Assembly: GCA_963708295.1 (NCBI GenBank) | Contig: CAVPSJ010000004.1 | Span: forward strand, 896,001-960,000 | Direction of reading: 5' to 3' | Source of the DNA: an uncultured delta proteobacterium | GTDB taxonomy: Bacteria > Desulfobacterota > BSN033 > UBA1163 | Length of the DNA: 64,000 bases | Shown here: positions 1 to 64,000 of the stretch, in pieces | How positions within the stretch are numbered: the stretch's first letter is position 1 | How the letters are laid out: every line of letters begins with the position of its first letter | The notes under the pieces: model-generated | What the model was told of the DNA's origin: nothing | What the model saw: only the letters and a program-made list of their open reading frames with translations | Database searches by the model: none | Translations under genes and position numbers: made by a program

Positions 1-619
1 GCATGGATCTCAAAGTCTCTTTTGCCCGGCTTGAGCACTTTCCTCACATGCTCGAAGGCTGCATCCTGAAGTGCCGCCGTCTTCTTGATCAGCTCAATCT
101 CTTCCGGGCTCTTGATCACCTTGACCTGATCAATCGCATCGGTCATGTCTACGAACTTATACCCGACCAGATGTTTCTTCAAATATTCATAGAACGTGAC
201 CGGAATGTAAGACTTTCCCACCAGTCCGATCGTTGCCCGTTTTTTCTCTTTTAAAACTCCGACCGCCAATTCCGCGTCATAGGTGCTGGTATAATGGACA
301 GAGGAAAAGTAAGCAGCGCTTAGTCTCTTCTTCACTCCCCGTACCGCCCACGCGGGAGGAGCCGGTTCACCCGGTGAAGGAGCTCCCACGGCGATGAGGG
401 TCATCTCGTCATCCGCGGGGAAAATGACTGTAAAGGGTAACTGTGCCGCGCCGAAAGGTCGCTGAACCACCTCACATATCCCCCGAGGTATTCTTCGTCC
501 TGCCTCATGAGGAGAAAATCGACCTTGTTTGCCCGCATCAATTCACGGGCGGCTTTCCATCTCCGTTCCAGTTCGAAGTCGGAAATGCATGTCGTCAGTC
601 TTTCTTTCGGATCTGCCAT
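1..619 (-). pseudogene. M24 family metallopeptidase (Xaa-Pro/creatinase-like), frameshifted, runs off the window start
   Basis: N-terminus MADPKERL..ELERRWKAARELM..DFLLM (ORF 401-685, ATG at 619). A later frame reads IKSPEEIELIKKTAALQD..KPG..FEI, a typical M24 linker. At least 2 frame breaks. Confidence 0.75.
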
Positions 620-944
620 TAGAATCTCTCCTTTTCTTTCTTCGCTTGAACCTGTGAAATGTGTTGAACATTGTGTTCTTAACAAAAGCAGGTACCGATG
701 TCAAGCACGTGGATGGCTGCATAGCTCAGACCATTTACACCCAAAGCCCAACTATTTCGTTCCTACCCAATAATGCGAACCTTAACAACTTCCATTTTTA
801 TTATTGTTTGAATTTGGCCAAGAAAGGAAGGGTGGTCTATAGTACTACAGAAATAAGTGTTATAATGAGCTGCAAAAGTTTAATTTTCAGTTCCACCAAG
901 AAAGATGAAAGGTTTTGTAATTTCTTGATGGAGAGATGCAAGGA

Positions 945-1055
945 ATGAATCCGGTTCAACTTAAGGGGAAAACAGCAATCATAACGGTGCCAGCCGGGGT
1001 ATCGTCCTTGCCGGTGCTGACATCGGAAATCTTTCTACCCTCGAAGAAGCCGTAA
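945..1055 (+). pseudogene. Short-chain dehydrogenase N-terminal remnant
   Basis: MNPVQLKGKTAIIT then, after a 1-nt shift, GASRGI (SDR Rossmann motif TGxxxGI). No recognisable continuation. Confidence 0.55.
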
Positions 1056-1076
1056 CGTTGATAGGCCCGGTAATAC

Positions 1077-1389
1077 ATGAAATCCCGCAAAAGGAAAGTA
1101 GGAATTGAAAAGAGGATCGGCGTGAAATATTGCGGGGGATGCAATCCCACGTACGACCGGATGCAAGTGGTCCGGAAGCTAAGGTCCTGTTTCGTGAATC
1201 GATTCTATTTCTTTCTGCCGAAATCGAAAAAATTTGAATGGGTTGCTTTTCGTCAATGGTTGTCACCGTTCCTGTGCGGTTGAAAACGGAGATCCAAACG
1301 ACTCGGCTTCTTTTTCGATTTCCGGAGAAAATGAATTGCCTTTGCTGATCCATTGGCTGACCACCCTTGAGGAGAACGAAAAGAATTAA
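1077..1389 (+). CDS. Small Cys-rich hypothetical protein (KYCGGCNP...VNGCxxxC), frameshifted near 1230-1245
   Basis: ORF 1077-1283 has IGVKYCGGCNPTYDR. A second frame continues LLFVNGCHRSCAV to TAA at 1387-1389. Confidence 0.6.
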
Positions 1390-1433
1390 TTCATTAGCCT
1401 CTTTCCGATCCGAGGACGACTAAGGAGACCTTC

Positions 1434-2878
1434 ATGAAGCCTATTATGACAAAAAAGGATTATATTCAGAGCCTCAAAGAACTCCATCACGCGGTCTATT
1501 ATAACGGGAAGCGCGTGGAGGATGTGACCGAGCACCCTGCCCTCCGGCCCCATATCAATGCGGCGGCCCTTACCTACGAGCTCGCTCTCCGCCCGGAACA
1601 TGAAGCGCTGATGACGGCGGTCTCTCATCTTTCGGGCAAAAAGATCAATCGGTTCACCCATATTCATCAAACCGTGGATGACTTGATCAAGAAAGTCCAG
1701 ATGCTCCGTCTCATTGCCCACGAGACAGGGCTCCTGTTTCCAGCGGTGCGTGGGACTTGACGCGTTAAACGCGGTCTATATGACCGCTTATGACATCGAT
1801 CAAAAATATAAGACAGACTATTTCGAGAAATTCAAGAAATATCTTCTTCATGTCCAGGAAAGCAATGTGATGGTGGTCGGCGGAATGACCGACCCGAAGG
1901 GTGACCGGTCCCTTTCTCCGTCCAAACAGGCAGACCCCGATCTTTTTACCCACGTGGTCCTGCGGCGGTCAGACGGCATTGTGATCCGCGGGGCAAAGGC
2001 CCATATGACCGGCGGCATCAATTCCCATGAGATTTTGCTCATGCCCACTCAAGCGATGAAAGAAGAAGAAAAAGACTACGCCTTGTCCTGCGCGGTGCCA
2101 TTGAACGCTCCTGGGGTGATCCTTATTTTCGGCCGTCAGACCAATGAAGAACGCAAATGCGAAGAGGGATTCGATGCCGGAAACACCCAATTCGGGTTGG
2201 TGGGAGGAGAGGCCCTCATCGTCTTTGAAGACGTCTTTGTTCCATGGGAGAACGTTTTTCTTTGCGGTGAATATGATATGGCCGGACTGCTGGTCGAGCG
2301 GTTTGCCACGCTGCACCGCCAGAACTACGGAGGCTGCAAGGGAGGGGTTTCGGACATCCTGGTCGGAGCAAGCGCCTTGGCCGCAGAGTACCAGGGAACG
2401 GCAGGGGCTTCTCACATCAAGGATAAATTGGCGGAAATGATGCACCTTGCCGAAACGCTCTACGCGGGGTCCGTGGCTTGCTCGGCCATGGGTTACTAGA
2501 ACCCCTTCCGGGGCCTATTATCCCGATCCGCTGCTGGCCAATACGACCAAATATAATGTCACGCGCCATATCTACGAAATTGCTCGGTTGGCCCATGATA
2601 TTGCAGGCGGGATCGTCGCCACCATGCCCTTCCATGGAGACATGGAAAGCAGCGAGGTGGGCCGCTACGTGAAGAAATATCTGGCCGGGGCTCAAGGGGT
2701 CCCGGTGGAGTCGCGGATGAAGATTCTCAGGCTCATTGAAAACATGAGCGGTGGCACTGCGCTGGTTGAATCCATGCACGGCGCAGGATCTCCTCAGGCC
2801 CAGAAGGTGATGTACGGACGGTTGGGAAATCTCGAACAGAAAAAACGCTGGGCTAAACGTCTGGTTCAAATCGATTAA
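1434..2878 (+). CDS. abfD: 4-hydroxybutyryl-CoA dehydratase/vinylacetyl-CoA isomerase (AbfD)-like protein, split by two frameshifts (~1730, ~2495)
   Basis: Three overlapping ORFs (1434-1760, 1714-2499, 2447-2878) join into one protein. Fe-S motifs CFQRCVG and HRQNYGGCK, plus MTDPKGDRS, GAKAH and ESMHGAGSPQAQK. Confidence 0.85.
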
Positions 2879-2972
2879 ATCGAAAAAGGAGAGAAGAGAG
2901 GTGAGCCGGAATTCCATCCCGGACAGTCCCCTTTCTTCAACCGTTCTGGACAAAGGGAGGGCAGGTTGAAAC

Positions 2973-4242
2973 ATGGTTAAGAAAGGGAGGAAAATCGGAA
3001 AGGGAGATAAAGGGATTCGCATCCCTGAACTTCTCTGGTATGGCAATACGGAGACGACTTTACATTTCCCCTCTTCATGGTCCGTTTCTTTCTGCCCGAT
3101 GCAAGGAGAAAAGAAGAAACGACTGACGCCGGTGGGGTTCAAAAAAGCTTTCCGGCAACCCATCGGAACGAAGCCGATAAAAGATCTGGCCAGGGGGAAG
3201 CGGGAAATCGTCATCCTCTTCGATGATATCACCCGGCCCACGCCTGTTTATGAGATCGTTCCCTTCGTGCTCGAAGAATTGGAAGAAGCGGGAATCTCCG
3301 ACCGGCAGATCCGGTTCGTCGTCGCTTTGGGAGCTCATGGAGCGCATACAGCCAATGATTTTCGCAAGAAGCTCGGAGAGGATGTCCTCGACCGGTTTCC
3401 CGTTTACAACCACAATAGCTTCGATTATTGCTCCCACCTGGGTAAAACCAGCTATGGAACTCCGGTCTCCGTCAACAAAGAAGTGATGGCGTGCGATCTC
3501 AAGATTGGAATCGGAGGCTTGGTGCCCCATCCCCTTTCTGGATTCGGGGGAGGAGGGAAGATTATTCTTCCGGGCGTTGCCCACATCGATTCCATTACCT
3601 ATAACCATGGAACGCTCGTTCAAAATCACCCGGAATGCGTAGGCCTCGGAAAGATGGAAGGCAACATTCCCCGCCTCGACATCGAGGAAGCCGCGAGGAT
3701 GGCCGGACTGGATTTAAAGATCGATGCGGTGACAAACCTCCGCGGAGAGATTATCGGCCTCTTTGTCGGAGACCCGATCTTAGAACATCGCGAAGGGAGT
3801 TTGTTTGCTGGCAAAGTTTATGCGACCGTTCCAGCCAAAGGCATGGAGATCGTCGTGGTCAACGCCTATTCCAAAGCGAGTGAATGTGCCATTGCCTCTT
3901 TTATGGGTGTCGGCTTCGTTAAGGGAAGAGGGCGGCGACCTGCTGGTAATTGCCAATGAGCCCGGAGGACAGGCGCTTCACTACCTCTTCGGGAAATTCG
4001 GAAATGGCGACTCAGGGAAGATCAAAATACCCGAACAGTTTTCGAAAAAAGTCCAGCGGCTCATTATCGTCTCACCGGTGGTCGATCATGTCGGAGCCCA
4101 TTTTTTTAAGACGGCTTCTTCGATTATCTGGGTCAAAAACTGGGAAGAGGCATTAGCTCTCCTGACGACCAAGTGGGGGAAAAAGGCGAAGGTCGCAGTT
4201 TATCCAGATGGCACGGTTCAATACTTTCCGTCCCTCATATAA
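2973..4242 (+). CDS. Nickel-pincer lactate racemase (LarA) family alpha-hydroxyacid racemase/epimerase, frameshift near 3905-3925
   Basis: DDITRPTP, ALGAH, VPHPLSGFGGGGKIILPGVA and NH motifs. C-terminal domain in ORF 3805-4242 ends KVAVYPDG. Confidence 0.85.
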
Positions 4243-4404
4243 AATTCTGAAAATAGATCTTTAAAATCGCCGATTGTTTCAAGATTTTTCAGCGGGACCG
4301 TGAAGAAGGAATTCTTCTATACGTTTCTTGTAACCGAAAATAGATAGAGAGAGAATAGGTCGAGGGACTTACTGATTTCTGGCTTCCCCTTCGCATCAAA
4401 GGAC

Positions 4405-5308
4405 TTAATCTTTTGTTACCTTCCTAGGTGGGAGAGTCACAGGAGGGTATGACTTATACATTTCGAGCTTTTGATTCAGCTCCTCCTTTCTTTCTTCGTA
4501 CATCCTATGACCCCGCTGTACCTCGCTAAGGTGCTTTGTCATCATGACCGGCGACCAACGGTCATGTCTTGATCCCTTCCTCATCAAAGACAACCTTAAC
4601 TTCACTCCCGGTTAGTTCTATTCTTCCTTGAATGCCGCACAGGGGACACTCCGCGGAATTTTCCCTCACAACGAGTAAGTTCTGGTGGCATAAGGGGCAG
4701 GTCCGAGCATCTGAGGCACCTACGTACTCCACTTCATTAGGGGGACGCTTGATCGCCTCCGCGATGTTGGAACCCAACCTCCTAACTCTTTTCATGGCCT
4801 CCTCGTTCAACAGAATTTGACCAGGTCTTGGGATATAGGTAACCACCATCTGGTCAACCAGTTTGAAGTCATGAGGCAGAAAGATTGCCATCAGAGGCAA
4901 TGCCAGGCTGATCCAATCTGTTCCACCGACCATGATATGGGCGCTATAATGAGGTTTCTGACGAAATCTCGTCCCGACGATCGCCATCCTATTTCCAATC
5001 ATGGTCAGGAAGCCGGGGGGCATCAGATGGAAGATCGGTGCACCCACTATGGCGCCGTCGCATTCGAGTAGTTTCTCGACGAAAAAAGGCATATCATCGT
5101 TTTCGATGATACACTTCGCACTCATCCCACCCTCTTTTAGTTCTCTTATCCGGCACGATTCACATCCGCTGCAAGGCTTAATGTTCAGATCATGCATGCG
5201 GATGATCTCAACTTCGGCCCCCAGTTCCTCGGCCCCCATGAGGGCTTCTTTGACCATAATTTCGGAATTTCCCAGCTTCCGACCACAACTAATCCCAAGC
5301 ACTTTCAC
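4405..5308 (-). CDS. Flavodoxin-fold NAD(P)H-dependent FMN reductase family protein with C-terminal Cys4 domain; flavone/flavonol reductase (FLR)-like. Frameshift near 4570.
   Basis: MKVLGISCGRKLGNSE..EALMGA..GAEVE, CxGCxxC, VGGTDW, CPLCH..CPLCG. The C-terminal tail lies in ORF 4405-4605. Confidence 0.75.
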
Positions 5309-5399
5309 AGCAGCGACCTCCTTCTTTATCCTTCACCTCTGGTTTACTATGGAGAGAATCTGTTCCGGCAATTTTCAGGTGATGTTTCGCCCATGCCGC

Positions 5400-6176
5400 T
5401 CACACGGCAGTGATATATCCATGGTAGTCCGTCAGGAAATCGTTGGTCGGACGCTCCAGAATAAACGTACTTACAAAATCCGAGTAGGGCTCCAGAAAGG
5501 GATATCTCTGATGCTTCGCCCAGGGCGGCTCCGTGTAAGCAGGCGGTGAATCGATGACCGATTTGCGCCAGCCGTCAAAGTTCTCGTACCACTGCTCGGT
5601 CAGTCGGTGCCAGGGAAAGAGGGACTCGACCGTACGGTGGCTATAATAACGTGTGAGGCCAGGCTGCTGAATGACTTCCTTTGAATGTACATTGAGAAAC
5701 CAATCCTCCCCTTCGTCCACCGGAACACCTTGTGGGTACTTGAAGGCGATAAGCCATCGAAGAATGGTTTTGTCGTTCAGCCTCAGTTCAGAGCCCAAGA
5801 AGTCTTCTGTGGGCCGGACTGGAATGATGCAGATGGCAGGAGGGTGTGGTCCTTCCGGTCGTCCGTCCCACTCCGTGGTGTAGGGTGGTTTACCTTCCTG
5901 CCCAACAATCCTGTCGTATCCAGGAGGGAAAGTGGCCTTCAGCGTTCCACCGAGCGGCAACGATTCACGCATCCAGAGCTCAGTGACTCGCCAGTTATAG
6001 TATCCGTACGGGATAGCTTCCGGAGGTGCGGGGACGACCCGGTAGCTCAAGTAACGCGACAGAAATGGGGCGATACGGCCCAGGTTCTCCGCAATGTGGT
6101 CCCGGAGCAACCAGCGCTCCATCAGTGGCAATTCATTCATACTGGTAATATTAAGAATCAGGACACGCTTATTCAC
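5400..6176 (-). CDS. Bacterial chalcone isomerase (Eubacterium ramulus CHI-like) family protein
   Basis: ERWLLRDHIAE (His at the position of CHI catalytic His33), FKYPQGVPVDEGEDWF, EQWYENFDGW and PPWAKHQRYPFLEPY..YHGYIT parallel the E. ramulus CHI sequence as recalled. Confidence 0.75.
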   Translation of the reverse strand: MNKRVLILNITSMNELPLMERWLLRDHIAENLGRIAPFLSRYLSYRVVPAPPEAIPYGYYNWRVTELWMRESLPLGGTLKATFPPGYDRIVGQEGKPPYTTEWDGRPEGPHPPAICIIPVRPTEDFLGSELRLNDKTILRWLIAFKYPQGVPVDEGEDWFLNVHSKEVIQQPGLTRYYSHRTVESLFPWHRLTEQWYENFDGWRKSVIDSPPAYTEPPWAKHQRYPFLEPYSDFVSTFILERPTNDFLTDYHGYITAV

Positions 6177-6295
6177 GGCTCCTCCCTAAATTCCCGACCC
6201 AAATTAAGAGCATCGCAGATTTTCTAATTAACCAATGCGAGCACAGAAATAAGACTCGCCTAGTAAGGAAACTGGCAATTCAAGACTTCGTATCC

Positions 6296-6890
6296 TTATT
6301 TGATATACTCCAGCGTCTTGGAATCATACTTCAAGCAACAGGGCACGTTCAATTTGGGATTCTTAATGACCTGATAGAGTTGATACAACTGCGGCAAGAA
6401 TCTGGGGAACCCCAGGGACTCCCGTTTATTATGATTGCTCAAAGCTTCCCGGGCTCCTTCAGTCCATCCCTTCTCCAACATATACGTGGAACGCATCCTG
6501 GTGCCGGTGGGCGACTCTTCGTACTCGTGCATGGTGTAGGAGATGGGCTCGCCGCCGACGGCAGGAGCATCCGGGGCAAGGCGGCCGATGACTACTGCGT
6601 GGCGAATAGATCAGGGGGATGGGGCAAGCTTTAGGAGATTCGAAGCGCATTCGCAATGTTTTTTCCGGCATCGGCGGCTCAACCTCCCGCACAATGTGAA
6701 TGGCTCCTACGTGTCCGTTCTGGGTTGGCGGGATTTCCCAGACGAAAGAAACATGTTCATCCGGGGCCCAGAGGTAATAGGCCTTTTCCATGTTGTCCCA
6801 GAACCAGTCAATCATTTCTGGAGTCACGCCCGGAATCTCATGATAATTCACAAGCGGGTCATACTCCTTTTTAGTCTCCGTTTCTTTCAT
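6296..6890 (-). CDS. DAPG hydrolase (PhlG)/phloretin hydrolase (Phy) family C-C hydrolase, frameshift near 6605
   Basis: PGVTPEMIDWFW, YYLWAPDEH, GTRMRS and C-terminal HNKRES..FLPQLY (HxxxE metal motif). SD AAGGAGGG upstream of ATG at 6890. Confidence 0.75.
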
Positions 6891-7006
6891 CGATCTTCCC
6901 TCCTTGAACTGCCCCATTTGCGTAGCCCCTGGTGGAACGAGACCAGTCGAGCAAATGCTAACTTTTTTTATTATCATTCGTTCCCGGACGGATGCCCCTT
7001 CGCGCT

Positions 7007-8248
7007 CTACGGTTTAGAGAGAGAAAAATCGCGAGAATAGACAGGCTGTTTCAAGAATTCCTCCGGTTTGTACTTCCAGAACTGAGAAACATTGGGATAT
7101 GTATAGATCACCGTATTCTGAAGATTTCCGCCTATCCTCTCCACCTTCCGAATATAAATGTTCTGAACCGGATTCAAATAAGGGTCCAGTTTCATGGGAC
7201 CGCGGGGAATGTCCCGAGGCTCCACTTTTTTCAAAGCCTCCAGAAGCTTCCCTTTGTTTTCAACATCTCCATTAATGGCCTTAATTGCCTCCACAGTCCA
7301 CCTTCCTCCTGTGTAGGTTCCTTCCGAGTAACAGGAAGCAGGCTTCTTTGCTTTTTCACGATAAGCCTTCACAAATTTTTTGTTGGCCAGGTTTTCAAGA
7401 GCTTCACTGTAATGGAGGGCTGTGATAATGCCCAACGCTTCGTCGCCCATGGAAGGAAGTGCATGTTCGTCCGTTATAAGCATACCAATGACAGGGATTC
7501 TTGCCTTAAGGCCATAATCCTGATATTGCTTAACGAACTGCATCCCTGAACGACCGGAAACCATGGCCAATACCGCATCGGCATCTTTTGAGAACTGCGG
7601 GAAATAAGGACTAAAATCCGTGATGGTTACAGGAACCCATAATTTTTTATTGATCTTTCCTCCCAGCTCTTCGAACGTTCTTTGAAAACCTCCCACGCTT
7701 TCCCAACCAAATGAGAAATCCAATCCTATGACGTCAATATTCCTGTACTTTAGGACTTTGTAAGCGTATTCTCCGAAAGGATGACAGGGTTGACTGGAAG
7801 CGTAGCCTGTTCGTACAATCCATTTTGCACGTTTTCTCTGCGTAAGATCATCCCCACTGACGATGGGATAAGTCGTAGGAATCTCCTTCGAATCAAGGTA
7901 AGGCGCGAGTGCATAACCGCAGGCTGATGATAAGACTCCGGTCAAAACATGGACGCCATCCTTCTCCACTAACTTTCTTACCTTTGTCATAGCTGTTGTG
8001 GGAAGCGCCTCGTCGTCCTCGGTGATCAGTTCTATTTTTCGGCCAGCCACTTGGTATCCGATTTCTTCAAGATAGAGCTCGAGTCCTAATAACATGTCCT
8101 TTCCATTTGCGGCTGCAGGCCCTGAAAGAGCCGTGATGAAGCCAATCTTAATCGGACCCTTCCCTTGGGCTTGCGATGCAGAAGACCCAAACAGGACTAG
8201 ACTAAAGGCCGCAACGATCCAAATTGCCACACACAATCTTTTTTTCAT
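7007..8248 (-). CDS. ABC transporter periplasmic binding protein (LivK/aromatic-acid-binding type)
   Basis: Signal peptide, IKIGFITALSGPAA..G, EDDE, RGPMKLD. Confidence 0.9.
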   Translation of the reverse strand: MKKRLCVAIWIVAAFSLVLFGSSASQAQGKGPIKIGFITALSGPAAANGKDMLLGLELYLEEIGYQVAGRKIELITEDDEALPTTAMTKVRKLVEKDGVHVLTGVLSSACGYALAPYLDSKEIPTTYPIVSGDDLTQRKRAKWIVRTGYASSQPCHPFGEYAYKVLKYRNIDVIGLDFSFGWESVGGFQRTFEELGGKINKKLWVPVTITDFSPYFPQFSKDADAVLAMVSGRSGMQFVKQYQDYGLKARIPVIGMLITDEHALPSMGDEALGIITALHYSEALENLANKKFVKAYREKAKKPASCYSEGTYTGGRWTVEAIKAINGDVENKGKLLEALKKVEPRDIPRGPMKLDPYLNPVQNIYIRKVERIGGNLQNTVIYTYPNVSQFWKYKPEEFLKQPVYSRDFSLSKP

Positions 8249-8385
8249 CGCTCGCTCCTCCTTTTTATCAAAAGACTATCCTTGAGGTTATAGGTATTTT
8301 TTACTGTGGATTCCGAAATTTTCTGTGCCTTTGTGTTAGAGCGAGGGACCAATCATCTTCGACCTAAACCATTTGTGTTGAGCTT

Positions 8386-9348
8386 TCACACTAGTTCCGT
8401 GTTTTTGATGGCAGCCTCTATCGCCTGCTTCTCCTGGCTGGTCAACTCCTGCATCGGCATACGAACGCGGCCATCCCCTCCTGCCATCCCCAAGAACTGC
8501 GTCCAGTATTTGAAAGTAGCCTGCTTCTTACCGGCGGGAGTCACCTTCGCTAATGCCTTTCGAATGGGGGCGAGCCTCCTGTAGGCTTCCCAGGCTTTGG
8601 CAATCTCTCCCCTGGTCGCTGCTTCGGTGTATTCCTTCATCAGCTTCAGTTTCTTACTTTGCATGACGAAGGGCATCGGATTGGCGATCAAAGCTGGCTG
8701 ACCATTCACGCTTAGATTGATCAACCAGTTGTCCTCTGTATCGGCGTCGCTGATGATGAAGTTATCACTGCAAAGAGCTCTTGCCAATGAGATGTCGGGG
8801 GCCGGGGCAATGTCCTTGACCGCAACAATGGTTTCAATCTCGGCGAGCCTGTTGATGAGCTTGGGACTCATCAAATAACCATGGGCCACCTGGTTGAAAA
8901 GCGCAATGGCGATATTCACCCTATCTGCAATGTACTTGAAGTACTGAAAAACACCCTCTTCAGTCATGGCACCGAAGTAGAACAAAGGGTTGATGATGAT
9001 AGCAAACTCCGCGCCGATGCTTTCGGCATATTTTGTCAGCTCCAGGGTATTCTCCACAGAAGGGTCCGAGGTATAGGGCATGATGACCATGTCCCCCTTG
9101 GTCTCTTCCATAGCTATATCCATGATCCTCTTTCGCTCGGCTATCGTCTGATTGAAGGCCTCACCCATGAGACCGTTAAGAAACATTCCCTCCATATTTA
9201 ACTCGTCGATGCAGTGGCGAAGGTTGCGCCTGAAGCCTGATTCATCAATCTTATAGTCCGGAGTAAAGGGCGTTAGTGTGGCACCCCAGAGACCCTTCAT
9301 ACGCTTCCGTGCATACTCTTTCGCTTCCGATTTGCGATATTTCATCAT
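8386..9348 (-). CDS. Dihydrodipicolinate synthase/N-acetylneuraminate lyase family aldolase
   Basis: TPF, NGLMGE, IVAVKD (Schiff-base Lys), VRMP. Confidence 0.85.
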   Translation of the reverse strand: MMKYRKSEAKEYARKRMKGLWGATLTPFTPDYKIDESGFRRNLRHCIDELNMEGMFLNGLMGEAFNQTIAERKRIMDIAMEETKGDMVIMPYTSDPSVENTLELTKYAESIGAEFAIIINPLFYFGAMTEEGVFQYFKYIADRVNIAIALFNQVAHGYLMSPKLINRLAEIETIVAVKDIAPAPDISLARALCSDNFIISDADTEDNWLINLSVNGQPALIANPMPFVMQSKKLKLMKEYTEAATRGEIAKAWEAYRRLAPIRKALAKVTPAGKKQATFKYWTQFLGMAGGDGRVRMPMQELTSQEKQAIEAAIKNTELV

Positions 9349-9456
9349 TAAGATTCATCCTCCTCTTCTTGCTACGTTTGCAAATGGACTCGGCCCGGGG
9401 CAAGGAAGAAACAACCTCCCTGCGCCCGGGCATCAGGATCATTCCGTCATCGATCT

Positions 9457-10425
9457 TTATTCGTAATCCCTAACGACTTTGACCGACGTCTTTTTCAATC
9501 CTTCGTACAGTTTCCTTCTGACTTCCGGCAGCAGCGGCAGCCGATGCTTCACCGTTGCTCTCGGAATCAGCCCCATCCAATAACAAACCTCTTTATACTT
9601 TGTGATCAGGTCAACCATGGGTCTGACATAAATGACCTCTTCCAGCGGACGGATGCGGTTGAAGTGAATCTTCCGCGCCTCGGACAGATCCCCCTTCTGA
9701 ACTGCATTCCACAAATCGATTAGGCCATGAGGATCCATGCACGCGTATCCTGAGAAAACCCCGTCACATCCCCATAAAAAGGTCATCATCGATGTTGTAC
9801 CCGGAAAGAGAGAGATATTCTCACGGCCCACCGCCCTGAGGGCCTGCATATCCGCCTCCAGCTTGAGCCACCGCGTATCCCATCCGTTCGCCAGTTTGAC
9901 CGCCACGAGATTGTCGATCTCCCTGAAGAGCTTTGCAAAAGCCTCCGTAGGATATTCACATGCCCCTTGATGATCGTAAGACTGGTGCATGACCACCGGG
10001 ATGTTCACCGCCCTGGCAATGGCTTTATGATACTCGACCCCATATCTCGGATCTTCCATCGTATTGAGCAGATAGTAAGCAGGGGCAAGAATCATGACCG
10101 TATCCACGCCTGCCTTCTCCAGCGCCCTGGCCTCTTCAACGCCTTCGTCGATCGTGTGTTTGTGGATCCCGGTGCAGATCGGAATTTTCCCCTGTATTTC
10201 CTCGCGGGCGATCTGAATCACTTTGATCCTTTCTTCTCTGGTCAGGCATTCTCCTTCTCCCGTATGGCCGTTTACGCCGATACCGGCGACTCCTGCCTTC
10301 ACCAGGAAGCGAAAAAGAGACCGCATGGCATCATAATCCACTTTCATATCCTCTGTAAAAACCGTGATGGGATACACATTCACCCCTGTCCATTTGCCCT
10401 TCCATTGAAACTTCTTAATTTCCAT
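9457..10425 (-). CDS. Dihydrodipicolinate synthase family aldolase (second paralog)
   Basis: NGHTGE..LTREER, LVAVKL (Schiff-base Lys), GCDG, PLLP. Confidence 0.85.
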   Translation of the reverse strand: MEIKKFQWKGKWTGVNVYPITVFTEDMKVDYDAMRSLFRFLVKAGVAGIGVNGHTGEGECLTREERIKVIQIAREEIQGKIPICTGIHKHTIDEGVEEARALEKAGVDTVMILAPAYYLLNTMEDPRYGVEYHKAIARAVNIPVVMHQSYDHQGACEYPTEAFAKLFREIDNLVAVKLANGWDTRWLKLEADMQALRAVGRENISLFPGTTSMMTFLWGCDGVFSGYACMDPHGLIDLWNAVQKGDLSEARKIHFNRIRPLEEVIYVRPMVDLITKYKEVCYWMGLIPRATVKHRLPLLPEVRRKLYEGLKKTSVKVVRDYE

Positions 10426-10489
10426 TCTTGCTGCTCCTTTCTCTTTTGTGTTTTGTCTGTCTGATCTTTTCTGCAGTCAAAAAAAGTCC

Positions 10490-11732
10490 TTATTTACATC
10501 TCGCATTTCCGGTCTGTGACGGTGGCACGGTGATCTCTTCTTCCGGAATAACGACCGGTTTGCCCGTATAGGGGAATGAGAAAAATTCATTATCTTTTAC
10601 GATAAGCGCCGCCTTGTAGGGGGTAATGATCTGGTGGTCGCAAGCCCTCATGGTTACTTTGCCCCATGGCATATTGTAGCTCGCCCCTTCCCAGGCTTGA
10701 ATCAGTTTCGCCGAATCGGTGCTTCCGGCCCTCTTGATCGCATCAAACATCCATTGCATGCCATAATAGTAATCGTTCACGCCAAAAACCGGGCTATAAA
10801 AGACTTTATCCAGATCCTTGTTCTTTTCCTGAAAGTCTTTAACAAACTTCTTTTGGATCGGGTTACCGAGGTCAATGAGGCTATGATGAATGACCAGATG
10901 ACCCAGGCCCGCTTCTTTTACGTCCTGCATAATGACCGGGTCAAACAAATAGCCTCCTCCGGTTACCGCTTTGCAGCCGAGCTGGCCTTCGGTCTTGATC
11001 AGGTTCCCTAAGTCCGGGCCGAAGTTGGTCGTTAAAATCACCTCTGCGCCGGAGGCGATGACCTTGCTGATATAGGGGGCGAAATCCTTCAAGGCAACGG
11101 GATGGTAGTCTTCTCCGACAAGCTGCGAGCCGGGAATTTTCTTCAAGTTTTGTTTGAATCCCTCGCCCGCTTCGCGGCCCAGTGAGGCATCCTGACAAAG
11201 GATATAGAATTTTTTAAATTTGCTGTACTTAGCAAAATAGGCAATCGTGGCGGCGGTTCGCTGGCCTGTGGTGGGGGTGGTTCTGAACACATAAGGGTTG
11301 AACTCGCTTCCGGTGATGCTTGCCGCTTCGGAGTTCGGGTTGACCGCAACCACTTTATATTTTTCAGCCGCCTTCATCATGGCTAAAAAGACATGACTTC
11401 CGAGACAACCGATCAGGACATCCGCTTTATCCTCGAGGATCAGTTTGGTCGCTTTCCTTACCGCCACATCGGGCTTAAAAGAGCTATCTTCTACGACCAG
11501 CGTCAATCTGCTTGCCAAGGAGTCCTCCCTTTGCATTGATTTCATCCACGGCGTATTTGGCGCCGAGTTGAAAACGGTCCCCAGAGGCCTTAAACGGGCC
11601 GGATATGGCATCGACCATTCCAATCACGATTTTGTCGTTGTCGGCCCTGGCCGGAACTTCCCAGGAAATCATTAACGTAGAAATGAATAAACCGGATAAC
11701 ACGGTGAGACCCAATATCTTCATTTTCCGCAT
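10490..11732 (-). CDS. Branched-chain amino acid-type ABC substrate-binding protein, frameshift near 11500
   Basis: The N-terminus (signal peptide, IVIGMVDAISGPF..G..AVDEINAKGGLLGKQI) in ORF 11484-11732 joins ORF 10490-11623 (VEDS, MRACDHQ). Confidence 0.85.
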
Positions 11733-11810
11733 GTTAAAACCTCCTTTGACGAATATCGAAATGACTGTGGTGATTTATCTACTTCAGCCGGTTTTCTCTT
11801 TTCACCTCCT

Positions 11811-12518
11811 TTAGACCTCAAGATATTTCTGGCGAATTTCATGGGCATCTTGTACTTCGCCCGCAGTCCCTTGAAAGACGATGGTCCCCTTGCTCATGAC
11901 ATAAAATCTGCCCGCGATCTTAAGGGCGACCTTCATGTTCTGTTCCACAAGGAGAATCGCCGTTCCAAGGTTATGGATGTCCAGGATCACCTTTTTCACC
12001 GTTTCCACAATTTTTGGGCCAAGACCTTCTGTGGGCTCATCTAGAAGCAGGATACGGGGGTTTCCCATGAGCGCCCTTGCCATGGTCAGCATTTGTTGCT
12101 CCCCGCCTGAGAGAAAGGCTCCTTTCTGCCGGTCGCGATTCTTTAACCCCGGGAAATAGTCGTAGACTTTTTCGATGGTCCAGCTTTCTTTGTCTTTTTT
12201 CTGCCGGGGTTTGATGCCGATCACGAGATTTTCCCTCACAGTCAGCCTCGGAAAGATTCTTCTCTCCTCGGGCACGTACCCCACGCCGTGATTGGCAATT
12301 TCATAAGGAGGCCATCCCGATATTTTTATCCCGTTAAAAAGAATGGACCCAGAGCGGGGGATAACCAAGCCGATGATCGATCTGAGGGTGGTGGTCTTGC
12401 CCACGCCGTTTCTTCCGAGGAGACAGACAATTTCTCCTGCGTCCGCAGTCAGGCTGATCCCCTGGAGCATATGGCTCTCTCCATAATAAGTGTCAAGATC
12501 GCTGATCTCTAAAAGCAT
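11811..12518 (-). CDS. livF: ABC transporter ATP-binding protein (LivF)
   Basis: GRNGVGKTT, LSGGEQQM, LLLDEP, LVEQN. Confidence 0.92.
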   Translation of the reverse strand: MLLEISDLDTYYGESHMLQGISLTADAGEIVCLLGRNGVGKTTTLRSIIGLVIPRSGSILFNGIKISGWPPYEIANHGVGYVPEERRIFPRLTVRENLVIGIKPRQKKDKESWTIEKVYDYFPGLKNRDRQKGAFLSGGEQQMLTMARALMGNPRILLLDEPTEGLGPKIVETVKKVILDIHNLGTAILLVEQNMKVALKIAGRFYVMSKGTIVFQGTAGEVQDAHEIRQKYLEV

Positions 12519-12521
12519 CGA

Positions 12522-13268
12522 TCATTCTTCCTCTTGGCCCAGATAAGCATCTTTCACTTGCGGATCATTCCGAATCTGCTCAGGGGAGCCTGAGGCCAGG
12601 ACTTTGCCGTAATAGATGACCGTGATCCGATTGGCGAGCCTGAAGACCACATCCATATCATGCTCAACGATGACGAGAGTTTTCCCTTCGGTCACCCTCC
12701 CGATGAGTTCAACCATCTCCGTGGTCTCGCCTTTAGACATTCCAGCGGTCGGCTCATCCAAAAGGATCAGGTCCGGGTCCATTGAAATGGTCAGGGCGAT
12801 CTCCAGGGCGCGCTGATGACCGTAAGAAAGTTCTCCCGCGATCTCATCTCTTTTCGCGGCCAGGCCGACCAGAGACATCACTCTCTCTGTCTCTTCCAGG
12901 ACGCCATCTATTTTTGAAAGAGTTGAGAAAAGGTTGTAATGGACCTTCCTTTTCGACAGGATGGCATTACGAATATTCTCAAAGACCGTCATGCTGCGGA
13001 AGATATTCGTGATCTGGAATGAACGGGCAACGCCTAAATGCGAGATTTTATGAGGAGGAAGACCCGTGATGTCTTTATCTTTAAATAAGATTTTTCCCCG
13101 GGTGGGGATATACTTGCCTGTGATGAGATTAAAAAGGGTTGATTTGCCGGCCCCATTCGGACCGATGACTGCATGTCTTTCTCCTTGTTCTATCGCCAGG
13201 TCGATTCCAAAAATCACCTTCAGTCCGCTGAAATCTTTTTGTAAACCCTGAATATCGAGAATCGCCAT
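12522..13268 (-). CDS. livG: ABC transporter ATP-binding protein (LivG)
   Basis: GPNGAGKST, LSYGHQR, LLDEPTAG, VEHDM, AYLG. Confidence 0.92.
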   Translation of the reverse strand: MAILDIQGLQKDFSGLKVIFGIDLAIEQGERHAVIGPNGAGKSTLFNLITGKYIPTRGKILFKDKDITGLPPHKISHLGVARSFQITNIFRSMTVFENIRNAILSKRKVHYNLFSTLSKIDGVLEETERVMSLVGLAAKRDEIAGELSYGHQRALEIALTISMDPDLILLDEPTAGMSKGETTEMVELIGRVTEGKTLVIVEHDMDVVFRLANRITVIYYGKVLASGSPEQIRNDPQVKDAYLGQEEE

Positions 13269-13274
13269 AATTTT

Positions 13275-14249
13275 TTACTGATTCTTTACAGAGACGAAGA
13301 TCGATTTCAATTTTTTCGGAATCAATCCGACGGCTCCTCGATGGAAATAGAGAACCAGGATGATAAAAAAGGCTCCCAGGATGAATTCCCATCGATCCGT
13401 CAAGTGACTGATCCAATCGGTAAAGTAGACGAAAATACCCGCTCCCAGTGCGGGTCCCAGAAAGGATCCTGTCCCTCCGAGGATGGCCATCATGATGACT
13501 TGGGTTGCCATCGCCAGGTCTACGGAGCTTGTAGCTACGAAATCCTGGAACAGGGCATAGAGGCTTCCTGCGATACCCGCGGAGAATGCCGCCATCGTAA
13601 AGACCAAAAGTTTCGAAAAATTGACGTTGTACCCGAGAAATTCAGGGCGGTCTTCATTGACCTTGATCGCCCGGATGGTGTTGCCGAAAGGCGTCCTTAA
13701 AAGATACCAGATCAGAAAAAGGAAAAACATGACGATGATGGCTGAAAGGCAATAGACCGTGCCCGCGTTCGACAGGTTGAGCGTCACGATTCCTAATTTC
13801 ATACTCTTGGGGACGAATCCCCCTATCCCGTCATCCCCGCCGGTCATGCTGCGCCATTTCCATGCGAGGGCCCAGACCAGCTGATTGAAAGCCATTGTCA
13901 ATAAGACAAAGTAGCTCGCCTTGCGCCTGACGCAGAAGAAACCGATGATCACCCCGCCGACCGCCGCTGCGATTCCCGACGTCAGGATCGCCAGGAGCAG
14001 AGGCATTCCGACGATACGTTTCAGGAGGATCGCCGTGGTATAGGCGCCGATCCCAAAATAGGCGGCATGGCCACAGGAGAGGAGGCCGGCATATCCAAAC
14101 AAGAGATTGAAACTGACTGCAAAGAGGGAGAAGTAAATGGCTTCGTTCAGTATCCGGATTTGGACAATCTTCAAAAAGACGGGGGCGAGCAGGATAAGAA
14201 GAATCGTCCCGATGAGAAGAACCCATTGGCGAAACGTTATTTCTTTCAC
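13275..14249 (-). CDS. livM: ABC transporter permease (LivM)
   Basis: GYAGLLSCGHAAYFGIGAY, TGGDDG, GGTGSFLGP; hydrophobic. Confidence 0.92.
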   Translation of the reverse strand: MKEITFRQWVLLIGTILLILLAPVFLKIVQIRILNEAIYFSLFAVSFNLLFGYAGLLSCGHAAYFGIGAYTTAILLKRIVGMPLLLAILTSGIAAAVGGVIIGFFCVRRKASYFVLLTMAFNQLVWALAWKWRSMTGGDDGIGGFVPKSMKLGIVTLNLSNAGTVYCLSAIIVMFFLFLIWYLLRTPFGNTIRAIKVNEDRPEFLGYNVNFSKLLVFTMAAFSAGIAGSLYALFQDFVATSSVDLAMATQVIMMAILGGTGSFLGPALGAGIFVYFTDWISHLTDRWEFILGAFFIILVLYFHRGAVGLIPKKLKSIFVSVKNQ

Positions 14250-15118
14250 ACCTTTTCTCCGAAAAGTCCGGCAGGCCTGATCATCAGAACGACGGCCATA
14301 AGAAGAAATTGGAAGACAAGGGCAAGCTGGGGAATGAACAGGACGCCGAAAGATTGAAGCTCGCCGATCATCAGGGACGCCACAAACGTCCCCCCAAGGC
14401 TTCCCAATCCCCCAACCACCACGACAACGAAAAGGTCGGCCAGCATGTCAATTCCCATTGCCGGATGGGTGCTCAGAAAAGGCCCTGCAACAACCCCTGC
14501 CAAACCAGCCAGCGCGGCTCCCCCTGAAAAGACATACAGAAAAAGTCTGGAAACATTAATGCCGAGACAATTGACCATATCCGCATCGGATACGGCGGCC
14601 CGAATGGCAATGCCGACACGGGTCTTCATGAAAATATACAAGAGAACAAACAAGGCAACGAAGGAAATCAGAAGAACGAATAACCGGTAATCCGGATAGG
14701 TCAGCCCGGTGATGCGGACCGATCCTGAAAGGGCAGGAGGAATCCTTGAAGGCAGGGTGAAATTTCCCCATATCCATTTCACGACTTCTCCGATGACGAA
14801 GAAAATTCCAAGCGTAATGAGAAGCTCATAGGCATGGCCGAAGGCATGGACCTTCTTGAGAAAAAACCGCTCGACCAGGGCCCCGAGAAGACCGACGACG
14901 ATCGGAGCGATGACCAAAGCGAGCCAGAAATTGCCGGTCTTCACAAACACGGTGTACCCCACATAGGCTCCCACCATATAGAAGCCGGTGTGGGCGATGT
15001 TGAGCACTCCCATCATTCCGAAGACCAGACTGAAACCCGAGGCGACAAAGAATAACAACATTCCGTAAACTAGCCCGTGAAGGGCTTGAATGACAAAGAT
15101 TGGAAGCATTGATCCCAT
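14246..15118 (-). CDS. livH: ABC transporter permease (LivH)
   Basis: ASGFSLVFGMMGVLNIAH, VVVVGGLGS, RPAGLFG. Confidence 0.92.
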   Translation of the reverse strand: MGSMLPIFVIQALHGLVYGMLLFFVASGFSLVFGMMGVLNIAHTGFYMVGAYVGYTVFVKTGNFWLALVIAPIVVGLLGALVERFFLKKVHAFGHAYELLITLGIFFVIGEVVKWIWGNFTLPSRIPPALSGSVRITGLTYPDYRLFVLLISFVALFVLLYIFMKTRVGIAIRAAVSDADMVNCLGINVSRLFLYVFSGGAALAGLAGVVAGPFLSTHPAMGIDMLADLFVVVVVGGLGSLGGTFVASLMIGELQSFGVLFIPQLALVFQFLLMAVVLMIRPAGLFGEKV

Positions 15119-15276
15119 GAGAGACCCCCCATCAGGTGAGCTGATTTTTCCTTCTTCACTCGGGCGATTTCCGAGATGGTCCCTGTCTAGACAAACGTCG
15201 TATCCGTTTTAAATTTCTTTTTCTGTGAGTCGATCCCATTGCCTCCTTCGGCGGCAGGCAGGGGTCTCTCAATCCA

Positions 15277-16083
15277 TCATGAAGTTCTATTCCTCCAATG
15301 ATTATCTTTCCCCATCGATTCTGGATGGAAAAGTTGAGCTTCAATTTCGGAGGCCGCCTTTCTCAGCTCGGCCACGATGGGTGATTTAACTTCGCACTTG
15401 ATCCTTGGCGAAGGCCCTATGACGACCACGGAACCTGCAGGTTCATTCTTATGATTGAATATGGGTACACCGATGGCGTTGATGCCGATGTCAATTTCTT
15501 CCCGGCAAAAACCGACTCCTTGTTTTTTTATCTTTTCGATATGTCTTCTGAATTTCTCGGGATCGGTAATGGTCTTGTGTGTGAGACGGGCCAATTTATT
15601 TTTCAGAATATCGTCCACCACCTCTTGCTTGGAATATGCCAGGATGGTTTTCGTGCCGGCTCCTGCATGAGTGGCAACTCTGCCACCGATATGCCCCCGG
15701 ATGCTGGAAGCCTTGGCCCCTTGAACAACATAGGTAATAATTCCCTTGCCGCCCGAAACCATTTCAATTACCACGGTCTCTCCCAGTTTTTTCCCGAGCT
15801 CTCCCAGCACCGGCATGGCAACGTTGGTTAACCCCTCGCTGACAGATTCCATGGCGGTTTGTCCCAATGAAAAAATGGAGAGGCCGAGCCTGAATTTGCG
15901 TGTGAGCGGGTTCTGCTGAAGAAACCCCTTTCGGGTCAGGATTTGAATCGTCCGGCTCACGGTGGCCACATGGAAGCCTGTGATCCGGTTCAGGTCGGTT
16001 GTCCCCAGTTCAAGATTCGTGGGACTGAAGGTCATGAGGATTTCCAGCGCCTTTTCTACTGCATTCGGTTTATTCGGAGCCAT
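15277..16083 (-). CDS. IclR family transcriptional regulator
   Basis: N-terminal AVEKALEIL..ATVSR HTH; C-terminal effector domain with EEIDIGINAIGVPIF. Confidence 0.92.
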   Translation of the reverse strand: MAPNKPNAVEKALEILMTFSPTNLELGTTDLNRITGFHVATVSRTIQILTRKGFLQQNPLTRKFRLGLSIFSLGQTAMESVSEGLTNVAMPVLGELGKKLGETVVIEMVSGGKGIITYVVQGAKASSIRGHIGGRVATHAGAGTKTILAYSKQEVVDDILKNKLARLTHKTITDPEKFRRHIEKIKKQGVGFCREEIDIGINAIGVPIFNHKNEPAGSVVVIGPSPRIKCEVKSPIVAELRKAASEIEAQLFHPESMGKDNHWRNRTS

Positions 16084-16090
16084 CGAATTG

Positions 16091-16125
16091 TTACATTATG
16101 AAATATGTTTTTGTATTCTGAAATA
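16091..16125. promoter_or_regulatory. Tandem operator-like boxes upstream of iclR
   Basis: TTACATTATGAAATA (16091) and TTGTATTCTGAAATA (16111), 20 bp apart. The same arrangement recurs at 17438/17458. Confidence 0.6.
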
Positions 16126-16220
16126 TTGCTTGCCAAGGGAAGAATGCCCGTCAAGAAATGATCGTCGATCGCTGTACCGGTGGTAATCGACAGTTGAGTT
16201 TCTCCTGGCCCCTTCCTTCA

Positions 16221-17333
16221 TCAGACTTTCAATAATCGTTCTGCATTGAGATGATAAAGTTTTTCCTTGTCCGAGTCGCTGATCGGCGTCCTCTCAACGT
16301 CTGCAACCGCCTCCTTCATCCCCGCATAGGGATAATCAGCGGCGAAAAGAACGTGATCGGCCCCCATCGCGCTGATAGCGCAGATCAACGCCTCCGGCCT
16401 ATATCGGCCGCTCGTCGTGACGTAGATATTCTCTCTGACATATTCCGAAAGCTTTCTATTCAGGGTCCTGGGCTTATACGCCATGACATACCCTTCGTCC
16501 AGGCGGTCGAGCAGGAACGGAAGCGTTTCGCCCAGATGCCCGAGGATGAGGCGCGACTTCGGGAAGGCGTCGAACACGCCTCCTCCGACGATGCGCAGGG
16601 CGTGTGTGGCAGTCTCGGCGACCCAACTCCAGACGGGCCCCATCAGTTCGGAGTGTCCTTCATAGATTTTTCTTCCCTCCGGCGACGGCTCGGCGACGTG
16701 GAGGTAGATCGGGACGTCAAGGGCCTCGGCGCGCTCCCAGATCACCCAGAATTTCTTCTCGTCGAGATACTCCCAGTTCGTGTGCCCCTGGATCATCGTC
16801 CCCTTGAATCCGAGCTGTTTGACACACCGTTCGAGTTCATCGGCGGCCGCTTTCGGGTCCTGCGTCGGCAAATTGGCCCACCCTGCGAATCGGCCCGCGT
16901 ACTTCTGAATGATCTCCGCCTGCTGGTCATTAAACCGCTTTGCTGTGGCCACAGAGACGCCGGCGTCGTTGACTCCCTGGAACCCCGGAGAACTGCACGC
17001 GATCACCTGCATGCCGATGCCGAGATTATCCATAAGGGGAAGGCGGATTTTCTCAAAATCGACGAGGCCCGCCCCTGCGTGCGGAACCGCCTTCATATTG
17101 ACCGATGAAGGTGTGTTTTTCGTCTTCGCCCATTCGAGATTCAAACCCACGATCTCCGAGTTGCGCCAATGCTCTTCAATGCAGATCTTCTTCATCCCCG
17201 TTCCCTTGGCGCTGGCAGCCGTCTGGGCGACAGCCTCCCCTTTCCGGAGGCCTGCCTGCACGCCCGCCGTGACCGCCAGAGCTCCAAGGGCGGTCTTCCC
17301 GAGAAATTCTCTTCTTCCCATTTTTTTTCCCAT
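16221..17333 (-). CDS. Amidohydrolase_2 family protein (gamma-resorcylate/2,3-dihydroxybenzoate decarboxylase-like) with twin-arginine signal
   Basis: KICIEEH, PIYLH, ILGHLGETLPF, ADYPY; N-terminal GRREFLGK plus hydrophobic stretch. Confidence 0.85.
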   Translation of the reverse strand: MGKKMGRREFLGKTALGALAVTAGVQAGLRKGEAVAQTAASAKGTGMKKICIEEHWRNSEIVGLNLEWAKTKNTPSSVNMKAVPHAGAGLVDFEKIRLPLMDNLGIGMQVIACSSPGFQGVNDAGVSVATAKRFNDQQAEIIQKYAGRFAGWANLPTQDPKAAADELERCVKQLGFKGTMIQGHTNWEYLDEKKFWVIWERAEALDVPIYLHVAEPSPEGRKIYEGHSELMGPVWSWVAETATHALRIVGGGVFDAFPKSRLILGHLGETLPFLLDRLDEGYVMAYKPRTLNRKLSEYVRENIYVTTSGRYRPEALICAISAMGADHVLFAADYPYAGMKEAVADVERTPISDSDKEKLYHLNAERLLKV

Positions 17334-17437
17334 GTTGGCTCCCTCTCTATCTTTGGGTATTTAATTCCCGGATTTAGCTTTGACAATTTAAAATGAATCC
17401 TTCGCTATTGGAAATAATTCGAAGTATCCTTATATTA

Positions 17438-17509
17438 TCACATCATGAAATATTGTATTGCATTATGAGATAACCATTGGATTATGAAGCAACTGCATTT
17501 TATTGTCAA
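17438..17509 (-). promoter_or_regulatory. Sigma70 promoter of the minus-strand catabolic run, with adjacent operator boxes
   Basis: TTGACA (17509-17504)-N17-CATAAT (17486-17481). Boxes TCACATCATGAAATA (17438), TTGCATTATGAGATA (17458), TTGGATTATGAAGCA (17477). Confidence 0.65.
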
Positions 17510-17698
17510 GAAAAACATTTGGTCGCTCTGAGGAAAGACGCTCCTTAATTTAGAAGCGCTTTTCTCAGTTATGGATCGTTAACACCATTTTCTTCCGTCC
17601 AAAGTCAACTCATTCAACATTTTCTTTCCCTCCAACCCTTCCTGATGATAGGAGTTATCTAACAGTTATAAGAAAGTGTCTATGGACGAGTACATGCA

Positions 17699-17727
17699 TT
17701 GACAATTACACCCTGGACTTGTATATT
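17699..17727 (+). promoter_or_regulatory. Sigma70 promoter for the Bug/TctC gene
   Basis: TTGACA-N17-TATATT. Confidence 0.55.
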
Positions 17728-17806
17728 CGATACACAGAGCGAGACGGAAGCACTGCCGACGGGGACGGTCTAACGATTGGAGTCCCGGGCAACAGGAGGA
17801 GTTGAA

Positions 17807-18791
17807 ATGAAAAAAGAACATCGGGTTTTATTTTTGGGTTGTGTCTTGACCGCATTGGCACTGTTCTCACGGAGTCCCTCCCATTCAGGCAGAGACCTAT
17901 CCTGACGCATACCATTCAAGTCGTCATCCCGGGGGCACCTGGAGATGCTGTAGACCTGGCCGGAAGGGTCGCCATCGAAGAGCTGGAAAAGATTCTCAAA
18001 GTTCCGGTCGTTGTGATCAATAAGCCGGGCGGAGGCGCCTCCGTGGGCACAGACTTTGTGGCCAAGGCAAAGAAAGATGGCTATACGCTCCTTTACAGTA
18101 TGTCATCGGGTTTAGTTTACAATCCGGCTTTTAATCCGGAGGAGACCCCATACAATACCCTTCGGGATTTCGATCCTCTGGCCCTTCACGTCACCTTCCC
18201 GGATGGCATCTGGGTACAGACCGAGGCCCCGTGGAAGAATTTTGCCGAGGTGATCGATTACTCCAAGAAGAATCCCGGGAAATTTCGTTGCGGAACGCTG
18301 GGCGTAGGTTCCATCAACCATTTCAGAATCGAGATTCGTGAAAGCGGTGACCGGCGCCGATATTACGATGATCCCCTTTAAAGGAGCCATGCCCGCTCTC
18401 ACGGCTCTCTTGGGAGGCCATACCGAGTCCTCGTTTACGGCGGTCGCCATTACCTACCCGCATTATAAATCGGGCAAGGTAAGACCCGTGCTGCTCGACC
18501 AGAAGGTGGCTGACCTTCCCGGAGGACTTACGCTGCAGGAGATGGGCTACAAGCGCGGTCTCCCGTTGACCTTTTTTGCGTTCCTTGCGCCCGCTGGAAT
18601 TCCCGAAGAGGCAAAGAAAGGTTCTGGTTCCGGCCATAGAGAAAGCGGCAAACAATCCGGAGGTCATCGCCAAATTGAAGAACATGCGGATTATCCCCAA
18701 CTATAAGCCGCCCGAAGAACTGAAACAGATGATCAGCGAAGATTATGAAAATGCGCGGCAGGTCGTCAAACAGATGAGATTAACCAAGTAA
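17807..18791 (+). CDS. Tripartite tricarboxylate transporter substrate-binding protein (Bug/TctC), about 3 frameshifts
   Basis: SD AGGAGG and ATG at 17807. YP..IQVVIPGAPG..D, VVINKPGGG, KDGYTLL, IPFKG..AL.ALLGG, APAGIP are spread over three ORFs. Confidence 0.85.
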
Positions 18792-18831
18792 AAACAATTT
18801 TTCTTTCGGAATCTTTTCCTCCGACCCCAAT

Positions 18832-18871
18832 GCGGGGAGTTCGCTTCTGAAGCGGGCTCCCCGCTTTCTTT
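18832..18871 (+). terminator. Rho-independent terminator
   Basis: GCGGGGAGTTCGCTTC/GAAGCGGGCTCCCCGC stem followed by TTTCTTT. Confidence 0.75.
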
Positions 18872-18984
18872 ACGAAGCCGCTTTCTTCTCCCGGTTCTTC
18901 CGGCCGCGGCCGGACAAATCTTCTCCGGGGCTTCTTCAGGCCCGCGTTCAGGCCATTGGATGAGGGCCGTTCGGCATAAAGAAG

Positions 18985-19037
18985 TTGACAGACCGCGCAG
19001 AATTCGCTATGTTTGTATGCAAATATTTTGTATACAA
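18985..19037 (+). promoter_or_regulatory. marR promoter with two palindromic operator-like boxes
   Basis: TTGACA-N17-TATGTT, followed by TTTGTATGCAAA and TTGTATACAA. Confidence 0.6.
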
Positions 19038-19061
19038 TGTTTTTGACCCTAAGGAAGATCG

Positions 19062-19541
19062 ATGCCTGATCCGGTCAGTCGAGCGGTTGCGATTTCTGAG
19101 ACCATGCAGTCTCTTCGAAGGATCTTTAAGGCGTTACAAAACTATTCTCATGAAGTCTCTCACCGGTATGGAATCACCGGCCCCCAGCTTTGGGTGCTCA
19201 AAACGGTTTTGAAAAACGGAGGGCTCCCGCTGGGTGAGTTGAGCCAGAAAATGTATCTGCATCCCAGCACGATCACGGGTGTCGTCGATCGTCTGGAGAA
19301 GAAAGGATATGTGTCGAGGGACAGAGACCACGAAGACAGAAGAGTGGTCATGGTTCAATTGACACCCAAGGGAAGGAGGCTGGTCAAGAGGGCGCCGAAT
19401 CCCGTTCAAGGGAAGATGATCCACGGCTTAAGGCAGATGAGAAAGGAAAAGCTCGAATCCATCTATGAGGCGGTCCAGACACTGGTTGAGATTATGGAGG
19501 CCCAAAACCTGAGGGTGACCTTCTTTTTTGATCAGGAGTAA
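19062..19541 (+). CDS. MarR family transcriptional regulator
   Basis: GITGPQLWVL, STITGVVDRLEKKGYV, DRR..LT.KG. Confidence 0.92.
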   Translation: MPDPVSRAVAISETMQSLRRIFKALQNYSHEVSHRYGITGPQLWVLKTVLKNGGLPLGELSQKMYLHPSTITGVVDRLEKKGYVSRDRDHEDRRVVMVQLTPKGRRLVKRAPNPVQGKMIHGLRQMRKEKLESIYEAVQTLVEIMEAQNLRVTFFFDQE

Positions 19542-19602
19542 GGGGAGGGGCAAGCGTTCATTTTCAAGAGGGGTGGATATCCAAATCGCTTATTAAAGGA
19601 GG

Positions 19603-20226
19603 ATGATCATGATGAAGAAAAGTTTTCCTGTTTTGATTTTTGTCCTGTGCCTTGGGCTGTTGCTGACGGGATGTCCCAAGAAGAAGGTCGCTGTGGGTAG
19701 AGACCAGTCCTCCGTCCAGAGCTCGGAAGAAGCCGCCCGGCTGCAGCGAGAACGAGAAGCAAGAGAGGCGAAAGAACGAGAATTAGCAAAACTCAGGGAA
19801 GAAGATCTTAATAAACCGGCAGGAGGCGACCTGGAAAAGACCCTGGTCGTCAAGAAAGAACCCGGGATCGAAGGGGAGGTCTTCGAAAGTCGACTGCTCA
19901 AAGACATCCATTTTGACTTTGACAAGTACGACATCCGCCGGGCCGATGAGGCAATCCTAAAAGAAAATGCAGTTTTCTTGAAAAATAATCCTAAAATGAA
20001 AGTCCAGATTGAAGGACATTGTGATGAAAGAGGAACCGTCGAGTACAATCTCGCTCTCGGGGAAAGAAGGGCCAACAATACGAAAAAATTTCTTGTCACC
20101 CTCGGTATTCCTTCAGATCGTATTTCTGCGATCAGTTATGGTAAAGAGAAACCTTTGGAGAAGGGTCACGATGAGGAAGCCTGGGCGAGGAACCGAAGAG
20201 CTCACATCGTCGTGTTATCCAAATAA
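19603..20226 (+). CDS. pal: Peptidoglycan-associated lipoprotein
   Basis: Lipobox LLTGC; IHFDFD, IEGHCDERGTVEYNLALGERRA, SYGKEKP, NRRA. Confidence 0.95.
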   Translation: MIMMKKSFPVLIFVLCLGLLLTGCPKKKVAVGRDQSSVQSSEEAARLQREREAREAKERELAKLREEDLNKPAGGDLEKTLVVKKEPGIEGEVFESRLLKDIHFDFDKYDIRRADEAILKENAVFLKNNPKMKVQIEGHCDERGTVEYNLALGERRANNTKKFLVTLGIPSDRISAISYGKEKPLEKGHDEEAWARNRRAHIVVLSK

Positions 20227-20289
20227 GTCCAGCGGACCGATCCTCGGGGAGCTGGCTCTTCCCGAGGATCCGCGCGGAAGGAGGGAAAG

Positions 20290-21234
20290 TTGAAAGCATT
20301 CGATACGATGAAAAAGGGGTTCATTCTTTCCATCGGGGTGTTTCTCGTAGCAGGATGTGCATCCGTCCGGGACGCACAAATCCTTGACAGGGAGGTCGAT
20401 ACACTTCATTCGAAGGTCAACGCGCTTCAAAAAGAAAATAAATCTTTGGAGAATAAGATTTCCGCCCTGTCCGCTGAGAACCAAAAACTTCGGACCGATC
20501 TTGGTTTCCGTCTTGAAAACATCCAATCTGAAATTCGAACCCTCTCTACGAGTGTCGAGGAGTATAAGGATTATGTCAACAGACCTTCGAAAGAGATTGG
20601 CCGTGTCAAGGAGGACGTCGACGGCCGATTGAGGGGTTTGGAAGAGGGGAGAAAGGCCCTGGAGGAGAAAAATAAGGTCCAGGAAGAGCGAATTCGAGGA
20701 ATGGAGGATCGTCTCAAAGGAATGGAGGGGAAGGTTAAACAGGTAGAGCCGGAAAAGCCGGGTCCAGCCCAAGAGGTTCCTTCCGAAGGAAAGGGGGCCT
20801 CCCCGGGGATGGGAAACATGTACAAAGTGGCCTATGAGGCCTTTCAGAAGGGAGACGCCGAAGGAGCGCGAAAGAAATTTGAGGTGTTTCTGAAACAGTA
20901 CCCGAACACCGAACTCTCCGGCCACGCACAGTTTTGGATTGGAGAGACCTATTATCAAAAAAAGGATTTTGAGAAGGCCATCCTGGAGTATGAAAAAGCA
21001 ATTACCAAGTATCCGGAAGGGAGTAAAGTTCCGGCAGCTTTGTATAAACAGGGCCTTGCCTTTCTGGAATTGGGCGACAAGGCGAATGCCAGGAACCTTT
21101 TCAAGCGAGTCATGGAGCGCTATCCACGTTCTGAGCAAGCCGAAATGGCGAAAAAGAAGCTGGAAGAGATGAAACAGCCCCCCGGTGATTCCAAGGGAAA
21201 ATCTGGGCCTTCACCCAAGAAGAAAACTCCATAG
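20290..21234 (+). CDS. cpoB: Tol-Pal system protein CpoB/YbgF (coiled coil + TPR)
   Basis: Lipobox VAGC, coiled coil, AQFWIGETYY, YP.G.KVPAALYK; directly after pal. Confidence 0.9.
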   Translation: MKAFDTMKKGFILSIGVFLVAGCASVRDAQILDREVDTLHSKVNALQKENKSLENKISALSAENQKLRTDLGFRLENIQSEIRTLSTSVEEYKDYVNRPSKEIGRVKEDVDGRLRGLEEGRKALEEKNKVQEERIRGMEDRLKGMEGKVKQVEPEKPGPAQEVPSEGKGASPGMGNMYKVAYEAFQKGDAEGARKKFEVFLKQYPNTELSGHAQFWIGETYYQKKDFEKAILEYEKAITKYPEGSKVPAALYKQGLAFLELGDKANARNLFKRVMERYPRSEQAEMAKKKLEEMKQPPGDSKGKSGPSPKKKTP

Positions 21235-21289
21235 GCGGATAGAGAGGACCTTCTATCCCCCTGAGCCGGTTGATCCACTCTCTTGATGG

Positions 21290-21420
21290 GTTCCCTAGAC
21301 CCATTCGGCGGCGCCCCCTCGGCCTGAGCCTTTCGGCAGGCTCAAGATCCTGAGTTCCATCGAGGGGCCCGGGCCGAAGGCAAGCTAGGCCTTCAGGCCG
21401 GCGGGGCGAAGGATTCATTG
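21290..21420. repeat. Cluster of nested GC-rich REP-like palindromes
   Basis: CCCCTCG..TGAGCCT TTCGGC AGGCTCA..TCGAGGGG and neighbouring stems. Confidence 0.5.
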
Positions 21421-21566
21421 CCCAGACCATCCGTCCTCCTTCCTTCTTAAGTATTTCGCGATGGCCATTACGATCTCTCTCCTGGCCCACCCCCAAGGGC
21501 TTCTGCAGATTTTTGTTGATTCTTTGCGAAATCTAATATAAATTTTGAACTGAAAAGGAGGCGAAA

Positions 21567-22247
21567 ATGATGAAAACTCAGTACAAGGGATTCATGAGGG
21601 AAAGAATACAAAGAAATCCGGTCACCATTCGTCCCGAGGCTTCCTTTTTCGAGGCACGACGCCTGATCCACGATAAGGGGATCCGCCACCTCCCCGTCGT
21701 CGATAAAGAGAATCGGCTGGTGGGAATCGTGACGGAAAGTGATATTCGCGAAGCAGGTCCCTCTGATGTTGCCACACTAAGCGTTAAAGAACTGACGGAT
21801 CTTCTGGGGACCCTGAAGGTCTCCGAACTGATGGTACCCAAGGAAAAAGTGATTACGATCACTCCGGACACTCTTATTGAAGAAGCCATCCAGTTGATGC
21901 ACGACCACAAGATCGGGTGTCTTCCGGTTGTTGATGGGGAAAAGCTTTACGGAATTTTTACGGAAACGGATGCGTTGGCCCACCTCGTGGATATATTTGG
22001 CTCCAAGCAGAAGGGGACGCGTCTCACCGTCGCCTTTGATGAAAAACCGGGCGCGATGGCAGGAATACTCGAAGTACTTAAGAAGCATAACGTGGATGTG
22101 ATTAGCGTTGTCTCTCCCTCTTTTCTGGTGGAAGGGAAAAGGATTGCTGCCATTCGCATCAAGACGGAAGAATACGAACTCATTGCCAAAGATCTGGAGA
22201 AGTCCGGCTATCCCGTATTATCCGTAGGCAAATGGCCTTCCGTCTAG
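21567..22247 (+). CDS. CBS + ACT domain protein (AcuB-like)
   Basis: IRHLPVVD, KIGCLPVV, GIFTETD, C-terminal ACT (DEKPGAMAGI). Confidence 0.9.
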   Translation: MMKTQYKGFMRERIQRNPVTIRPEASFFEARRLIHDKGIRHLPVVDKENRLVGIVTESDIREAGPSDVATLSVKELTDLLGTLKVSELMVPKEKVITITPDTLIEEAIQLMHDHKIGCLPVVDGEKLYGIFTETDALAHLVDIFGSKQKGTRLTVAFDEKPGAMAGILEVLKKHNVDVISVVSPSFLVEGKRIAAIRIKTEEYELIAKDLEKSGYPVLSVGKWPSV

Positions 22248-22274
22248 TATCGTAAACAATCTACAGAGTTGAAA

Positions 22275-22306
22275 GGCAGGGTTGAAAAGGGACCCTGCTT
22301 TTTTTC
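22275..22306 (+). terminator. Rho-independent terminator
   Basis: GGCAGGGT..ACCCTGCT followed by a T run. Confidence 0.7.
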
Positions 22307-22490
22307 TGCACGGTTGAGTCAAGAATCATCCACCTTCGGACTATGATGACTGTGGACATTCGTAGATCATCTTGTCAATCAAGGGGTCACTGGTTTGTTT
22401 TGCGGGAAATCTCGGGGCAGACGCCCGCAGAGGGAAGGTAGAATTGTCGTTAGGCGACGGGATCCACCTTATCAGAGGAAGGACTGATTC

Positions 22491-23918
22491 TCATGCAGGA
22501 AGACTCAACCTGGCCCGCAAGCCCCTTTCGGGCAAGTTCTCCAGTCTGATTTCGCCATGATGCAGGAAAGCCACCTCTTTTACGATGTTAAGTCCTAAGC
22601 CGGTGCTCTTCTTCCCGGTATCGGGTCTTTGTAAGGAAAAGAATTTGTCGAATACCTTTTCCCTGGCATAGTCTGGGATGCCCGGACCATTATCCTTCAC
22701 GGCGAAATCCAGCCGGCCCCCATCTATTCTGGCCGCGATTTCAATCTGACTGCCTGCAGGGCTGAAATCGATTGCGTTTTGAATAAGATTGGACACGGCC
22801 TGGTGGAGGAGAAAAGGATCTCCTCTCACCCAAAGATCCTCCGTTGCGTGAACTGCCACGCTCAAGTTCTTCTTCGAAGTCAACGGTTCCTTGCTCTCGA
22901 TCACCGTCCTGATTAAAGCGCTGAAAGACAGGGTCTCCGACTTTTGGAGTGTTTTCTTGTTCTCCAGTTCCGACAGCTCCAACATACGGTCCACCATATC
23001 CTGGATGCGATTGGCCTCATTCCGGAGGTTCGACAGGAACAGGGCACGTTTCTCCGTCGGCATCCCCTCTTCGAGTAATTCCGCGGCGCCGCGGATGGCA
23101 GACAGGGGGCTTTTAATCTCGTGGGTGAGCGTTTGAACGTATTGCTCCACATACTTCTTCCCTTCCAGCGCTTCCCGCATCTTCTCAAAAGCCATCCCCA
23201 TTTCTTTCAGTTCGCTTTTGCCGAGGTTGGGAAGGTCAACTCTCTTTCCCTCCCTCACGTCATTGGCATAATGCGTGAGACGCTTAATCGGCCGGGTGAT
23301 CCAAATGGACACGACGAGGCTGAGGAAGATGGCGATAGAGATTGAAACGATCACGATCTTGAAAATCCGAGGTTTCGCATTCTTAAAGAAGATGTTGACG
23401 TTTGTCGTTGGCTTGACCACGGTCAATACCCCGGCGGTCTCTCCTTTGACGCGAATGGGCGCAGCCACATACAGGACGGAGGAGGTTGAGTCTTCAGCGA
23501 CTTTCCGCGTGGTCCTGGCACCATACTCCCCTTGTAAGGTTAACCGGACATCCCTCCACTTGGAATAATCTTCTCCCATATTCTGCCGGGTCTCCGAATC
23601 AAAAATGATCTTCCCTGATTTGTCCGTCATGTAGACTCGAACATCGACATGGGTCTTGAAAAAGTCATAGATTCTGGCGGATAGAAACTGAGAGGAGATC
23701 TGATCGAAAGCCCTGTAGAATTTTTCGGGATCAAACTGTTTTCTTTCCATCTCGACGGCCACGATCCCGGCAAGGATATTTGCCTGGTCCACCAAGGGAT
23801 CCTCGACTCCTTCCACGTAGCGTGTCCGGAGATCCTTCAGCATCCGATCAATGGGGTAGTAGAAACAGATGATGAAGATCGCCAGGTAGGCAAAGAAAAT
23901 ACGTGTTCCCAGTTTCAT
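22491..23918 (-). CDS. creC: Two-component sensor histidine kinase CreC
   Basis: LEGKKYVEQYVQTLTHEIKSPLSAIRGAAELL, YGARTT, LYVAAPI, NAIDFSP, STGLGL. Confidence 0.92.
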   Translation of the reverse strand: MKLGTRIFFAYLAIFIICFYYPIDRMLKDLRTRYVEGVEDPLVDQANILAGIVAVEMERKQFDPEKFYRAFDQISSQFLSARIYDFFKTHVDVRVYMTDKSGKIIFDSETRQNMGEDYSKWRDVRLTLQGEYGARTTRKVAEDSTSSVLYVAAPIRVKGETAGVLTVVKPTTNVNIFFKNAKPRIFKIVIVSISIAIFLSLVVSIWITRPIKRLTHYANDVREGKRVDLPNLGKSELKEMGMAFEKMREALEGKKYVEQYVQTLTHEIKSPLSAIRGAAELLEEGMPTEKRALFLSNLRNEANRIQDMVDRMLELSELENKKTLQKSETLSFSALIRTVIESKEPLTSKKNLSVAVHATEDLWVRGDPFLLHQAVSNLIQNAIDFSPAGSQIEIAARIDGGRLDFAVKDNGPGIPDYAREKVFDKFFSLQRPDTGKKSTGLGLNIVKEVAFLHHGEIRLENLPERGLRARLSLPA

Positions 23919-24595
23919 AGGTCCTCTCTCAAGGAGTACCCCATGCCCCTGTGCGTGACAAAGGGATCCTTTTCCGGTTTGACCGCCTTCAGTTTGGCGC
24001 GGATGTTTTTGATGTGGGCGTCCACCGTCCGGTCTAAGCTGGTATCGGGTTCGTCCCAGACGAGATCCATGAGTTGATCTCTTGAATAGACATGTCCCGG
24101 CCGTCGGATAAAAGTCTTGAGGATATGATATTCATATCGGGAGAGGTCGAGGACTTCACCAAAGTAGGAGATCTGGCGTTTGGACTCATTCACTTGGAAG
24201 GGCTGGGCGCCAGGGGAAGGCCCGGTAAGATTTGTGGTCCGTCTGAGCACTGCCTTCACCCTTGCACACAACTCCTTTGGGCTGAAAGGCTTCGGGATAT
24301 AGTCATCCGCGCCAATCTCAAGGCCGACCACGCGATCGATCTCTTCTGTCCGGGCTGTCAGGAAGATGATGGGCGTAGAATGGATTTTCCTGATTTCCTT
24401 GCAAAGCTCAAGCCCACTCATATCCGGAAGTCCGATATCCAGGATGATCAGGTCCACAGGGTCCTCGGTCAAGAGGGGGATGACAGGTGACCCTGAAAAA
24501 AGGGAGACCGTTTCAAAGCCCTCCCTCCCGAGAGCATACTGGATATTGTCCACGATTGCCGGCTCGTCTTCCACGATTAAAATCTTTGGCTTCAT
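23915..24595 (-). CDS. creB: Two-component response regulator CreB
   Basis: OmpR-type receiver plus LSRYEY, DRTVDAHIK, THRGMGYSL; overlaps the creC start. Confidence 0.92.
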   Translation of the reverse strand: MKPKILIVEDEPAIVDNIQYALGREGFETVSLFSGSPVIPLLTEDPVDLIILDIGLPDMSGLELCKEIRKIHSTPIIFLTARTEEIDRVVGLEIGADDYIPKPFSPKELCARVKAVLRRTTNLTGPSPGAQPFQVNESKRQISYFGEVLDLSRYEYHILKTFIRRPGHVYSRDQLMDLVWDEPDTSLDRTVDAHIKNIRAKLKAVKPEKDPFVTHRGMGYSLREDL

Positions 24596-24658
24596 GCTGA
24601 ACTCCCGTCTTCCCCTGGTCAACTTTTTTGCCTATTCTATCATCTCCCCGATGAATTG

Positions 24659-25465
24659 TCATTTCCTCTTTGGTCGCCTTATCCTGCGCGCGAGTTTTTG
24701 ATATCCAAATAGAATGAGAAACACAAAGAGGAGTGTGCTCAGGCATGCTGAAATGACAAAAGAGAAATGTTCTGTAAACTTTGCTCCATCTTTCATGTAG
24801 GCCATGTTCAACAGTGGGATTCCTAGGCCGATGATGACGTACCAGAAGAAGGGGACGAGACAACTGCCAGCCTTGCGAAGCGGACTTGTTCTCTGAAGGA
24901 TGCCTCCTTTCTCCGCGGACCTGCCCGAGACGCAGGTCTCCGTGATTCTGACCACGGCGAGGTAAGCGAAAAGGAGCGAGATGAAATAAATCAGTGTTCC
25001 TCCGATCCGATGGACCCTTTCCATCGTGATCCACCCGGCGTAGAAGTCAGCTCCATAGAGGTGGATGGAAACAATGATTCTGAGAGCGTTTGCCCCAAGG
25101 GTGAGAAGGTAGGCCATTCCCATGCTGAGACCGACCCATAGAATCTTGACCCGGGTGCCCCTGAGCCGGGAGAGAAACGAGAAGAAGAAGGTGGAGAAGG
25201 CGATGGTCAGGAAATTGACGCCCGCACAGGCCGGGGCAATGATAAACCGGACCGAATGATTTACGAGACCCAGAGGGGATTCCTTTTCAAAAGAAATCCC
25301 GGTCAGCAGTTCCACCAATCGGGAAGTGGGGATTAAAATCCAACCGAGGTCGTCCGCGGTCGCCCGGGTGTAGTAGTATTTAAGTCCAAGGGCGATCAGA
25401 AGACCCAGCGCAAAGAAGGGGCCGTTCTCCGTGAGGAGGGTTTTGATCTTGGTCGGCGTCAGCAT
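24659..25465 (-). CDS. xrtK: Exosortase K
   Basis: LKYYY..A..DDL.WIL.PT..LV, IIAPACAGVNF (Cys), NALRI (Arg), VHR..G (His): exosortase triad in XrtK context. Confidence 0.85.
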   Translation of the reverse strand: MLTPTKIKTLLTENGPFFALGLLIALGLKYYYTRATADDLGWILIPTSRLVELLTGISFEKESPLGLVNHSVRFIIAPACAGVNFLTIAFSTFFFSFLSRLRGTRVKILWVGLSMGMAYLLTLGANALRIIVSIHLYGADFYAGWITMERVHRIGGTLIYFISLLFAYLAVVRITETCVSGRSAEKGGILQRTSPLRKAGSCLVPFFWYVIIGLGIPLLNMAYMKDGAKFTEHFSFVISACLSTLLFVFLILFGYQKLARRIRRPKRK

Positions 25466-25480
25466 CGCTTCACTCCCTAC

Positions 25481-25508
25481 CCGTGCCGGCCGTAAGGGGC
25501 CGGCACGG
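25481..25508. terminator. Strong hairpin between the VIT/vWA gene and xrtK
   Basis: CCGTGCCGGCC-gtaagg-GGCCGGCACGG perfect 11-bp stem. The T-rich tract follows on the + strand only. Confidence 0.5.
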
Positions 25509-25526
25509 ATTTTTTATGTTTTATTC

Positions 25527-27551
25527 TTAATTCCTCCTTGAGAATTCCCCTTGTACCTTAAGCGATCGTCTCTTATAAAGAGCGGCCAGAAACAGAGCCG
25601 CAAGAGCTACTGCGACAAGTATCATCATTTCCGGCTCGTCTCCCACGCCGTACCCTCCTACTGCAAGATTCGAGACATTTGCCGGCAAAGGCAGAGGCTG
25701 ATTGACATCCGTGCCTTTCCCCTCTTTGTTTCGAATCGTCTCGAGGACGGACACAAACGAGGTATAGGGGGTCAGCAGGCTGTAGTTCAAACCCAAGGAG
25801 GTCACTTCCTGCTGGGTCTCCGCATTTTCCTTTCCGAAATTGAAGTCCGAAAGCCTGGCAATTCTCGAGCGGGCCCAGAGATAACGAATGGCACGGTTGA
25901 CCTCGAGGGGTTTTGTCTCAGAAACCTGAATGTTCCTCACATAGTTTTCCTTCCCGCCTTTTCCGGAGACCTCAATCTCGCCTCCTAATCCGCGGCGCCA
26001 TTTTCCGAAGAGAATAAGGGGACGCTCGGCAAAAAGGTCAGGGAGGCTTGACGGCTCAATATCGTAAGCCTCGAACCCTTTGTATTGGACCTGGATATTC
26101 GTCAGGCAGGGTGATTCTACATACTTTCTGAATCGTTCGGCTGTTCCGGGGGCCTCCTCCGGCTTTATCACGATAAAAGGTTCACCCAAGCCGGCCTTGG
26201 CCATGCCTTCGATAAGATAACGATTGACAGCGGTCCCGATGCCGAAGGAAAAGAAATTTGTTCTGCTGAGGTTGTTCCGTATCAATTCGAAGACGTTCCG
26301 CTCAACATTGATGTACCCATCGGTAATGACGATCACCGTCCGGGCAAAACCCTCGTCTCTGGGGAGGGACAGGGCTCTCTGCAATGCAGGGACAATTTCG
26401 GTTCCCCCGCCCCCTCGCTGCGCCTCGATCACCTGAATGGCCTTGGAAATATTCTCCCCTGTGGCCGGGACGGAGGAGGGCGACATGATGCAGGAGGCGC
26501 CGGAAAAGAGGACCACGTTGAACAAGTCCGTCTGTTTAAGATGGCTGATCAGGTCTTTGATGAGCACCTTGGCTGTGTCGAGGGGAAATCCATGCATCGA
26601 GCCGGAGACATCAAGGACAAAGACGTACTCTCGGGGCGGAAGATCCGACGGCTTGATCCGCTCCGGGGGCTGGACCATGAGAAGGAAGAAATTCTCTGTC
26701 TCTCCCTTGTAGAGCATCAAACCGGACTGGACTTCCTTGCCGGCAAGCCGGTAGTTCAGGATGAAGTCCCGGTTTCCCCCCAATTCTCCCGGTTGGGCAA
26801 GCGAGACCTTCGCCATCGACTTGTTCTCCCATGCGACATCCACCTTGTGGGACGGAGATAACAGTTCCTGCAAGGGGATGGCCGTTGACAGAGTGGTGTT
26901 GATCCTGAACTGGGTGGGAGGCAGTTTTCCTTCTTTCAGGTACGGGCTCTTCACCCATTGATCGGTCTCCGGAGCGCTGGCTTCAGGCTGGTTTGAGTAA
27001 CGGGGACCCACCACCGTGGGATACACGAACTGATATGTCCCCTCCGTGGGAACGAGCAATTCGGTATAGTGCAATTCGATCTGGACCCGATCTTTCGGCA
27101 TGATGTTGGCGACATTCATGGTGAAGACGTTGGGCCTCTGCTGCTCCAGCAAGGATGCGCTCTTTCCTTCTGTTTTGGCCTTTTCGAATTCCTGCTTGGC
27201 CGTTTGGCGCTCTTTGATCTTCGCGATGACCACCTGTTCCCCGATCGTCATCTTCATCCCGTGGACGGAAGCCCGTGTCGAGGCAGGGAAGACATAGCGG
27301 GCATGAATGGGCTGCGTCCCCTCATTCGCATACGTCTGGGTGACGTAGACCTCTGCAATCACTCCGTTGATATTGACTGCCACATTTGTCTCTTTAAGAG
27401 GAAATCGTTCCGTGGATGATTCTCCTCCCTCAACGAGGAAGTACGGAGAGAGGGTCTTATCCTCCCTTTTTTCCGCGTGGGCAAGCGCTGCAAGAAAAAA
27501 CACCATGACCCCTAAGACCAAGTAAAAAAAACCATTCATTCTCTTCTCCAT
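25527..27551 (-). CDS. Secreted VIT + vWA domain protein with C-terminal PEP-CTERM-like sorting signal
   Basis: Signal peptide; VIT domain (YVFP, ASLLEQQRPNVF); MIDAS DVSGS, GGTE, TDG; LTPYTSFV; C-terminal DEPE + TM + KRR. Confidence 0.9.
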   Translation of the reverse strand: MEKRMNGFFYLVLGVMVFFLAALAHAEKREDKTLSPYFLVEGGESSTERFPLKETNVAVNINGVIAEVYVTQTYANEGTQPIHARYVFPASTRASVHGMKMTIGEQVVIAKIKERQTAKQEFEKAKTEGKSASLLEQQRPNVFTMNVANIMPKDRVQIELHYTELLVPTEGTYQFVYPTVVGPRYSNQPEASAPETDQWVKSPYLKEGKLPPTQFRINTTLSTAIPLQELLSPSHKVDVAWENKSMAKVSLAQPGELGGNRDFILNYRLAGKEVQSGLMLYKGETENFFLLMVQPPERIKPSDLPPREYVFVLDVSGSMHGFPLDTAKVLIKDLISHLKQTDLFNVVLFSGASCIMSPSSVPATGENISKAIQVIEAQRGGGGTEIVPALQRALSLPRDEGFARTVIVITDGYINVERNVFELIRNNLSRTNFFSFGIGTAVNRYLIEGMAKAGLGEPFIVIKPEEAPGTAERFRKYVESPCLTNIQVQYKGFEAYDIEPSSLPDLFAERPLILFGKWRRGLGGEIEVSGKGGKENYVRNIQVSETKPLEVNRAIRYLWARSRIARLSDFNFGKENAETQQEVTSLGLNYSLLTPYTSFVSVLETIRNKEGKGTDVNQPLPLPANVSNLAVGGYGVGDEPEMMILVAVALAALFLAALYKRRSLKVQGEFSRRN

Positions 27552-27614
27552 AACGAATACCTCCTTTTCCTTTCTAAGGAATTTTGGTGTAGGTTCTTTT
27601 CAGAACTGACGCCT

Positions 27615-27668
27615 ACTGTAGAATTGAAAGATGAAGATAATTTGAAGGGAAAATGAAAAGTTAATGAA
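27615..27668 (-). promoter_or_regulatory. Four cre-tag-like TTCAW direct repeats at 11-bp period, with a -10 box
   Basis: The minus strand reads TTCAT-N6-TTCAT-N6-TTCAA-N6-TTCAT (+ strand 27664, 27653, 27642, 27631), then TACAGT at 27620-27615. Confidence 0.65.
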
Positions 27669-27990
27669 AAAAATGCCAGCAAGTTCGCCCCTACGTCTTT
27701 CCAGAGAACCTCCAGGATTGATCTGATAATAAAAACTCAAACAAACTCCATCACTTAGCTTCTCAGAAACTGAAATATATCCAACTTCGCGCTTAGGGAG
27801 GATCGAACGAGAATTGAGTCTCTCGTCATCCCAAAAGATCTGTTTTCTGTTTCTCTTGACATGGGGAGGATGGTGAGCTTATCCTTTGGATATTCTCTAA
27901 GTAAAGAGACGCAAACGGGACGGGAATGAAGCGGCGTCATTCCGCGGCGCCAACAAATTCCCTCTTTATGGGTAAGGGGAGGTGTGGAAG

Positions 27991-29577
27991 ATGGAACCCA
28001 CCAATAAACTGGTGAATCCGATGTTGACGGATTTCTACCAGATCACCATGTCTTATGCTTACTGGAAAGCCGGCGTACACGAGGAGGAGGCCGTCTTTGA
28101 CCTTTTCTTCCGCCAGAATCCCTTTCGAGGAGAATTTGCCATTTACGCCGGACTCGGGGAGAAACTCAGGCTGTTTGAGAATTTTCATTTCACCGATGAT
28201 CACATCGCCTATCTCAGGGAGCATATGCCGCAATGCGACAAAAGGTTTTTCGACTGGCTCAAGGGCGTGGACTGTTCCCGGATGAAGATCTACGCCTTTG
28301 AGGAAGGAACGATCTCTTTTCCTCGCGAGCCCTTGATGAGAGTCCAGGGCCCGATAGCGGTTGGCCAGCTGCTCGAGACCTCCATCCTCACGCTGACCAA
28401 CTATCCCAGCCTGATGACGACCAACGCGGCGAAATATCGCTTAGCGGTTGGTTTTGACAAAGGTCTGGTTGAATTCGGTTTGCGAAGAGCACAGGGCCCG
28501 GATGGAGGGGTTTCTGCTTCCCGTTACAGTTATATGGGAGGCTTTGATGGGACAAGCAATGTTCTTGCAGGCTATCTTTTCGACGTGCCCATCAAGGGAA
28601 CACATGCCCATTCCTACGTGCAATCTTTTACGGGCGTTGAGAATTTGAAGAATAATACGCTGACGGGAGCGGACGGCAAGGATTACGATTTTGTAAAAAT
28701 CGTTTTGGAGACCCGGGAGGAACTGGGTTTCCGTTATACGAATGAGGGAGAACTTGCTTCGTTTATTGCGTATGCTCAAGCTTTTCCCGGAGACTTTCTG
28801 GCCCTTGTGGATACTTACGACACTTTGAGATCGGGCGTCCCCAACTTTATTTGCGTTGCTCTCGGGCTTCTCAAATTGGGTTACAAGCCCATCGGGATCA
28901 GATTGGATTCCGGAGACCTTTCCTACCTTTCAAAAGAAACAAGAAAGATCTTCAATGAGATGGCCGCCAGAACGAACCCCGTTCTTTCAAAATGTCTGAT
29001 TTTGGCCAGCAACGAAATCAACAAGAGCGTCCTGATGTCGCTCAAGCAGCAGGGTTATGAGATCGATATCTTTGGCATAGGCACACATCTCGTCACATGC
29101 GATGACCAGCCGGCCATGGGATGCGTCTACAAACTGGTCGAAGCAAAGGGTATCCCTCGGATCAAGCTTTCCCAGGAATTGAGCAAGATGACCATCCCCG
29201 GGAGGAAAGAGGTGTATCGTCTTTTCGGTGAAGACGGTTCCAGCTTGCTGGATCTGATGATCAGAGCAGGAGATCACCCGCCGGAACCCGAAAAGCGCGT
29301 GTTATGCCATCATCCCTTTGACCCTATCAAACGAGTGTATGTTACTCCTTCTAAAGTAGTTCCGCTCCATCGTTGTGTCTGGGATGGAAAAAGGATTTAT
29401 CCGGAAGTTCCTTTGAAGGAGTCGAGAGAATATGTCCTGAGTCAGCTGCGGCGCACAAGAGAGGACCATCTCAGAGACATCAACCCCACCCCGTACAAAG
29501 TCTCTGTCAGCGAAGAGCTTTATAATTACGTTTACCACCTGTGGGCGGAAGAGTCCCCGGTCAAAGAGCTGAAATAA
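27991..29577 (+). CDS. pncB: Nicotinate phosphoribosyltransferase
   Basis: LTDFYQITM, EFGLRRAQGPDG, GTHAHS, LVDTYD, GIRLDSGD, FGIGT, GCVYKL. Confidence 0.95.
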   Translation: MEPTNKLVNPMLTDFYQITMSYAYWKAGVHEEEAVFDLFFRQNPFRGEFAIYAGLGEKLRLFENFHFTDDHIAYLREHMPQCDKRFFDWLKGVDCSRMKIYAFEEGTISFPREPLMRVQGPIAVGQLLETSILTLTNYPSLMTTNAAKYRLAVGFDKGLVEFGLRRAQGPDGGVSASRYSYMGGFDGTSNVLAGYLFDVPIKGTHAHSYVQSFTGVENLKNNTLTGADGKDYDFVKIVLETREELGFRYTNEGELASFIAYAQAFPGDFLALVDTYDTLRSGVPNFICVALGLLKLGYKPIGIRLDSGDLSYLSKETRKIFNEMAARTNPVLSKCLILASNEINKSVLMSLKQQGYEIDIFGIGTHLVTCDDQPAMGCVYKLVEAKGIPRIKLSQELSKMTIPGRKEVYRLFGEDGSSLLDLMIRAGDHPPEPEKRVLCHHPFDPIKRVYVTPSKVVPLHRCVWDGKRIYPEVPLKESREYVLSQLRRTREDHLRDINPTPYKVSVSEELYNYVYHLWAEESPVKELK

Positions 29578-29797
29578 GTATTTTCATAGAGTATTTTCCT
29601 GCCATTCACCCCGGCAGCAGAAAGCCAGGGTCTACGTTGAGACACTCTTGTCCAAAATCGACATTTCACCGCGGAGCGAAAGGTCGAGTCCTCACGAAAA
29701 CGAACACAGCAATATAAGAAATAATGTTCGGCTAAGGATGAATTGAAGTCGGCTGGGTTTGGTGGTATTCTATGATAAGAAAGAAGGAGGTTCGGCT

Positions 29798-29986
29798 ATG
29801 TCGTCAATCATGGAAAAGGATGAAGCCCACAGGATCATCGATCGTATGCCACCCAACGCCACCTGGGATGATCTCATGCGGGAGATTTACGTCCGGGAGG
29901 CAGTTGAGCGCGGGTTAGCCGACAGCAAGGCAGGCCGGACCAAGGACGTGAAACAGGTCCGGGCGAAATACGGTTTACCGGAATGA
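29798..29986 (+). CDS. Putative antitoxin-type small protein (cognate toxin apparently lost)
   Basis: EAHRIIDRMPPNATWDDLM..IYVREAVERGLAD..AGR. An overlapping ATGA start gives only MKVHCIN*. Confidence 0.6.
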   Translation: MSSIMEKDEAHRIIDRMPPNATWDDLMREIYVREAVERGLADSKAGRTKDVKQVRAKYGLPE

Positions 29987-30147
29987 AAGTCCACTGCATC
30001 AACTGATTGGCACAGGGTAAGACCTCTCTCTTCTAAATTGCTCCATCCTCATTTATAGAAAGCAGCGAACAATGGCCTGTCGAAGGGTTGACAATTTCAC
30101 AGCATTATTATAATTTCCTCCCATCTTGAAGACGTTGAGGAGGGGAT

Positions 30148-30285
30148 ATGAATGAGAGAGCATTTATAGAAAACCAGATTGCATCGATCAGGGAAACCGT
30201 GGGGAATGGCATTGCTATTAATGCGCTCAGCGGGGGGGTGGATAGTTCCATAGTAACGGTCCTTGGACACCGCAGCCCAAGATGA
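30148..30285 (+). pseudogene. Truncated GMP synthase ATP-pyrophosphatase domain fragment (45 codons)
   Basis: MNERAFIENQIASIRETVGNGIAINALSGGVDSSIVTVLGHR (PP-loop SGGVDS) with its own SD; the stop overlaps the MFS ATG. Confidence 0.7.
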
Positions 30286-31469
30286 AGTCCGAAAGAAACA
30301 AAAAAGCTCGCTCCCTCTTCTCCTTCTGCGCCTTTCATTTTATCGATGACGGTTTTACGGATTCCCTCTATCTCCTTCTTCCTTTCATTGCCGCCGAGAT
30401 GCATCTGAATTTCAGCCAGGTGGGGTTGCTGAAGGGAGTTTTTTCCGGTTCCATGGCCCTGTTTCAGGTTCCATTGAGCTTTTTGGGTGAAAGGATTGGC
30501 GAGCTGACCGTGATTGGAGCTGGAACATTTGGGCTGGCTGGTGGTTTTTTGCTCCTGGGCTGGGTCCATTCCTTTCCGGCGATTCTTGTCTCTCTCATTC
30601 TTGCCAAGGCAACGGGAGGAGGACAGCACGGTTTAAGTTCTTCTCTCCTCTCGAGGGTCTTCGAAATTTCCGGACGGCGGACAGCCATGGGAACTTACAA
30701 TTTCTCCGGCGATATGGGGAAAGTCTGCCTTCCATTCTTGCTGGCTTTAATGATCAACCTCTGGGGCTGGAGACAGGGCGTTTTGGTTCTTTCCGTCTTT
30801 GCAGTTGCAGCAACGGCTGCCCTCTGGACGGTCGCCAGAGAGAAAGGGAAGGTTTCGCTTGTTTCTTCATCCCAGGAGGGGTTCTCAGGAAAAAAAGGGG
30901 ATTGGGGAGTACGGGACTTGAAGAGCTTTTCGTCCCTTTTGACTATTGGCGTTATCGACATCACCACCCGAACGGCTTTACTTACTTTTCTTCCTTTTCT
31001 CCTTCTTCGAAAAGGAATTCCAATGGCTCACGTGGGCTTTGCCCTGACCCTTCTTTTCGCGGGAGGCGCGGCTGGAAAATTTGTCTGTGGAATTCTCGCG
31101 GAAAGGCTTGGAATTATTCCGATGGTGGTTGGGACAGAGATCCTGACTTCTGCTGGAATTCTTTCCTTAATCTGGCTTCCTTCTTCGCTAACGTGGATCT
31201 CTCTCCCCATGGTGGGGATCGTCTTAAACGGGACCTCCTCTGTTCTGTATGCTACGGTGGCGGAGATGATCGCTCCGAGCGCCCGTTCAAGGGGATATGG
31301 CCTCTACTATGCGATCACCCTGGGCTCAGGAGCCATTGCTCCGATGGTCTATGGCCTCTTCACCGATTTTTTTGGCCTTTCTATGACCTTGGTCGCCGTC
31401 GGATTGGTCGTTCTATTGACCCTTCCTCTCACCCGATACCTTGTTTCACCCAAAGCGCTGGCTTACTAG
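30282..31469 (+). CDS. MFS transporter (Fsr-like)
   Basis: HFIDD..LLPFI, multiple TM segments, GILAERLG motif. Confidence 0.88.
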   Translation: MKSERNKKARSLFSFCAFHFIDDGFTDSLYLLLPFIAAEMHLNFSQVGLLKGVFSGSMALFQVPLSFLGERIGELTVIGAGTFGLAGGFLLLGWVHSFPAILVSLILAKATGGGQHGLSSSLLSRVFEISGRRTAMGTYNFSGDMGKVCLPFLLALMINLWGWRQGVLVLSVFAVAATAALWTVAREKGKVSLVSSSQEGFSGKKGDWGVRDLKSFSSLLTIGVIDITTRTALLTFLPFLLLRKGIPMAHVGFALTLLFAGGAAGKFVCGILAERLGIIPMVVGTEILTSAGILSLIWLPSSLTWISLPMVGIVLNGTSSVLYATVAEMIAPSARSRGYGLYYAITLGSGAIAPMVYGLFTDFFGLSMTLVAVGLVVLLTLPLTRYLVSPKALAY

Positions 31470-32191
31470 GCCTTCTTCATGAGCTCTTTTAATCGATTCA
31501 CGGCTGGGGGCAACACCTCTGCGATGCTTTCATCAAAACGGAGATGGCATCTGCTGTCCACGGGGGTCTCCCCCTGATTGATAATGACCAGACGAGCTCT
31601 TCCCCTCAAGGCGACCTCGGGCAATTCATTTGCGGGACCGACGACGAGGCTCGAACCGACGACCACAAAAAGATCACTTTGACTTGAATGCCAGAAAGAG
31701 TCCTCGAGATCTTTCTGAGGAACAGGTTCGCCAAAGTTAATGACACTCGAAACCAGTTTACCCCCACAGGAACACGTTTCTAGACCCAGGGACTTGGCGA
31801 CCTGAGTCTCGCATTGTTGACATCTGAGCCTCGCTACATTGCCATGCAATTCAGCCAGCAGCTCAAGCCGGATCCCCGATCGTAGATGAAGGTTGTCCAC
31901 GTTCTGAGTGATGAGAAACCTCAATTTACCGAGATTCTGCAGGTCCACGATTGCTCGATGACACGCATTCGGCTCGACCGATGTGTAGAGTCTGAATTTG
32001 GTTGGAAGCTCCTTGTCTTCGCTTGTCCAGAAACCCTCTGGCCCTCTCACATTGGACACGCCTGATTCGGTACTGATGCCCGCCCCTGTCAAGATGACGA
32101 TATTTACAGCCTCGAGTATCCATCGGGCCAATTTTTGAATTCGTTCTTCTAAGTCCTTCATCTTCGTCAACGATCCCCCTTTAACTTTCAT
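31466..32191 (-). CDS. Sir2/CobB family NAD-dependent deacylase
   Basis: TGAGISTESG, ITQNVDNLH, ELHGN, CxxC..CxC, VGSSL, IIN. Confidence 0.9.
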   Translation of the reverse strand: MKVKGGSLTKMKDLEERIQKLARWILEAVNIVILTGAGISTESGVSNVRGPEGFWTSEDKELPTKFRLYTSVEPNACHRAIVDLQNLGKLRFLITQNVDNLHLRSGIRLELLAELHGNVARLRCQQCETQVAKSLGLETCSCGGKLVSSVINFGEPVPQKDLEDSFWHSSQSDLFVVVGSSLVVGPANELPEVALRGRARLVIINQGETPVDSRCHLRFDESIAEVLPPAVNRLKELMKKA

Positions 32192-32473
32192 TCAGGCCAG
32201 ATGATATAAAACCGATGATGAGAGTAGCCGAGACCCTCGCCGGAACGAAGGTTTTCTTGCTAACGATGATCCGTGCCAGACCGCACGCCAGTCTATGGTT
32301 CTTAAAAGGTACCAGGGAGGACGAGACGAGTCAATACCTATTCAAGAATTCTCCCACGAAGACATTTGTAACCTTTTCTGACCTGTCACTTCAAGCTTCT
32401 TGAATTCGATTTATCATTGGACGGAGATTGGTTATAATACCCTTACCTTTGGCAGTCGCGAAAGGAAGGGAAG

Positions 32474-33718
32474 ATGGATCACAAAGATTGGGTGCGGCAG
32501 GAATTGCGGAAATTGAGCCTATCTTTGGGCTTCCGGTATACGCCTCTTGAAGAGGTTGAGAAACGTCTCGTCCGCGTCAGAACCGGTATGGAAAATCAGG
32601 GGATGGAGGGTCTTCTGGTGATTCAGAAGATGAATCTCTACTATCTTTCCGGGACCGCACAAGACGGCTTTCTCTTCGTACCTTTGGAGGGAGAGCCGTT
32701 GCTCATGATTAAAAGGGAACTGGAGCGGGCCAAGGCAGAATCGCCGGTGAGGGATGTTGTCCCGTTAAAATCTAACCGAGAAATCCCTTCGCTGATACAG
32801 GCCCATTACGGCAAAGTGCCTTCCATCGTGGGACTGGAGTTGGATATCCTTCCGGTAAGAGATTACTTCAAATTTCAGGGATTTTTCCCGGGCATCCAAT
32901 TCATGGATGCCTCTTCGATCCTGGGAGAGACGCGGAAGATAAAATCCCTTTTTGAGATCGATCTGATGAGAAAAGCCGGAGAAATAGGAATGAAGGTTTA
33001 CCAGGAGGCAAGAGAGGTTCTTAAAGAGGGGATGACAGAAATTGAATTCGGTGGCTGCTTGGAAGCGGCCGCCAAGAAATATGGCCATGAAGGGCTTCTC
33101 AGGGTCAGGTCTCTGAACTATGAGGCTTATTCTTGGCACATCCTGAGTGGTCTCACAGGAGGAATTGTGAGTCAGTCGGATTCTCCCATGGGAGGTTTGG
33201 GGCTCTCGCCGGCCTTCCCAGTGGGAGCAAGCCTCAAGGTGATGAAGGCTCAGGAACCCATCTTGGTGGACTTCGGAACATGTTTTCATGGATATCAGGC
33301 AGACGAGACGCGGATGTTTTCCATTGGGAAAATGGAGCAGAAATTTATTGACGCTTACAACGCATGTAAAGAGATCCAGGATGCGGTTTTGGAAGAGACT
33401 CGACCGGGAGCGGATTGTGAGACCCTCTTTTTGAAAACCCTTCCGCTGGCTGAAAAACTGGGCTACAAGGACAGTTTCCTGGGCCCCCCGCGCCTACAGA
33501 CCCGTTTCATTGGACACGGCATCGGCCTGGAGCTGAACGAGTTGCCTTTCCTCGCCCAGAATCAATCTTATCCCCTTGAGGAAGGAATGACGTTTGCCGT
33601 GGAACCTAAAATCGTGTTTCCAGGAGAGGGGTCTGTGGGGATTGAGAATACGGTCGTGGTCACAAAGGACGGCTATCAGGTCATTACTCCGGCCGAACAG
33701 GAGATTTTTCAGCTGTGA
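32474..33718 (+). CDS. Xaa-Pro aminopeptidase (M24) family protein
   Basis: GYQADETR, GHGIGLELNE, FAVEPK, GIENTV. Confidence 0.92.
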   Translation: MDHKDWVRQELRKLSLSLGFRYTPLEEVEKRLVRVRTGMENQGMEGLLVIQKMNLYYLSGTAQDGFLFVPLEGEPLLMIKRELERAKAESPVRDVVPLKSNREIPSLIQAHYGKVPSIVGLELDILPVRDYFKFQGFFPGIQFMDASSILGETRKIKSLFEIDLMRKAGEIGMKVYQEAREVLKEGMTEIEFGGCLEAAAKKYGHEGLLRVRSLNYEAYSWHILSGLTGGIVSQSDSPMGGLGLSPAFPVGASLKVMKAQEPILVDFGTCFHGYQADETRMFSIGKMEQKFIDAYNACKEIQDAVLEETRPGADCETLFLKTLPLAEKLGYKDSFLGPPRLQTRFIGHGIGLELNELPFLAQNQSYPLEEGMTFAVEPKIVFPGEGSVGIENTVVVTKDGYQVITPAEQEIFQL

Positions 33719-33887
33719 AGTTGGCTTTCTTGATACGTGGATCTGGGATGTGTATCAACCTGGCCGGAACGTGCCCCGTCTCGCTAGGCGGGGTCAAGGG
33801 GCACAATACAAATGAAACTTCCTTTGCTCGCATTCTGCTCGCCACTGCGTGCTCGGGAAGCCCCGCCCTGTGGGCGTGGAGCTTCAC
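33715..33887. mobile_element. Non-autonomous IS200/IS605-like remnant (MITE/PATE)
   Basis: Ends in GAAGCCCCGCCCTGTGGGCGTGGAGCTTCAC, resembling IS605-family right ends. Internal hairpin GCCCCGTC..GGCGGGGT; bounded by GTGAAG/CTTCAC. Confidence 0.5.
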
Positions 33888-33893
33888 AAAGGG

Positions 33894-34103
33894 TTAATCA
33901 AGTGTTATACCTGTAACATCCTCCATGGCTACACGCTGGAAAAAAATTTTCTTACCTCCTGAACGATTTCCTAAGACCATTCTTCCCCAATTCACAACCG
34001 ATTCGTTCGTTATTCGCTTTGGATCTTTTCTTCTCTCCGGCAAAATTCCGATAAATTCATATCCATTTGTTTCATCAAAACAGAATAACTCGTAAGCAAC
34101 CAT
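33894..34103 (-). CDS. Small hypothetical protein
   Basis: 69-aa ORF MVAYELFCFDE..IGILPERRKDPKRIT..WGR with plausible composition. Confidence 0.6.
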   Translation of the reverse strand: MVAYELFCFDETNGYEFIGILPERRKDPKRITNESVVNWGRMVLGNRSGGKKIFFQRVAMEDVTGITLD

Positions 34104-34376
34104 ATATCAGGAAGACCTCTATCCAATGATTTTAATTGACCTTAGGGCAGCATTTTTCATACCAAATTTCGTTATCTTTATAACACTCTATAATTAAAGG
34201 ATTTATCCCTATTTGTGCTGGAGTAAGGTTGAAAGACATTTTGTACAAAATTGAACAGTTTTCATAGATAAACTGTCCTATTCCCTTTCTTCAAGAAGAT
34301 CCCATTATCCTGCAATTTGAATAAGGAGATCCGTGCGCCGTCTAAATGAATAAAGATGAAGGAAAGGAGTGATACT

Positions 34377-34562
34377 ATGAATACGAAGCTGATTCTCATT
34401 GGAATTCTGCTTCTTGCCAGTCTGACATTCTCAGGGTGTGTATGGTATGGGGGACATGGTTCTGGGACCTATGGCTATTCCCATGATCAAGGATATGGAG
34501 ACCGTGGTGACTGGGATCGTGGCCATCATAGTTCGGGGCGTGGCTACGGTCATTGGCGATGA
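34377..34562 (+). CDS. Small Gly/His/Tyr-rich lipoprotein
   Basis: SD AAGGAG, lipobox FSGC, low-complexity tail; followed by hairpin GGGAAAGCCTC..GAGGCTTTCCC. Confidence 0.7.
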   Translation: MNTKLILIGILLLASLTFSGCVWYGGHGSGTYGYSHDQGYGDRGDWDRGHHSSGRGYGHWR

Positions 34563-34732
34563 AATAAGAAAGCGGAGGGAAAGCCTCTCACTTATTGAGG
34601 CTTTCCCCCCGGCAGTGGAGACATACCCAACCCGATTGTCCCACCCTGACCGTTCTATCGGCATCTCCCCTCCGTCATGATTACGATACAATCTCCAAGG
34701 GGAGAGGGATGCCTTAGGGGCAGGTCACATGA

Positions 34733-35104
34733 ACCTGCTGAAAAACTCACTTTCTTCGGGCTGATCAAAAATGCCCCCGCCTGCGCCGAGACTTCGGCAG
34801 GCAGATGCAAGTTACTAAGGAGTCCATCATAAAGAAGACATATGTTTCGGAAATCTCCCCCCTGCCTTCGCCCCGCAAGGCGGGGCTTCGCGCAGGGAGG
34901 TCACCCCTCTTTGCCAAAGAGGGGTAATTCCTCCCTTTTGTAAAGGGAGGGAAGGAGGGATTTAGTCTTCAGTGTCCATATAATTATGGACTGATTAGTA
35001 AATCTGCGAAATCCCGTTTACGGGGGCACCCGAAATCCTTGTAGGGGACGCATATATGCGTCCTCTACGACGTACGCCGCAGAAGGGCGTTTTTCAGCAG
35101 CCTG
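34733..35104. mobile_element. MITE-like element with nested REP-like palindromes
   Basis: Terminal inverted repeats CTGCTGAAAAAC / GTTTTTCAGCAG. Inner CCCCTCTTT..AAAGAGGGG and CTCCCTTT..AAAGGGAG stems, plus GTAG-type REP GTAGGGGACGCATATATGCGTCCTCTAC (35041-35068). Confidence 0.6.
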
Positions 35105-35173
35105 CGTGGCATCATTGTCAAGCCTGTATCGCATCATTTGACCCTTGCTGGAACAAATGATAAGCTTTCTCTG

Positions 35174-35857
35174 ATGAACAATGAGAGGAGTCAGCTTTTT
35201 GATCAATGGCCTGAGGCGTACGATAGATGGTTCATAACGCCGACCGGCTCGCTCGTAAAAAAGTATGAAATTGAATTGATCCTGAATTTGTTAACTCCCA
35301 AAGAAGGTGAAATCATTCTGGATGCTGGCTGCGGGACGGGGATCTTCACATCTGATATTCTCTCCTCAGGCTCAAAGGTCATAGGGCTGGATCTATCCTT
35401 TCCCATGCTCAGGAGAGCAGAAAAGAAACTTGGAGGATACCCCTTTCGGATTGTTTTGGGTGACATGCTCAACTTGCCTTTTTCGGAAGGTTCCTTTGAC
35501 AAAGCGGTTTCAGTCACCGCCCTTGAATTCATTGAAGATGGAAGGACTGCCGTGGGCGAACTATTTCGTGTTACGAAGAGAGGAGGGGTCGTTGTGGTGG
35601 CCACCCTGAACAGCCTGAGCCCATGGGCCTTTCGCAGGAGAGGCGAAGCAAAGGAAAGGAACAGTATATTTGAAAAAGCAATTTTTAGGCCTCCTGATGA
35701 ACTGCGCTCTCTTTCTCCCTCGGCAGGTGCGGTCGACACAGCGATCCATTTTCAAAAAGGAGATGATCCAGAGCGGGCTGTTGAGATTGAGCAGGAAGGA
35801 AAAAGAAGACATTTGAACACAGGGGCTTTTGTCGCTGCGCGTTGGGAAAAAAAGTAG
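35174..35857 (+). CDS. Class I SAM-dependent methyltransferase
   Basis: ILDAGCGTG, GLDLS..ML, LPF..SFD, RVTKRGG. Confidence 0.9.
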   Translation: MNNERSQLFDQWPEAYDRWFITPTGSLVKKYEIELILNLLTPKEGEIILDAGCGTGIFTSDILSSGSKVIGLDLSFPMLRRAEKKLGGYPFRIVLGDMLNLPFSEGSFDKAVSVTALEFIEDGRTAVGELFRVTKRGGVVVVATLNSLSPWAFRRRGEAKERNSIFEKAIFRPPDELRSLSPSAGAVDTAIHFQKGDDPERAVEIEQEGKRRHLNTGAFVAARWEKK

Positions 35858-35932
35858 CCATTCTCCGGTAAGGTGGAAGCTTTTTTGAGGGTTTCCTAAG
35901 AAAGAAATCGAGGCCCGTCAGAGGAGGCAAGA

Positions 35933-36133
35933 ATGGATCAGAAGAAAAAGCTGGTCGTCGTCATCGAGCACTGGATCGAACATAACGAGAGCCACGGAAG
36001 TGAGTACAAGAAATGGGCTCAAACAGCGGGTGAACTAGGACTGGATTCAGTCAAGGCTGAAATCGAAGAAGCCGTTGAAAAAATCTCAGAAGCAAACCGA
36101 CATCTCGCGGAAGCGTTGAAAATAGTGGAATAG
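35933..36133 (+). CDS. Small helical His-rich putative metal-binding protein
   Basis: SD GAGGAGG; HWIEHNESH..EY motif. Confidence 0.7.
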   Translation: MDQKKKLVVVIEHWIEHNESHGSEYKKWAQTAGELGLDSVKAEIEEAVEKISEANRHLAEALKIVE

Positions 36134-36362
36134 ACGTCCTCCTCGCTCCCTCGAGGAGCCTTCATCTTACTTTTTGTGCAGAAGGCATCGGATCTCTACT
36201 CGAACATCTACTGGAGAATCGGGAAAAGTATGCCGGCGAGCCAATGTCGCGTCAAGGAACATCCTGTCTGATAGACCCCCTGCGCTTCATCTCTTAAACT
36301 GATCTGTGCAGCTCCCAAGGAGTATCAATAATCAAACGGGCTTTGACGCCCTTGTGGGTAAG

Positions 36363-37151
36363 TCATTGCCCCCTCAAGAACGCTAACAGGGCTGCGTTGA
36401 AACCTTCGGCCTGCTCCACATTGGAGAGGTGGCGGGCAGAGGGCAATACCACCAACTTTGAGTTTGCGATACGCTTGTGCATGGCCTCTGAGGCGGCGAC
36501 CGGTGTTCCAGGATCGTCTTCCCCGACGATGATCAGAGTGGGAGTCTTGATCCCGGAAATGCGGTCCAGATAATGAAGCCTTCGAATCGCTTCCGCGCAG
36601 CCCATATAACCTGCCACGGGGGTAGCGAGGATCTGCTCCCGAATCAACTCGACCATGGGAGGGTCCTGTCTGAGGAAAGCTGGAGTAAACCAGCGCTCCA
36701 GGGTTTCTCCGGATAGAATCTCCATTCCTTTCTTGCGTACCTTATCCAGACGCTCTTGCCATAACGGTTGCGCCTCTGACGGGACGACGGAGGCCGTATC
36801 ACACAAGGCGAGGCTCCTCAGGCGATGTGGATGATTCAGGACAAGGCACTGACCGATCATCCCGCCCATCGACAACCCAACAAAGTGCACTCGATCCATA
36901 TCCAAGGCGTCCAATAAACAAATGACGTCCTCCGCCAAAAGCTCCAGGGTATAAGGGCCGGAAGGGGCGTCGCTCGCACCGTGGCCCCGGGTATCATACC
37001 GCAGTACTTTAAAATAAGGATTCAAGACATCGATCTGAGGATTCCACATCAGGAGACTGCTACTCAGGGAATGGCTCAAAATGACCGCCGGAGCGTCCTT
37101 TTTCCCGGAGAGTTCGTAGTTCATCCAAATTCCGTTGGCTTTGATTCGCAT
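36363..37151 (-). CDS. pcaD: 3-oxoadipate enol-lactonase-like alpha/beta hydrolase
   Basis: SHSL, RYDTRGHG, GLSMGG, GEDDPGTP, HLSNVEQ. Confidence 0.82.
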   Translation of the reverse strand: MRIKANGIWMNYELSGKKDAPAVILSHSLSSSLLMWNPQIDVLNPYFKVLRYDTRGHGASDAPSGPYTLELLAEDVICLLDALDMDRVHFVGLSMGGMIGQCLVLNHPHRLRSLALCDTASVVPSEAQPLWQERLDKVRKKGMEILSGETLERWFTPAFLRQDPPMVELIREQILATPVAGYMGCAEAIRRLHYLDRISGIKTPTLIIVGEDDPGTPVAASEAMHKRIANSKLVVLPSARHLSNVEQAEGFNAALLAFLRGQ

Positions 37152-37312
37152 TGTGTCTCCGATCGAGCCGTATTCTCCCAATACGTCAATGATTCTTGAA
37201 CCGTAGACTCAGACGGATCTTCATACTTCCTTGATCGATCAGAAATCCATTATAAAAGGAAAGGGTGCCTACTTGTCAACGGAAACCGGAGTAAGCTACC
37301 TCTCTTTTTCTC

Positions 37313-37366
37313 TTGACAAAGGGAGAAAAAGAAGTTATTCTGGTCTCAGTTACCATAGGGGGGTAT
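37313..37366 (+). promoter_or_regulatory. Sigma70 promoter plus CsoR-type operator
   Basis: TTGACA-N17-TATTCT, and TACCATAGGGGGGTA (37351-37365), matching the TAC..G-tract..GTA CsoR/RcnR operator pattern. Confidence 0.7.
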
Positions 37367-37369
37367 AGT

Positions 37370-37645
37370 ATGGATCCGGAAAAGAAAGAGGTCTTGCTGA
37401 GGTTACGAAGGATTGAGGGGCAAATCCGAGGCCTTCAGAGGATGGTCGAAGAAGGCGTTCCTTGTACGGATGTTCTGACCCAGGTGGCGGCGGCCACAGC
37501 CGCTATGAAAAAGGTGGGAACGGTCGTTGTTAAAACATATATGGAAGAATGTCTGGATAAGACTCAGAAGAAATCCGGTGTGAGGCGAGAGGATGCCTTA
37601 AAAGATTTTCAGAAGGCCGTTTCTCGGTATATCGATTGGGCCTGA
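37370..37645 (+). CDS. CsoR/RcnR family metal- or persulfide-sensing repressor
   Basis: RLRRIEGQIRGLQRMVEE..C.DVLTQVAA, YMEEC. Confidence 0.9.
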   Translation: MDPEKKEVLLRLRRIEGQIRGLQRMVEEGVPCTDVLTQVAAATAAMKKVGTVVVKTYMEECLDKTQKKSGVRREDALKDFQKAVSRYIDWA

Positions 37646-37681
37646 CCGTCGTAATAGTATAGATAAAAAGGAGGAGCGAAC

Positions 37682-38278
37682 ATGAGTGAAGCCTTAGCGA
37701 CAAGGAGTGAGGAGACCAGAAGAGGCACGATGACGGTAGACGATCTGGCGAGACAGTTAGCGGATCTGAGGAGGCAGGTTGAAAACATCAAACCAGGGGT
37801 CGATGACCGGGTGTCGATCATCGTCTTTAGCGGGGATCTGGACAAGGTGCTGGCCGCCTTTGTAATTGCAACGGGAGCAGTGGCCATGGGAATGGAAGCG
37901 GTGATGTTCTTTACCTTTTGGGGCACCCCGGTTCTGAGAGATGCGAAGAAGAGCGTAGGGGGTAAAGATCTGATGGGGAAGATGTTCGGATTCATGCTTC
38001 CGAAGGGGAGGAATGCGATCAAGCTTTCGAAGATGAACATGGGGGGGATGGGGACCTCGCTGATGAAATCGTTGATGAAAAAGAAGAATGTGGCCTCGTT
38101 GGACCAGATGCTCCAGATGGCGGGAGAGCTCGGAGTGAAGATTACCATTTGTGAGATGTCGATGAATCTGATGGGGTTTCAGCAGGGAGAATTCATTGAC
38201 TATCCGAACCTGGAGTATGCGGGGGTGGCCGCGTTCCTGGAGCAGGCTAAAAACAGCAAGGTCCAGCTCTTCATTTAG
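37682..38278 (+). CDS. DsrE2/DrsH-like sulfur-relay family protein
   Basis: SIIVFSGDLDK, FFTFWG, LSKMNMGGMG, CEMSM, AGVAAFL. Confidence 0.9.
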   Translation: MSEALATRSEETRRGTMTVDDLARQLADLRRQVENIKPGVDDRVSIIVFSGDLDKVLAAFVIATGAVAMGMEAVMFFTFWGTPVLRDAKKSVGGKDLMGKMFGFMLPKGRNAIKLSKMNMGGMGTSLMKSLMKKKNVASLDQMLQMAGELGVKITICEMSMNLMGFQQGEFIDYPNLEYAGVAAFLEQAKNSKVQLFI

Positions 38279-38322
38279 GTGTACTCATAAATATTCGGGC
38301 CCGTAGAAAGGAGAAAAGTAAA

Positions 38323-38529
38323 ATGGGATCGAGCATAAAAGTGAAAGGGATGAGCTGCCAGCATTGCGTGATGTCTGTCACGAAGGCGCTGGGTCAGCTG
38401 GAAGGAATCAAGAACGTTCAGGTGGACCTTGCCCAAGGAGAGGTCCGGTTTGATAATACGAAAGAGATCGCGTCCGGCCGGATTGAGAAAGCCGTCACCG
38501 ATGCAGGCTATCAAGTGGTTCCGTCATAG
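38323..38529 (+). CDS. copZ: Heavy-metal-associated copper chaperone
   Basis: GMSCQHC motif, AGY. Confidence 0.88.
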   Translation: MGSSIKVKGMSCQHCVMSVTKALGQLEGIKNVQVDLAQGEVRFDNTKEIASGRIEKAVTDAGYQVVPS

Positions 38530-38541
38530 GACGAAACAGTT

Positions 38542-38688
38542 AAATCCGAAGCGCGAATTTCGAAATCCGAAAGAAATTCGAATTTTCGAAATGAACATTC
38601 TACAAGGTCCCTAAAAAAAGACTGCCTGGAGTTTTGAAAATTTGAAATTAGGATTTGTTTCGAGTTTCGATATTCGAAATTCGAATTT
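38542..38688. repeat. Heptamer-unit inverted-repeat hairpin (AAATYCG family)
   Basis: Left arm AAATCCG AAGCGCG AATTTCG AAATCCG; right arm CGAGTTT CGATATT CGAAATT CGAATTT. Confidence 0.8.
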
Positions 38689-38711
38689 ATGATCTAAAGG
38701 GAGGGAAAGAA

Positions 38712-38915
38712 ATGCCTATCTATGAATATCGATGTCGCAAGTGTGAGTTCATCTTTGAGAGATTCCAGAAGGTCAACGAAGGGGGGGAGTCTTTGACCTG
38801 CCCTGCCTGTGGGGAAAAGAAGCCTGAGAAGATTCTTTCCGGCTTTTCTTCTTCCAGGGGAACGGAGTCAACCTCATCGTGCGGCTCTTCGGGTGGCTCG
38901 TCTAGATTCAGCTGA
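38712..38915 (+). CDS. FmdB family zinc-ribbon protein
   Basis: MPIYEYRCRKC..FE..CPACG. Confidence 0.88.
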   Translation: MPIYEYRCRKCEFIFERFQKVNEGGESLTCPACGEKKPEKILSGFSSSRGTESTSSCGSSGGSSRFS

Positions 38916-39175
38916 GGCTGATCGCCACCGGTGGTTCACCGGTTTAATGAGTTTGTTTCCCTGGGTCATCCTGACCAACTCCTACCGCGTCCAATCTACC
39001 TTTGGGTGCACGGAGGGGGTGCTTTTATTCATTGTATGAAATCCGAACGTACGTTTCAAGAAAAAAGCGGCGCCAGACCCCGCAATCAAACACTTCCAGA
39101 ATGATCACGGGACGTGATGAATATCAAGAGAGCAGCCCCGGCGTTAGGCGCAAATGGAAGGACAGACGAACCTAC

Positions 39176-39217
39176 AAAAAGGAAGGGCCCGATCCTCATG
39201 CTGAGGTCGGGCCCTTC
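39176..39217 (-). terminator. Terminator of the ribosomal protein supercluster
   Basis: GAAGGGCCCGA..TCGGGCCCTTC stem with a U-tract on the minus strand, just after rplQ. Confidence 0.8.
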
Positions 39218-39234
39218 GCAAGCTCAAGAGATCC

Positions 39235-39834
39235 TCATTTACTTTTTTCTTCGGAGGATTTCTTCTTTGGTTTCGCCTTCTTCTCTTTGGGGGCTTCTTT
39301 TTCCACTTTCTTGACCTTCTTTTCTTTCTTCTCTTCTTTTGCCTTTTCCTTTGGCTTTTCTTTCGGCTTCTCCTTGTCCTTCTCTTTCTTTTCTACCTTT
39401 TCCTTCTTTTTTGGGGTCACCTTTCCGAGAACTTCTTTGGCTTTTGCGATGGTCGATTTCTTCTTCTCCTCGGGATGAGCAAAGGTGACCAGTTCCACGA
39501 GGGAGAGGGGGGCCGCATCCCCCTGCCGCCATCCTAATTTGTAAACCCGGGTATAACCTCCCTGGCGGTCCTTTAATTTGGGGGCGATTTCATCGAAGAG
39601 TTTCTTGACGATCCCCTTATCCCGGAGGAGGGAAAAGGCTCGTCTTCTGGCATGCAGCGTTCCCTTTTTTCCTAAACTGATCATCTTGTCTGCCCAACTT
39701 CGAAGCTCTTTTCCCTTCGCCAAGGTGGTTTTGATCCGTTCATGTTGGAGCAGCGAGACCAACATATTCCGGAACATCAGCTCTCGATGCTGAGTATGGC
39801 GACTTAATTTCCTGCCTGCAACACGATGCCTCAT
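39235..39834 (-). CDS. rplQ: 50S ribosomal protein L17 with Lys/Glu-rich C-terminal extension
   Basis: [24 protein letters not shown]. Confidence 0.97.
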
Positions 39835-39843
39835 TCCTGACTC

Positions 39844-40860
39844 CTATCCAATGGCTCCGGATTCCATTTCCTCTTCAGATTTCTTGGGGGGCCAATTATC
39901 CAATTTCATTCCTAAACTGAGTCCCATCTCCGTCAAAATCTCCTTGATCTCGTTAAGAGATTTTCGGCCGAAGTTCTTGGTGGCCAGGATTTCCGCCTCT
40001 GTTTTTTGAACCAGATCGCCGATCAACTTAATGTTCGCATGCTTCAGGCAATTTGCGGACCGGACGGAGAGTTCGAGTTCATCCACACTTCGGAGGAGGT
40101 TTTCATTAAAGGCCTCCTTTTCCTCCTCATCTTCAGGATACGACATTTCCTCCTCTTCCTCTTCAAAGGTGATGAAGATGGAGAGTTGATCTTTCAAAAT
40201 CTTTGCCGAATGGGCGACGGCTTCCTCCGGATTCAAACTTCCATCGGTCCAGACCTCCAAGATCAGCTTGTCATAATCGGTGATCTGTCCCACGCGGGCA
40301 TTCGTCACGGCGTAATTCACCTTCTTGATCGGAGAAAAGATAGAGTCCATGGGAATGGTCCCAATCGGTTGGCCCTCTTCTTTATTGCGCTCTGCAGGGA
40401 CATACCCCCTCCCCATCTTCACCACCATCTCCATGGAAAGCTTGCCATCTCTCGAGAGCGTAGCAATATAATGGTCCGGGTTGAGAATTTCTACCGCATC
40501 GCCCGTAAGGATATCCCCCGCCTTCAGGACTTTGGGGCCCTCTGCCTTCACCCGGATGGTTTTCGGCCCTTCGGTATGAAGCTTTAACCGGACCTCTTTG
40601 AGGTTGAGAATGATCTCCGTGATATCTTCCTTGGTTCCGGGGATGGTCGAAAACTCATGGAGCACCCCGTCGACCTTAAGGGACGTGATCGCTCCCCCCT
40701 GCAAGGAAGAGAGGAGGATTCGTCGAAGGGAATTCCCGATGGTAATGCCGAAACCCCTTTCAAAGGGCTCCGCCGTAAACTTTCCATAAGTGGGTGTCAG
40801 CGTTTCTTTTTCTACTTCTAACCGTTTCGGTCGAATCAGGTCTTTCCAACTTTTTTGCAT
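39844..40860 (-). CDS. rpoA: RNA polymerase alpha subunit
   Basis: [35 protein letters not shown]. Confidence 0.98.
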
Positions 40861-40872
40861 ATCGCCTCCAAA

Positions 40873-41499
40873 TCACTTCGAGTACAACTCGACGATCAAC
40901 TTCTCTTGGATGGGGAGCGTAACGTCTTCGCGGCTGGGCAGCCCCTTCATGCTCCCCTTCAGCTGATCTTTATCCAATTCCAGCCATTGGGGCACCCCTC
41001 GCCGTGCTACCCCTTCCAGAGCCTCAAGGACGCGTACCACCTTCTTACTCTTCTCTCGGATCTCGATGACATCTCCGGGTTTCACGAGATAGGAAGGAAT
41101 GTTTACTTTAGACTGATTGACTAGGAAATGATTATGCCGGACGAGCTGGCGTGCTTCGTCTCTTGAATTGGCAAAGCCGAGCCGGTAGACAATGTTGTCT
41201 AATCTCCTTTCCAAAAGAGCGAGGAGGGTTTCTCCGGTAATCCCCTTTTGTCGATCCGCCTCTTTAAAAATGTTGCGGAACTGGTTTTCCAAGATTCCGT
41301 AAATCCTTTTCACTTTCTGTTTTTCCCGAAGCTGGGTTCCGTATTCCGAGAATTTTTTCCGAGACTGGCCATGTTGTCCGGGAGGGTAATTCCTACGGTC
41401 GTACGCGCACTTCTCCGTATAGCATCTTTCTCCTTTGAGGAAGAGCTTGAGATTTTCCCTTCGACAAAGCCGACAATTCGTTTTCGTGTATCTTGCCAA
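40873..41499 (-). CDS. rpsD: 30S ribosomal protein S4 (Zn-binding Cys form)
   Basis: [30 protein letters not shown]. Confidence 0.98.
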
Positions 41500-41532
41500 C
41501 GCAGTTCCTCCTAGTTTAATTCCATTGAACTT

Positions 41533-41639
41533 GATTACGAAGATTAAATAAAATATGATTACACCGATCGAGCCTCAAGATTACGCGGCCCAAAAACCTG
41601 TTTGAATCTGTGTAATCCCGTTTAGAAATCTGTGTAATC
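41533..41639. repeat. Inverted-repeat hairpin (GATTACAC / AATCTGTGTAATC units) at the rpsK-rpsD junction
   Basis: Three GATTAC units face two AATCTGTGTAATC copies; overlaps the rpsK stop codon. Confidence 0.75.
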
Positions 41640-42027
41640 AGACCCTCCTTCGCTTTGGGGGGCGACATCCGTTGTGGGGGATAGGCGTGACGTCCTTGAT
41701 GAGGTGGACTTTCAAGCCAGCCGCCTGAAGCGAGCGCAGGGCGGATTCCCTTCCAGCTCCCGGACCCTTCACATAGACATCAATCGATCGGACGCCTTGC
41801 TCCATGGCCTTTTTGGCAGCGTCGTCTGCTGCCATTTGCGCGGCAAAGGGGGTGCTTTTCCGAGAGCCCTTGAACCCTTGGGTGCCGGCGCTGGACCAGG
41901 TGATCACATTCCCCTCGGGATCGGTAATGGTGATGATGGTATTGTTGAACGTTGCCTGGATGTGAGCAACCCCAACCTGAATATTCTTTTTGACCTTCTT
42001 TTTCTTGATGGTCTGCCCCTTGGGCAT
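41638..42027 (-). CDS. rpsK: 30S ribosomal protein S11
   Basis: [32 protein letters not shown]. Confidence 0.98.
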
Positions 42028-42037
42028 AATCCCTCCT

Positions 42038-42421
42038 TTACTCTTTCTCTTTCTCTTTCTTCTTTCCGATGATGGCCCGGCGCGGTCCTTTTCGAGTCCG
42101 GGCATTGGTGTGGGTCCGTTGACCGTGTACGGGCAGAGATTTCCGATGGCGGAGTCCTCGGTAGGAGCCGATATCCATCAATCGTTTGATGTTGGTGGCA
42201 ACATCCCGCCTCAGATCCCCCTCCACCTTGTATTCCTGCTCAATAATATCTCGGATGCGGACCACCTCTGTTTCAGTGAGCTTGTTCACTTCGGTGTCTT
42301 TGTTGATGTTTAGTTTCTCAAGGATCTTATTCGAGGAGGGCCGTGCAATACCATAGATATAGGTCAAGGCGATCTCTACCCGTTTATCCTTTGGAAGGTC
42401 GACTCCTGCAATACGTGCCAT
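42038..42421 (-). CDS. rpsM: 30S ribosomal protein S13
   Basis: [29 protein letters not shown]. Confidence 0.98.
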
Positions 42422-42437
42422 GGTTCACTCCTTGTTA

Positions 42438-42524
42438 GTGTCCGTGTTTAGTGTCAGTGTCACAATTTTATTAACGTCAGGAAAGAGCGTCTTCTTACCG
42501 ACACTATTCACTGACACTGACACC
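42438..42524. repeat. Hexamer-unit inverted-repeat hairpin (GTGTCA/TGACAC) at the rpmJ-rpsM junction
   Basis: GTGTCC GTGTTT AGTGTC AGTGTC ... GACACT ATTCACT GACACT GACAC. Confidence 0.75.
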
Positions 42525-42527
42525 GGT

Positions 42528-42641
42528 TCAGCCTTGTCTCTGTTTATGTTTGGGGTTCTCACAGATCACGCGGATCACCCCTTTTCGTTTCACAATCTTA
42601 CACTTGTCGCAGATTTTTTTGACCGAAGCTCTAACTTTCAC
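42528..42641 (-). CDS. rpmJ: 50S ribosomal protein L36
   Basis: Manual translation from GTG: [37 protein letters not shown]. Confidence 0.97.
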
Positions 42642-42712
42642 CGTTTCTATCCTATTCTTGAAGAGATTGGATTCAAACTTTCAAGTCTCCCCTTTACGAA
42701 AGGGGGGCCTGT

Positions 42713-42931
<219 letters not shown>

Positions 42932-42949
42932 AACGTCCCCGTCCTCCCT

Positions 42950-43603
42950 CTATACGGGCGTCGCGTCTAATAGACGGATGATTTGATCAAAAATTTGATC
43001 GGGACCACCCACCCCCTGAATGGAGCGGAGCCTCTTCTTGCCTCGATAATACTCGATAAGAGGGGCGGTCTGCCTCTCATACTCCTTCAACCGTGTTCGG
43101 ATGGTTTCTTCTTTGTCGTCTGCACGTTGGTAAAGGATTCCCCCGCACCGGTCGCAAACCCCTTCTTTCTTGGGTGGCTGAAAAAGGACGTGAAACATGC
43201 CCCCGCAGTTTTTGCAGGTCCTCCTCCCCGTCAACCGGCGGATCAATTCCTCGGATTCCACTTCAATGTTGATGACATGGTCGATCGTCTTCCCGATTTT
43301 GGTGAGAATCGGCTGGAGCGCCTCGGCCTGCGGAATGGTCCTTGGAAATCCGTCAAGGATAAAACCCGGATGGCAATCCCTTTGCTCCAAGCGCTCCTCC
43401 ACGATTCCGATGACCACTTCATCCGGGACAAGTTGACCTTGATCCATAAATCCCTTTGCCTTCGCTCCCAAAGGAGTGCTCCCCTTCACCGCTGCCCTCA
43501 AGATATCTCCGGTAGAGATCTGAGGGAAGTGATATCTTTCGACGATTCTTTGGGCCTGAGTCCCTTTGCCTGCCCCAGGAGGGCCGAGTAAGATGAGATT
43601 CAT
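42950..43603 (-). CDS. adk: Adenylate kinase (Zn-lid type)
   Basis: GPPGAGKGTQA, ILDGFPRT, CxxC..CxxC lid. Confidence 0.98.
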   Translation of the reverse strand: MNLILLGPPGAGKGTQAQRIVERYHFPQISTGDILRAAVKGSTPLGAKAKGFMDQGQLVPDEVVIGIVEERLEQRDCHPGFILDGFPRTIPQAEALQPILTKIGKTIDHVINIEVESEELIRRLTGRRTCKNCGGMFHVLFQPPKKEGVCDRCGGILYQRADDKEETIRTRLKEYERQTAPLIEYYRGKKRLRSIQGVGGPDQIFDQIIRLLDATPV

Positions 43604-43610
43604 CGCGAAT

Positions 43611-44939
43611 TTATCCTCGTCTTCCCTTTAATCTGCCTTTTTTCATCAACCCTTCGTAGTGCCTTGAGAGCATATGGGCTTCAATCTGTTGGACGGTATC
43701 CAGGGCTACGCCAACCACGATCAAGAGCGATGTCCCCCCAAAATAGAAGGAGACTTTGAATTCACTATAAAGTAAGGTGGGCAGCACGCAGATGGCGGAG
43801 ACATAAATCGCGCCCCCGAGAGTGATCCGCGTAAGCACTTTATCAATATATTCAGCGGTTTTCTGTCCAGGACGGATGCCAGGGATATACCCTCCAAATT
43901 TCTTCATGTTATCGGCGACATCATTCGGGTTGAAGGTAACGGCCGTGTAAAAATAGCAAAAGAAGAAGATGAATCCTACATAGAGAAGGTTGTACAGGAG
44001 CGCCTGGGGGCCGAAATTCTTCAGAAGCGAATCAACCCATGGATGGGCGTCCAAGAATGGCTTGGGCAAAAAATTCACAATGGTCAGGGGGAACATCAGT
44101 ATTGAAGAAGCAAAAATCGGAGGGATGACGCCCGACGTGTTCAACTTGAGGGGAAGGTGGGTGCTCTGGCCACCATAAACCCTTCTTCCCACGATCCGCT
44201 TGGCGTATTGGACAGGCAGCCTCCGCTGACCGGTTTCAAAAAAGATAATCACGGCCACCACAAATATCATGAGGACAATCAAAAAAAGGACGGTGATGAT
44301 GCTCATCTGCCCCAGGCGGAAGTACTCGTACGTGCTGGCCACGGCATTGGGCATTCTGGCGACGATTCCTGCGAAGATAATCAGGGAGATCCCGTTCCCG
44401 ATCCCTCGTTCCGTAATCTGTTCGCCCAACCACATGATAAAGGCCGTCCCCGCGGTTAAGGTGATGACCGTCATGATTCGAAAAGACCAGCCTGGAGCCA
44501 TGACCACCATTTCCCCGGCCGCTCCACGCATATTCTCCAACCCGACAGCAATTCCAAAGCCCTGGATCATGCTGAGGACGACGGTTCCATAACGCGTGTA
44601 TTGAACGATCTTTTTTCTGCCCATCTCTCCTTCTTTCTGGAGCTGGGCGAGATAGGGAATGACCACGGTGAGAAGCTGAAGGATGATCGAGGCGCTGATA
44701 TACGGCATAATGCCCAAGGCAAAGACCGAGAGCCTCTCCAGGGCCCCTCCTGAAAACATATCGATGAGGCTGAAGAGTGTCCCTTTGGCCTGGGCAAAGA
44801 AAGAGGCTAATGCATCTCCGTTAATCCCGGGGGTGGGGATATGGACGCCAATACGATAGATCGCCAGAAAGGCAAGGCTCCAAAATATCCTCCTTTTGAG
44901 CTCGGGTATTTTAAAGATGTTCTGAGCCCCTGAAATCAT
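43611..44939 (-). CDS. secY: Preprotein translocase SecY
   Basis: [40 protein letters not shown]. Confidence 0.98.
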
Positions 44940-45379
44940 GAGCCAATAACCTCCACCTTCCCCGAAACGCCTTCTACTTTCTTAAGTGCGGCCTTGCTGG
45001 CGTGATGGACACGGATGGTCAAAGGATGCTGAAGCTCTCCATCCGAGAGAAGCTTCACCGGTTCTTCCCTTTTTAGAAGGCCGGATTGGACAAGGAGATG
45101 GAGATCCACCACGGTATCCTTCGGGAAGCGATTGAGGTCTCTCACGTGGATGATGGCAAAGTGTTTCTTAAAGGGCGAATGAAAACCCCTTTTCGGAAGC
45201 CGTCGCTGAAGGGGCATCTGCCCTCCCTCAAAGCCCGCTTTGGTTCCCCTGCCGGAACGGGCATTCTGCCCTTTGGATCCCTTGCAGGCTGTTTTGCCAT
45301 GTCCGGACCCAACGCCTCTGCCTACTCGTTTGGGCTTTTTTGTGGCTCCTTTCGGCGGACTCAACTCATCTAATCTCAT
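44936..45379 (-). CDS. rplO: 50S ribosomal protein L15
   Basis: [22 protein letters not shown]. Confidence 0.97.
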
Positions 45380-45396
45380 TCCTGTTCCCCTTATGA

Positions 45397-45576
45397 TTAT
45401 TTCTTCACTTCTAACAGATGGTTGACACAGTCAATCATCCCCCGAATCTCGGGTCGGTCGGGCAAAGTGAGCGTTTGGTGGAGCCGTTTGAATCCAAGAC
45501 CCCGAAGGGTCTCTCTCTGATCGCGGGTTCTCCCGATCGCACTCCTAACCCACTTGACGGTAATTGTTTTCTCCAT
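45397..45576 (-). CDS. rpmD: 50S ribosomal protein L30
   Basis: Manual translation MEKTITVKWVRSAIGR..TLRGLG..PEIRGMI..V.HLL (59 aa). Confidence 0.95.
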   Translation of the reverse strand: MEKTITVKWVRSAIGRTRDQRETLRGLGFKRLHQTLTLPDRPEIRGMIDCVNHLLEVKK

Positions 45577-45588
45577 AGCGGTCCCCTA

Positions 45589-46089
45589 TTAGTTTTCCGT
45601 CGCCGGCTCGCGTCTCTTATCGATGACCTCTTCAGGAGTCTTTAATTGATTGATTCCTTGGAGGGTGGCTTTGATGAGATTGTACGGGTTGTTCGATCCG
45701 AGAGATTTTGTCAAAATGTTTTGGATCCCTGCAGACTCAGCAATGGCCCTGACGGCTGCACCGGCGATCACCCCCGTTCCTTCGGAGGCTGGCTTGAGCA
45801 TGACTCTTGCTGCTCCAAATCTCCCCAATACCTCAAAGGGGATCGTTTTATTGATGATGGGAACCTTGGTCAAGTTCCTTTTCGCGTGTTCAATCCCTTT
45901 TCGAATGGCCTCCGGGACTTCATTGGCTTTCCCCAGCCCGCTCCCCACGTAGCCGTTTCCATCCCCAACCACCACCAGGGCGCTGAAGCTGAAGCGTCTT
46001 CCTCCCTTGACCACCTTGGCCACTCGGTTGATATGAACCACTCGGTCGGTTAGTTCCAAAGTACTTGGATCAATTTTCGGCAATGTCAT
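45589..46089 (-). CDS. rpsE: 30S ribosomal protein S5
   Basis: [23 protein letters not shown]. Confidence 0.98.
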
Positions 46090-46097
46090 TCCCTCCG

Positions 46098-46460
46098 TTA
46101 AAAGGTCAAACCACTGGCTCTGGCGGCATCGGCTAAGGCCTTAATCCTGCCATGATAAAGATACCCGCTTCGATCAAAAACCACTTTTTGAATCCCCTTT
46201 TCAAGGCACTTCCTGGCAATGAGTTCTCCAACTTTCTTTGCCGCTTCCACATTCCCTGGACTACGAACACTGCTTTTCAGTTCAGAGCTCAGGGTGGAGG
46301 CGCTGGCGAGGGTTTTCCCCGTCGTATCCTCAATGGCTTGAACATAAATATGTTTTAAACTTCGGAAGACATTGAGACGAGGACGGTCAGAAGTTCCGAC
46401 GACACGACTCCTCACTCTCTTTTTCCTTTTCAATCTGGCTAGCTTCTTTCTGTCTTTCAA
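46098..46460 (-). CDS. rplR: 50S ribosomal protein L18
   Basis: [22 protein letters not shown]. Confidence 0.97.
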
Positions 46461-46498
46461 GGCGTTCCTCCCCCGTCTAAGCGGGACGGGTTTCTTCT

Positions 46499-47035
46499 CT
46501 AAGCTTTGGTCTTACCGACTTTTTTACGGATTCGTTCACCCTGATATCTCACACCCTTTCCCTTGTAGGGTTCGGGTGGTTTAATCGAACGAAGTTGGGC
46601 GGCAACGACTCCCACCTGTTGTCTGTCAATCCCTTTCACGGCGAGGAGAGTTTGTTTCTCTATTTCCACCTTGATCCCCTTGGGAAGGGGATAGAGGATG
46701 GGATGAGAAAATCCCAGGGTGAGTTTGAGGGTGCTGCCCTGAAGCTCTGCACGGAAACCCACTCCAACGATTTCAAGCTTCTTTTCAAATCCCTTCGTTA
46801 CGCCGGTAACCATGTTTGCGACGAGACTGCGCGTTAGTCCCTGAAGCGCTCTGGAGGTCCTTTGGTCGTTGGCACGGTGAACGAGGATCCTTCCTCCATC
46901 GACGGAAACGGAAATTCCCTGAGGAAGCAAATGGGCGAGGAGACCTTTGGGCCCGGTCACCTCGACCTTTGAGGCATCCGAGGCGACCTTCACTTCCTTC
47001 GGTATGGGTACGGGCATCCTTCCAATACGAGACAT
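46499..47035 (-). CDS. rplF: 50S ribosomal protein L6
   Basis: [17 protein letters not shown]. Confidence 0.97.
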
Positions 47036-47045
47036 GTTATACCTC

Positions 47046-47157
47046 AAGCTCAAATGACAAAGTTCAAATTTCAAATCAAATCCAAAACTCAAATGTCAGA
47101 AATCTTAGTTTTGGGCTTTGACATTCATTTGACATTTGGATTTTGACATTTGAAATT
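47046..47157. repeat. Heptamer-unit inverted-repeat hairpin (CAAATGT/ACATTTG family) at the rpsH-rplF junction
   Basis: CAAATGA CAAAGTT CAAATTT CAAAT.. versus TTTGACA TTTGGAT TTTGACA TTTGAAA. Confidence 0.8.
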
Positions 47158-47165
47158 AAGAATTC

Positions 47166-47564
47166 TTACCATATTTGACAAAGAACCTCTCCCCCCACAT
47201 CCGCCTTTCGGGCAGATTTATCCGTCAGGATTCCCTTGGAGGTCGAGAGGATCGAAAGTCCCAACCCGCTCATGACAGAGGGAATGCTATCTTTTCCCAC
47301 GTAGACCCTCCGCCCCGGTTTGCTGATCCGCCGGAGATGGATGACCTCCTTCCGGGCGACATCATACTTGAGAAAGATTCGGATCATCTCGTGTTGTTGA
47401 TCATCTGTGACGACTTTGAAGTTCTTTACAAACCCTTCCTCCTTTAGAATCTTCGCGATCTCTCGTTTCATTTTAGAAGAGGGGACATCCACCTTTTCGA
47501 ATTTCGCTTTAGACCCGTTGCGAATTCGTGTAAACATATCTGCGATTGGATCTGTCATGGACAT
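47166..47564 (-). CDS. rpsH: 30S ribosomal protein S8
   Basis: [30 protein letters not shown]. Confidence 0.97.
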
Positions 47565-47581
47565 ACGAACTCCCACACCTT

Positions 47582-47767
47582 TCACCAGCTGGATTTGATC
47601 ATCCCGGGGATCTCGCCTCGGGAGGCATACTTTCTGAGACAGAGTCGGCACATATCAAATTTCCGGTAATACGCCCTCGCCCTTCCGCAGAGAGGACATC
47701 GATGGTATTCACGGACCTTAAATTTCTGATGTCTTTTTGCCTTATTCATCAAAGAAAGCTTAGCCAA
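47582..47767 (-). CDS. rpsN: 30S ribosomal protein S14 (type Z)
   Basis: RCPLCGR..CRLCLR..PG..KSSW. Confidence 0.97.
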
Positions 47768-47833
47768 TTGTTCCTCCCGGTCATCTCTTCTCCCCTGCGA
47801 GGACGGTTTGAAACCGTTGTCCCCAAGGGGGAT

Positions 47834-48373
47834 TTAGTTTTTGAAGGGCATTCCCAGCAATTTCAACAATTCCCTTCCTTCTTCATCCGTTTTAGCCGTA
47901 GTCACGATGACAATGTTCATCCCTTTCATCTTGTCAATCTTATCGTAATGAATTTCCGGAAAGATCAGCTGCTCACGAATTCCAAGGGAATAATTTCCCC
48001 TTCCGTCGAAGGATTTTCCGGAGAGACCCTTGAAGTCCCGCACTCTTGGCAGAGCGACATTGACTAAGCGATTGAAAAATTCGTACATCCTTTCTTTCCG
48101 AAGGGTCACCATGCATCCTATCGGCATTCCCGTCCTCAATTTGAACTGAGCGATGGATTTTTTCGCCTTCGTAATGACAGACTTCTGTCCCGTAATCTGA
48201 TTGAGTTCCTGGGTCGCAGAGTCGAGAATCTTCACGTTCTGGATGGCTTCCCCCAGTCCCATGTTGATCACAATCTTCTCCAGCCGGGGAACTTCCATTC
48301 CGTTCTTATAGTTGAACCGCTTGATCAGCGCCGGGACCGCTTTTTCCTGGTAGACCTCTTTGAATTTAGCCAT
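47834..48373 (-). CDS. rplE: 50S ribosomal protein L5
   Basis: [23 protein letters not shown]. Confidence 0.98.
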
Positions 48374-48381
48374 TCGTTCAC

Positions 48382-48711
48382 CTACTTATCCAAGAGTTCG
48401 CCGCATTTTCGACAGAACCGCGCCTTTTTACCGTCTTCCATGACGCGGTGTCCGATTCGAATGGGTTTATTGCATTTCTCGCAAAGAAGCATCACATTGG
48501 AAACATGGAGCGGCGACTCCTTTTCCAGAATCCCTCCCTGCCTCTGTTTCCCGTGGGGGCGGGCATGCCTCTTGACGAAATTAATCTTTTCAATCAGCAC
48601 CTTTGCCTTCTCGGGAAGGACCTTCAAAACCCGACCACTCTTCCCCTTCTCTTTTCCGTTGATGACCATCACGAGGTCATTCTTTTTGATGTGATATTTT
48701 GGAACGATCAT
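48382..48711 (-). CDS. rplX: 50S ribosomal protein L24
   Basis: IKKNDLV..GKEKGK.G.V, E.PLHVSNV. Confidence 0.97.
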
Positions 48712-48783
48712 TTCAAATCCCTTTTCACCCGCTGACCCGCTTGTCCCCTCGACGGGAGCGGGGACAGGAGAGGCAAACTGTTC

Positions 48784-49152
48784 TTAGAGGACCTCCGGAG
48801 CCAAGGAGATGATTTTCATAAACCTCTTGGCTCGAAGTTCTCGAGCCACCGGACCAAAAATTCGGGTTCCCACAGGATCCCCCTGGGGATTGATGAGGAC
48901 TGCGGAGTTATCATCAAACTTGATGTAAGAACCATCCAGACGTTTCACTTCTTTCCTCGTCCGGACGATGACCGCACGAGCCACATCCCCTTTCCTAATT
49001 TTAGAATTGGGGAGGGCATCTTTGACAGAGACAATAATAATATCTCCCAAGGTGGCGTATTTCCGACGAGTTCCGCCGAGGACCTTAATGCATCCCAATT
49101 TCTTGGCTCCCGAATTATCGGCGACTTCGAGGATACTCCGCATCTGAATCAT
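48784..49152 (-). CDS. rplN: 50S ribosomal protein L14
   Basis: [26 protein letters not shown]. Confidence 0.98.
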
Positions 49153-49165
49153 GATCCACTCCCCT

Positions 49166-49246
49166 TTGGAAGGTGGAAAGTGGTAAGGGGTAAGTGGAAA
49201 AGTACTTCTTCAGACGACTTTCCACAATCCACCTTCAACTTTCCAA
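49166..49246. repeat. Heptamer-unit inverted-repeat hairpin (TGGAAAG/CTTTCCA) at the rpsQ-rplN junction
   Basis: TGGAAGG TGGAAAG TGGTAAG GGGTAAG TGGAAAA versus CTTTCCA CAATCCA CCTTCAA CTTTCCA. Confidence 0.75.
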
Positions 49247-49250
49247 TTGG

Positions 49251-49508
49251 TTAAGCGGCCCGTTCAAGAACTTCCTTGACACGCCACCTTTTCTCTTTGC
49301 TTAGCGGACGGGTCTCGGTCAAAAGGACCTTGTCTCCAATATGGCATTCATTCTTCTCGTCGTGAGCCTTGACCTTCGTCCTCTTTCGAATATATTTCTT
49401 ATAGACAGGATGACGGACGAGGCGATTGACCATGACGACGATCGTCTTGTCCATCTTATCGCTCGCGACCACGCCCGTTAACGTTTTCCGCTTGCCTCTC
49501 TCTTCCAT
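49251..49508 (-). CDS. rpsQ: 30S ribosomal protein S17
   Basis: SDKMDKT, HPVYKK, ETRPLSK. Confidence 0.97.
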
Positions 49509-49513
49509 GGGCT

Positions 49514-49714
49514 TTATCTTCCTTTATCCGGAGTCTTCTCCTTTAAGATCGTCTTCACCCGTGCGAAGTCCCGCTTGACCTGAGGGATTCGCATCACATT
49601 ATCCAGCTGTCCTGTGGCATGCTGAAAGCGAAGATTAAAGAGCTCCTCACCGAGTTCCTTCTCCTTGATAAGCAACTCCCCTTCGCTGAGTTGGCGAAGC
49701 TCCTTGGCTTTCAT
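49514..49714 (-). CDS. rpmC: 50S ribosomal protein L29
   Basis: [19 protein letters not shown]. Confidence 0.97.
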
Positions 49715-50127
49715 AAATGGCTCCCCCGCATGATGAATTTTGTATGGAGGGGCAATTTATGAGAGGCGAGAAGGAATGCCTCCTTGGCGCTTTCTTCGGA
49801 AACCCCTTCCATCTCATAAAGAATCCGGCCCGGACGAATTACGGCGACCCAATCTTCGGGAGCACCCTTTCCTTTTCCCATCCGGGTTTCGGCAGGCTTT
49901 TTCGTAATCGGTTTGTCCGGGAAGATCCGAATCCAGATACGGCCGGTTCGCTTGATGAATCGGGTCATGGCAATTCGAGCGGCTTCAATCTGACGGGAAG
50001 TCAACCAACCGCATTCTACCGCCTGCAGTCCGAAGTCGCCAAAGTTAAGGGTATTTCCCCGGGAAGCCACTCCTCTTCTTTTTCCCTTTTGTTGTTTTCG
50101 ATATTTCGTCTTCTTTGGCATCAACAT
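49711..50127 (-). CDS. rplP: 50S ribosomal protein L16
   Basis: [18 protein letters not shown]. Confidence 0.98.
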
Positions 50128-50146
50128 AATTCAATCACCTAAATAA

Positions 50147-50267
50147 AATTTCAAATGTCAAAAACCAAATATCAAAGGAATGTCAAATGCGTCAATGCAA
50201 AAATATTTTCTGTTTGAAATTTGAGTTTTGACATTGATTTGAACTTTGAAATTTGTCATTAGAGATT
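50147..50267. repeat. Heptamer-unit inverted-repeat hairpin (CAAATGT family) at the rpsC-rplP junction
   Basis: TTCAAATGTCAAAAACCAAATATCAAA.. versus TTTGACATTGATTTGAACTTTGAAATTTGTCATT. Same family as 47046-47157; abuts the rpsC stop. Confidence 0.8.
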
Positions 50268-50928
50268 ACGCTGCTTTATCTTCTCCCTCTTTTGTCGGGA
50301 AGACTTCTCCCTTGAAGATCCAGACCTTCACTCCGATGATCCCATAAGTGGTCTTAGCTTGCGCTACGCCGAAGTCGATATCCGCCCGCAGGGTGTGAAG
50401 GGGTACTCGACCCTCCCGATACCATTCTCTCCGGGCCATTTCCGCCCCACCCAATCTTCCTCCACACGCAATCTTGATTCCCTTTGCGCCCAGTTTCAGT
50501 GCGGAAGTGACCGCCTTCTTCATGGCCCTTCGAAATCCAACCCGTCTTTCCAACTGAAGAGCTACGTTTTCAGCCACGAGTTGGGCGTCGATCTCTGCCC
50601 TCTTGACCTCTTGGATATTAATGAAAATCTCTTTTTCGGTCCTCTTTTGGAGCTCCTTCTTCAGGTTTTCCACCTCTGCTCCCTTTTTCCCGATGATGAT
50701 GCCGGGCCGGGCGGTGAAGATGGTGACTTTCGCCTTTTTGGCTTTGCTGGCAGCCCGCTCGATCTCGATCTTGGAGACCCCGGCGTGGTAGAGTTTTTTC
50801 TTGAGATAGTCACGGATTCGGATATCCTCAATGAGGAGTTGGGGATAATCCTTCTCTGCATACCAGCGGGAATCCCAGGACTTAATGATTCCCAGTCGAA
50901 AACTGATCGGATTTACTTTCTGTCCCAA
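50266..50928 (-). CDS. rpsC: 30S ribosomal protein S3
   Basis: TTG start, [25 protein letters not shown]. Confidence 0.97.
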
Positions 50929-50944
50929 GGTTCGTCCTCCTGTA

Positions 50945-51283
50945 CTAGCTTCGTCCCTCGTCCAAGACGATCGTAATGTGGCTGGTTCTCTTCCGGATCG
51001 TGGTGGCACGGCCTAAGGCTCTAGGTTGAAAACGTTTCAACGTCGGCCCCTGATCCACCGTAATCTTCTTCACGTAAAGGCGATCGACGTCTATGTTCTT
51101 CTTCTGGGTTGCGTTGGCGATGGCCGATTTTAGCAACTTGATGACGATCCTAGCCGCTGCCTTCTTTGTAAAAGTCAGAATATTTAAAGCCTCTTCCGAC
51201 CTCTTGCCCCGGATCAGATCGGCAACCAGTTGTGCCTTTCTGGGCCCAACCCGAACAAATCTTAATTTTGCTTTCACTTCCAT
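50945..51283 (-). CDS. rplV: 50S ribosomal protein L22
   Basis: [20 protein letters not shown]. Confidence 0.97.
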
Positions 51284-51298
51284 CTCACCCTTCACCCG

Positions 51299-51592
51299 CT
51301 AGGGAGTTGTTTTCCCTTTGACTTTGGTTTTCCGGTCTCCGGAATGGCCGTGGAAGGTTCGGGTGGGGGAGAATTCCCCCAACTTGTGTCCGACCATTTC
51401 CTCGGTCACGAAGACCGGGATAAACTTTTTCCCGTTATGGACCGCAAACGTCAAGCCGACCATTTCAGGGACAACCGTGGATCGCCTCGTCCAGGTCTTG
51501 ATCACTCTCGCTTCCTTCGTCCTCCGGGCCTCCTCCACTTTTTTTATCAAATGGGAATCCACAAAAGGCCCCTTTTTGATTGAACGGGCCAT
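51299..51592 (-). CDS. rpsS: 30S ribosomal protein S19
   Basis: [23 protein letters not shown]. Confidence 0.98.
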
Positions 51593-52407
51593 CAGTCTCT
51601 CCTCTTCAAAATATATTTATCAGTTCTTTTGTTCTTTCGGGTCTTCCTCTCCAGCACTCCCCACGGCGTACAGGGATGCCTCCCCCCGGAACTCTTTCCC
51701 TCGCCGCCGCCTAAGGGATGGTCGACGGGATTCATAGCGACTCCGCGAACCGTAGGCCTCCATCCCATCCAGCGATTTCTACCCGCTTTTCCCAAGGAGA
51801 TGTTTTCATGTTCAAGATTGCTGACCTGGCCAATGGTGGCATAGCAATCCTGAAGGATCAACCGGACTTCACCCGAGGGAAGTTTGACGTGGGCGTACTT
51901 TCCTTCCTTCGCCATCAGTTGGCCGGAGGCTCCCGCGCTCCGAATGATCTGCCCCCCTTTTCCCACCTTCAGCTCGATGTTGTGAATGAGCGTGCCGGTC
52001 GGAATATTGCGGAGGGGCAGGGCATTCCCGGGCCTGATATCCGCTGCCGCGCTTGCCATCACCTGCTCCCCAACCCGCAGTTGAGAGGGGGCGAGGATGT
52101 ACCGCTTCTCCCCGTCGCTATAGTGAAGCAAAGCAATCCGGGAGGATCGGTTCGGATCGTATTCGATGGAGGCGACCTTCGCCGGGATCTCCCGTTTGTT
52201 CCGTTTGAAGTCAATCACGCGATATTTTCGCTTGTGCCTTCCCCCCCGGTGCCAGGCGGTAACCCTTCCGTAACAGTTTCTCCCTCCCGTCCTTTTCAAC
52301 GGGCGAAGGAGACTTCTTTCCGGCGTCGTCGACGTGATTTCATCAAACTCGGAGATGGTCTGAGACCGTTTTCCGGGAGAGGTGGGTTTGAATTTTTTAA
52401 TAGCCAT
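51592..52407 (-). CDS. rplB: 50S ribosomal protein L2
   Basis: [25 protein letters not shown]. Confidence 0.98.
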
Positions 52408-52421
52408 CTCTTAACTCCATC

Positions 52422-52574
52422 AAACTCGAAATTCTAAATCCGAAATCCTAAACAAATCCCAATGACCGAAATCCCAAACGTAAAACGGAAACACTGGCTC
52501 TTACTCTTATTTAGAACATTTGATATTTGAATGTTGAGCATTGTTTCGAAATTCGTGTTTAGGATTTAGAGTTT
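52422..52574. repeat. Heptamer-unit inverted-repeat hairpin (AAATCCG family) at the rplW-rplB junction
   Basis: AAACTCG AAATTCT AAATCCG AAATCCT AAACAAAT versus TTGTTT CGAAATT CGTGTTT AGGATTT AGAGTTT. Same family as 38542-38688. Confidence 0.8.
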
Positions 52575-52597
52575 CCCCTCGAATCCTTTCGAGGGGC

Positions 52598-52888
52598 TTA
52601 GGCTCCTTCGAAGAAATCGATCCGATCCCCTTCCTTCAGGGTGATGATGGCCTTTTTCCAATCCGGTCTCTTCCCGTATCTTTTCCCCAGCCGTTTTATT
52701 TTGCCCATGACGTTCGAGGTTCTGACCTGGAGGACCTTCACCTTAAAGAGACGTTCGACGGCGGCTTGAATCTCGATCTTGTTCGCATCCCGGTGAACTT
52801 CGAAGACGTATTGACCGCTTTCGTCTTTCTGCCGGGTGCTCTTTTCGGTAATCCAAGGCCTTCGGATAATTTTCTGCGGTTCCTTCAT
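52598..52888 (-). CDS. rplW: 50S ribosomal protein L23
   Basis: ITEKS, ANKIEI..AVE.LF, WKKAI. Confidence 0.97.
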
Positions 52889-53508
52889 GATGCGAGTGCC
52901 CCTTCAATCTTTGCAACCGTTGGGCGGAGCAAAATCAAGTGTTCGTGGTTCAGGATATCGTAGGGTTTCAACCCGTCACAACGGAGGACCTCAATTCCAG
53001 GGATATTTCGAGCCGATCGCTCTAAATAAGGATAGCGTTCGTCCGTGACGATGAGGGCGTCTTCAACCTGAAATTTCTTCAGGACTTCAAGAACCTGGCG
53101 GGTCTTGAATCCTGCCAGCGGAAAATCGTGCAGGAGGATCAGTTTCCCTTCCTGATGCTTCAAACTGAGAGCGGCCCTGAGCGCTGCCCTCTTTACTTTC
53201 TTGGGAAGAGAGTAGGAATAGTCCCGCGGCATGGGACCGAAGATTGTCCCTCCCCCTCTCCAGAGAGGAGACCTTCGGGATCCTGCCCGGGCCCTTCCGG
53301 TTCCTTTTTGTCTCCAAGGTTTTGCCCCCCCGCCTCGGACAAGGGCCCTGTTCTTTGTAGCGGCCGTCCCCTTTCTCCGGGAAGCCAGGTCCTTTCGGAT
53401 GGCCTCATGAATAAGCGCAGGACTGACCGTTGCCTCGAAGATCCGGCCATCCAATTCGATGTCGCTCACTTTCTGATTTCCAATGTCATAGACGGCGAAT
53501 GTGGTCAT
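52885..53508 (-). CDS. rplD: 50S ribosomal protein L4
   Basis: [24 protein letters not shown]; start placed at MTTFAV. Confidence 0.96.
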
Positions 53509-53521
53509 CCCATTCCCTTTC

Positions 53522-54184
53522 TCAAGCCGATGGGGCAGCTGAAGCTTTCTTCTTCGTCGCACTCTGGACAAGAACCCACCCATTCGGGCTTCCTGGAACG
53601 CCTCCTTTGAGAAGGAGGAGGTTCTGATCCTCTTTGATATCCACAACCTTGATGTTTTGTAACGTGACTCTCCGGTTTCCCATATGCCCTGGCATCCTTA
53701 ACCCTTTGAAGGTATGGTGTGGATAGCTGTTCGAACCGACGGAGCCTCCATGACGGAAATATTCATGAGTTCCATGAGATCCAGGAGACCCGTGAAATTT
53801 ATGGCGTTTGATTACTCCTGCAAACCCTCTCCCTTTGCTGAGGCCGGTCACATCCACTACATCACCGGGCTTGAATAGATTCACGGTCACTTCCTGGCCT
53901 AACTCATACTTTCCTGAATCCTCCACACGGAACTCCTTGACCGTATAAAAAGCTCCTTTTCCTGCTTTCTTAAAATGGCCGGAAAGAGGTTTATTCACCC
54001 TCTGGCTATTCTTCGGAAGGAAACCGAGCTGAAGGGCGTGATAGCCATCCGTCTCCTTGGTTTTCTTCTGAATCACTGAGCAAGGGCCGACTTCGATGAC
54101 AGTCGCCGGCATGACGGAGCCATCTTCGAGGAAGACTTGAGTCATCCCTAATTTTCTCCCGATGATTCCTAGAGTCCTGTTCAT
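53522..54184 (-). CDS. rplC: 50S ribosomal protein L3
   Basis: [26 protein letters not shown]. Confidence 0.97.
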
Positions 54185-54235
54185 TGTTTTCCGTCCCAAA
54201 TCTTTCCTCCCATCGTTCAGGAGGAAACAAAGAAA

Positions 54236-54544
54236 TTATAATTTGATCTCCACATCGATTCCGGCTGCCAGGTCGAGCTTCATCAATGCATCCACCGTCT
54301 GCTGGGTTGGCTCCAGAATATCCAGAAGACGCTTATGGGTCCGAATCTCGAACTGCTCTCTGGATTTTTTATCCACATGAGGAGATCGCAGTACGCAATA
54401 TTTGTTGATCTTGGTCGGAAGAGGGATGGGCCCTGCCACGCTCGCTCCCGTTCGGCGAACCGTGTCGACGATCTCGGCCGTCGACTTGTCCAGAAGTTTA
54501 TGATCATAAGATTTTAAACAGACCCTGATCTTCTGAGTTGTCAT
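54236..54544 (-). CDS. rpsJ: 30S ribosomal protein S10
   Basis: [21 protein letters not shown]. Confidence 0.98.
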
Positions 54545-54566
54545 GTCAAAGCCCCTCTCCTTATTA

Positions 54567-55766
54567 TTATTCGAGGACATCGCTGATGACGCCTGCACCA
54601 ACCGTACGGCCTCCCTCCCGAATCGCAAACCGCAACTCCTTTTCCATCGCGATCGGCGTGATCAACTCAATCGTCAACGAAACATTGTCCCCGGGCATCA
54701 CCATCTCCACCCCCTCCGGCAATGCCGCCACTCCCGTCACATCCGTCGTCCGAAAGTAAAACTGAGGCCGATACCCGTTGAAAAACGGCGTATGCCGACC
54801 CCCTTCCTCCTTCGTCAAGATATACGCCTCCGCCTTAAACTTCCGATGGGGCGTGATCGACCCAGGCTTGGCCACCACCTGTCCCCGCTCCACTTCCTCT
54901 CGCTTCGTCCCTCGCAACAACACCCCAATGTTATCCCCAGCCTGCCCCTGATCCAGCGTCTTCCGAAACATCTCCACTCCCGTACACACCGTCTTCACCG
55001 TCGGCCGAATCCCCACCACCTCCACCTCATCTCCCACCTTGACCACCCCTCGCTCCGCTCGCCCCGTCACCACCGTCCCTCGCCCCGAAATCGTAAACAC
55101 ATCCTCCACCGGCAACAAAAACGGCTTGTCTATCTCCCGAACCGGCTCCGGAATAAACGTGTCCACCGCATCCATCAGCTTCCATATCCCGCTGCACCAC
55201 TGACAGTCCGGCTTCCCACACCCACACTCCAACGCCTTCAGCGCACTGCCCCGAATCACCGGAGAACTCTCCCCAGGAAAATCATACCCCGATAACAACT
55301 CCCTCACCTCCAACTCCACCAAATCCAATAACTCCGGATCCTCCACCATGTCCACCTTGTTCAAAAACACCACAATATACGGCACCCGAACCTGCTTCGC
55401 CAATAACACATGCTCTCGCGTCTGAGGCATCGGCCCGTCCGCCGCCGATACCACCAAAATCGTCCCGTCCATCTGCGCCGCACCCGTAATCATATTCTTG
55501 ATATAGTCCGCATGCCCCGGACAATCAATGTGCGCATAATGACGCTTCGCCGTCTCATATTCCACATGCGCAATCGCGATCGTCAAACCCCGCTCCTTCT
55601 CCTCCGGCGCCTTGTCTATCTGATCAAACGCCATGTAGGAGGCCCACTTCTTCGTCGCCAATACCTTCGTGATCGCTGAGGTCAACGTCGTCTTCCCATG
55701 ATCCACATGACCAATCGTCCCGATGTTCACATGCGGCTTTGTCCTCTCATACTTCGGCTTCGACAT
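54567..55766 (-). CDS. tuf: Elongation factor Tu
   Basis: [32 protein letters not shown]. Confidence 0.99.
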
Positions 55767-55799
55767 GGCTCAAACCCTCCTTTAGCTTTTGGGGTGCGC

Positions 55800-57881
55800 T
55801 CAAGCGACCCTCTTCAACTGGGAAAGGATCTCCTCACTCACAGATGCTGGAACCGGGCTATAATGAGAGAATTGCAGAGTAAAGGTTGCCCTTCCCTGGG
55901 TAAGGGACCGAAGGTCCGTAGCATATCCGAACATATTGGCCAGGGGGGCGTCCCCAACAATCACATTGGTTCCCCCGCGATATTCCACTTTTGTTGTTTT
56001 GCCTCTCCTGGAGGTAAGGTCTGCCACGACCTGGCCCATGAACTCCTCCGGAGTAATAATTTCAATGGACATCAATGGCTCGAGAAGGATGGGGTGGGCT
56101 TGGCGAACCCCTTCCTTGAAACCCATCGAACCGGCAATTTTAAATGCCATTTCAGAAGAGTCCACATCATGGTACGAGCCGTCAATCAGGGTCACCTTGA
56201 TATCGACCATGGGATAACCTGCCAACACTCCTCTCTCCATGGCTTCGAGCACACCCTTCTGGACGGCGGGAATATACTCGCGAGGAATCGCTCCTCCGAC
56301 AATCCGACTGACAAATTCAAAGCCTTTGCCCGGCACCTGGGGCTCGAGGGTCAACCAGACATGACCGTACTGACCTCTCCCGCCTGACTGGCGAATAAAT
56401 CGACCTTCTGCTTTCACCCCCTTGGTGATCGTTTCTCGATAAGCCACCTGAGGTTTCCCGACACTGGCATCCACTTTGAATTCCCTGAGGAGTCGATCCA
56501 CGATAATCTCAAGATGGAGTTCCCCCATTCCTGAAATGATGGTTTGGCCTGATTCCTCATCTGTCTTCACCTTGAAGGAAGGATCTTCAAGAGTCAATTT
56601 CTGCAGGGAAATCCCGAGCTTATCAATATCCCCTTTTGTCTTCGGCTCAATCGCAATTGAGATTACCGGGTTAGGGAAGGTCATGGCCTCGAGAATGATC
56701 GGCTGTTTCTCACTACAGATCGTATCTCCCGTGGTGGTATATTTCATGCCGACGGCGGCAAAGATGTCCCCCGCTGTTACTTCTTGGATCTCTTCGCGTT
56801 TATTCGCGTGCATTTTGAGCAGGCGGCCGATCCGTTCCCGTTTTCCTTTGATGGAGTTAAAAACGGAATCGCCGGACTTCAATGAGCCCGAATAAATTCG
56901 AAAGAAAGTCAACTGTCCGGTATAAGGATCGCTCATGATTTTAAAGGCCAAAGCCGAGAGCGGGTGACCGTTATTGGCGGAAAAGGCAAGTTCTTTTCCT
57001 TGAGCATCGAACCCCTTCACGGGAGGGACATCAAGAGGGGAAGGGAGATAGTTAATAATGGCATCGAGGAGAGGTTGAACCCCCTTATTCCGAAAAGCAG
57101 AACCACAGAGAACCGGGATTCCTTTCAACCGGAGGGTAGTTTCTCTCAGACCCTTCCTGATTTCTTCCTCTGTGACATCTTGGCCATCGATAAACTTCTC
57201 CATAAGATAGTCGTTTTGTTCTGCCAGCTTTTCGACAAGATACTCCCTTGCGACGGAGGCTTCCCCGAGATAGGTCTCCGGAATTTTCACCACCTCATAG
57301 TTTGCCCCAAGGCTATGGGGATCATAGACGATGGCCTTCATGGTGACGAGATCGATCACCCCTTGAAAATCATTTTCCTTTCCAAGAGGAAGCTGGATTG
57401 GCAAAGGGGTCGTCTTAAGACGATCCACCATCATCTGAAGACATCCCTGAAAGTTTGCGCCGACGCGATCCATCTTATTGATAAAAGCGATCCTCGGAAT
57501 CTGATATTTATCGGCTTGTCTCCACACGGTTTCCGATTGAGGCTCCACGCCTCCCACGGCGCAGAAGACCGCCACGGCTCCGTCGAGGACGCGAAGGGAT
57601 CGTTCGACCTCTATCGTGAAATCCACATGACCGGGAGTGTCGATGATATTGATCCGGTGATCTTTCCAGAAGCAAGTGGTCGCAGCCGAAGTGATCGTAA
57701 TTCCTCGCTCTTTTTCCTGCTCCATCCAATCCATGGTCGCGGACCCTTGATCCACTTCCCCGATCTTGTAGGTCACGCCGGTATAGTAAAGAATCCGTTC
57801 CGTGGTCGTCGTCTTGCCGGCGTCAATGTGGGCCATGATGCCGATGTTTCTTGTCTGTTCTTTCAATAATTCGTTTGCCAC
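55800..57881 (-). CDS. fusA: Elongation factor G
   Basis: [33 protein letters not shown]. Confidence 0.99.
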
Positions 57882-57892
57882 AAATTAACCTC

Positions 57893-58363
57893 TTACCACC
57901 GGTAATGGGCAAAAGCCTTATTGGCTTCAGCCATTTTATGGGTATCTTCTTTCTTTTTAATGGCGGCCCCCCGGTTATTGGCTGCATCCATCAATTCTGC
58001 CGAAAGCTTCTCCTCCATCGTCTTTTCGGATCGCTGTTTTGAGAAGCCGATGATCCAACGGATGGCCAAAGCAAGTTTTCTTTCCGGCCTGACTTCTACC
58101 GGGACCTGATAAGTGGCTCCTCCCACTCTTCTGGGTCTCACCTCAATCAGGGGTTTCACGTTGTTCATCGCTTGGCTGAAAACTTTCGCCGGGTCTGAAT
58201 GAGTCTTTTCTTTGATGATTTCAAGGGCCTGATAAAAAATCCCTTCTGCCGAGCTCTTCTTTCCGCGGCGCATGATCCCGTTGATGAATTTTGCGGTCAG
58301 CGTATCGTGATATTTCGGGTCGGGCAATACTTCCCTTTTTTTGACTTCTCTTTTTCTGGGCAT
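57893..58363 (-). CDS. rpsG: 30S ribosomal protein S7
   Basis: [24 protein letters not shown]. Confidence 0.98.
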
Positions 58364-58412
58364 AAAAGCTCCTTCTTCCTGGCTGATGGATGGGTTGGGA
58401 AGAGAAGTTTAG

Positions 58413-58784
58413 CTATTTGGGTTTTTTTGCTCCGTATTTGGAGCGGCTCTGTTTACGGTCCTGGACGCCTACGGAGTCCAAGGTGCCACGGATGATGTGG
58501 TACCGAACCCCCGGAAGGTCTTTGACCCTTCCTCCTCGAATGAGAACGACGGAGTGTTCCTGAAGGTTATGGCCGACCCCTGGAATGTAGGTGGTTACCT
58601 CGATTCCATTGGTCAATCTCACTCGAGCAACTTTTCGAAGAGCGGAATTAGGTTTCTTGGGAGTGGTTGTGTAAACTCGAATACAAACCCCTCTTTTTTG
58701 AGGGGATCCCGTAAGAGCAGGGGCAGAAGTCTTACTCTTGGTGCCTTTCCTTCCTTCGCGAACCAGTTGACTAATCGTAGGCAT
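58413..58784 (-). CDS. rpsL: 30S ribosomal protein S12
   Basis: [29 protein letters not shown]. Confidence 0.98.
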
Positions 58785-58871
58785 TAATGACCTCATTTAT
58801 CAAAAATTAATTATTTCAGCAGGTTAAAAATTAAAAAAAAATTATGAGTAATTTAAGGGAAAAACTTAATA

Positions 58872-58900
58872 AATTTATCAGATTTTTTTCCATTTGTCAA
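58872..58900 (-). promoter_or_regulatory. Sigma70 promoter of the str operon
   Basis: TTGACA (58900-58895)-N17-TAAATT with TG extension, in an AT-rich intergenic region. Confidence 0.65.
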
Positions 58901-59074
58901 TATCTTTTTTTGATTTTTGATGAAAAGTTAAGACAATTTGATGAAAAAGATGGCAGAGAGCAGAAAATCTATGATCCCGCCTGGTCTTTAATGAACGGTT
59001 AGAGATAAAAATACGTTCTTATTCATCTAACTCATTGAAATTATAATCAATCTTAGATTCTGCGCACAAAAAAC

Positions 59075-60418
59075 TTAATCTCCGGAAGATCGGGTTTCTG
59101 GCATGTAGCTTTCAATTCTTGCTGCCACACTGGCTGAAGCTTTTTCTCTCCCCTCTCTGACCTCCCACACCGGAACGATAGGAAAGACCTTTGTAAACAG
59201 GGCATAAAGGAGCATGAAGAGGGAGATGCAGCCTGCCAGGATCGACCACTCCACCCAGGTGGGAACGTAAAAGGCCCCCTCTACGGGCATTCTCTGTCTT
59301 GTCAACGTCGGGACGATAATGACGAACCTTTCCAACCACATTCCCAAAACGATCGAGATCGAAGCAATGACCGTTCCTGGGATAGTTCGATATTTCCTGA
59401 TGGCAAGAATCGGCAAAGGAATGACGAAACACAAGGTAAAGTGGAGCCAGAAGAGAGGTGCAAACTTTCCGGATATCTTCGACCAGAAAATGGCCATATG
59501 AACCGGCTCGTTTCCATAAACGACCGTGATATACTCTGCGAAGGTGAAATAAAACCATAGGAGAGTCATCGCCATCAGGAAGATGCCGATATTATTAAAG
59601 TGAATTGGCTTGATGTAGCTTTCGAGATGATAGGCCTTCCGAAGTATGGCCATCACGACAATCACACTCGCCACCCCCGAAAAGATGGCGCCGACGACGA
59701 AGTAGGGACCGAAGACTGCGCTGTGCCATAACGGCTGAATGGTCATGGCAAAAACAAAAGAGACGACGGTATGAACGGTGATCATCACCGGTATGACGAG
59801 AACCGACACAAACCCGATTGCCTTATCCAGACGACGATGTTCCTCCTCCGTGCCTCTCCACCCTAACGAGAGGATGCGGTAGAACCATTCCCTTCTGCCC
59901 CCAAGGTCCCTCAGCATCGCAATATCCGGAATGAGGGCGAGATAGAGGGAGATGGAGCTGACGGTCAAGTAAGTGGTAATGCTGCAGACGTCCCATAGCA
60001 AGGGGGAGGTGAAATGGGCATACCGGATGGCATAAAGCATTCGATCGGGTCTTCCCAGATCGATTAGGACACTTCCGACACCAAACATCAGAATGAAGAC
60101 CGTGGTGAGTTCAGAAAGCCGGCTGATCGGCCTCCGCCATTCTGCTTTGAGGACGCGGAGCACGGCTGAGATGAATGTCCCGGCATGACTGATCCCGATG
60201 AAAAAGACGAAGTCGGTAATATAGACGCCCCAGAAGATCTGCCTGGATAGTCCAGTCACACCTAGTCCCGTTCGATATTGCGTCACATAAGCATAAAGCC
60301 CCCAGAAAACAAGGGCGCCCAGAATCGAAATGGTGATATAAAAACCTTTCCCCGTTTTCCAGATATGCTCAAACAGGACGCTGTCTTCTCCGATGATCTT
60401 CTGTCTTTTATCAATCAT
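59075..60418 (-). CDS. NrfD/PsrC family integral membrane protein in the dsrP position (ActC-like motifs)
   Basis: WGVYITDFVFFIGISHAGTFISA, IDLGRPDR, SPLLWD, GAIFSG, GMWLERF; downstream of dsrO. Confidence 0.85.
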   Translation of the reverse strand: MIDKRQKIIGEDSVLFEHIWKTGKGFYITISILGALVFWGLYAYVTQYRTGLGVTGLSRQIFWGVYITDFVFFIGISHAGTFISAVLRVLKAEWRRPISRLSELTTVFILMFGVGSVLIDLGRPDRMLYAIRYAHFTSPLLWDVCSITTYLTVSSISLYLALIPDIAMLRDLGGRREWFYRILSLGWRGTEEEHRRLDKAIGFVSVLVIPVMITVHTVVSFVFAMTIQPLWHSAVFGPYFVVGAIFSGVASVIVVMAILRKAYHLESYIKPIHFNNIGIFLMAMTLLWFYFTFAEYITVVYGNEPVHMAIFWSKISGKFAPLFWLHFTLCFVIPLPILAIRKYRTIPGTVIASISIVLGMWLERFVIIVPTLTRQRMPVEGAFYVPTWVEWSILAGCISLFMLLYALFTKVFPIVPVWEVREGREKASASVAARIESYMPETRSSGD

Positions 60419-60433
60419 AAGCGCCCAATCAAA

Positions 60434-60528
60434 ACTGGAGTGATGGAATACTGGAATAATGGAGTATTGGGAAAAAATTTAATTAGTCACTACCGATTTT
60501 TCCAATACTCCAATACTCCAATACTCCA
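60434..60528. repeat. Octamer-unit inverted-repeat hairpin (TGGAGTAT/ATACTCCA) at the dsrO-nrfD junction
   Basis: TGGAGTGA TGGAATAC TGGAATAA TGGAGTAT versus (ATACTCCA)x3. Confidence 0.8.
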
Positions 60529-60540
60529 TCTACCCGTCTG

Positions 60541-61317
60541 TTACAGGATGTAATAAATTTTCGGCTTCGTTCCCAGCTCCGGCATTCGCTGATAAAGGGT
60601 CTTGAACTTAAGCACTTCCCGAATCTCTGATTTAGGATCCTTCAAATCGCCAAAGACCAGGGCTTTCTCTTTACAGGCCTCAACACAGGCGGGGATCAAG
60701 CCCTGGGCTAACCTTTCCACGCAGAAATTGCATTTCTCCACCACCCCCCGGGTCCTTGTTGGAAAATCGAGGTTTACTTTCTTGATGAAGGGCCGCGGAT
60801 CTCTCCAGTTGAAACTTCTTGATCCGTAGGGGCAGCCCGCCATGCAGTACCTGCAGCCGATGCACCGATGGAAATCCATCATGACGATGCCGTCTTCTCT
60901 TCTCCAGGTCGCCCGGGTGGGGCAGAACTTGACGCAGGGCGGATTGTCGCATTGATTGCAGAGCAACATCACGGGCTTCTGCTGATAGTCCTCTTGGGTT
61001 ACCTCAAACTCATGTTCGGGGAAGACATTCTCATAAGGCGCCTTCCAGATCCATTTGATCTCTTCTTTCAGGGTCCCCATATCGGGCACATTATGGATGC
61101 GGTGGCAGGCATCGATGCAATCCCTGCAGCCCTCCTCTTTCCAGCATTTGCGGACATAAGTCCCCATCCCCCATCGCTTCCGGGCCAAGGTTTCCGCATC
61201 CGGAGAGGGCTCGGCCGGCTCTTCCTTCGAAAAGACCTGCCAGCCGGGCTTGACCGAAAGACCGAGCAGGGTTAATCCTGCAACCTTCAGAAGTCCTCTT
61301 CGATCAAAATCCATCAC
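60541..61317 (-). CDS. dsrO: DsrO, periplasmic 4Fe-4S protein with TAT signal
   Basis: DRRGLLK; CIDACH..HNVP, CNQCDNPPCV..CP, CIGCRYCMAGCPY, KCNFC. Confidence 0.93.
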   Translation of the reverse strand: MMDFDRRGLLKVAGLTLLGLSVKPGWQVFSKEEPAEPSPDAETLARKRWGMGTYVRKCWKEEGCRDCIDACHRIHNVPDMGTLKEEIKWIWKAPYENVFPEHEFEVTQEDYQQKPVMLLCNQCDNPPCVKFCPTRATWRREDGIVMMDFHRCIGCRYCMAGCPYGSRSFNWRDPRPFIKKVNLDFPTRTRGVVEKCNFCVERLAQGLIPACVEACKEKALVFGDLKDPKSEIREVLKFKTLYQRMPELGTKPKIYYIL

Positions 61318-61712
61318 GATGGTTTCTCCTCAAGCTGTTTCGGATAAATGTGGCAGTCCCAGCATTTATTCGTCACGCCTGCATAATTGTGACACTGGTC
61401 GCAAAACTCAGCCTTGTCCTTGTGGCAGTTCATACAGGTGCGGTTGAGACTCATGGTGTACGTTTTCTTATTCTGTGCGACGTAGGTCTTCCCGGCGTTC
61501 CGAACCACCGAGTTTCTCCAATCTTCGAGCAACGTCTTGTGGTTGATGCGAATGACATCTTTGGGTTCGATACACTCCTTTTTGTCGGCCGGAAGCTTGG
61601 GTTTAGGGACGTAATTCGATTTCCCGCTTGCCAGATTATGCCAGACCGGATAGGTGACTAACCCGAGGAAGAGGATCAGCCCCGGAATGATCTTCTTGCC
61701 GTCATACAGCAT
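61314..61712 (-). CDS. dsrJ: DsrJ triheme cytochrome c
   Basis: CMNCH, CDQCH, CWDCH, plus the N-terminal C..H and WR.SVVR motif. Confidence 0.93.
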   Translation of the reverse strand: MLYDGKKIIPGLILFLGLVTYPVWHNLASGKSNYVPKPKLPADKKECIEPKDVIRINHKTLLEDWRNSVVRNAGKTYVAQNKKTYTMSLNRTCMNCHKDKAEFCDQCHNYAGVTNKCWDCHIYPKQLEEKPS

Positions 61713-61724
61713 TGTTTTTCCCCC

Positions 61725-63356
61725 TCACCCTCCCCTCTCCCCCGGCGGGGAGAGGGAGACAGAAGAATCAAGGGGCTCACCCCGAAGATTGGTCGTTCTT
61801 TCCTTTTCCCCTTTGACGACCAGAGCATTCCCGACCAGCTCGTGGACGCCTCCTACCTCCACCCCGGGAACCCAATATTCCAGAAGGGGAGGAAGGGTTG
61901 CCTTGTCAATGGCACAGATACAGGACAGGAAATTCACGCCATACTCCCCTTGGACATACTTGACCGCATTGGCTCTCGGGAACCCCCCCCGTAAACGCAT
62001 CTCCATATTTTCATCCGAGCCCAGCCCCGAGCCGCTCCCGCAGCAGAAAGTCCTCTCCCGAATTGTGTTTTCCGGCATTTCGTAAAACTCCGGGCACACG
62101 TTCCGGAGAATAAACCGGGGTTCCTCAAGCAGGCCCATGCCGCGTGAGATGTTACAGGAATCGTGGTAGGTCACTTTCCATTTTGCGTTTCTGCTTGGGT
62201 CGAATTTCAATCGATTGTTCTTGATCAGGTCGGCCGTAAATTCACAGATGTGGACCATTTTGGTCGATTTTGCATGGTCAAAGGCCGTCTTGGTGATGGG
62301 GGAAACAGGCGCCTCCAGAAAATCTGCGGGACCGTTGAAGGTATCCATATATTGGTGAATCACCCTCCACATGTGACCGCACTCTCCCCCGAGGATCCAT
62401 TTGACTCCCAGCCTCTTGGCTTCGCTGTAGATTTTGGCATTGAGCCGCTTGGCCAGCTCCGCGGAGTGAAAGAAGCCAAAATTCCCTCCCTCCGAGGCAT
62501 AAGAGCTCCAGGTGTAGTCGAGGCCAATTTCGTGAAAGAGGAGGAGGTAACCCAGAAACGTATACCAATGAGGACTGCCAAAATAGTCGGCAGAAGGGGA
62601 GACAAAGAGAATCTCAGCTCCTTTCCGGTTGATAGGGACTTCCACCTGAACCCCCGTGATGTCTTTGACTTCGTCCACGGCAAAGTCCACGGTTGACTTG
62701 AAGGCATTCGGAGGAATGCCCAGATGATTTCCTGTGCGGTAACAATTCGATGCCGGTTCCAGCACCCAATTGATATTGCAGCCCAGAAGATTGAGGAGCT
62801 CCCGGGCCATCATCGTAATCTCGCAGGTATCGATGCCATAAGGACAGAAGACGGAGCAGCGACGGCACTCGGTACACTGGAAGAAATAATAAAACCATTC
62901 TTTCAGCACCTTCTCGGTAAGGTCCCGGGCTCCGGCATGCTTTCCGAGAACTTTTCCGGAAAGGGTGAAATATCTTCGGTAAACGGACCTCAGAAGCTCG
63001 GACCTGAGGACGGGCATGTTCTTCGGATCCCCGGATCCGATAAAAAAATGACATTTATCCGCGCAGGCGCCGCATCGCACGCAGATGTCGAGAAAGAGCT
63101 GAAAAGACCGGTAGCGCTTCAGGCGGTCTTTCATCCCTTTTAAGACGGTCTCTTTCCAGTTCTCCGGGAGTTTCCAGTCCCCCTCCGCGGGCTGCCATTC
63201 CCTCGGGTTCGGGAGATCGAGATACTTCTCATGTTTGGAGGCTGCGGGGTAGCAGTAGGTTCCTTTTCTGAACTCCACCGCGGATTCCATCCAGCTCCGG
63301 GCAGGAGGGGTGTAATCGATCTCAAGAGGTTTGTCTTTTCCACTCTCTTCGGGCAT
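61725..63356 (-). CDS. dsrK: DsrK, HdrD-like Fe-S subunit
   Basis: CVRCGACADKC, CTECRRCSVFCPYGIDT, GGECGH, HDSCN, FCCGSG; start placed at MPEESG. Confidence 0.95.
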   Translation of the reverse strand: MPEESGKDKPLEIDYTPPARSWMESAVEFRKGTYCYPAASKHEKYLDLPNPREWQPAEGDWKLPENWKETVLKGMKDRLKRYRSFQLFLDICVRCGACADKCHFFIGSGDPKNMPVLRSELLRSVYRRYFTLSGKVLGKHAGARDLTEKVLKEWFYYFFQCTECRRCSVFCPYGIDTCEITMMARELLNLLGCNINWVLEPASNCYRTGNHLGIPPNAFKSTVDFAVDEVKDITGVQVEVPINRKGAEILFVSPSADYFGSPHWYTFLGYLLLFHEIGLDYTWSSYASEGGNFGFFHSAELAKRLNAKIYSEAKRLGVKWILGGECGHMWRVIHQYMDTFNGPADFLEAPVSPITKTAFDHAKSTKMVHICEFTADLIKNNRLKFDPSRNAKWKVTYHDSCNISRGMGLLEEPRFILRNVCPEFYEMPENTIRERTFCCGSGSGLGSDENMEMRLRGGFPRANAVKYVQGEYGVNFLSCICAIDKATLPPLLEYWVPGVEVGGVHELVGNALVVKGEKERTTNLRGEPLDSSVSLSPPGERGG

Positions 63357-63358
63357 AT

Positions 63359-64000
63359 CTATTCCTTTTCCACAGGGAGTCCGACTTCTTTCAACGCATC
63401 CCTGAAGTGATCTTCGTATTCCGCGTAGGTATGGACCTTGACCGGATAATCCCAGGGGTTCACGTGTCTTTCCGAGCGGCTGGTATTCATCAGATTTCTT
63501 GTGGGGCTCAAGAAGATTCCGGGCATGTGCATCAGCTTGCTGAAAGGAAAATAGGCCACCAGGAAGCTCACAAAAAAGAGATGGATGTAGAAGAGCAGGG
63601 TGACTCCCTTCGGAAGCATGGGCTGGAGCCGCAGCATCGCCATCACCCATTCTTTGACCTGGACCAAATCCTGCTTGTAAAAAACCCGCATGAGGACGCC
63701 GCTGGCGGCGATTCCGCCTAAGAGGAGAAGGACGAAGTAGTCCGAAGGGATTGAAATGTAACGAATCTGGGGATAGACCACACGCCGAAAGAAAAGGTAT
63801 GCCAGGGCGATGAAGATCAGAAAGTCTGTGATATAGGGGACAGGGAAGAGGCGAAAAAAGCCCTGAAAAATGGAATCGACTCTGATCAGGACGACGATGC
63901 AGCCGGGCAGGGGCTCGAGAAAAAACCTCAAATGCCTCACCCCGATCACGAGAAGGGACCAGTGGAAAGCCATGGCTCCCAGCCAGAGAAGGGTGCTGGT
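63359..64000 (-). CDS. dsrM: DsrM, NarI-like cytochrome b (5' end beyond the window)
   Basis: FHWS, RHLRFF, IRYIS..DYF, HLF..L..YFPFSKLMH, SPTRN, HVNPW. Confidence 0.93.
   Translation of the reverse strand, partial: TSTLLWLGAMAFHWSLLVIGVRHLRFFLEPLPGCIVVLIRVDSIFQGFFRLFPVPYITDFLIFIALAYLFFRRVVYPQIRYISIPSDYFVLLLLGGIAASGVLMRVFYKQDLVQVKEWVMAMLRLQPMLPKGVTLLFYIHLFFVSFLVAYFPFSKLMHMPGIFLSPTRNLMNTSRSERHVNPWDYPVKVHTYAEYEDHFRDALKEVGLPVEKE

Follow-up and report, generated by a model that had tools for sequence, protein, structure and literature searches.

A gene trio related to phloretin hydrolase, chalcone isomerase and FLR as a putative flavonoid-degradation module in a Dsr-encoding wetland anaerobe

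What is understood of the anaerobic cleavage of flavonoids comes from a small number of Firmicutes of the gut, and according to the 'enzyme latch' idea it is polyphenols that keep carbon locked away in waterlogged soils. The locus described here raises the question of whether three neighbouring genes of an uncultured member of the Desulfobacterota, found in a window of 64,000 nucleotides (the whole stretch of DNA that was analysed), encode such a pathway in an organism of a quite different kind. We consider it about 60% probable that the trio acts as a single module for catabolising plant polyphenols of the flavonoid type, and that this module has been horizontally acquired by a Dsr-encoding wetland/peat anaerobe.

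The open reading frame (ORF) listing and the sequence place three co-oriented neighbouring genes, here termed A, B and C, on the minus strand between positions 4405 and 6890, just as the initial annotation of this DNA had described them (three adjacent genes of the same orientation). The features of the locus are the following:

6296..6890, minus strand: gene A, a short (~197 aa) DAPG-hydrolase/phloretin-hydrolase-like Bet v1-fold protein, read in two frames (6890-6459 and 6610-6296)
5400..6176, minus strand: gene B, intact, for a bacterial chalcone-isomerase-like protein of 258 aa whose lid region is shortened
4405..5308, minus strand: gene C, an FLR-like FMN flavoprotein of ~300 aa with a Cys4 ribbon and a C-terminal tail, read in two frames in the ORF listing (5308-4562 and 4611-4405)
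7007..8248, minus strand: periplasmic solute-binding protein (SBP; Peripla_BP_6 by Pfam), directly upstream of the trio and co-oriented with it
8386..16083, minus strand: co-oriented upstream context, by Pfam two DHDPS-family lyases, a second binding protein, two ABC ATPases, two permeases and an IclR regulator
1434..4242, plus strand: an HpaB-family gene and a LarA-family gene, convergent to the trio, with split Pfam matches and both frameshifted in the assembly

A GGAGG-type ribosome-binding site can be read from the sequence shortly 5' of the start of each of the three genes. The Peripla_BP_6 protein is a possible uptake component that is tied to the trio by position only; the gene order SBP-A-B-C is retained in three metagenome loci (L097, L099 and L105). 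The context further upstream (8386..16083) is conserved beside the trio only in the sister lineage, its order matching that of L099 and not those of L075, L018 and L012. An NCBIfam search of the genes neighbouring the trio produced sub-threshold matches only. In L099 and L075 the trio adjoins a pair of genes for a DMSO-reductase-family molybdoenzyme, 65% identical between both loci. The L099 molybdoenzyme was considered as a pyrogallol-phloroglucinol transhydroxylase and rejected, as it matched TMAO/DMSO reductases (6e-63) better than transhydroxylase (6e-40, partial).

The initial annotation had also assigned each of the three genes to an enzyme family: gene A to the PhlG/Phy-family hydrolases (with the motifs GVTPEMIDW and HxxxE), gene B as a parallel of Eubacterium ramulus chalcone isomerase (CHI) including the catalytic His, and gene C as a flavodoxin-fold reductase like that of Flavonifractor (FLR). 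All three assignments were reproduced when profile, sequence and structure comparisons were carried out. For gene A, the Pfam search with the N-terminal fragment gave a marginal match to PF18089 (DAPG_hydrolase, 24.2 bits against a cut-off of 22.7), while the orthologue in L075 reached 47.2 bits with the same family. An intact public protein of 197 aa (P0153) is a near-identical form of gene A. The AF2 model of the intact form (pLDDT 92.9) had the M. abscessus phloretin hydrolase 5XEY as its best match (E 2.2e-8, TMq 0.65) and PhlG (3HWP, E 1.1e-6) as its next, both above all other Bet v1 proteins, so that its Bet v1-like catalytic fold is nearest to these enzymes. The identity in the structural alignment with Phy/PhlG is 17-20%; by sequence the match of gene A to phloretin hydrolase was not significant (E 0.64 for 5XEY, and 0.21), and an NCBIfam search with A, B and intact proxies returned no match. 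Both GVTPEMIDW and HxxxE (H-N-K-R-E) are present in gene A, and the wider motifs GxTPEM..W..W...LW.P..H and HxxxE..FLP..Y align with those of Phy and PhlG. His153 and Glu157 of the HxxxE motif align with H259..E263 of the M. abscessus enzyme and His46 with H123, and these three residues are invariant in 43/43 aligned sequences. The zinc ligands of PhlG are reportedly His129, Glu160, His270 and Glu274, three of which may correspond to His46, His153 and Glu157. Phy and PhlG are 274-294 aa in length. In contrast to the PDB chains 5XEY and 3HWP (279-288 aa), the 197-aa gene A protein is without the N-terminal domain (~90 aa) of PhlG/Phy, the match beginning at profile position 34 and at Phy chain residue 92. 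Long-type DAPG hydrolases having this N-terminal part adjoin CHI-like genes elsewhere, for instance in L012 (298 aa).

Gene B scored 30.7 bits against PF18232 (Chalcone_N, cut-off 25) in the Pfam search and matched E. ramulus CHI over its full length in the sequence search (E 4.1e-25, residues 7-256), and the profile of the gene B family aligned with the same enzyme at E 1.1e-37 over 2-265 / 8-280. Its AF2 model (pLDDT 91.5) was matched by Foldseek to 4C9S/3ZPH with an E of 7e-22 and a TM of 0.84-0.86. Like E. ramulus CHI (CHIera; 3ZPH, 4C9S and 4D06), gene B has two ferredoxin-like domains, and it is only 24-25% identical to this characterised enzyme. In an ungapped stretch, His27 aligns with the catalytic His33 and Tyr42 with Tyr48, and CHI Thr71 is kept as Thr65; His27 is moreover invariant in 27/27 aligned relatives. 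As regards the roles of these residues in CHI, the accessible part of PMC8361940 gives His33 as the catalytic base and Tyr48 as stabilising the carbonyl. Unlike CHIera (282 aa), gene B encodes 258 aa and its closing lid (CHI residues 106-130) is incomplete, with a 10-residue deletion that spans Asn122 and Arg125; residues 70-113 of the model are mostly coil. The region of CHI Gln101, an A-ring ligand along with Gln69 and Thr71, was placed differently by the sequence and the profile alignments. An E. ramulus CHI from which the lid had been deleted was 5-fold less active, one fifth of the activity being left, and the lid was reported to be non-essential (PMC9694015).

Gene C scored 46.2 bits against PF03358 (FMN_red, cut-off 24) in the Pfam search and gave an E of 2e-34 to 7D38 in the sequence search, which the available portion of PMC7862272 describes as F. 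plautii FLR with chrysin. The public protein P0241 (300 aa, 98% identical) represents the unbroken form of gene C and aligns with 7D38 at E 4.9e-34 over residues 1-248 of 300 / 1-260 of 310, with ~36% identity (counted by hand from the alignment) and 83% coverage. With these values P0241 lies within the published FLR rule (≥30% identity, ≥80% coverage and E ≤1e-10), under which, in the text available to us of PMC7862272, 12/12 tested homologues reduced apigenin. The likeness to F. plautii FLR (7D38-7D3B) comprises the FMN_red flavodoxin core, an N-terminal CxxCxxC...C motif and a CPxCH...CxxCG ribbon with a C-terminal tail, and gene C contains both VGGTDW and the CPLCH...CPLCG tail. Gly106, Ser147 and Trp149 are given as residues of the substrate/FMN pocket of FLR (PMC7862272, accessible part); Gly106 and Trp149 are kept in gene C and Ser147 is replaced by Thr. 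The tail His is invariant in 28/28 sequences and was equated with FLR His271 by ungapped extension only, as phmmer aligned no tail of gene C to FLR and the region of Ile275, Thr279 and Lys282 fell outside the alignment. A phmmer search with the C-terminal 52 residues against PDB sequences found nothing related. Besides the identity of ~36%, gene C differs from FLR in being ~25-30 residues shorter in the loop (FLR 107-137) of FLR and the Clostridium-type homologues. As judged from their sequences, genes A, B and C belong to uncharacterised, divergent subfamilies, namely a Phy without the N-terminal domain, a CHI without the full lid and a shortened FLR, and our literature searches found no assayed member of any of these.

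To see how the trio recurs, we surveyed 79 loci holding a CHI-like gene for neighbours within 8 kb. A DAPG-hydrolase-family gene was present at at least 17 of the 79 loci, and an FLR-like gene and an enoate reductase at 8 loci each. Counting Chloroflexota, Syntrophorhabdaceae, Desulfopila, Clostridia and Dehalococcoidaceae, no fewer than five distant lineages carry the complete trio, with varying gene order, and the recurrence of this linkage in such distant lineages suggests that the families of genes A, B and C work together. A CHI-like gene was encountered in only 2/400 other genomes of the phylum, a search of 24 genomes from the same family yielded none, and for this reason gene B looks horizontally acquired. 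In a quick tree of the CHI-like genes, the labels for FLR-like, enoate-reductase and DAPG-hydrolase partners were unclustered, the number of changes needed being equal to the number of rows carrying each label.

With regard to the host, dsrA (568.9 bits, over the cut-off) and a dsrB-like neighbour are located ~7 kb past the window end, and DsrMKJOP-like genes (NrfD, Fer4_11 and a Fer4 protein) lie inside the window, in keeping with the original description of the organism as a dsr-encoding anaerobe. No aprA over the cut-off was found in this 91%-complete genome. Runs from wetland, freshwater sediment and peat yielded contigs with near-identical DNA, as did one soil RNA library, where contigs do not in themselves prove transcription. 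At least part of the stretch is held by 20 of the 24 listed runs, the habitat evidence coming from X1, X4, X8 and X18 only. The 64-kb window contains no enoate reductase/Fcr, the nearest Oxidored_FMN match being ~38 kb away from the trio, and enoate reductases are encoded elsewhere in the host genome. A search for a clustered phloroglucinol pathway (PGR/DPGC/TAL) via the BKACE and Cyclase families gave two matches each, on different contigs, and no cluster.

Most likely, the trio serves to open the C-ring of flavone/flavanone-type polyphenols and to cleave a C-C bond in them. The analysis demonstrates homology, folds, retained key residues, recurrent linkage and genes that are intact in the population; for the route itself we infer the substrates, the order of the steps and the enzyme that reduces the chalcone. 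FLR reduces the flavone C2=C3 bond in an NADH/FMN-dependent reaction, and gene C, with reduced FMN, would likewise hydrogenate this bond in flavones or flavonols to give the flavanone or flavanonol. Gene B, with His27 as general base, would then open the heterocyclic C-ring to yield the chalcone, whose double bond may be reduced either by the FLR-like enzyme or by an enoate reductase from another part of the genome. Finally, gene A, as a putative metal hydrolase (His46, His153 and Glu157), would cleave a C-C bond of the dihydrochalcone to release phloroglucinol and a phenylpropionate. The suggestion made from the sequence at the outset, that this organism may degrade flavonoids or related polyphenols, is thus supported by the reproduced family assignments and the recurrent linkage, and the wetland sulfite-reducing anaerobe probably has a share in the breakdown of plant polyphenols where soils are waterlogged.

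It is possible, although we do not favour it, that the same enzyme families carry out the same kind of chemistry (ene-reduction, His-catalysed ring opening/isomerisation and retro-Friedel-Crafts/Claisen C-C hydrolysis) on another natural substrate, candidates being acylphloroglucinols, aurones/auronols, and dihydrochalcone-like or anionic peat-plant polyphenols. The substrate pocket of gene B differs from that of characterised CHI in that Arg63 is located at the position of the A-ring ligand Gln69 (this Arg being nearly invariant among relatives), Ser at that of Phe50, and Asn122 and Arg125 have no counterparts; still, the catalytic His and Tyr of CHI are kept, as are the substrate-contact residues of FLR. 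In the accessible part of their report (PMC8361940), Meinert et al. describe 'branch B' CHI-like proteins, with helices a3-a5 as loops, as having no CHI activity on chalcones (data not shown there). The substrate of PhlG, from the family of gene A, is diacetylphloroglucinol rather than a flavonoid (PMC8003664), whereas in two of the three families the only enzymes that have been characterised do act on flavonoids. The loop of FLR that is missing from gene C would also fit another substrate, and the molybdoenzyme pair beside the trio in L099 and L075 hints at a wider polyphenol-modifying cassette. The three-way linkage, on the other hand, mirrors the known flavonoid pathway, which argues for flavonoid-type substrates.

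More doubtful is a further-reaching reading, according to which the cassette would be self-sufficient and horizontally mobile, with the FLR-like enzyme replacing the enoate reductase (Fcr/ERED) and performing either both flavone and chalcone reduction or chalcone reduction alone. This reading is hinted at by the distribution of the two reductases, as the FLR-like gene and the enoate reductase were never found together at one CHI-like locus (0/79, where ~0.8 would be expected by chance, a difference that is not significant). It is also hinted at by the DAPG hydrolase, which was present at 5/8 of the FLR-like loci and at 1/8 of the enoate-reductase loci, and by pairs of carriers in which the two reductases alternate: the sister CHI-like genes of Desulfobulbia-type metagenome-assembled genomes (MAGs) are paired with an FLR-like gene (L018) and an enoate reductase (L020), and two other carriers of the phylum alternate likewise (G380 with FLR-like, G081 with enoate reductase). 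If the replacement holds, respiratory anaerobes such as Dsr-encoding bacteria could release phloroglucinol from the flavonoids of peat and wetlands, and polyphenol turnover, hence the 'enzyme latch', would be tied to sulfur cycling.

We regard it as very improbable that the module is decaying in this organism, with A and C as true pseudogenes and the pathway non-functional. Two of the three genes are indeed frameshifted in the assembly, each by a single extra base (~6602-6605 in gene A and ~4564 in gene C), and the flanking HpaB-family and LarA-family genes are split as well. However, the extra bases occur in this assembly only: they are absent at each site from 4/4 related metagenome contigs, and also from bridging short-read contigs of runs X4, X8 and X18 for gene A and of runs X8 and X18 for gene C. 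Accordingly, gene A reads in one frame in 4/4 related metagenome loci and gene C likewise in 4/4, and in L099 the HpaB-family and LarA-family neighbours are unbroken ORFs of 502 aa and 422 aa. Apart from the single base, both halves of genes A and C are open and conserved. Moreover, split genes are common in this long-contig assembly, several Oxidored_FMN genes on other contigs being split too, which points to consensus errors. Both frameshifts are real in the assembly but look like insertions of one base that are peculiar to it. That the three genes lie side by side without any functional relation, C being a generic flavodoxin-like reductase, B a ferredoxin-fold protein and A a Bet v1 ligand binder, is hardly credible: scans for promoters and terminators over 4100-8500 stayed at the level of chance (5 against 4.6 expected and 5 against 5.3 expected, respectively) and so gave no operon evidence, and neither partner lies within 5 kb at 41/65 CHI-like loci of the tree set, yet PF18089 is rare (present in 0/14 control genomes and twice in this genome of 4.9 Mb) while occurring so often beside CHI-like genes, and the trio keeps together in five distant lineages with the gene order shuffled.

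The preferred reading, a flavonoid-degradation module, would be of interest in two respects. If a Dsr-encoder harbours such a module of CHI/FLR/Phy type, compact and spread laterally, more organisms and enzyme subtypes than hitherto recognised would be able to unlock this carbon under anoxia. In addition, the short-lid CHI, the single-domain Phy and the short FLR offer three uncharacterised subfamilies for biochemistry and biocatalysis. Current views are not overturned, since wetland CHI/FCR/PHY sets (PMC8084988) and phloroglucinol genes of sulfate reducers (PMC10470551) have already been published, as far as the accessible parts of these two reports go.

When compared with known systems, the present genome differs from the sulfate reducers for which the phloroglucinol pathway has been reported (PMC10470551, accessible part) in that no clustered PGR/DPGC/TAL set was found in it. 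It resembles the wetland-soil CHI/FCR/PHY sets of McGivern et al. 2021 (PMC8084988), likewise environmental wetland anaerobes with genes for cleavage of the flavonoid C-ring. According to the part of that report available to us, CHI, FCR and PHY are encoded in anoxic wetland-soil genomes, and the flavonoid pathway is therefore not confined to gut clostridia; the corresponding proteins were recorded from Holophaga and the Sporomusales MAGs CTSoil_80/81 during tannin breakdown, possibly as products of the CHI-like genes discussed below. The same source pairs CHI with the enoate-type reductase FCR, whereas the sole neighbouring reductase here is FLR-like, and, unlike those sets as described there, the present host encodes DsrAB. 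Three such genes, from the MAGs CTSoil_007, CTSoil_081 and CTSoil_082 (L046, L076 and L040, respectively), have an Oxidored_FMN reductase nearby in two cases (L040 and L076), and all three CHI-like genes belong to the same CHI-like family as gene B, to which they are 41-43% identical.

Three adjacent, co-oriented genes lie on the minus strand at window positions 4405-6890, and the ORF listing and the sequence both agree with the initial annotation in this respect:

6890..6296, minus strand: gene A, phloretin-hydrolase-like (Phy-like), in two frames overlapping near 6610-6590
6176..5400, minus strand: gene B, chalcone-isomerase-like (CHI-like), an unbroken ORF of 258 aa
5308..4405, minus strand: gene C, flavone-reductase-like (FLR-like), in two frames meeting near 4611-4562

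Each gene has a GGAGG-type ribosome-binding site ahead of its start codon, the gaps within the trio are 119 and 91 bases, and 116 bases separate A from the end of the periplasmic solute-binding protein (SBP) gene upstream. The island is shared with L099, a sister-lineage locus of ~87-92% nucleotide identity, where the order is IclR, ABC transporter, two DHDPS-family genes and SBP-A-B-C, with LarA and HpaB-family genes beyond. On the far side of the IclR regulator, the window holds an Amidohydro_2 gene (16221-17333); this family has hydroxybenzoate decarboxylases among its members, and the gene is consistent with an aromatic-catabolic island. In L099 (11888-15084) and in the Chloroflexota MAG locus L075 (12368-15576) the trio is followed by a DMSO-reductase-family molybdoenzyme (817 and 821 aa, 65% mutual identity) with an Fe-S subunit, which is absent from the window. 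It was rejected as a pyrogallol transhydroxylase, the best PDB matches being TMAO/DMSO reductases; a role in polyphenol modification, for example as a dehydroxylase, is possible. A molybdopterin oxidoreductase query gave 32 hits across many contigs of the window's own genome, an unusually high number of DMSO-reductase-family paralogues.

To examine the frameshift sites, short-read contigs were aligned to window 4300-7000. At the site in A (6602-6605), contigs from X4 (freshwater sediment), X8 (peat) and X18 (a soil RNA library), three runs of separate studies, have one base fewer, as do those of X8 and X18 at the site in C (4564); X1 contigs covered neither site. Aligned directly with related metagenome contigs, the window has one extra base against 4/4 of them in both places (for A, L097, L099, L105 and L100; for C, L097, L099, L100 and L101), and each gene is single-frame in the related metagenome loci compared (197 aa for A and 303 aa for C in L099). 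Among public proteins, the intact P0153 (197 aa) spans the junction in A and is near-identical to both window fragments, and P0241 (300 aa) has 98% identity to the long fragment of C. Frameshifts split many other genes of this assembly as well:

window 1434-4242: HpaB-family and LarA-family genes, unbroken in L099 (502 aa and 422 aa)
window 17839-18381: TctC gene
C15:327726-328662, C16:148189-149176 and C17:307317-308325: several Oxidored_FMN genes, outside the contig of the window

The ribosomal and translation genes examined at window 39844-57881 are unbroken, and consensus quality looks uneven across the assembly. Because the extra bases are absent from related contigs and runs, intact public proteins exist and other genes are split, we conclude that the breaks in A and C are consensus errors of the long-contig assembly or, failing that, no more than private mutations. 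Both genes are intact in the population.

The three family assignments first made by eye were upheld. B, proposed to parallel E. ramulus chalcone isomerase (CHI) including the catalytic His, matches PF18232 and aligns with that enzyme over its whole length (E 4.1e-25; E 1.1e-37 with a profile from 27 relatives), and its AlphaFold model (pLDDT 91.5) gives TM 0.84-0.86 at 24-25% identity to 4C9S and 3ZPH. CHI His33, the catalytic base (PMC8361940), Tyr48 and Thr71 correspond to His27, Tyr42 and Thr65 of B in the ungapped N-terminal alignment. Unlike CHI, B has Arg63 for Gln69 and Ser44 for Phe50, and its lid (residues 106-130 in CHI; PMC9694015) is shorter, ten residues including Asn122 and Arg125 having no counterpart; model residues 70-113 are mostly coil. 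The pocket of B is altered relative to that of CHI, which is one of the main caveats on function. Meinert et al. state, with data not shown, that loop-rich 'branch B' CHI-like proteins lack CHI activity (PMC8361940), a caveat countered by the one fifth of activity that E. ramulus CHI retains when its lid is deleted (PMC9694015).

C, proposed to be FLR-like with a CPxCH...CxxCG tail, matches PF03358 and F. plautii FLR at E 2e-34 (7D38, FLR with chrysin according to the data-availability statement of PMC7862272), and the ribbon is retained. Its intact proxy P0241 aligns to 7D38 over residues 1-248 of 300 and 1-260 of 310, respectively, with ~36% identity by hand count. FLR Gly106 and Trp149 are conserved, with Thr in place of Ser147; an ungapped extension, the tail itself not being aligned by phmmer, puts a His invariant in 28/28 FLR-like proteins at His271. 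Compared with FLR and Clostridium-type homologues, the window's subgroup lacks ~25-30 residues of a loop.

For A, assigned to the PhlG/Phy family, the sequence-level evidence is weak (PF18089 at 24.2 bits, just over the cut-off of 22.7; phloretin hydrolase at E 0.64). The L075 orthologue reaches 47.2 bits, and the model of P0153 (43 relatives, pLDDT 92.9) is nearest to M. abscessus phloretin hydrolase (E 2.2e-8, TMq 0.65) and then PhlG (E 1.1e-6), with other Bet v1-fold proteins ranking lower. Two motifs, HxxxE among them, align with the mycobacterial enzyme, and His46, His97, His121, His153 and Glu157 are invariant in 43/43 sequences. Unlike PhlG and Phy, A lacks the ~90-residue N-terminal domain. 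Proteins of this short form make up a large environmental family (133 matches in public proteins), for which the labels 'DAPG hydrolase family protein' and 'phloretin hydrolase' are used by some sources, and source names place it also in Asgard (Jord-, Loki-, Frey- and Promethearchaeota) and Hadesarchaea MAGs (P0152, P0164, P0173, P0189, P0194). A second short paralogue lies ~600 kb away in the same genome (C4:295235-295690, L002; PF18089 E 5.8e-15), near an IclR paralogue with 60% identity to that of the window and genes, probably for a transporter, that match flanks of CHI-like genes at other loci.

The CHI-like gene was found in 0/24 genomes of the family (14 same-genus, 10 other same-family; protein query), with two weak matches elsewhere in the class, and in 2/400 other genomes of the GTDB phylum by family profile. 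Among 1.84 billion representatives, searched exhaustively, only 227 matched at E <= 1e-3, and 121 of these reached E <= 1e-10. A species-genome scan confirmed 131 stretches as coding for a relative, and 79 distinct loci were retained, from Acidobacteriota, Chloroflexota, Actinomycetota, Pseudomonadota, Thermodesulfobacteriota, Bacillota, Holophaga foetida and one Bathyarchaeia MAG. Since the gene is rare, patchy and phylogenetically scattered, its distribution fits lateral transfer.

ORFs of these 79 loci were clustered, and representatives were checked with Pfam. Up to 8 kb from the CHI-like gene, a short-type DAPG hydrolase occurs at 10 loci (13 by tblastn), a long-type one at 7 further loci, an FLR-like gene at 8 and an Oxidored_FMN/Pyr_redox_2 enoate reductase at 8. 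The last two never occur together (0/79), which is not significant against ~0.8 expected by chance. A DAPG hydrolase is also present at 5/8 FLR-like loci, in a different gene order in each:

L075: Chloroflexota
L012: Syntrophorhabdaceae, same DNA as genome G380
L018: Desulfopila
L054: Clostridia
L057: Dehalococcoidaceae

Only 1/8 enoate-reductase loci has one (L020, Desulfobacteraceae; hydrolase-CHI-reductase). Elsewhere PF18089 is uncommon, being found in 0/14 control genomes and twice in this genome. In a quick tree of CHI-like genes the partner types are scattered, L018 (FLR-like) being sister to L020 (enoate reductase), and the other two phylum carriers alternate likewise: G380 has FLR-like plus long hydrolase, and G081 has CHI-reductase-CHI but no PF18089. 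The G081 locus (C23:34138-42041, L127) holds three CHI-like copies in 8 kb, the enoate reductase lying between two, and 30 Oxidored_FMN matches occur genome-wide. EthD-domain proteins adjoin CHI-like genes at L012:9827-10603, L081:5029-5847 and L023:14910-16790, the EthD domain of the last forming a single 627-aa protein with a long DAPG hydrolase; EthD and bacterial CHI have a ferredoxin-like barrel in common.

The host was described as dsr-encoding, and dsrA (568.9 bits) and a dsrB-like gene indeed lie ~7 kb past the window. The dsrA match (C4:967076-968203, L116) has one in-frame TGA, which may reflect either a further assembly error or recoding. NrfD, Fer4_11 and Fer4 proteins in the window resemble DsrP, DsrO and DsrK; no aprA over cut-off was found in this genome (completeness 91.5%, contamination 5.6%).

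As the best reading, divergent FLR-like, CHI-like and Phy-like subtypes would here run the known anaerobic route of FLR, CHI, ene-reduction and Phy (summarised in PMC10470551 and PMC7862272), yielding phloroglucinol and a phenylpropionate. Chalcone reduction would come from an enzyme acting in trans or from the FLR-like protein itself; the FLR assay substrates listed in one section of PMC7862272 are flavones, flavonols, an isoflavone and anthocyanidins, a list without chalcones. Elsewhere in the genome there are 11 Oxidored_FMN matches, the nearest ~38 kb from the window, and, on different contigs, matches to BKACE and Cyclase, families to which two enzymes of the phloroglucinol pathway belong (PMC10470551).

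Genomes from anoxic wetlands have already been described as carrying flavonoid cleavage genes, with CHI, FCR and PHY proteins reported from wetland MAGs during tannin breakdown (PMC8084988), and these MAGs also hold CHI-like genes of B's family. Likewise published are expression of the anoxic flavonoid pathway in fen peat (PMC11153144), CHI, FCR and PHY transcripts in catechin-fed peat (bioRxiv 10.1101/2024.10.22.619724) and phloroglucinol clusters of sulfate reducers (PMC10470551). A limited literature search brought up few papers naming Desulfobacterota together with chalcone isomerase and phloretin hydrolase, and the one examined does not link these enzymes to the phylum. New relative to these systems are the particular combination of CHI-like, FLR-like and Phy-like subtypes, the recurrence of the trio without an enoate reductase, and its presence in a DsrAB-encoding lineage.
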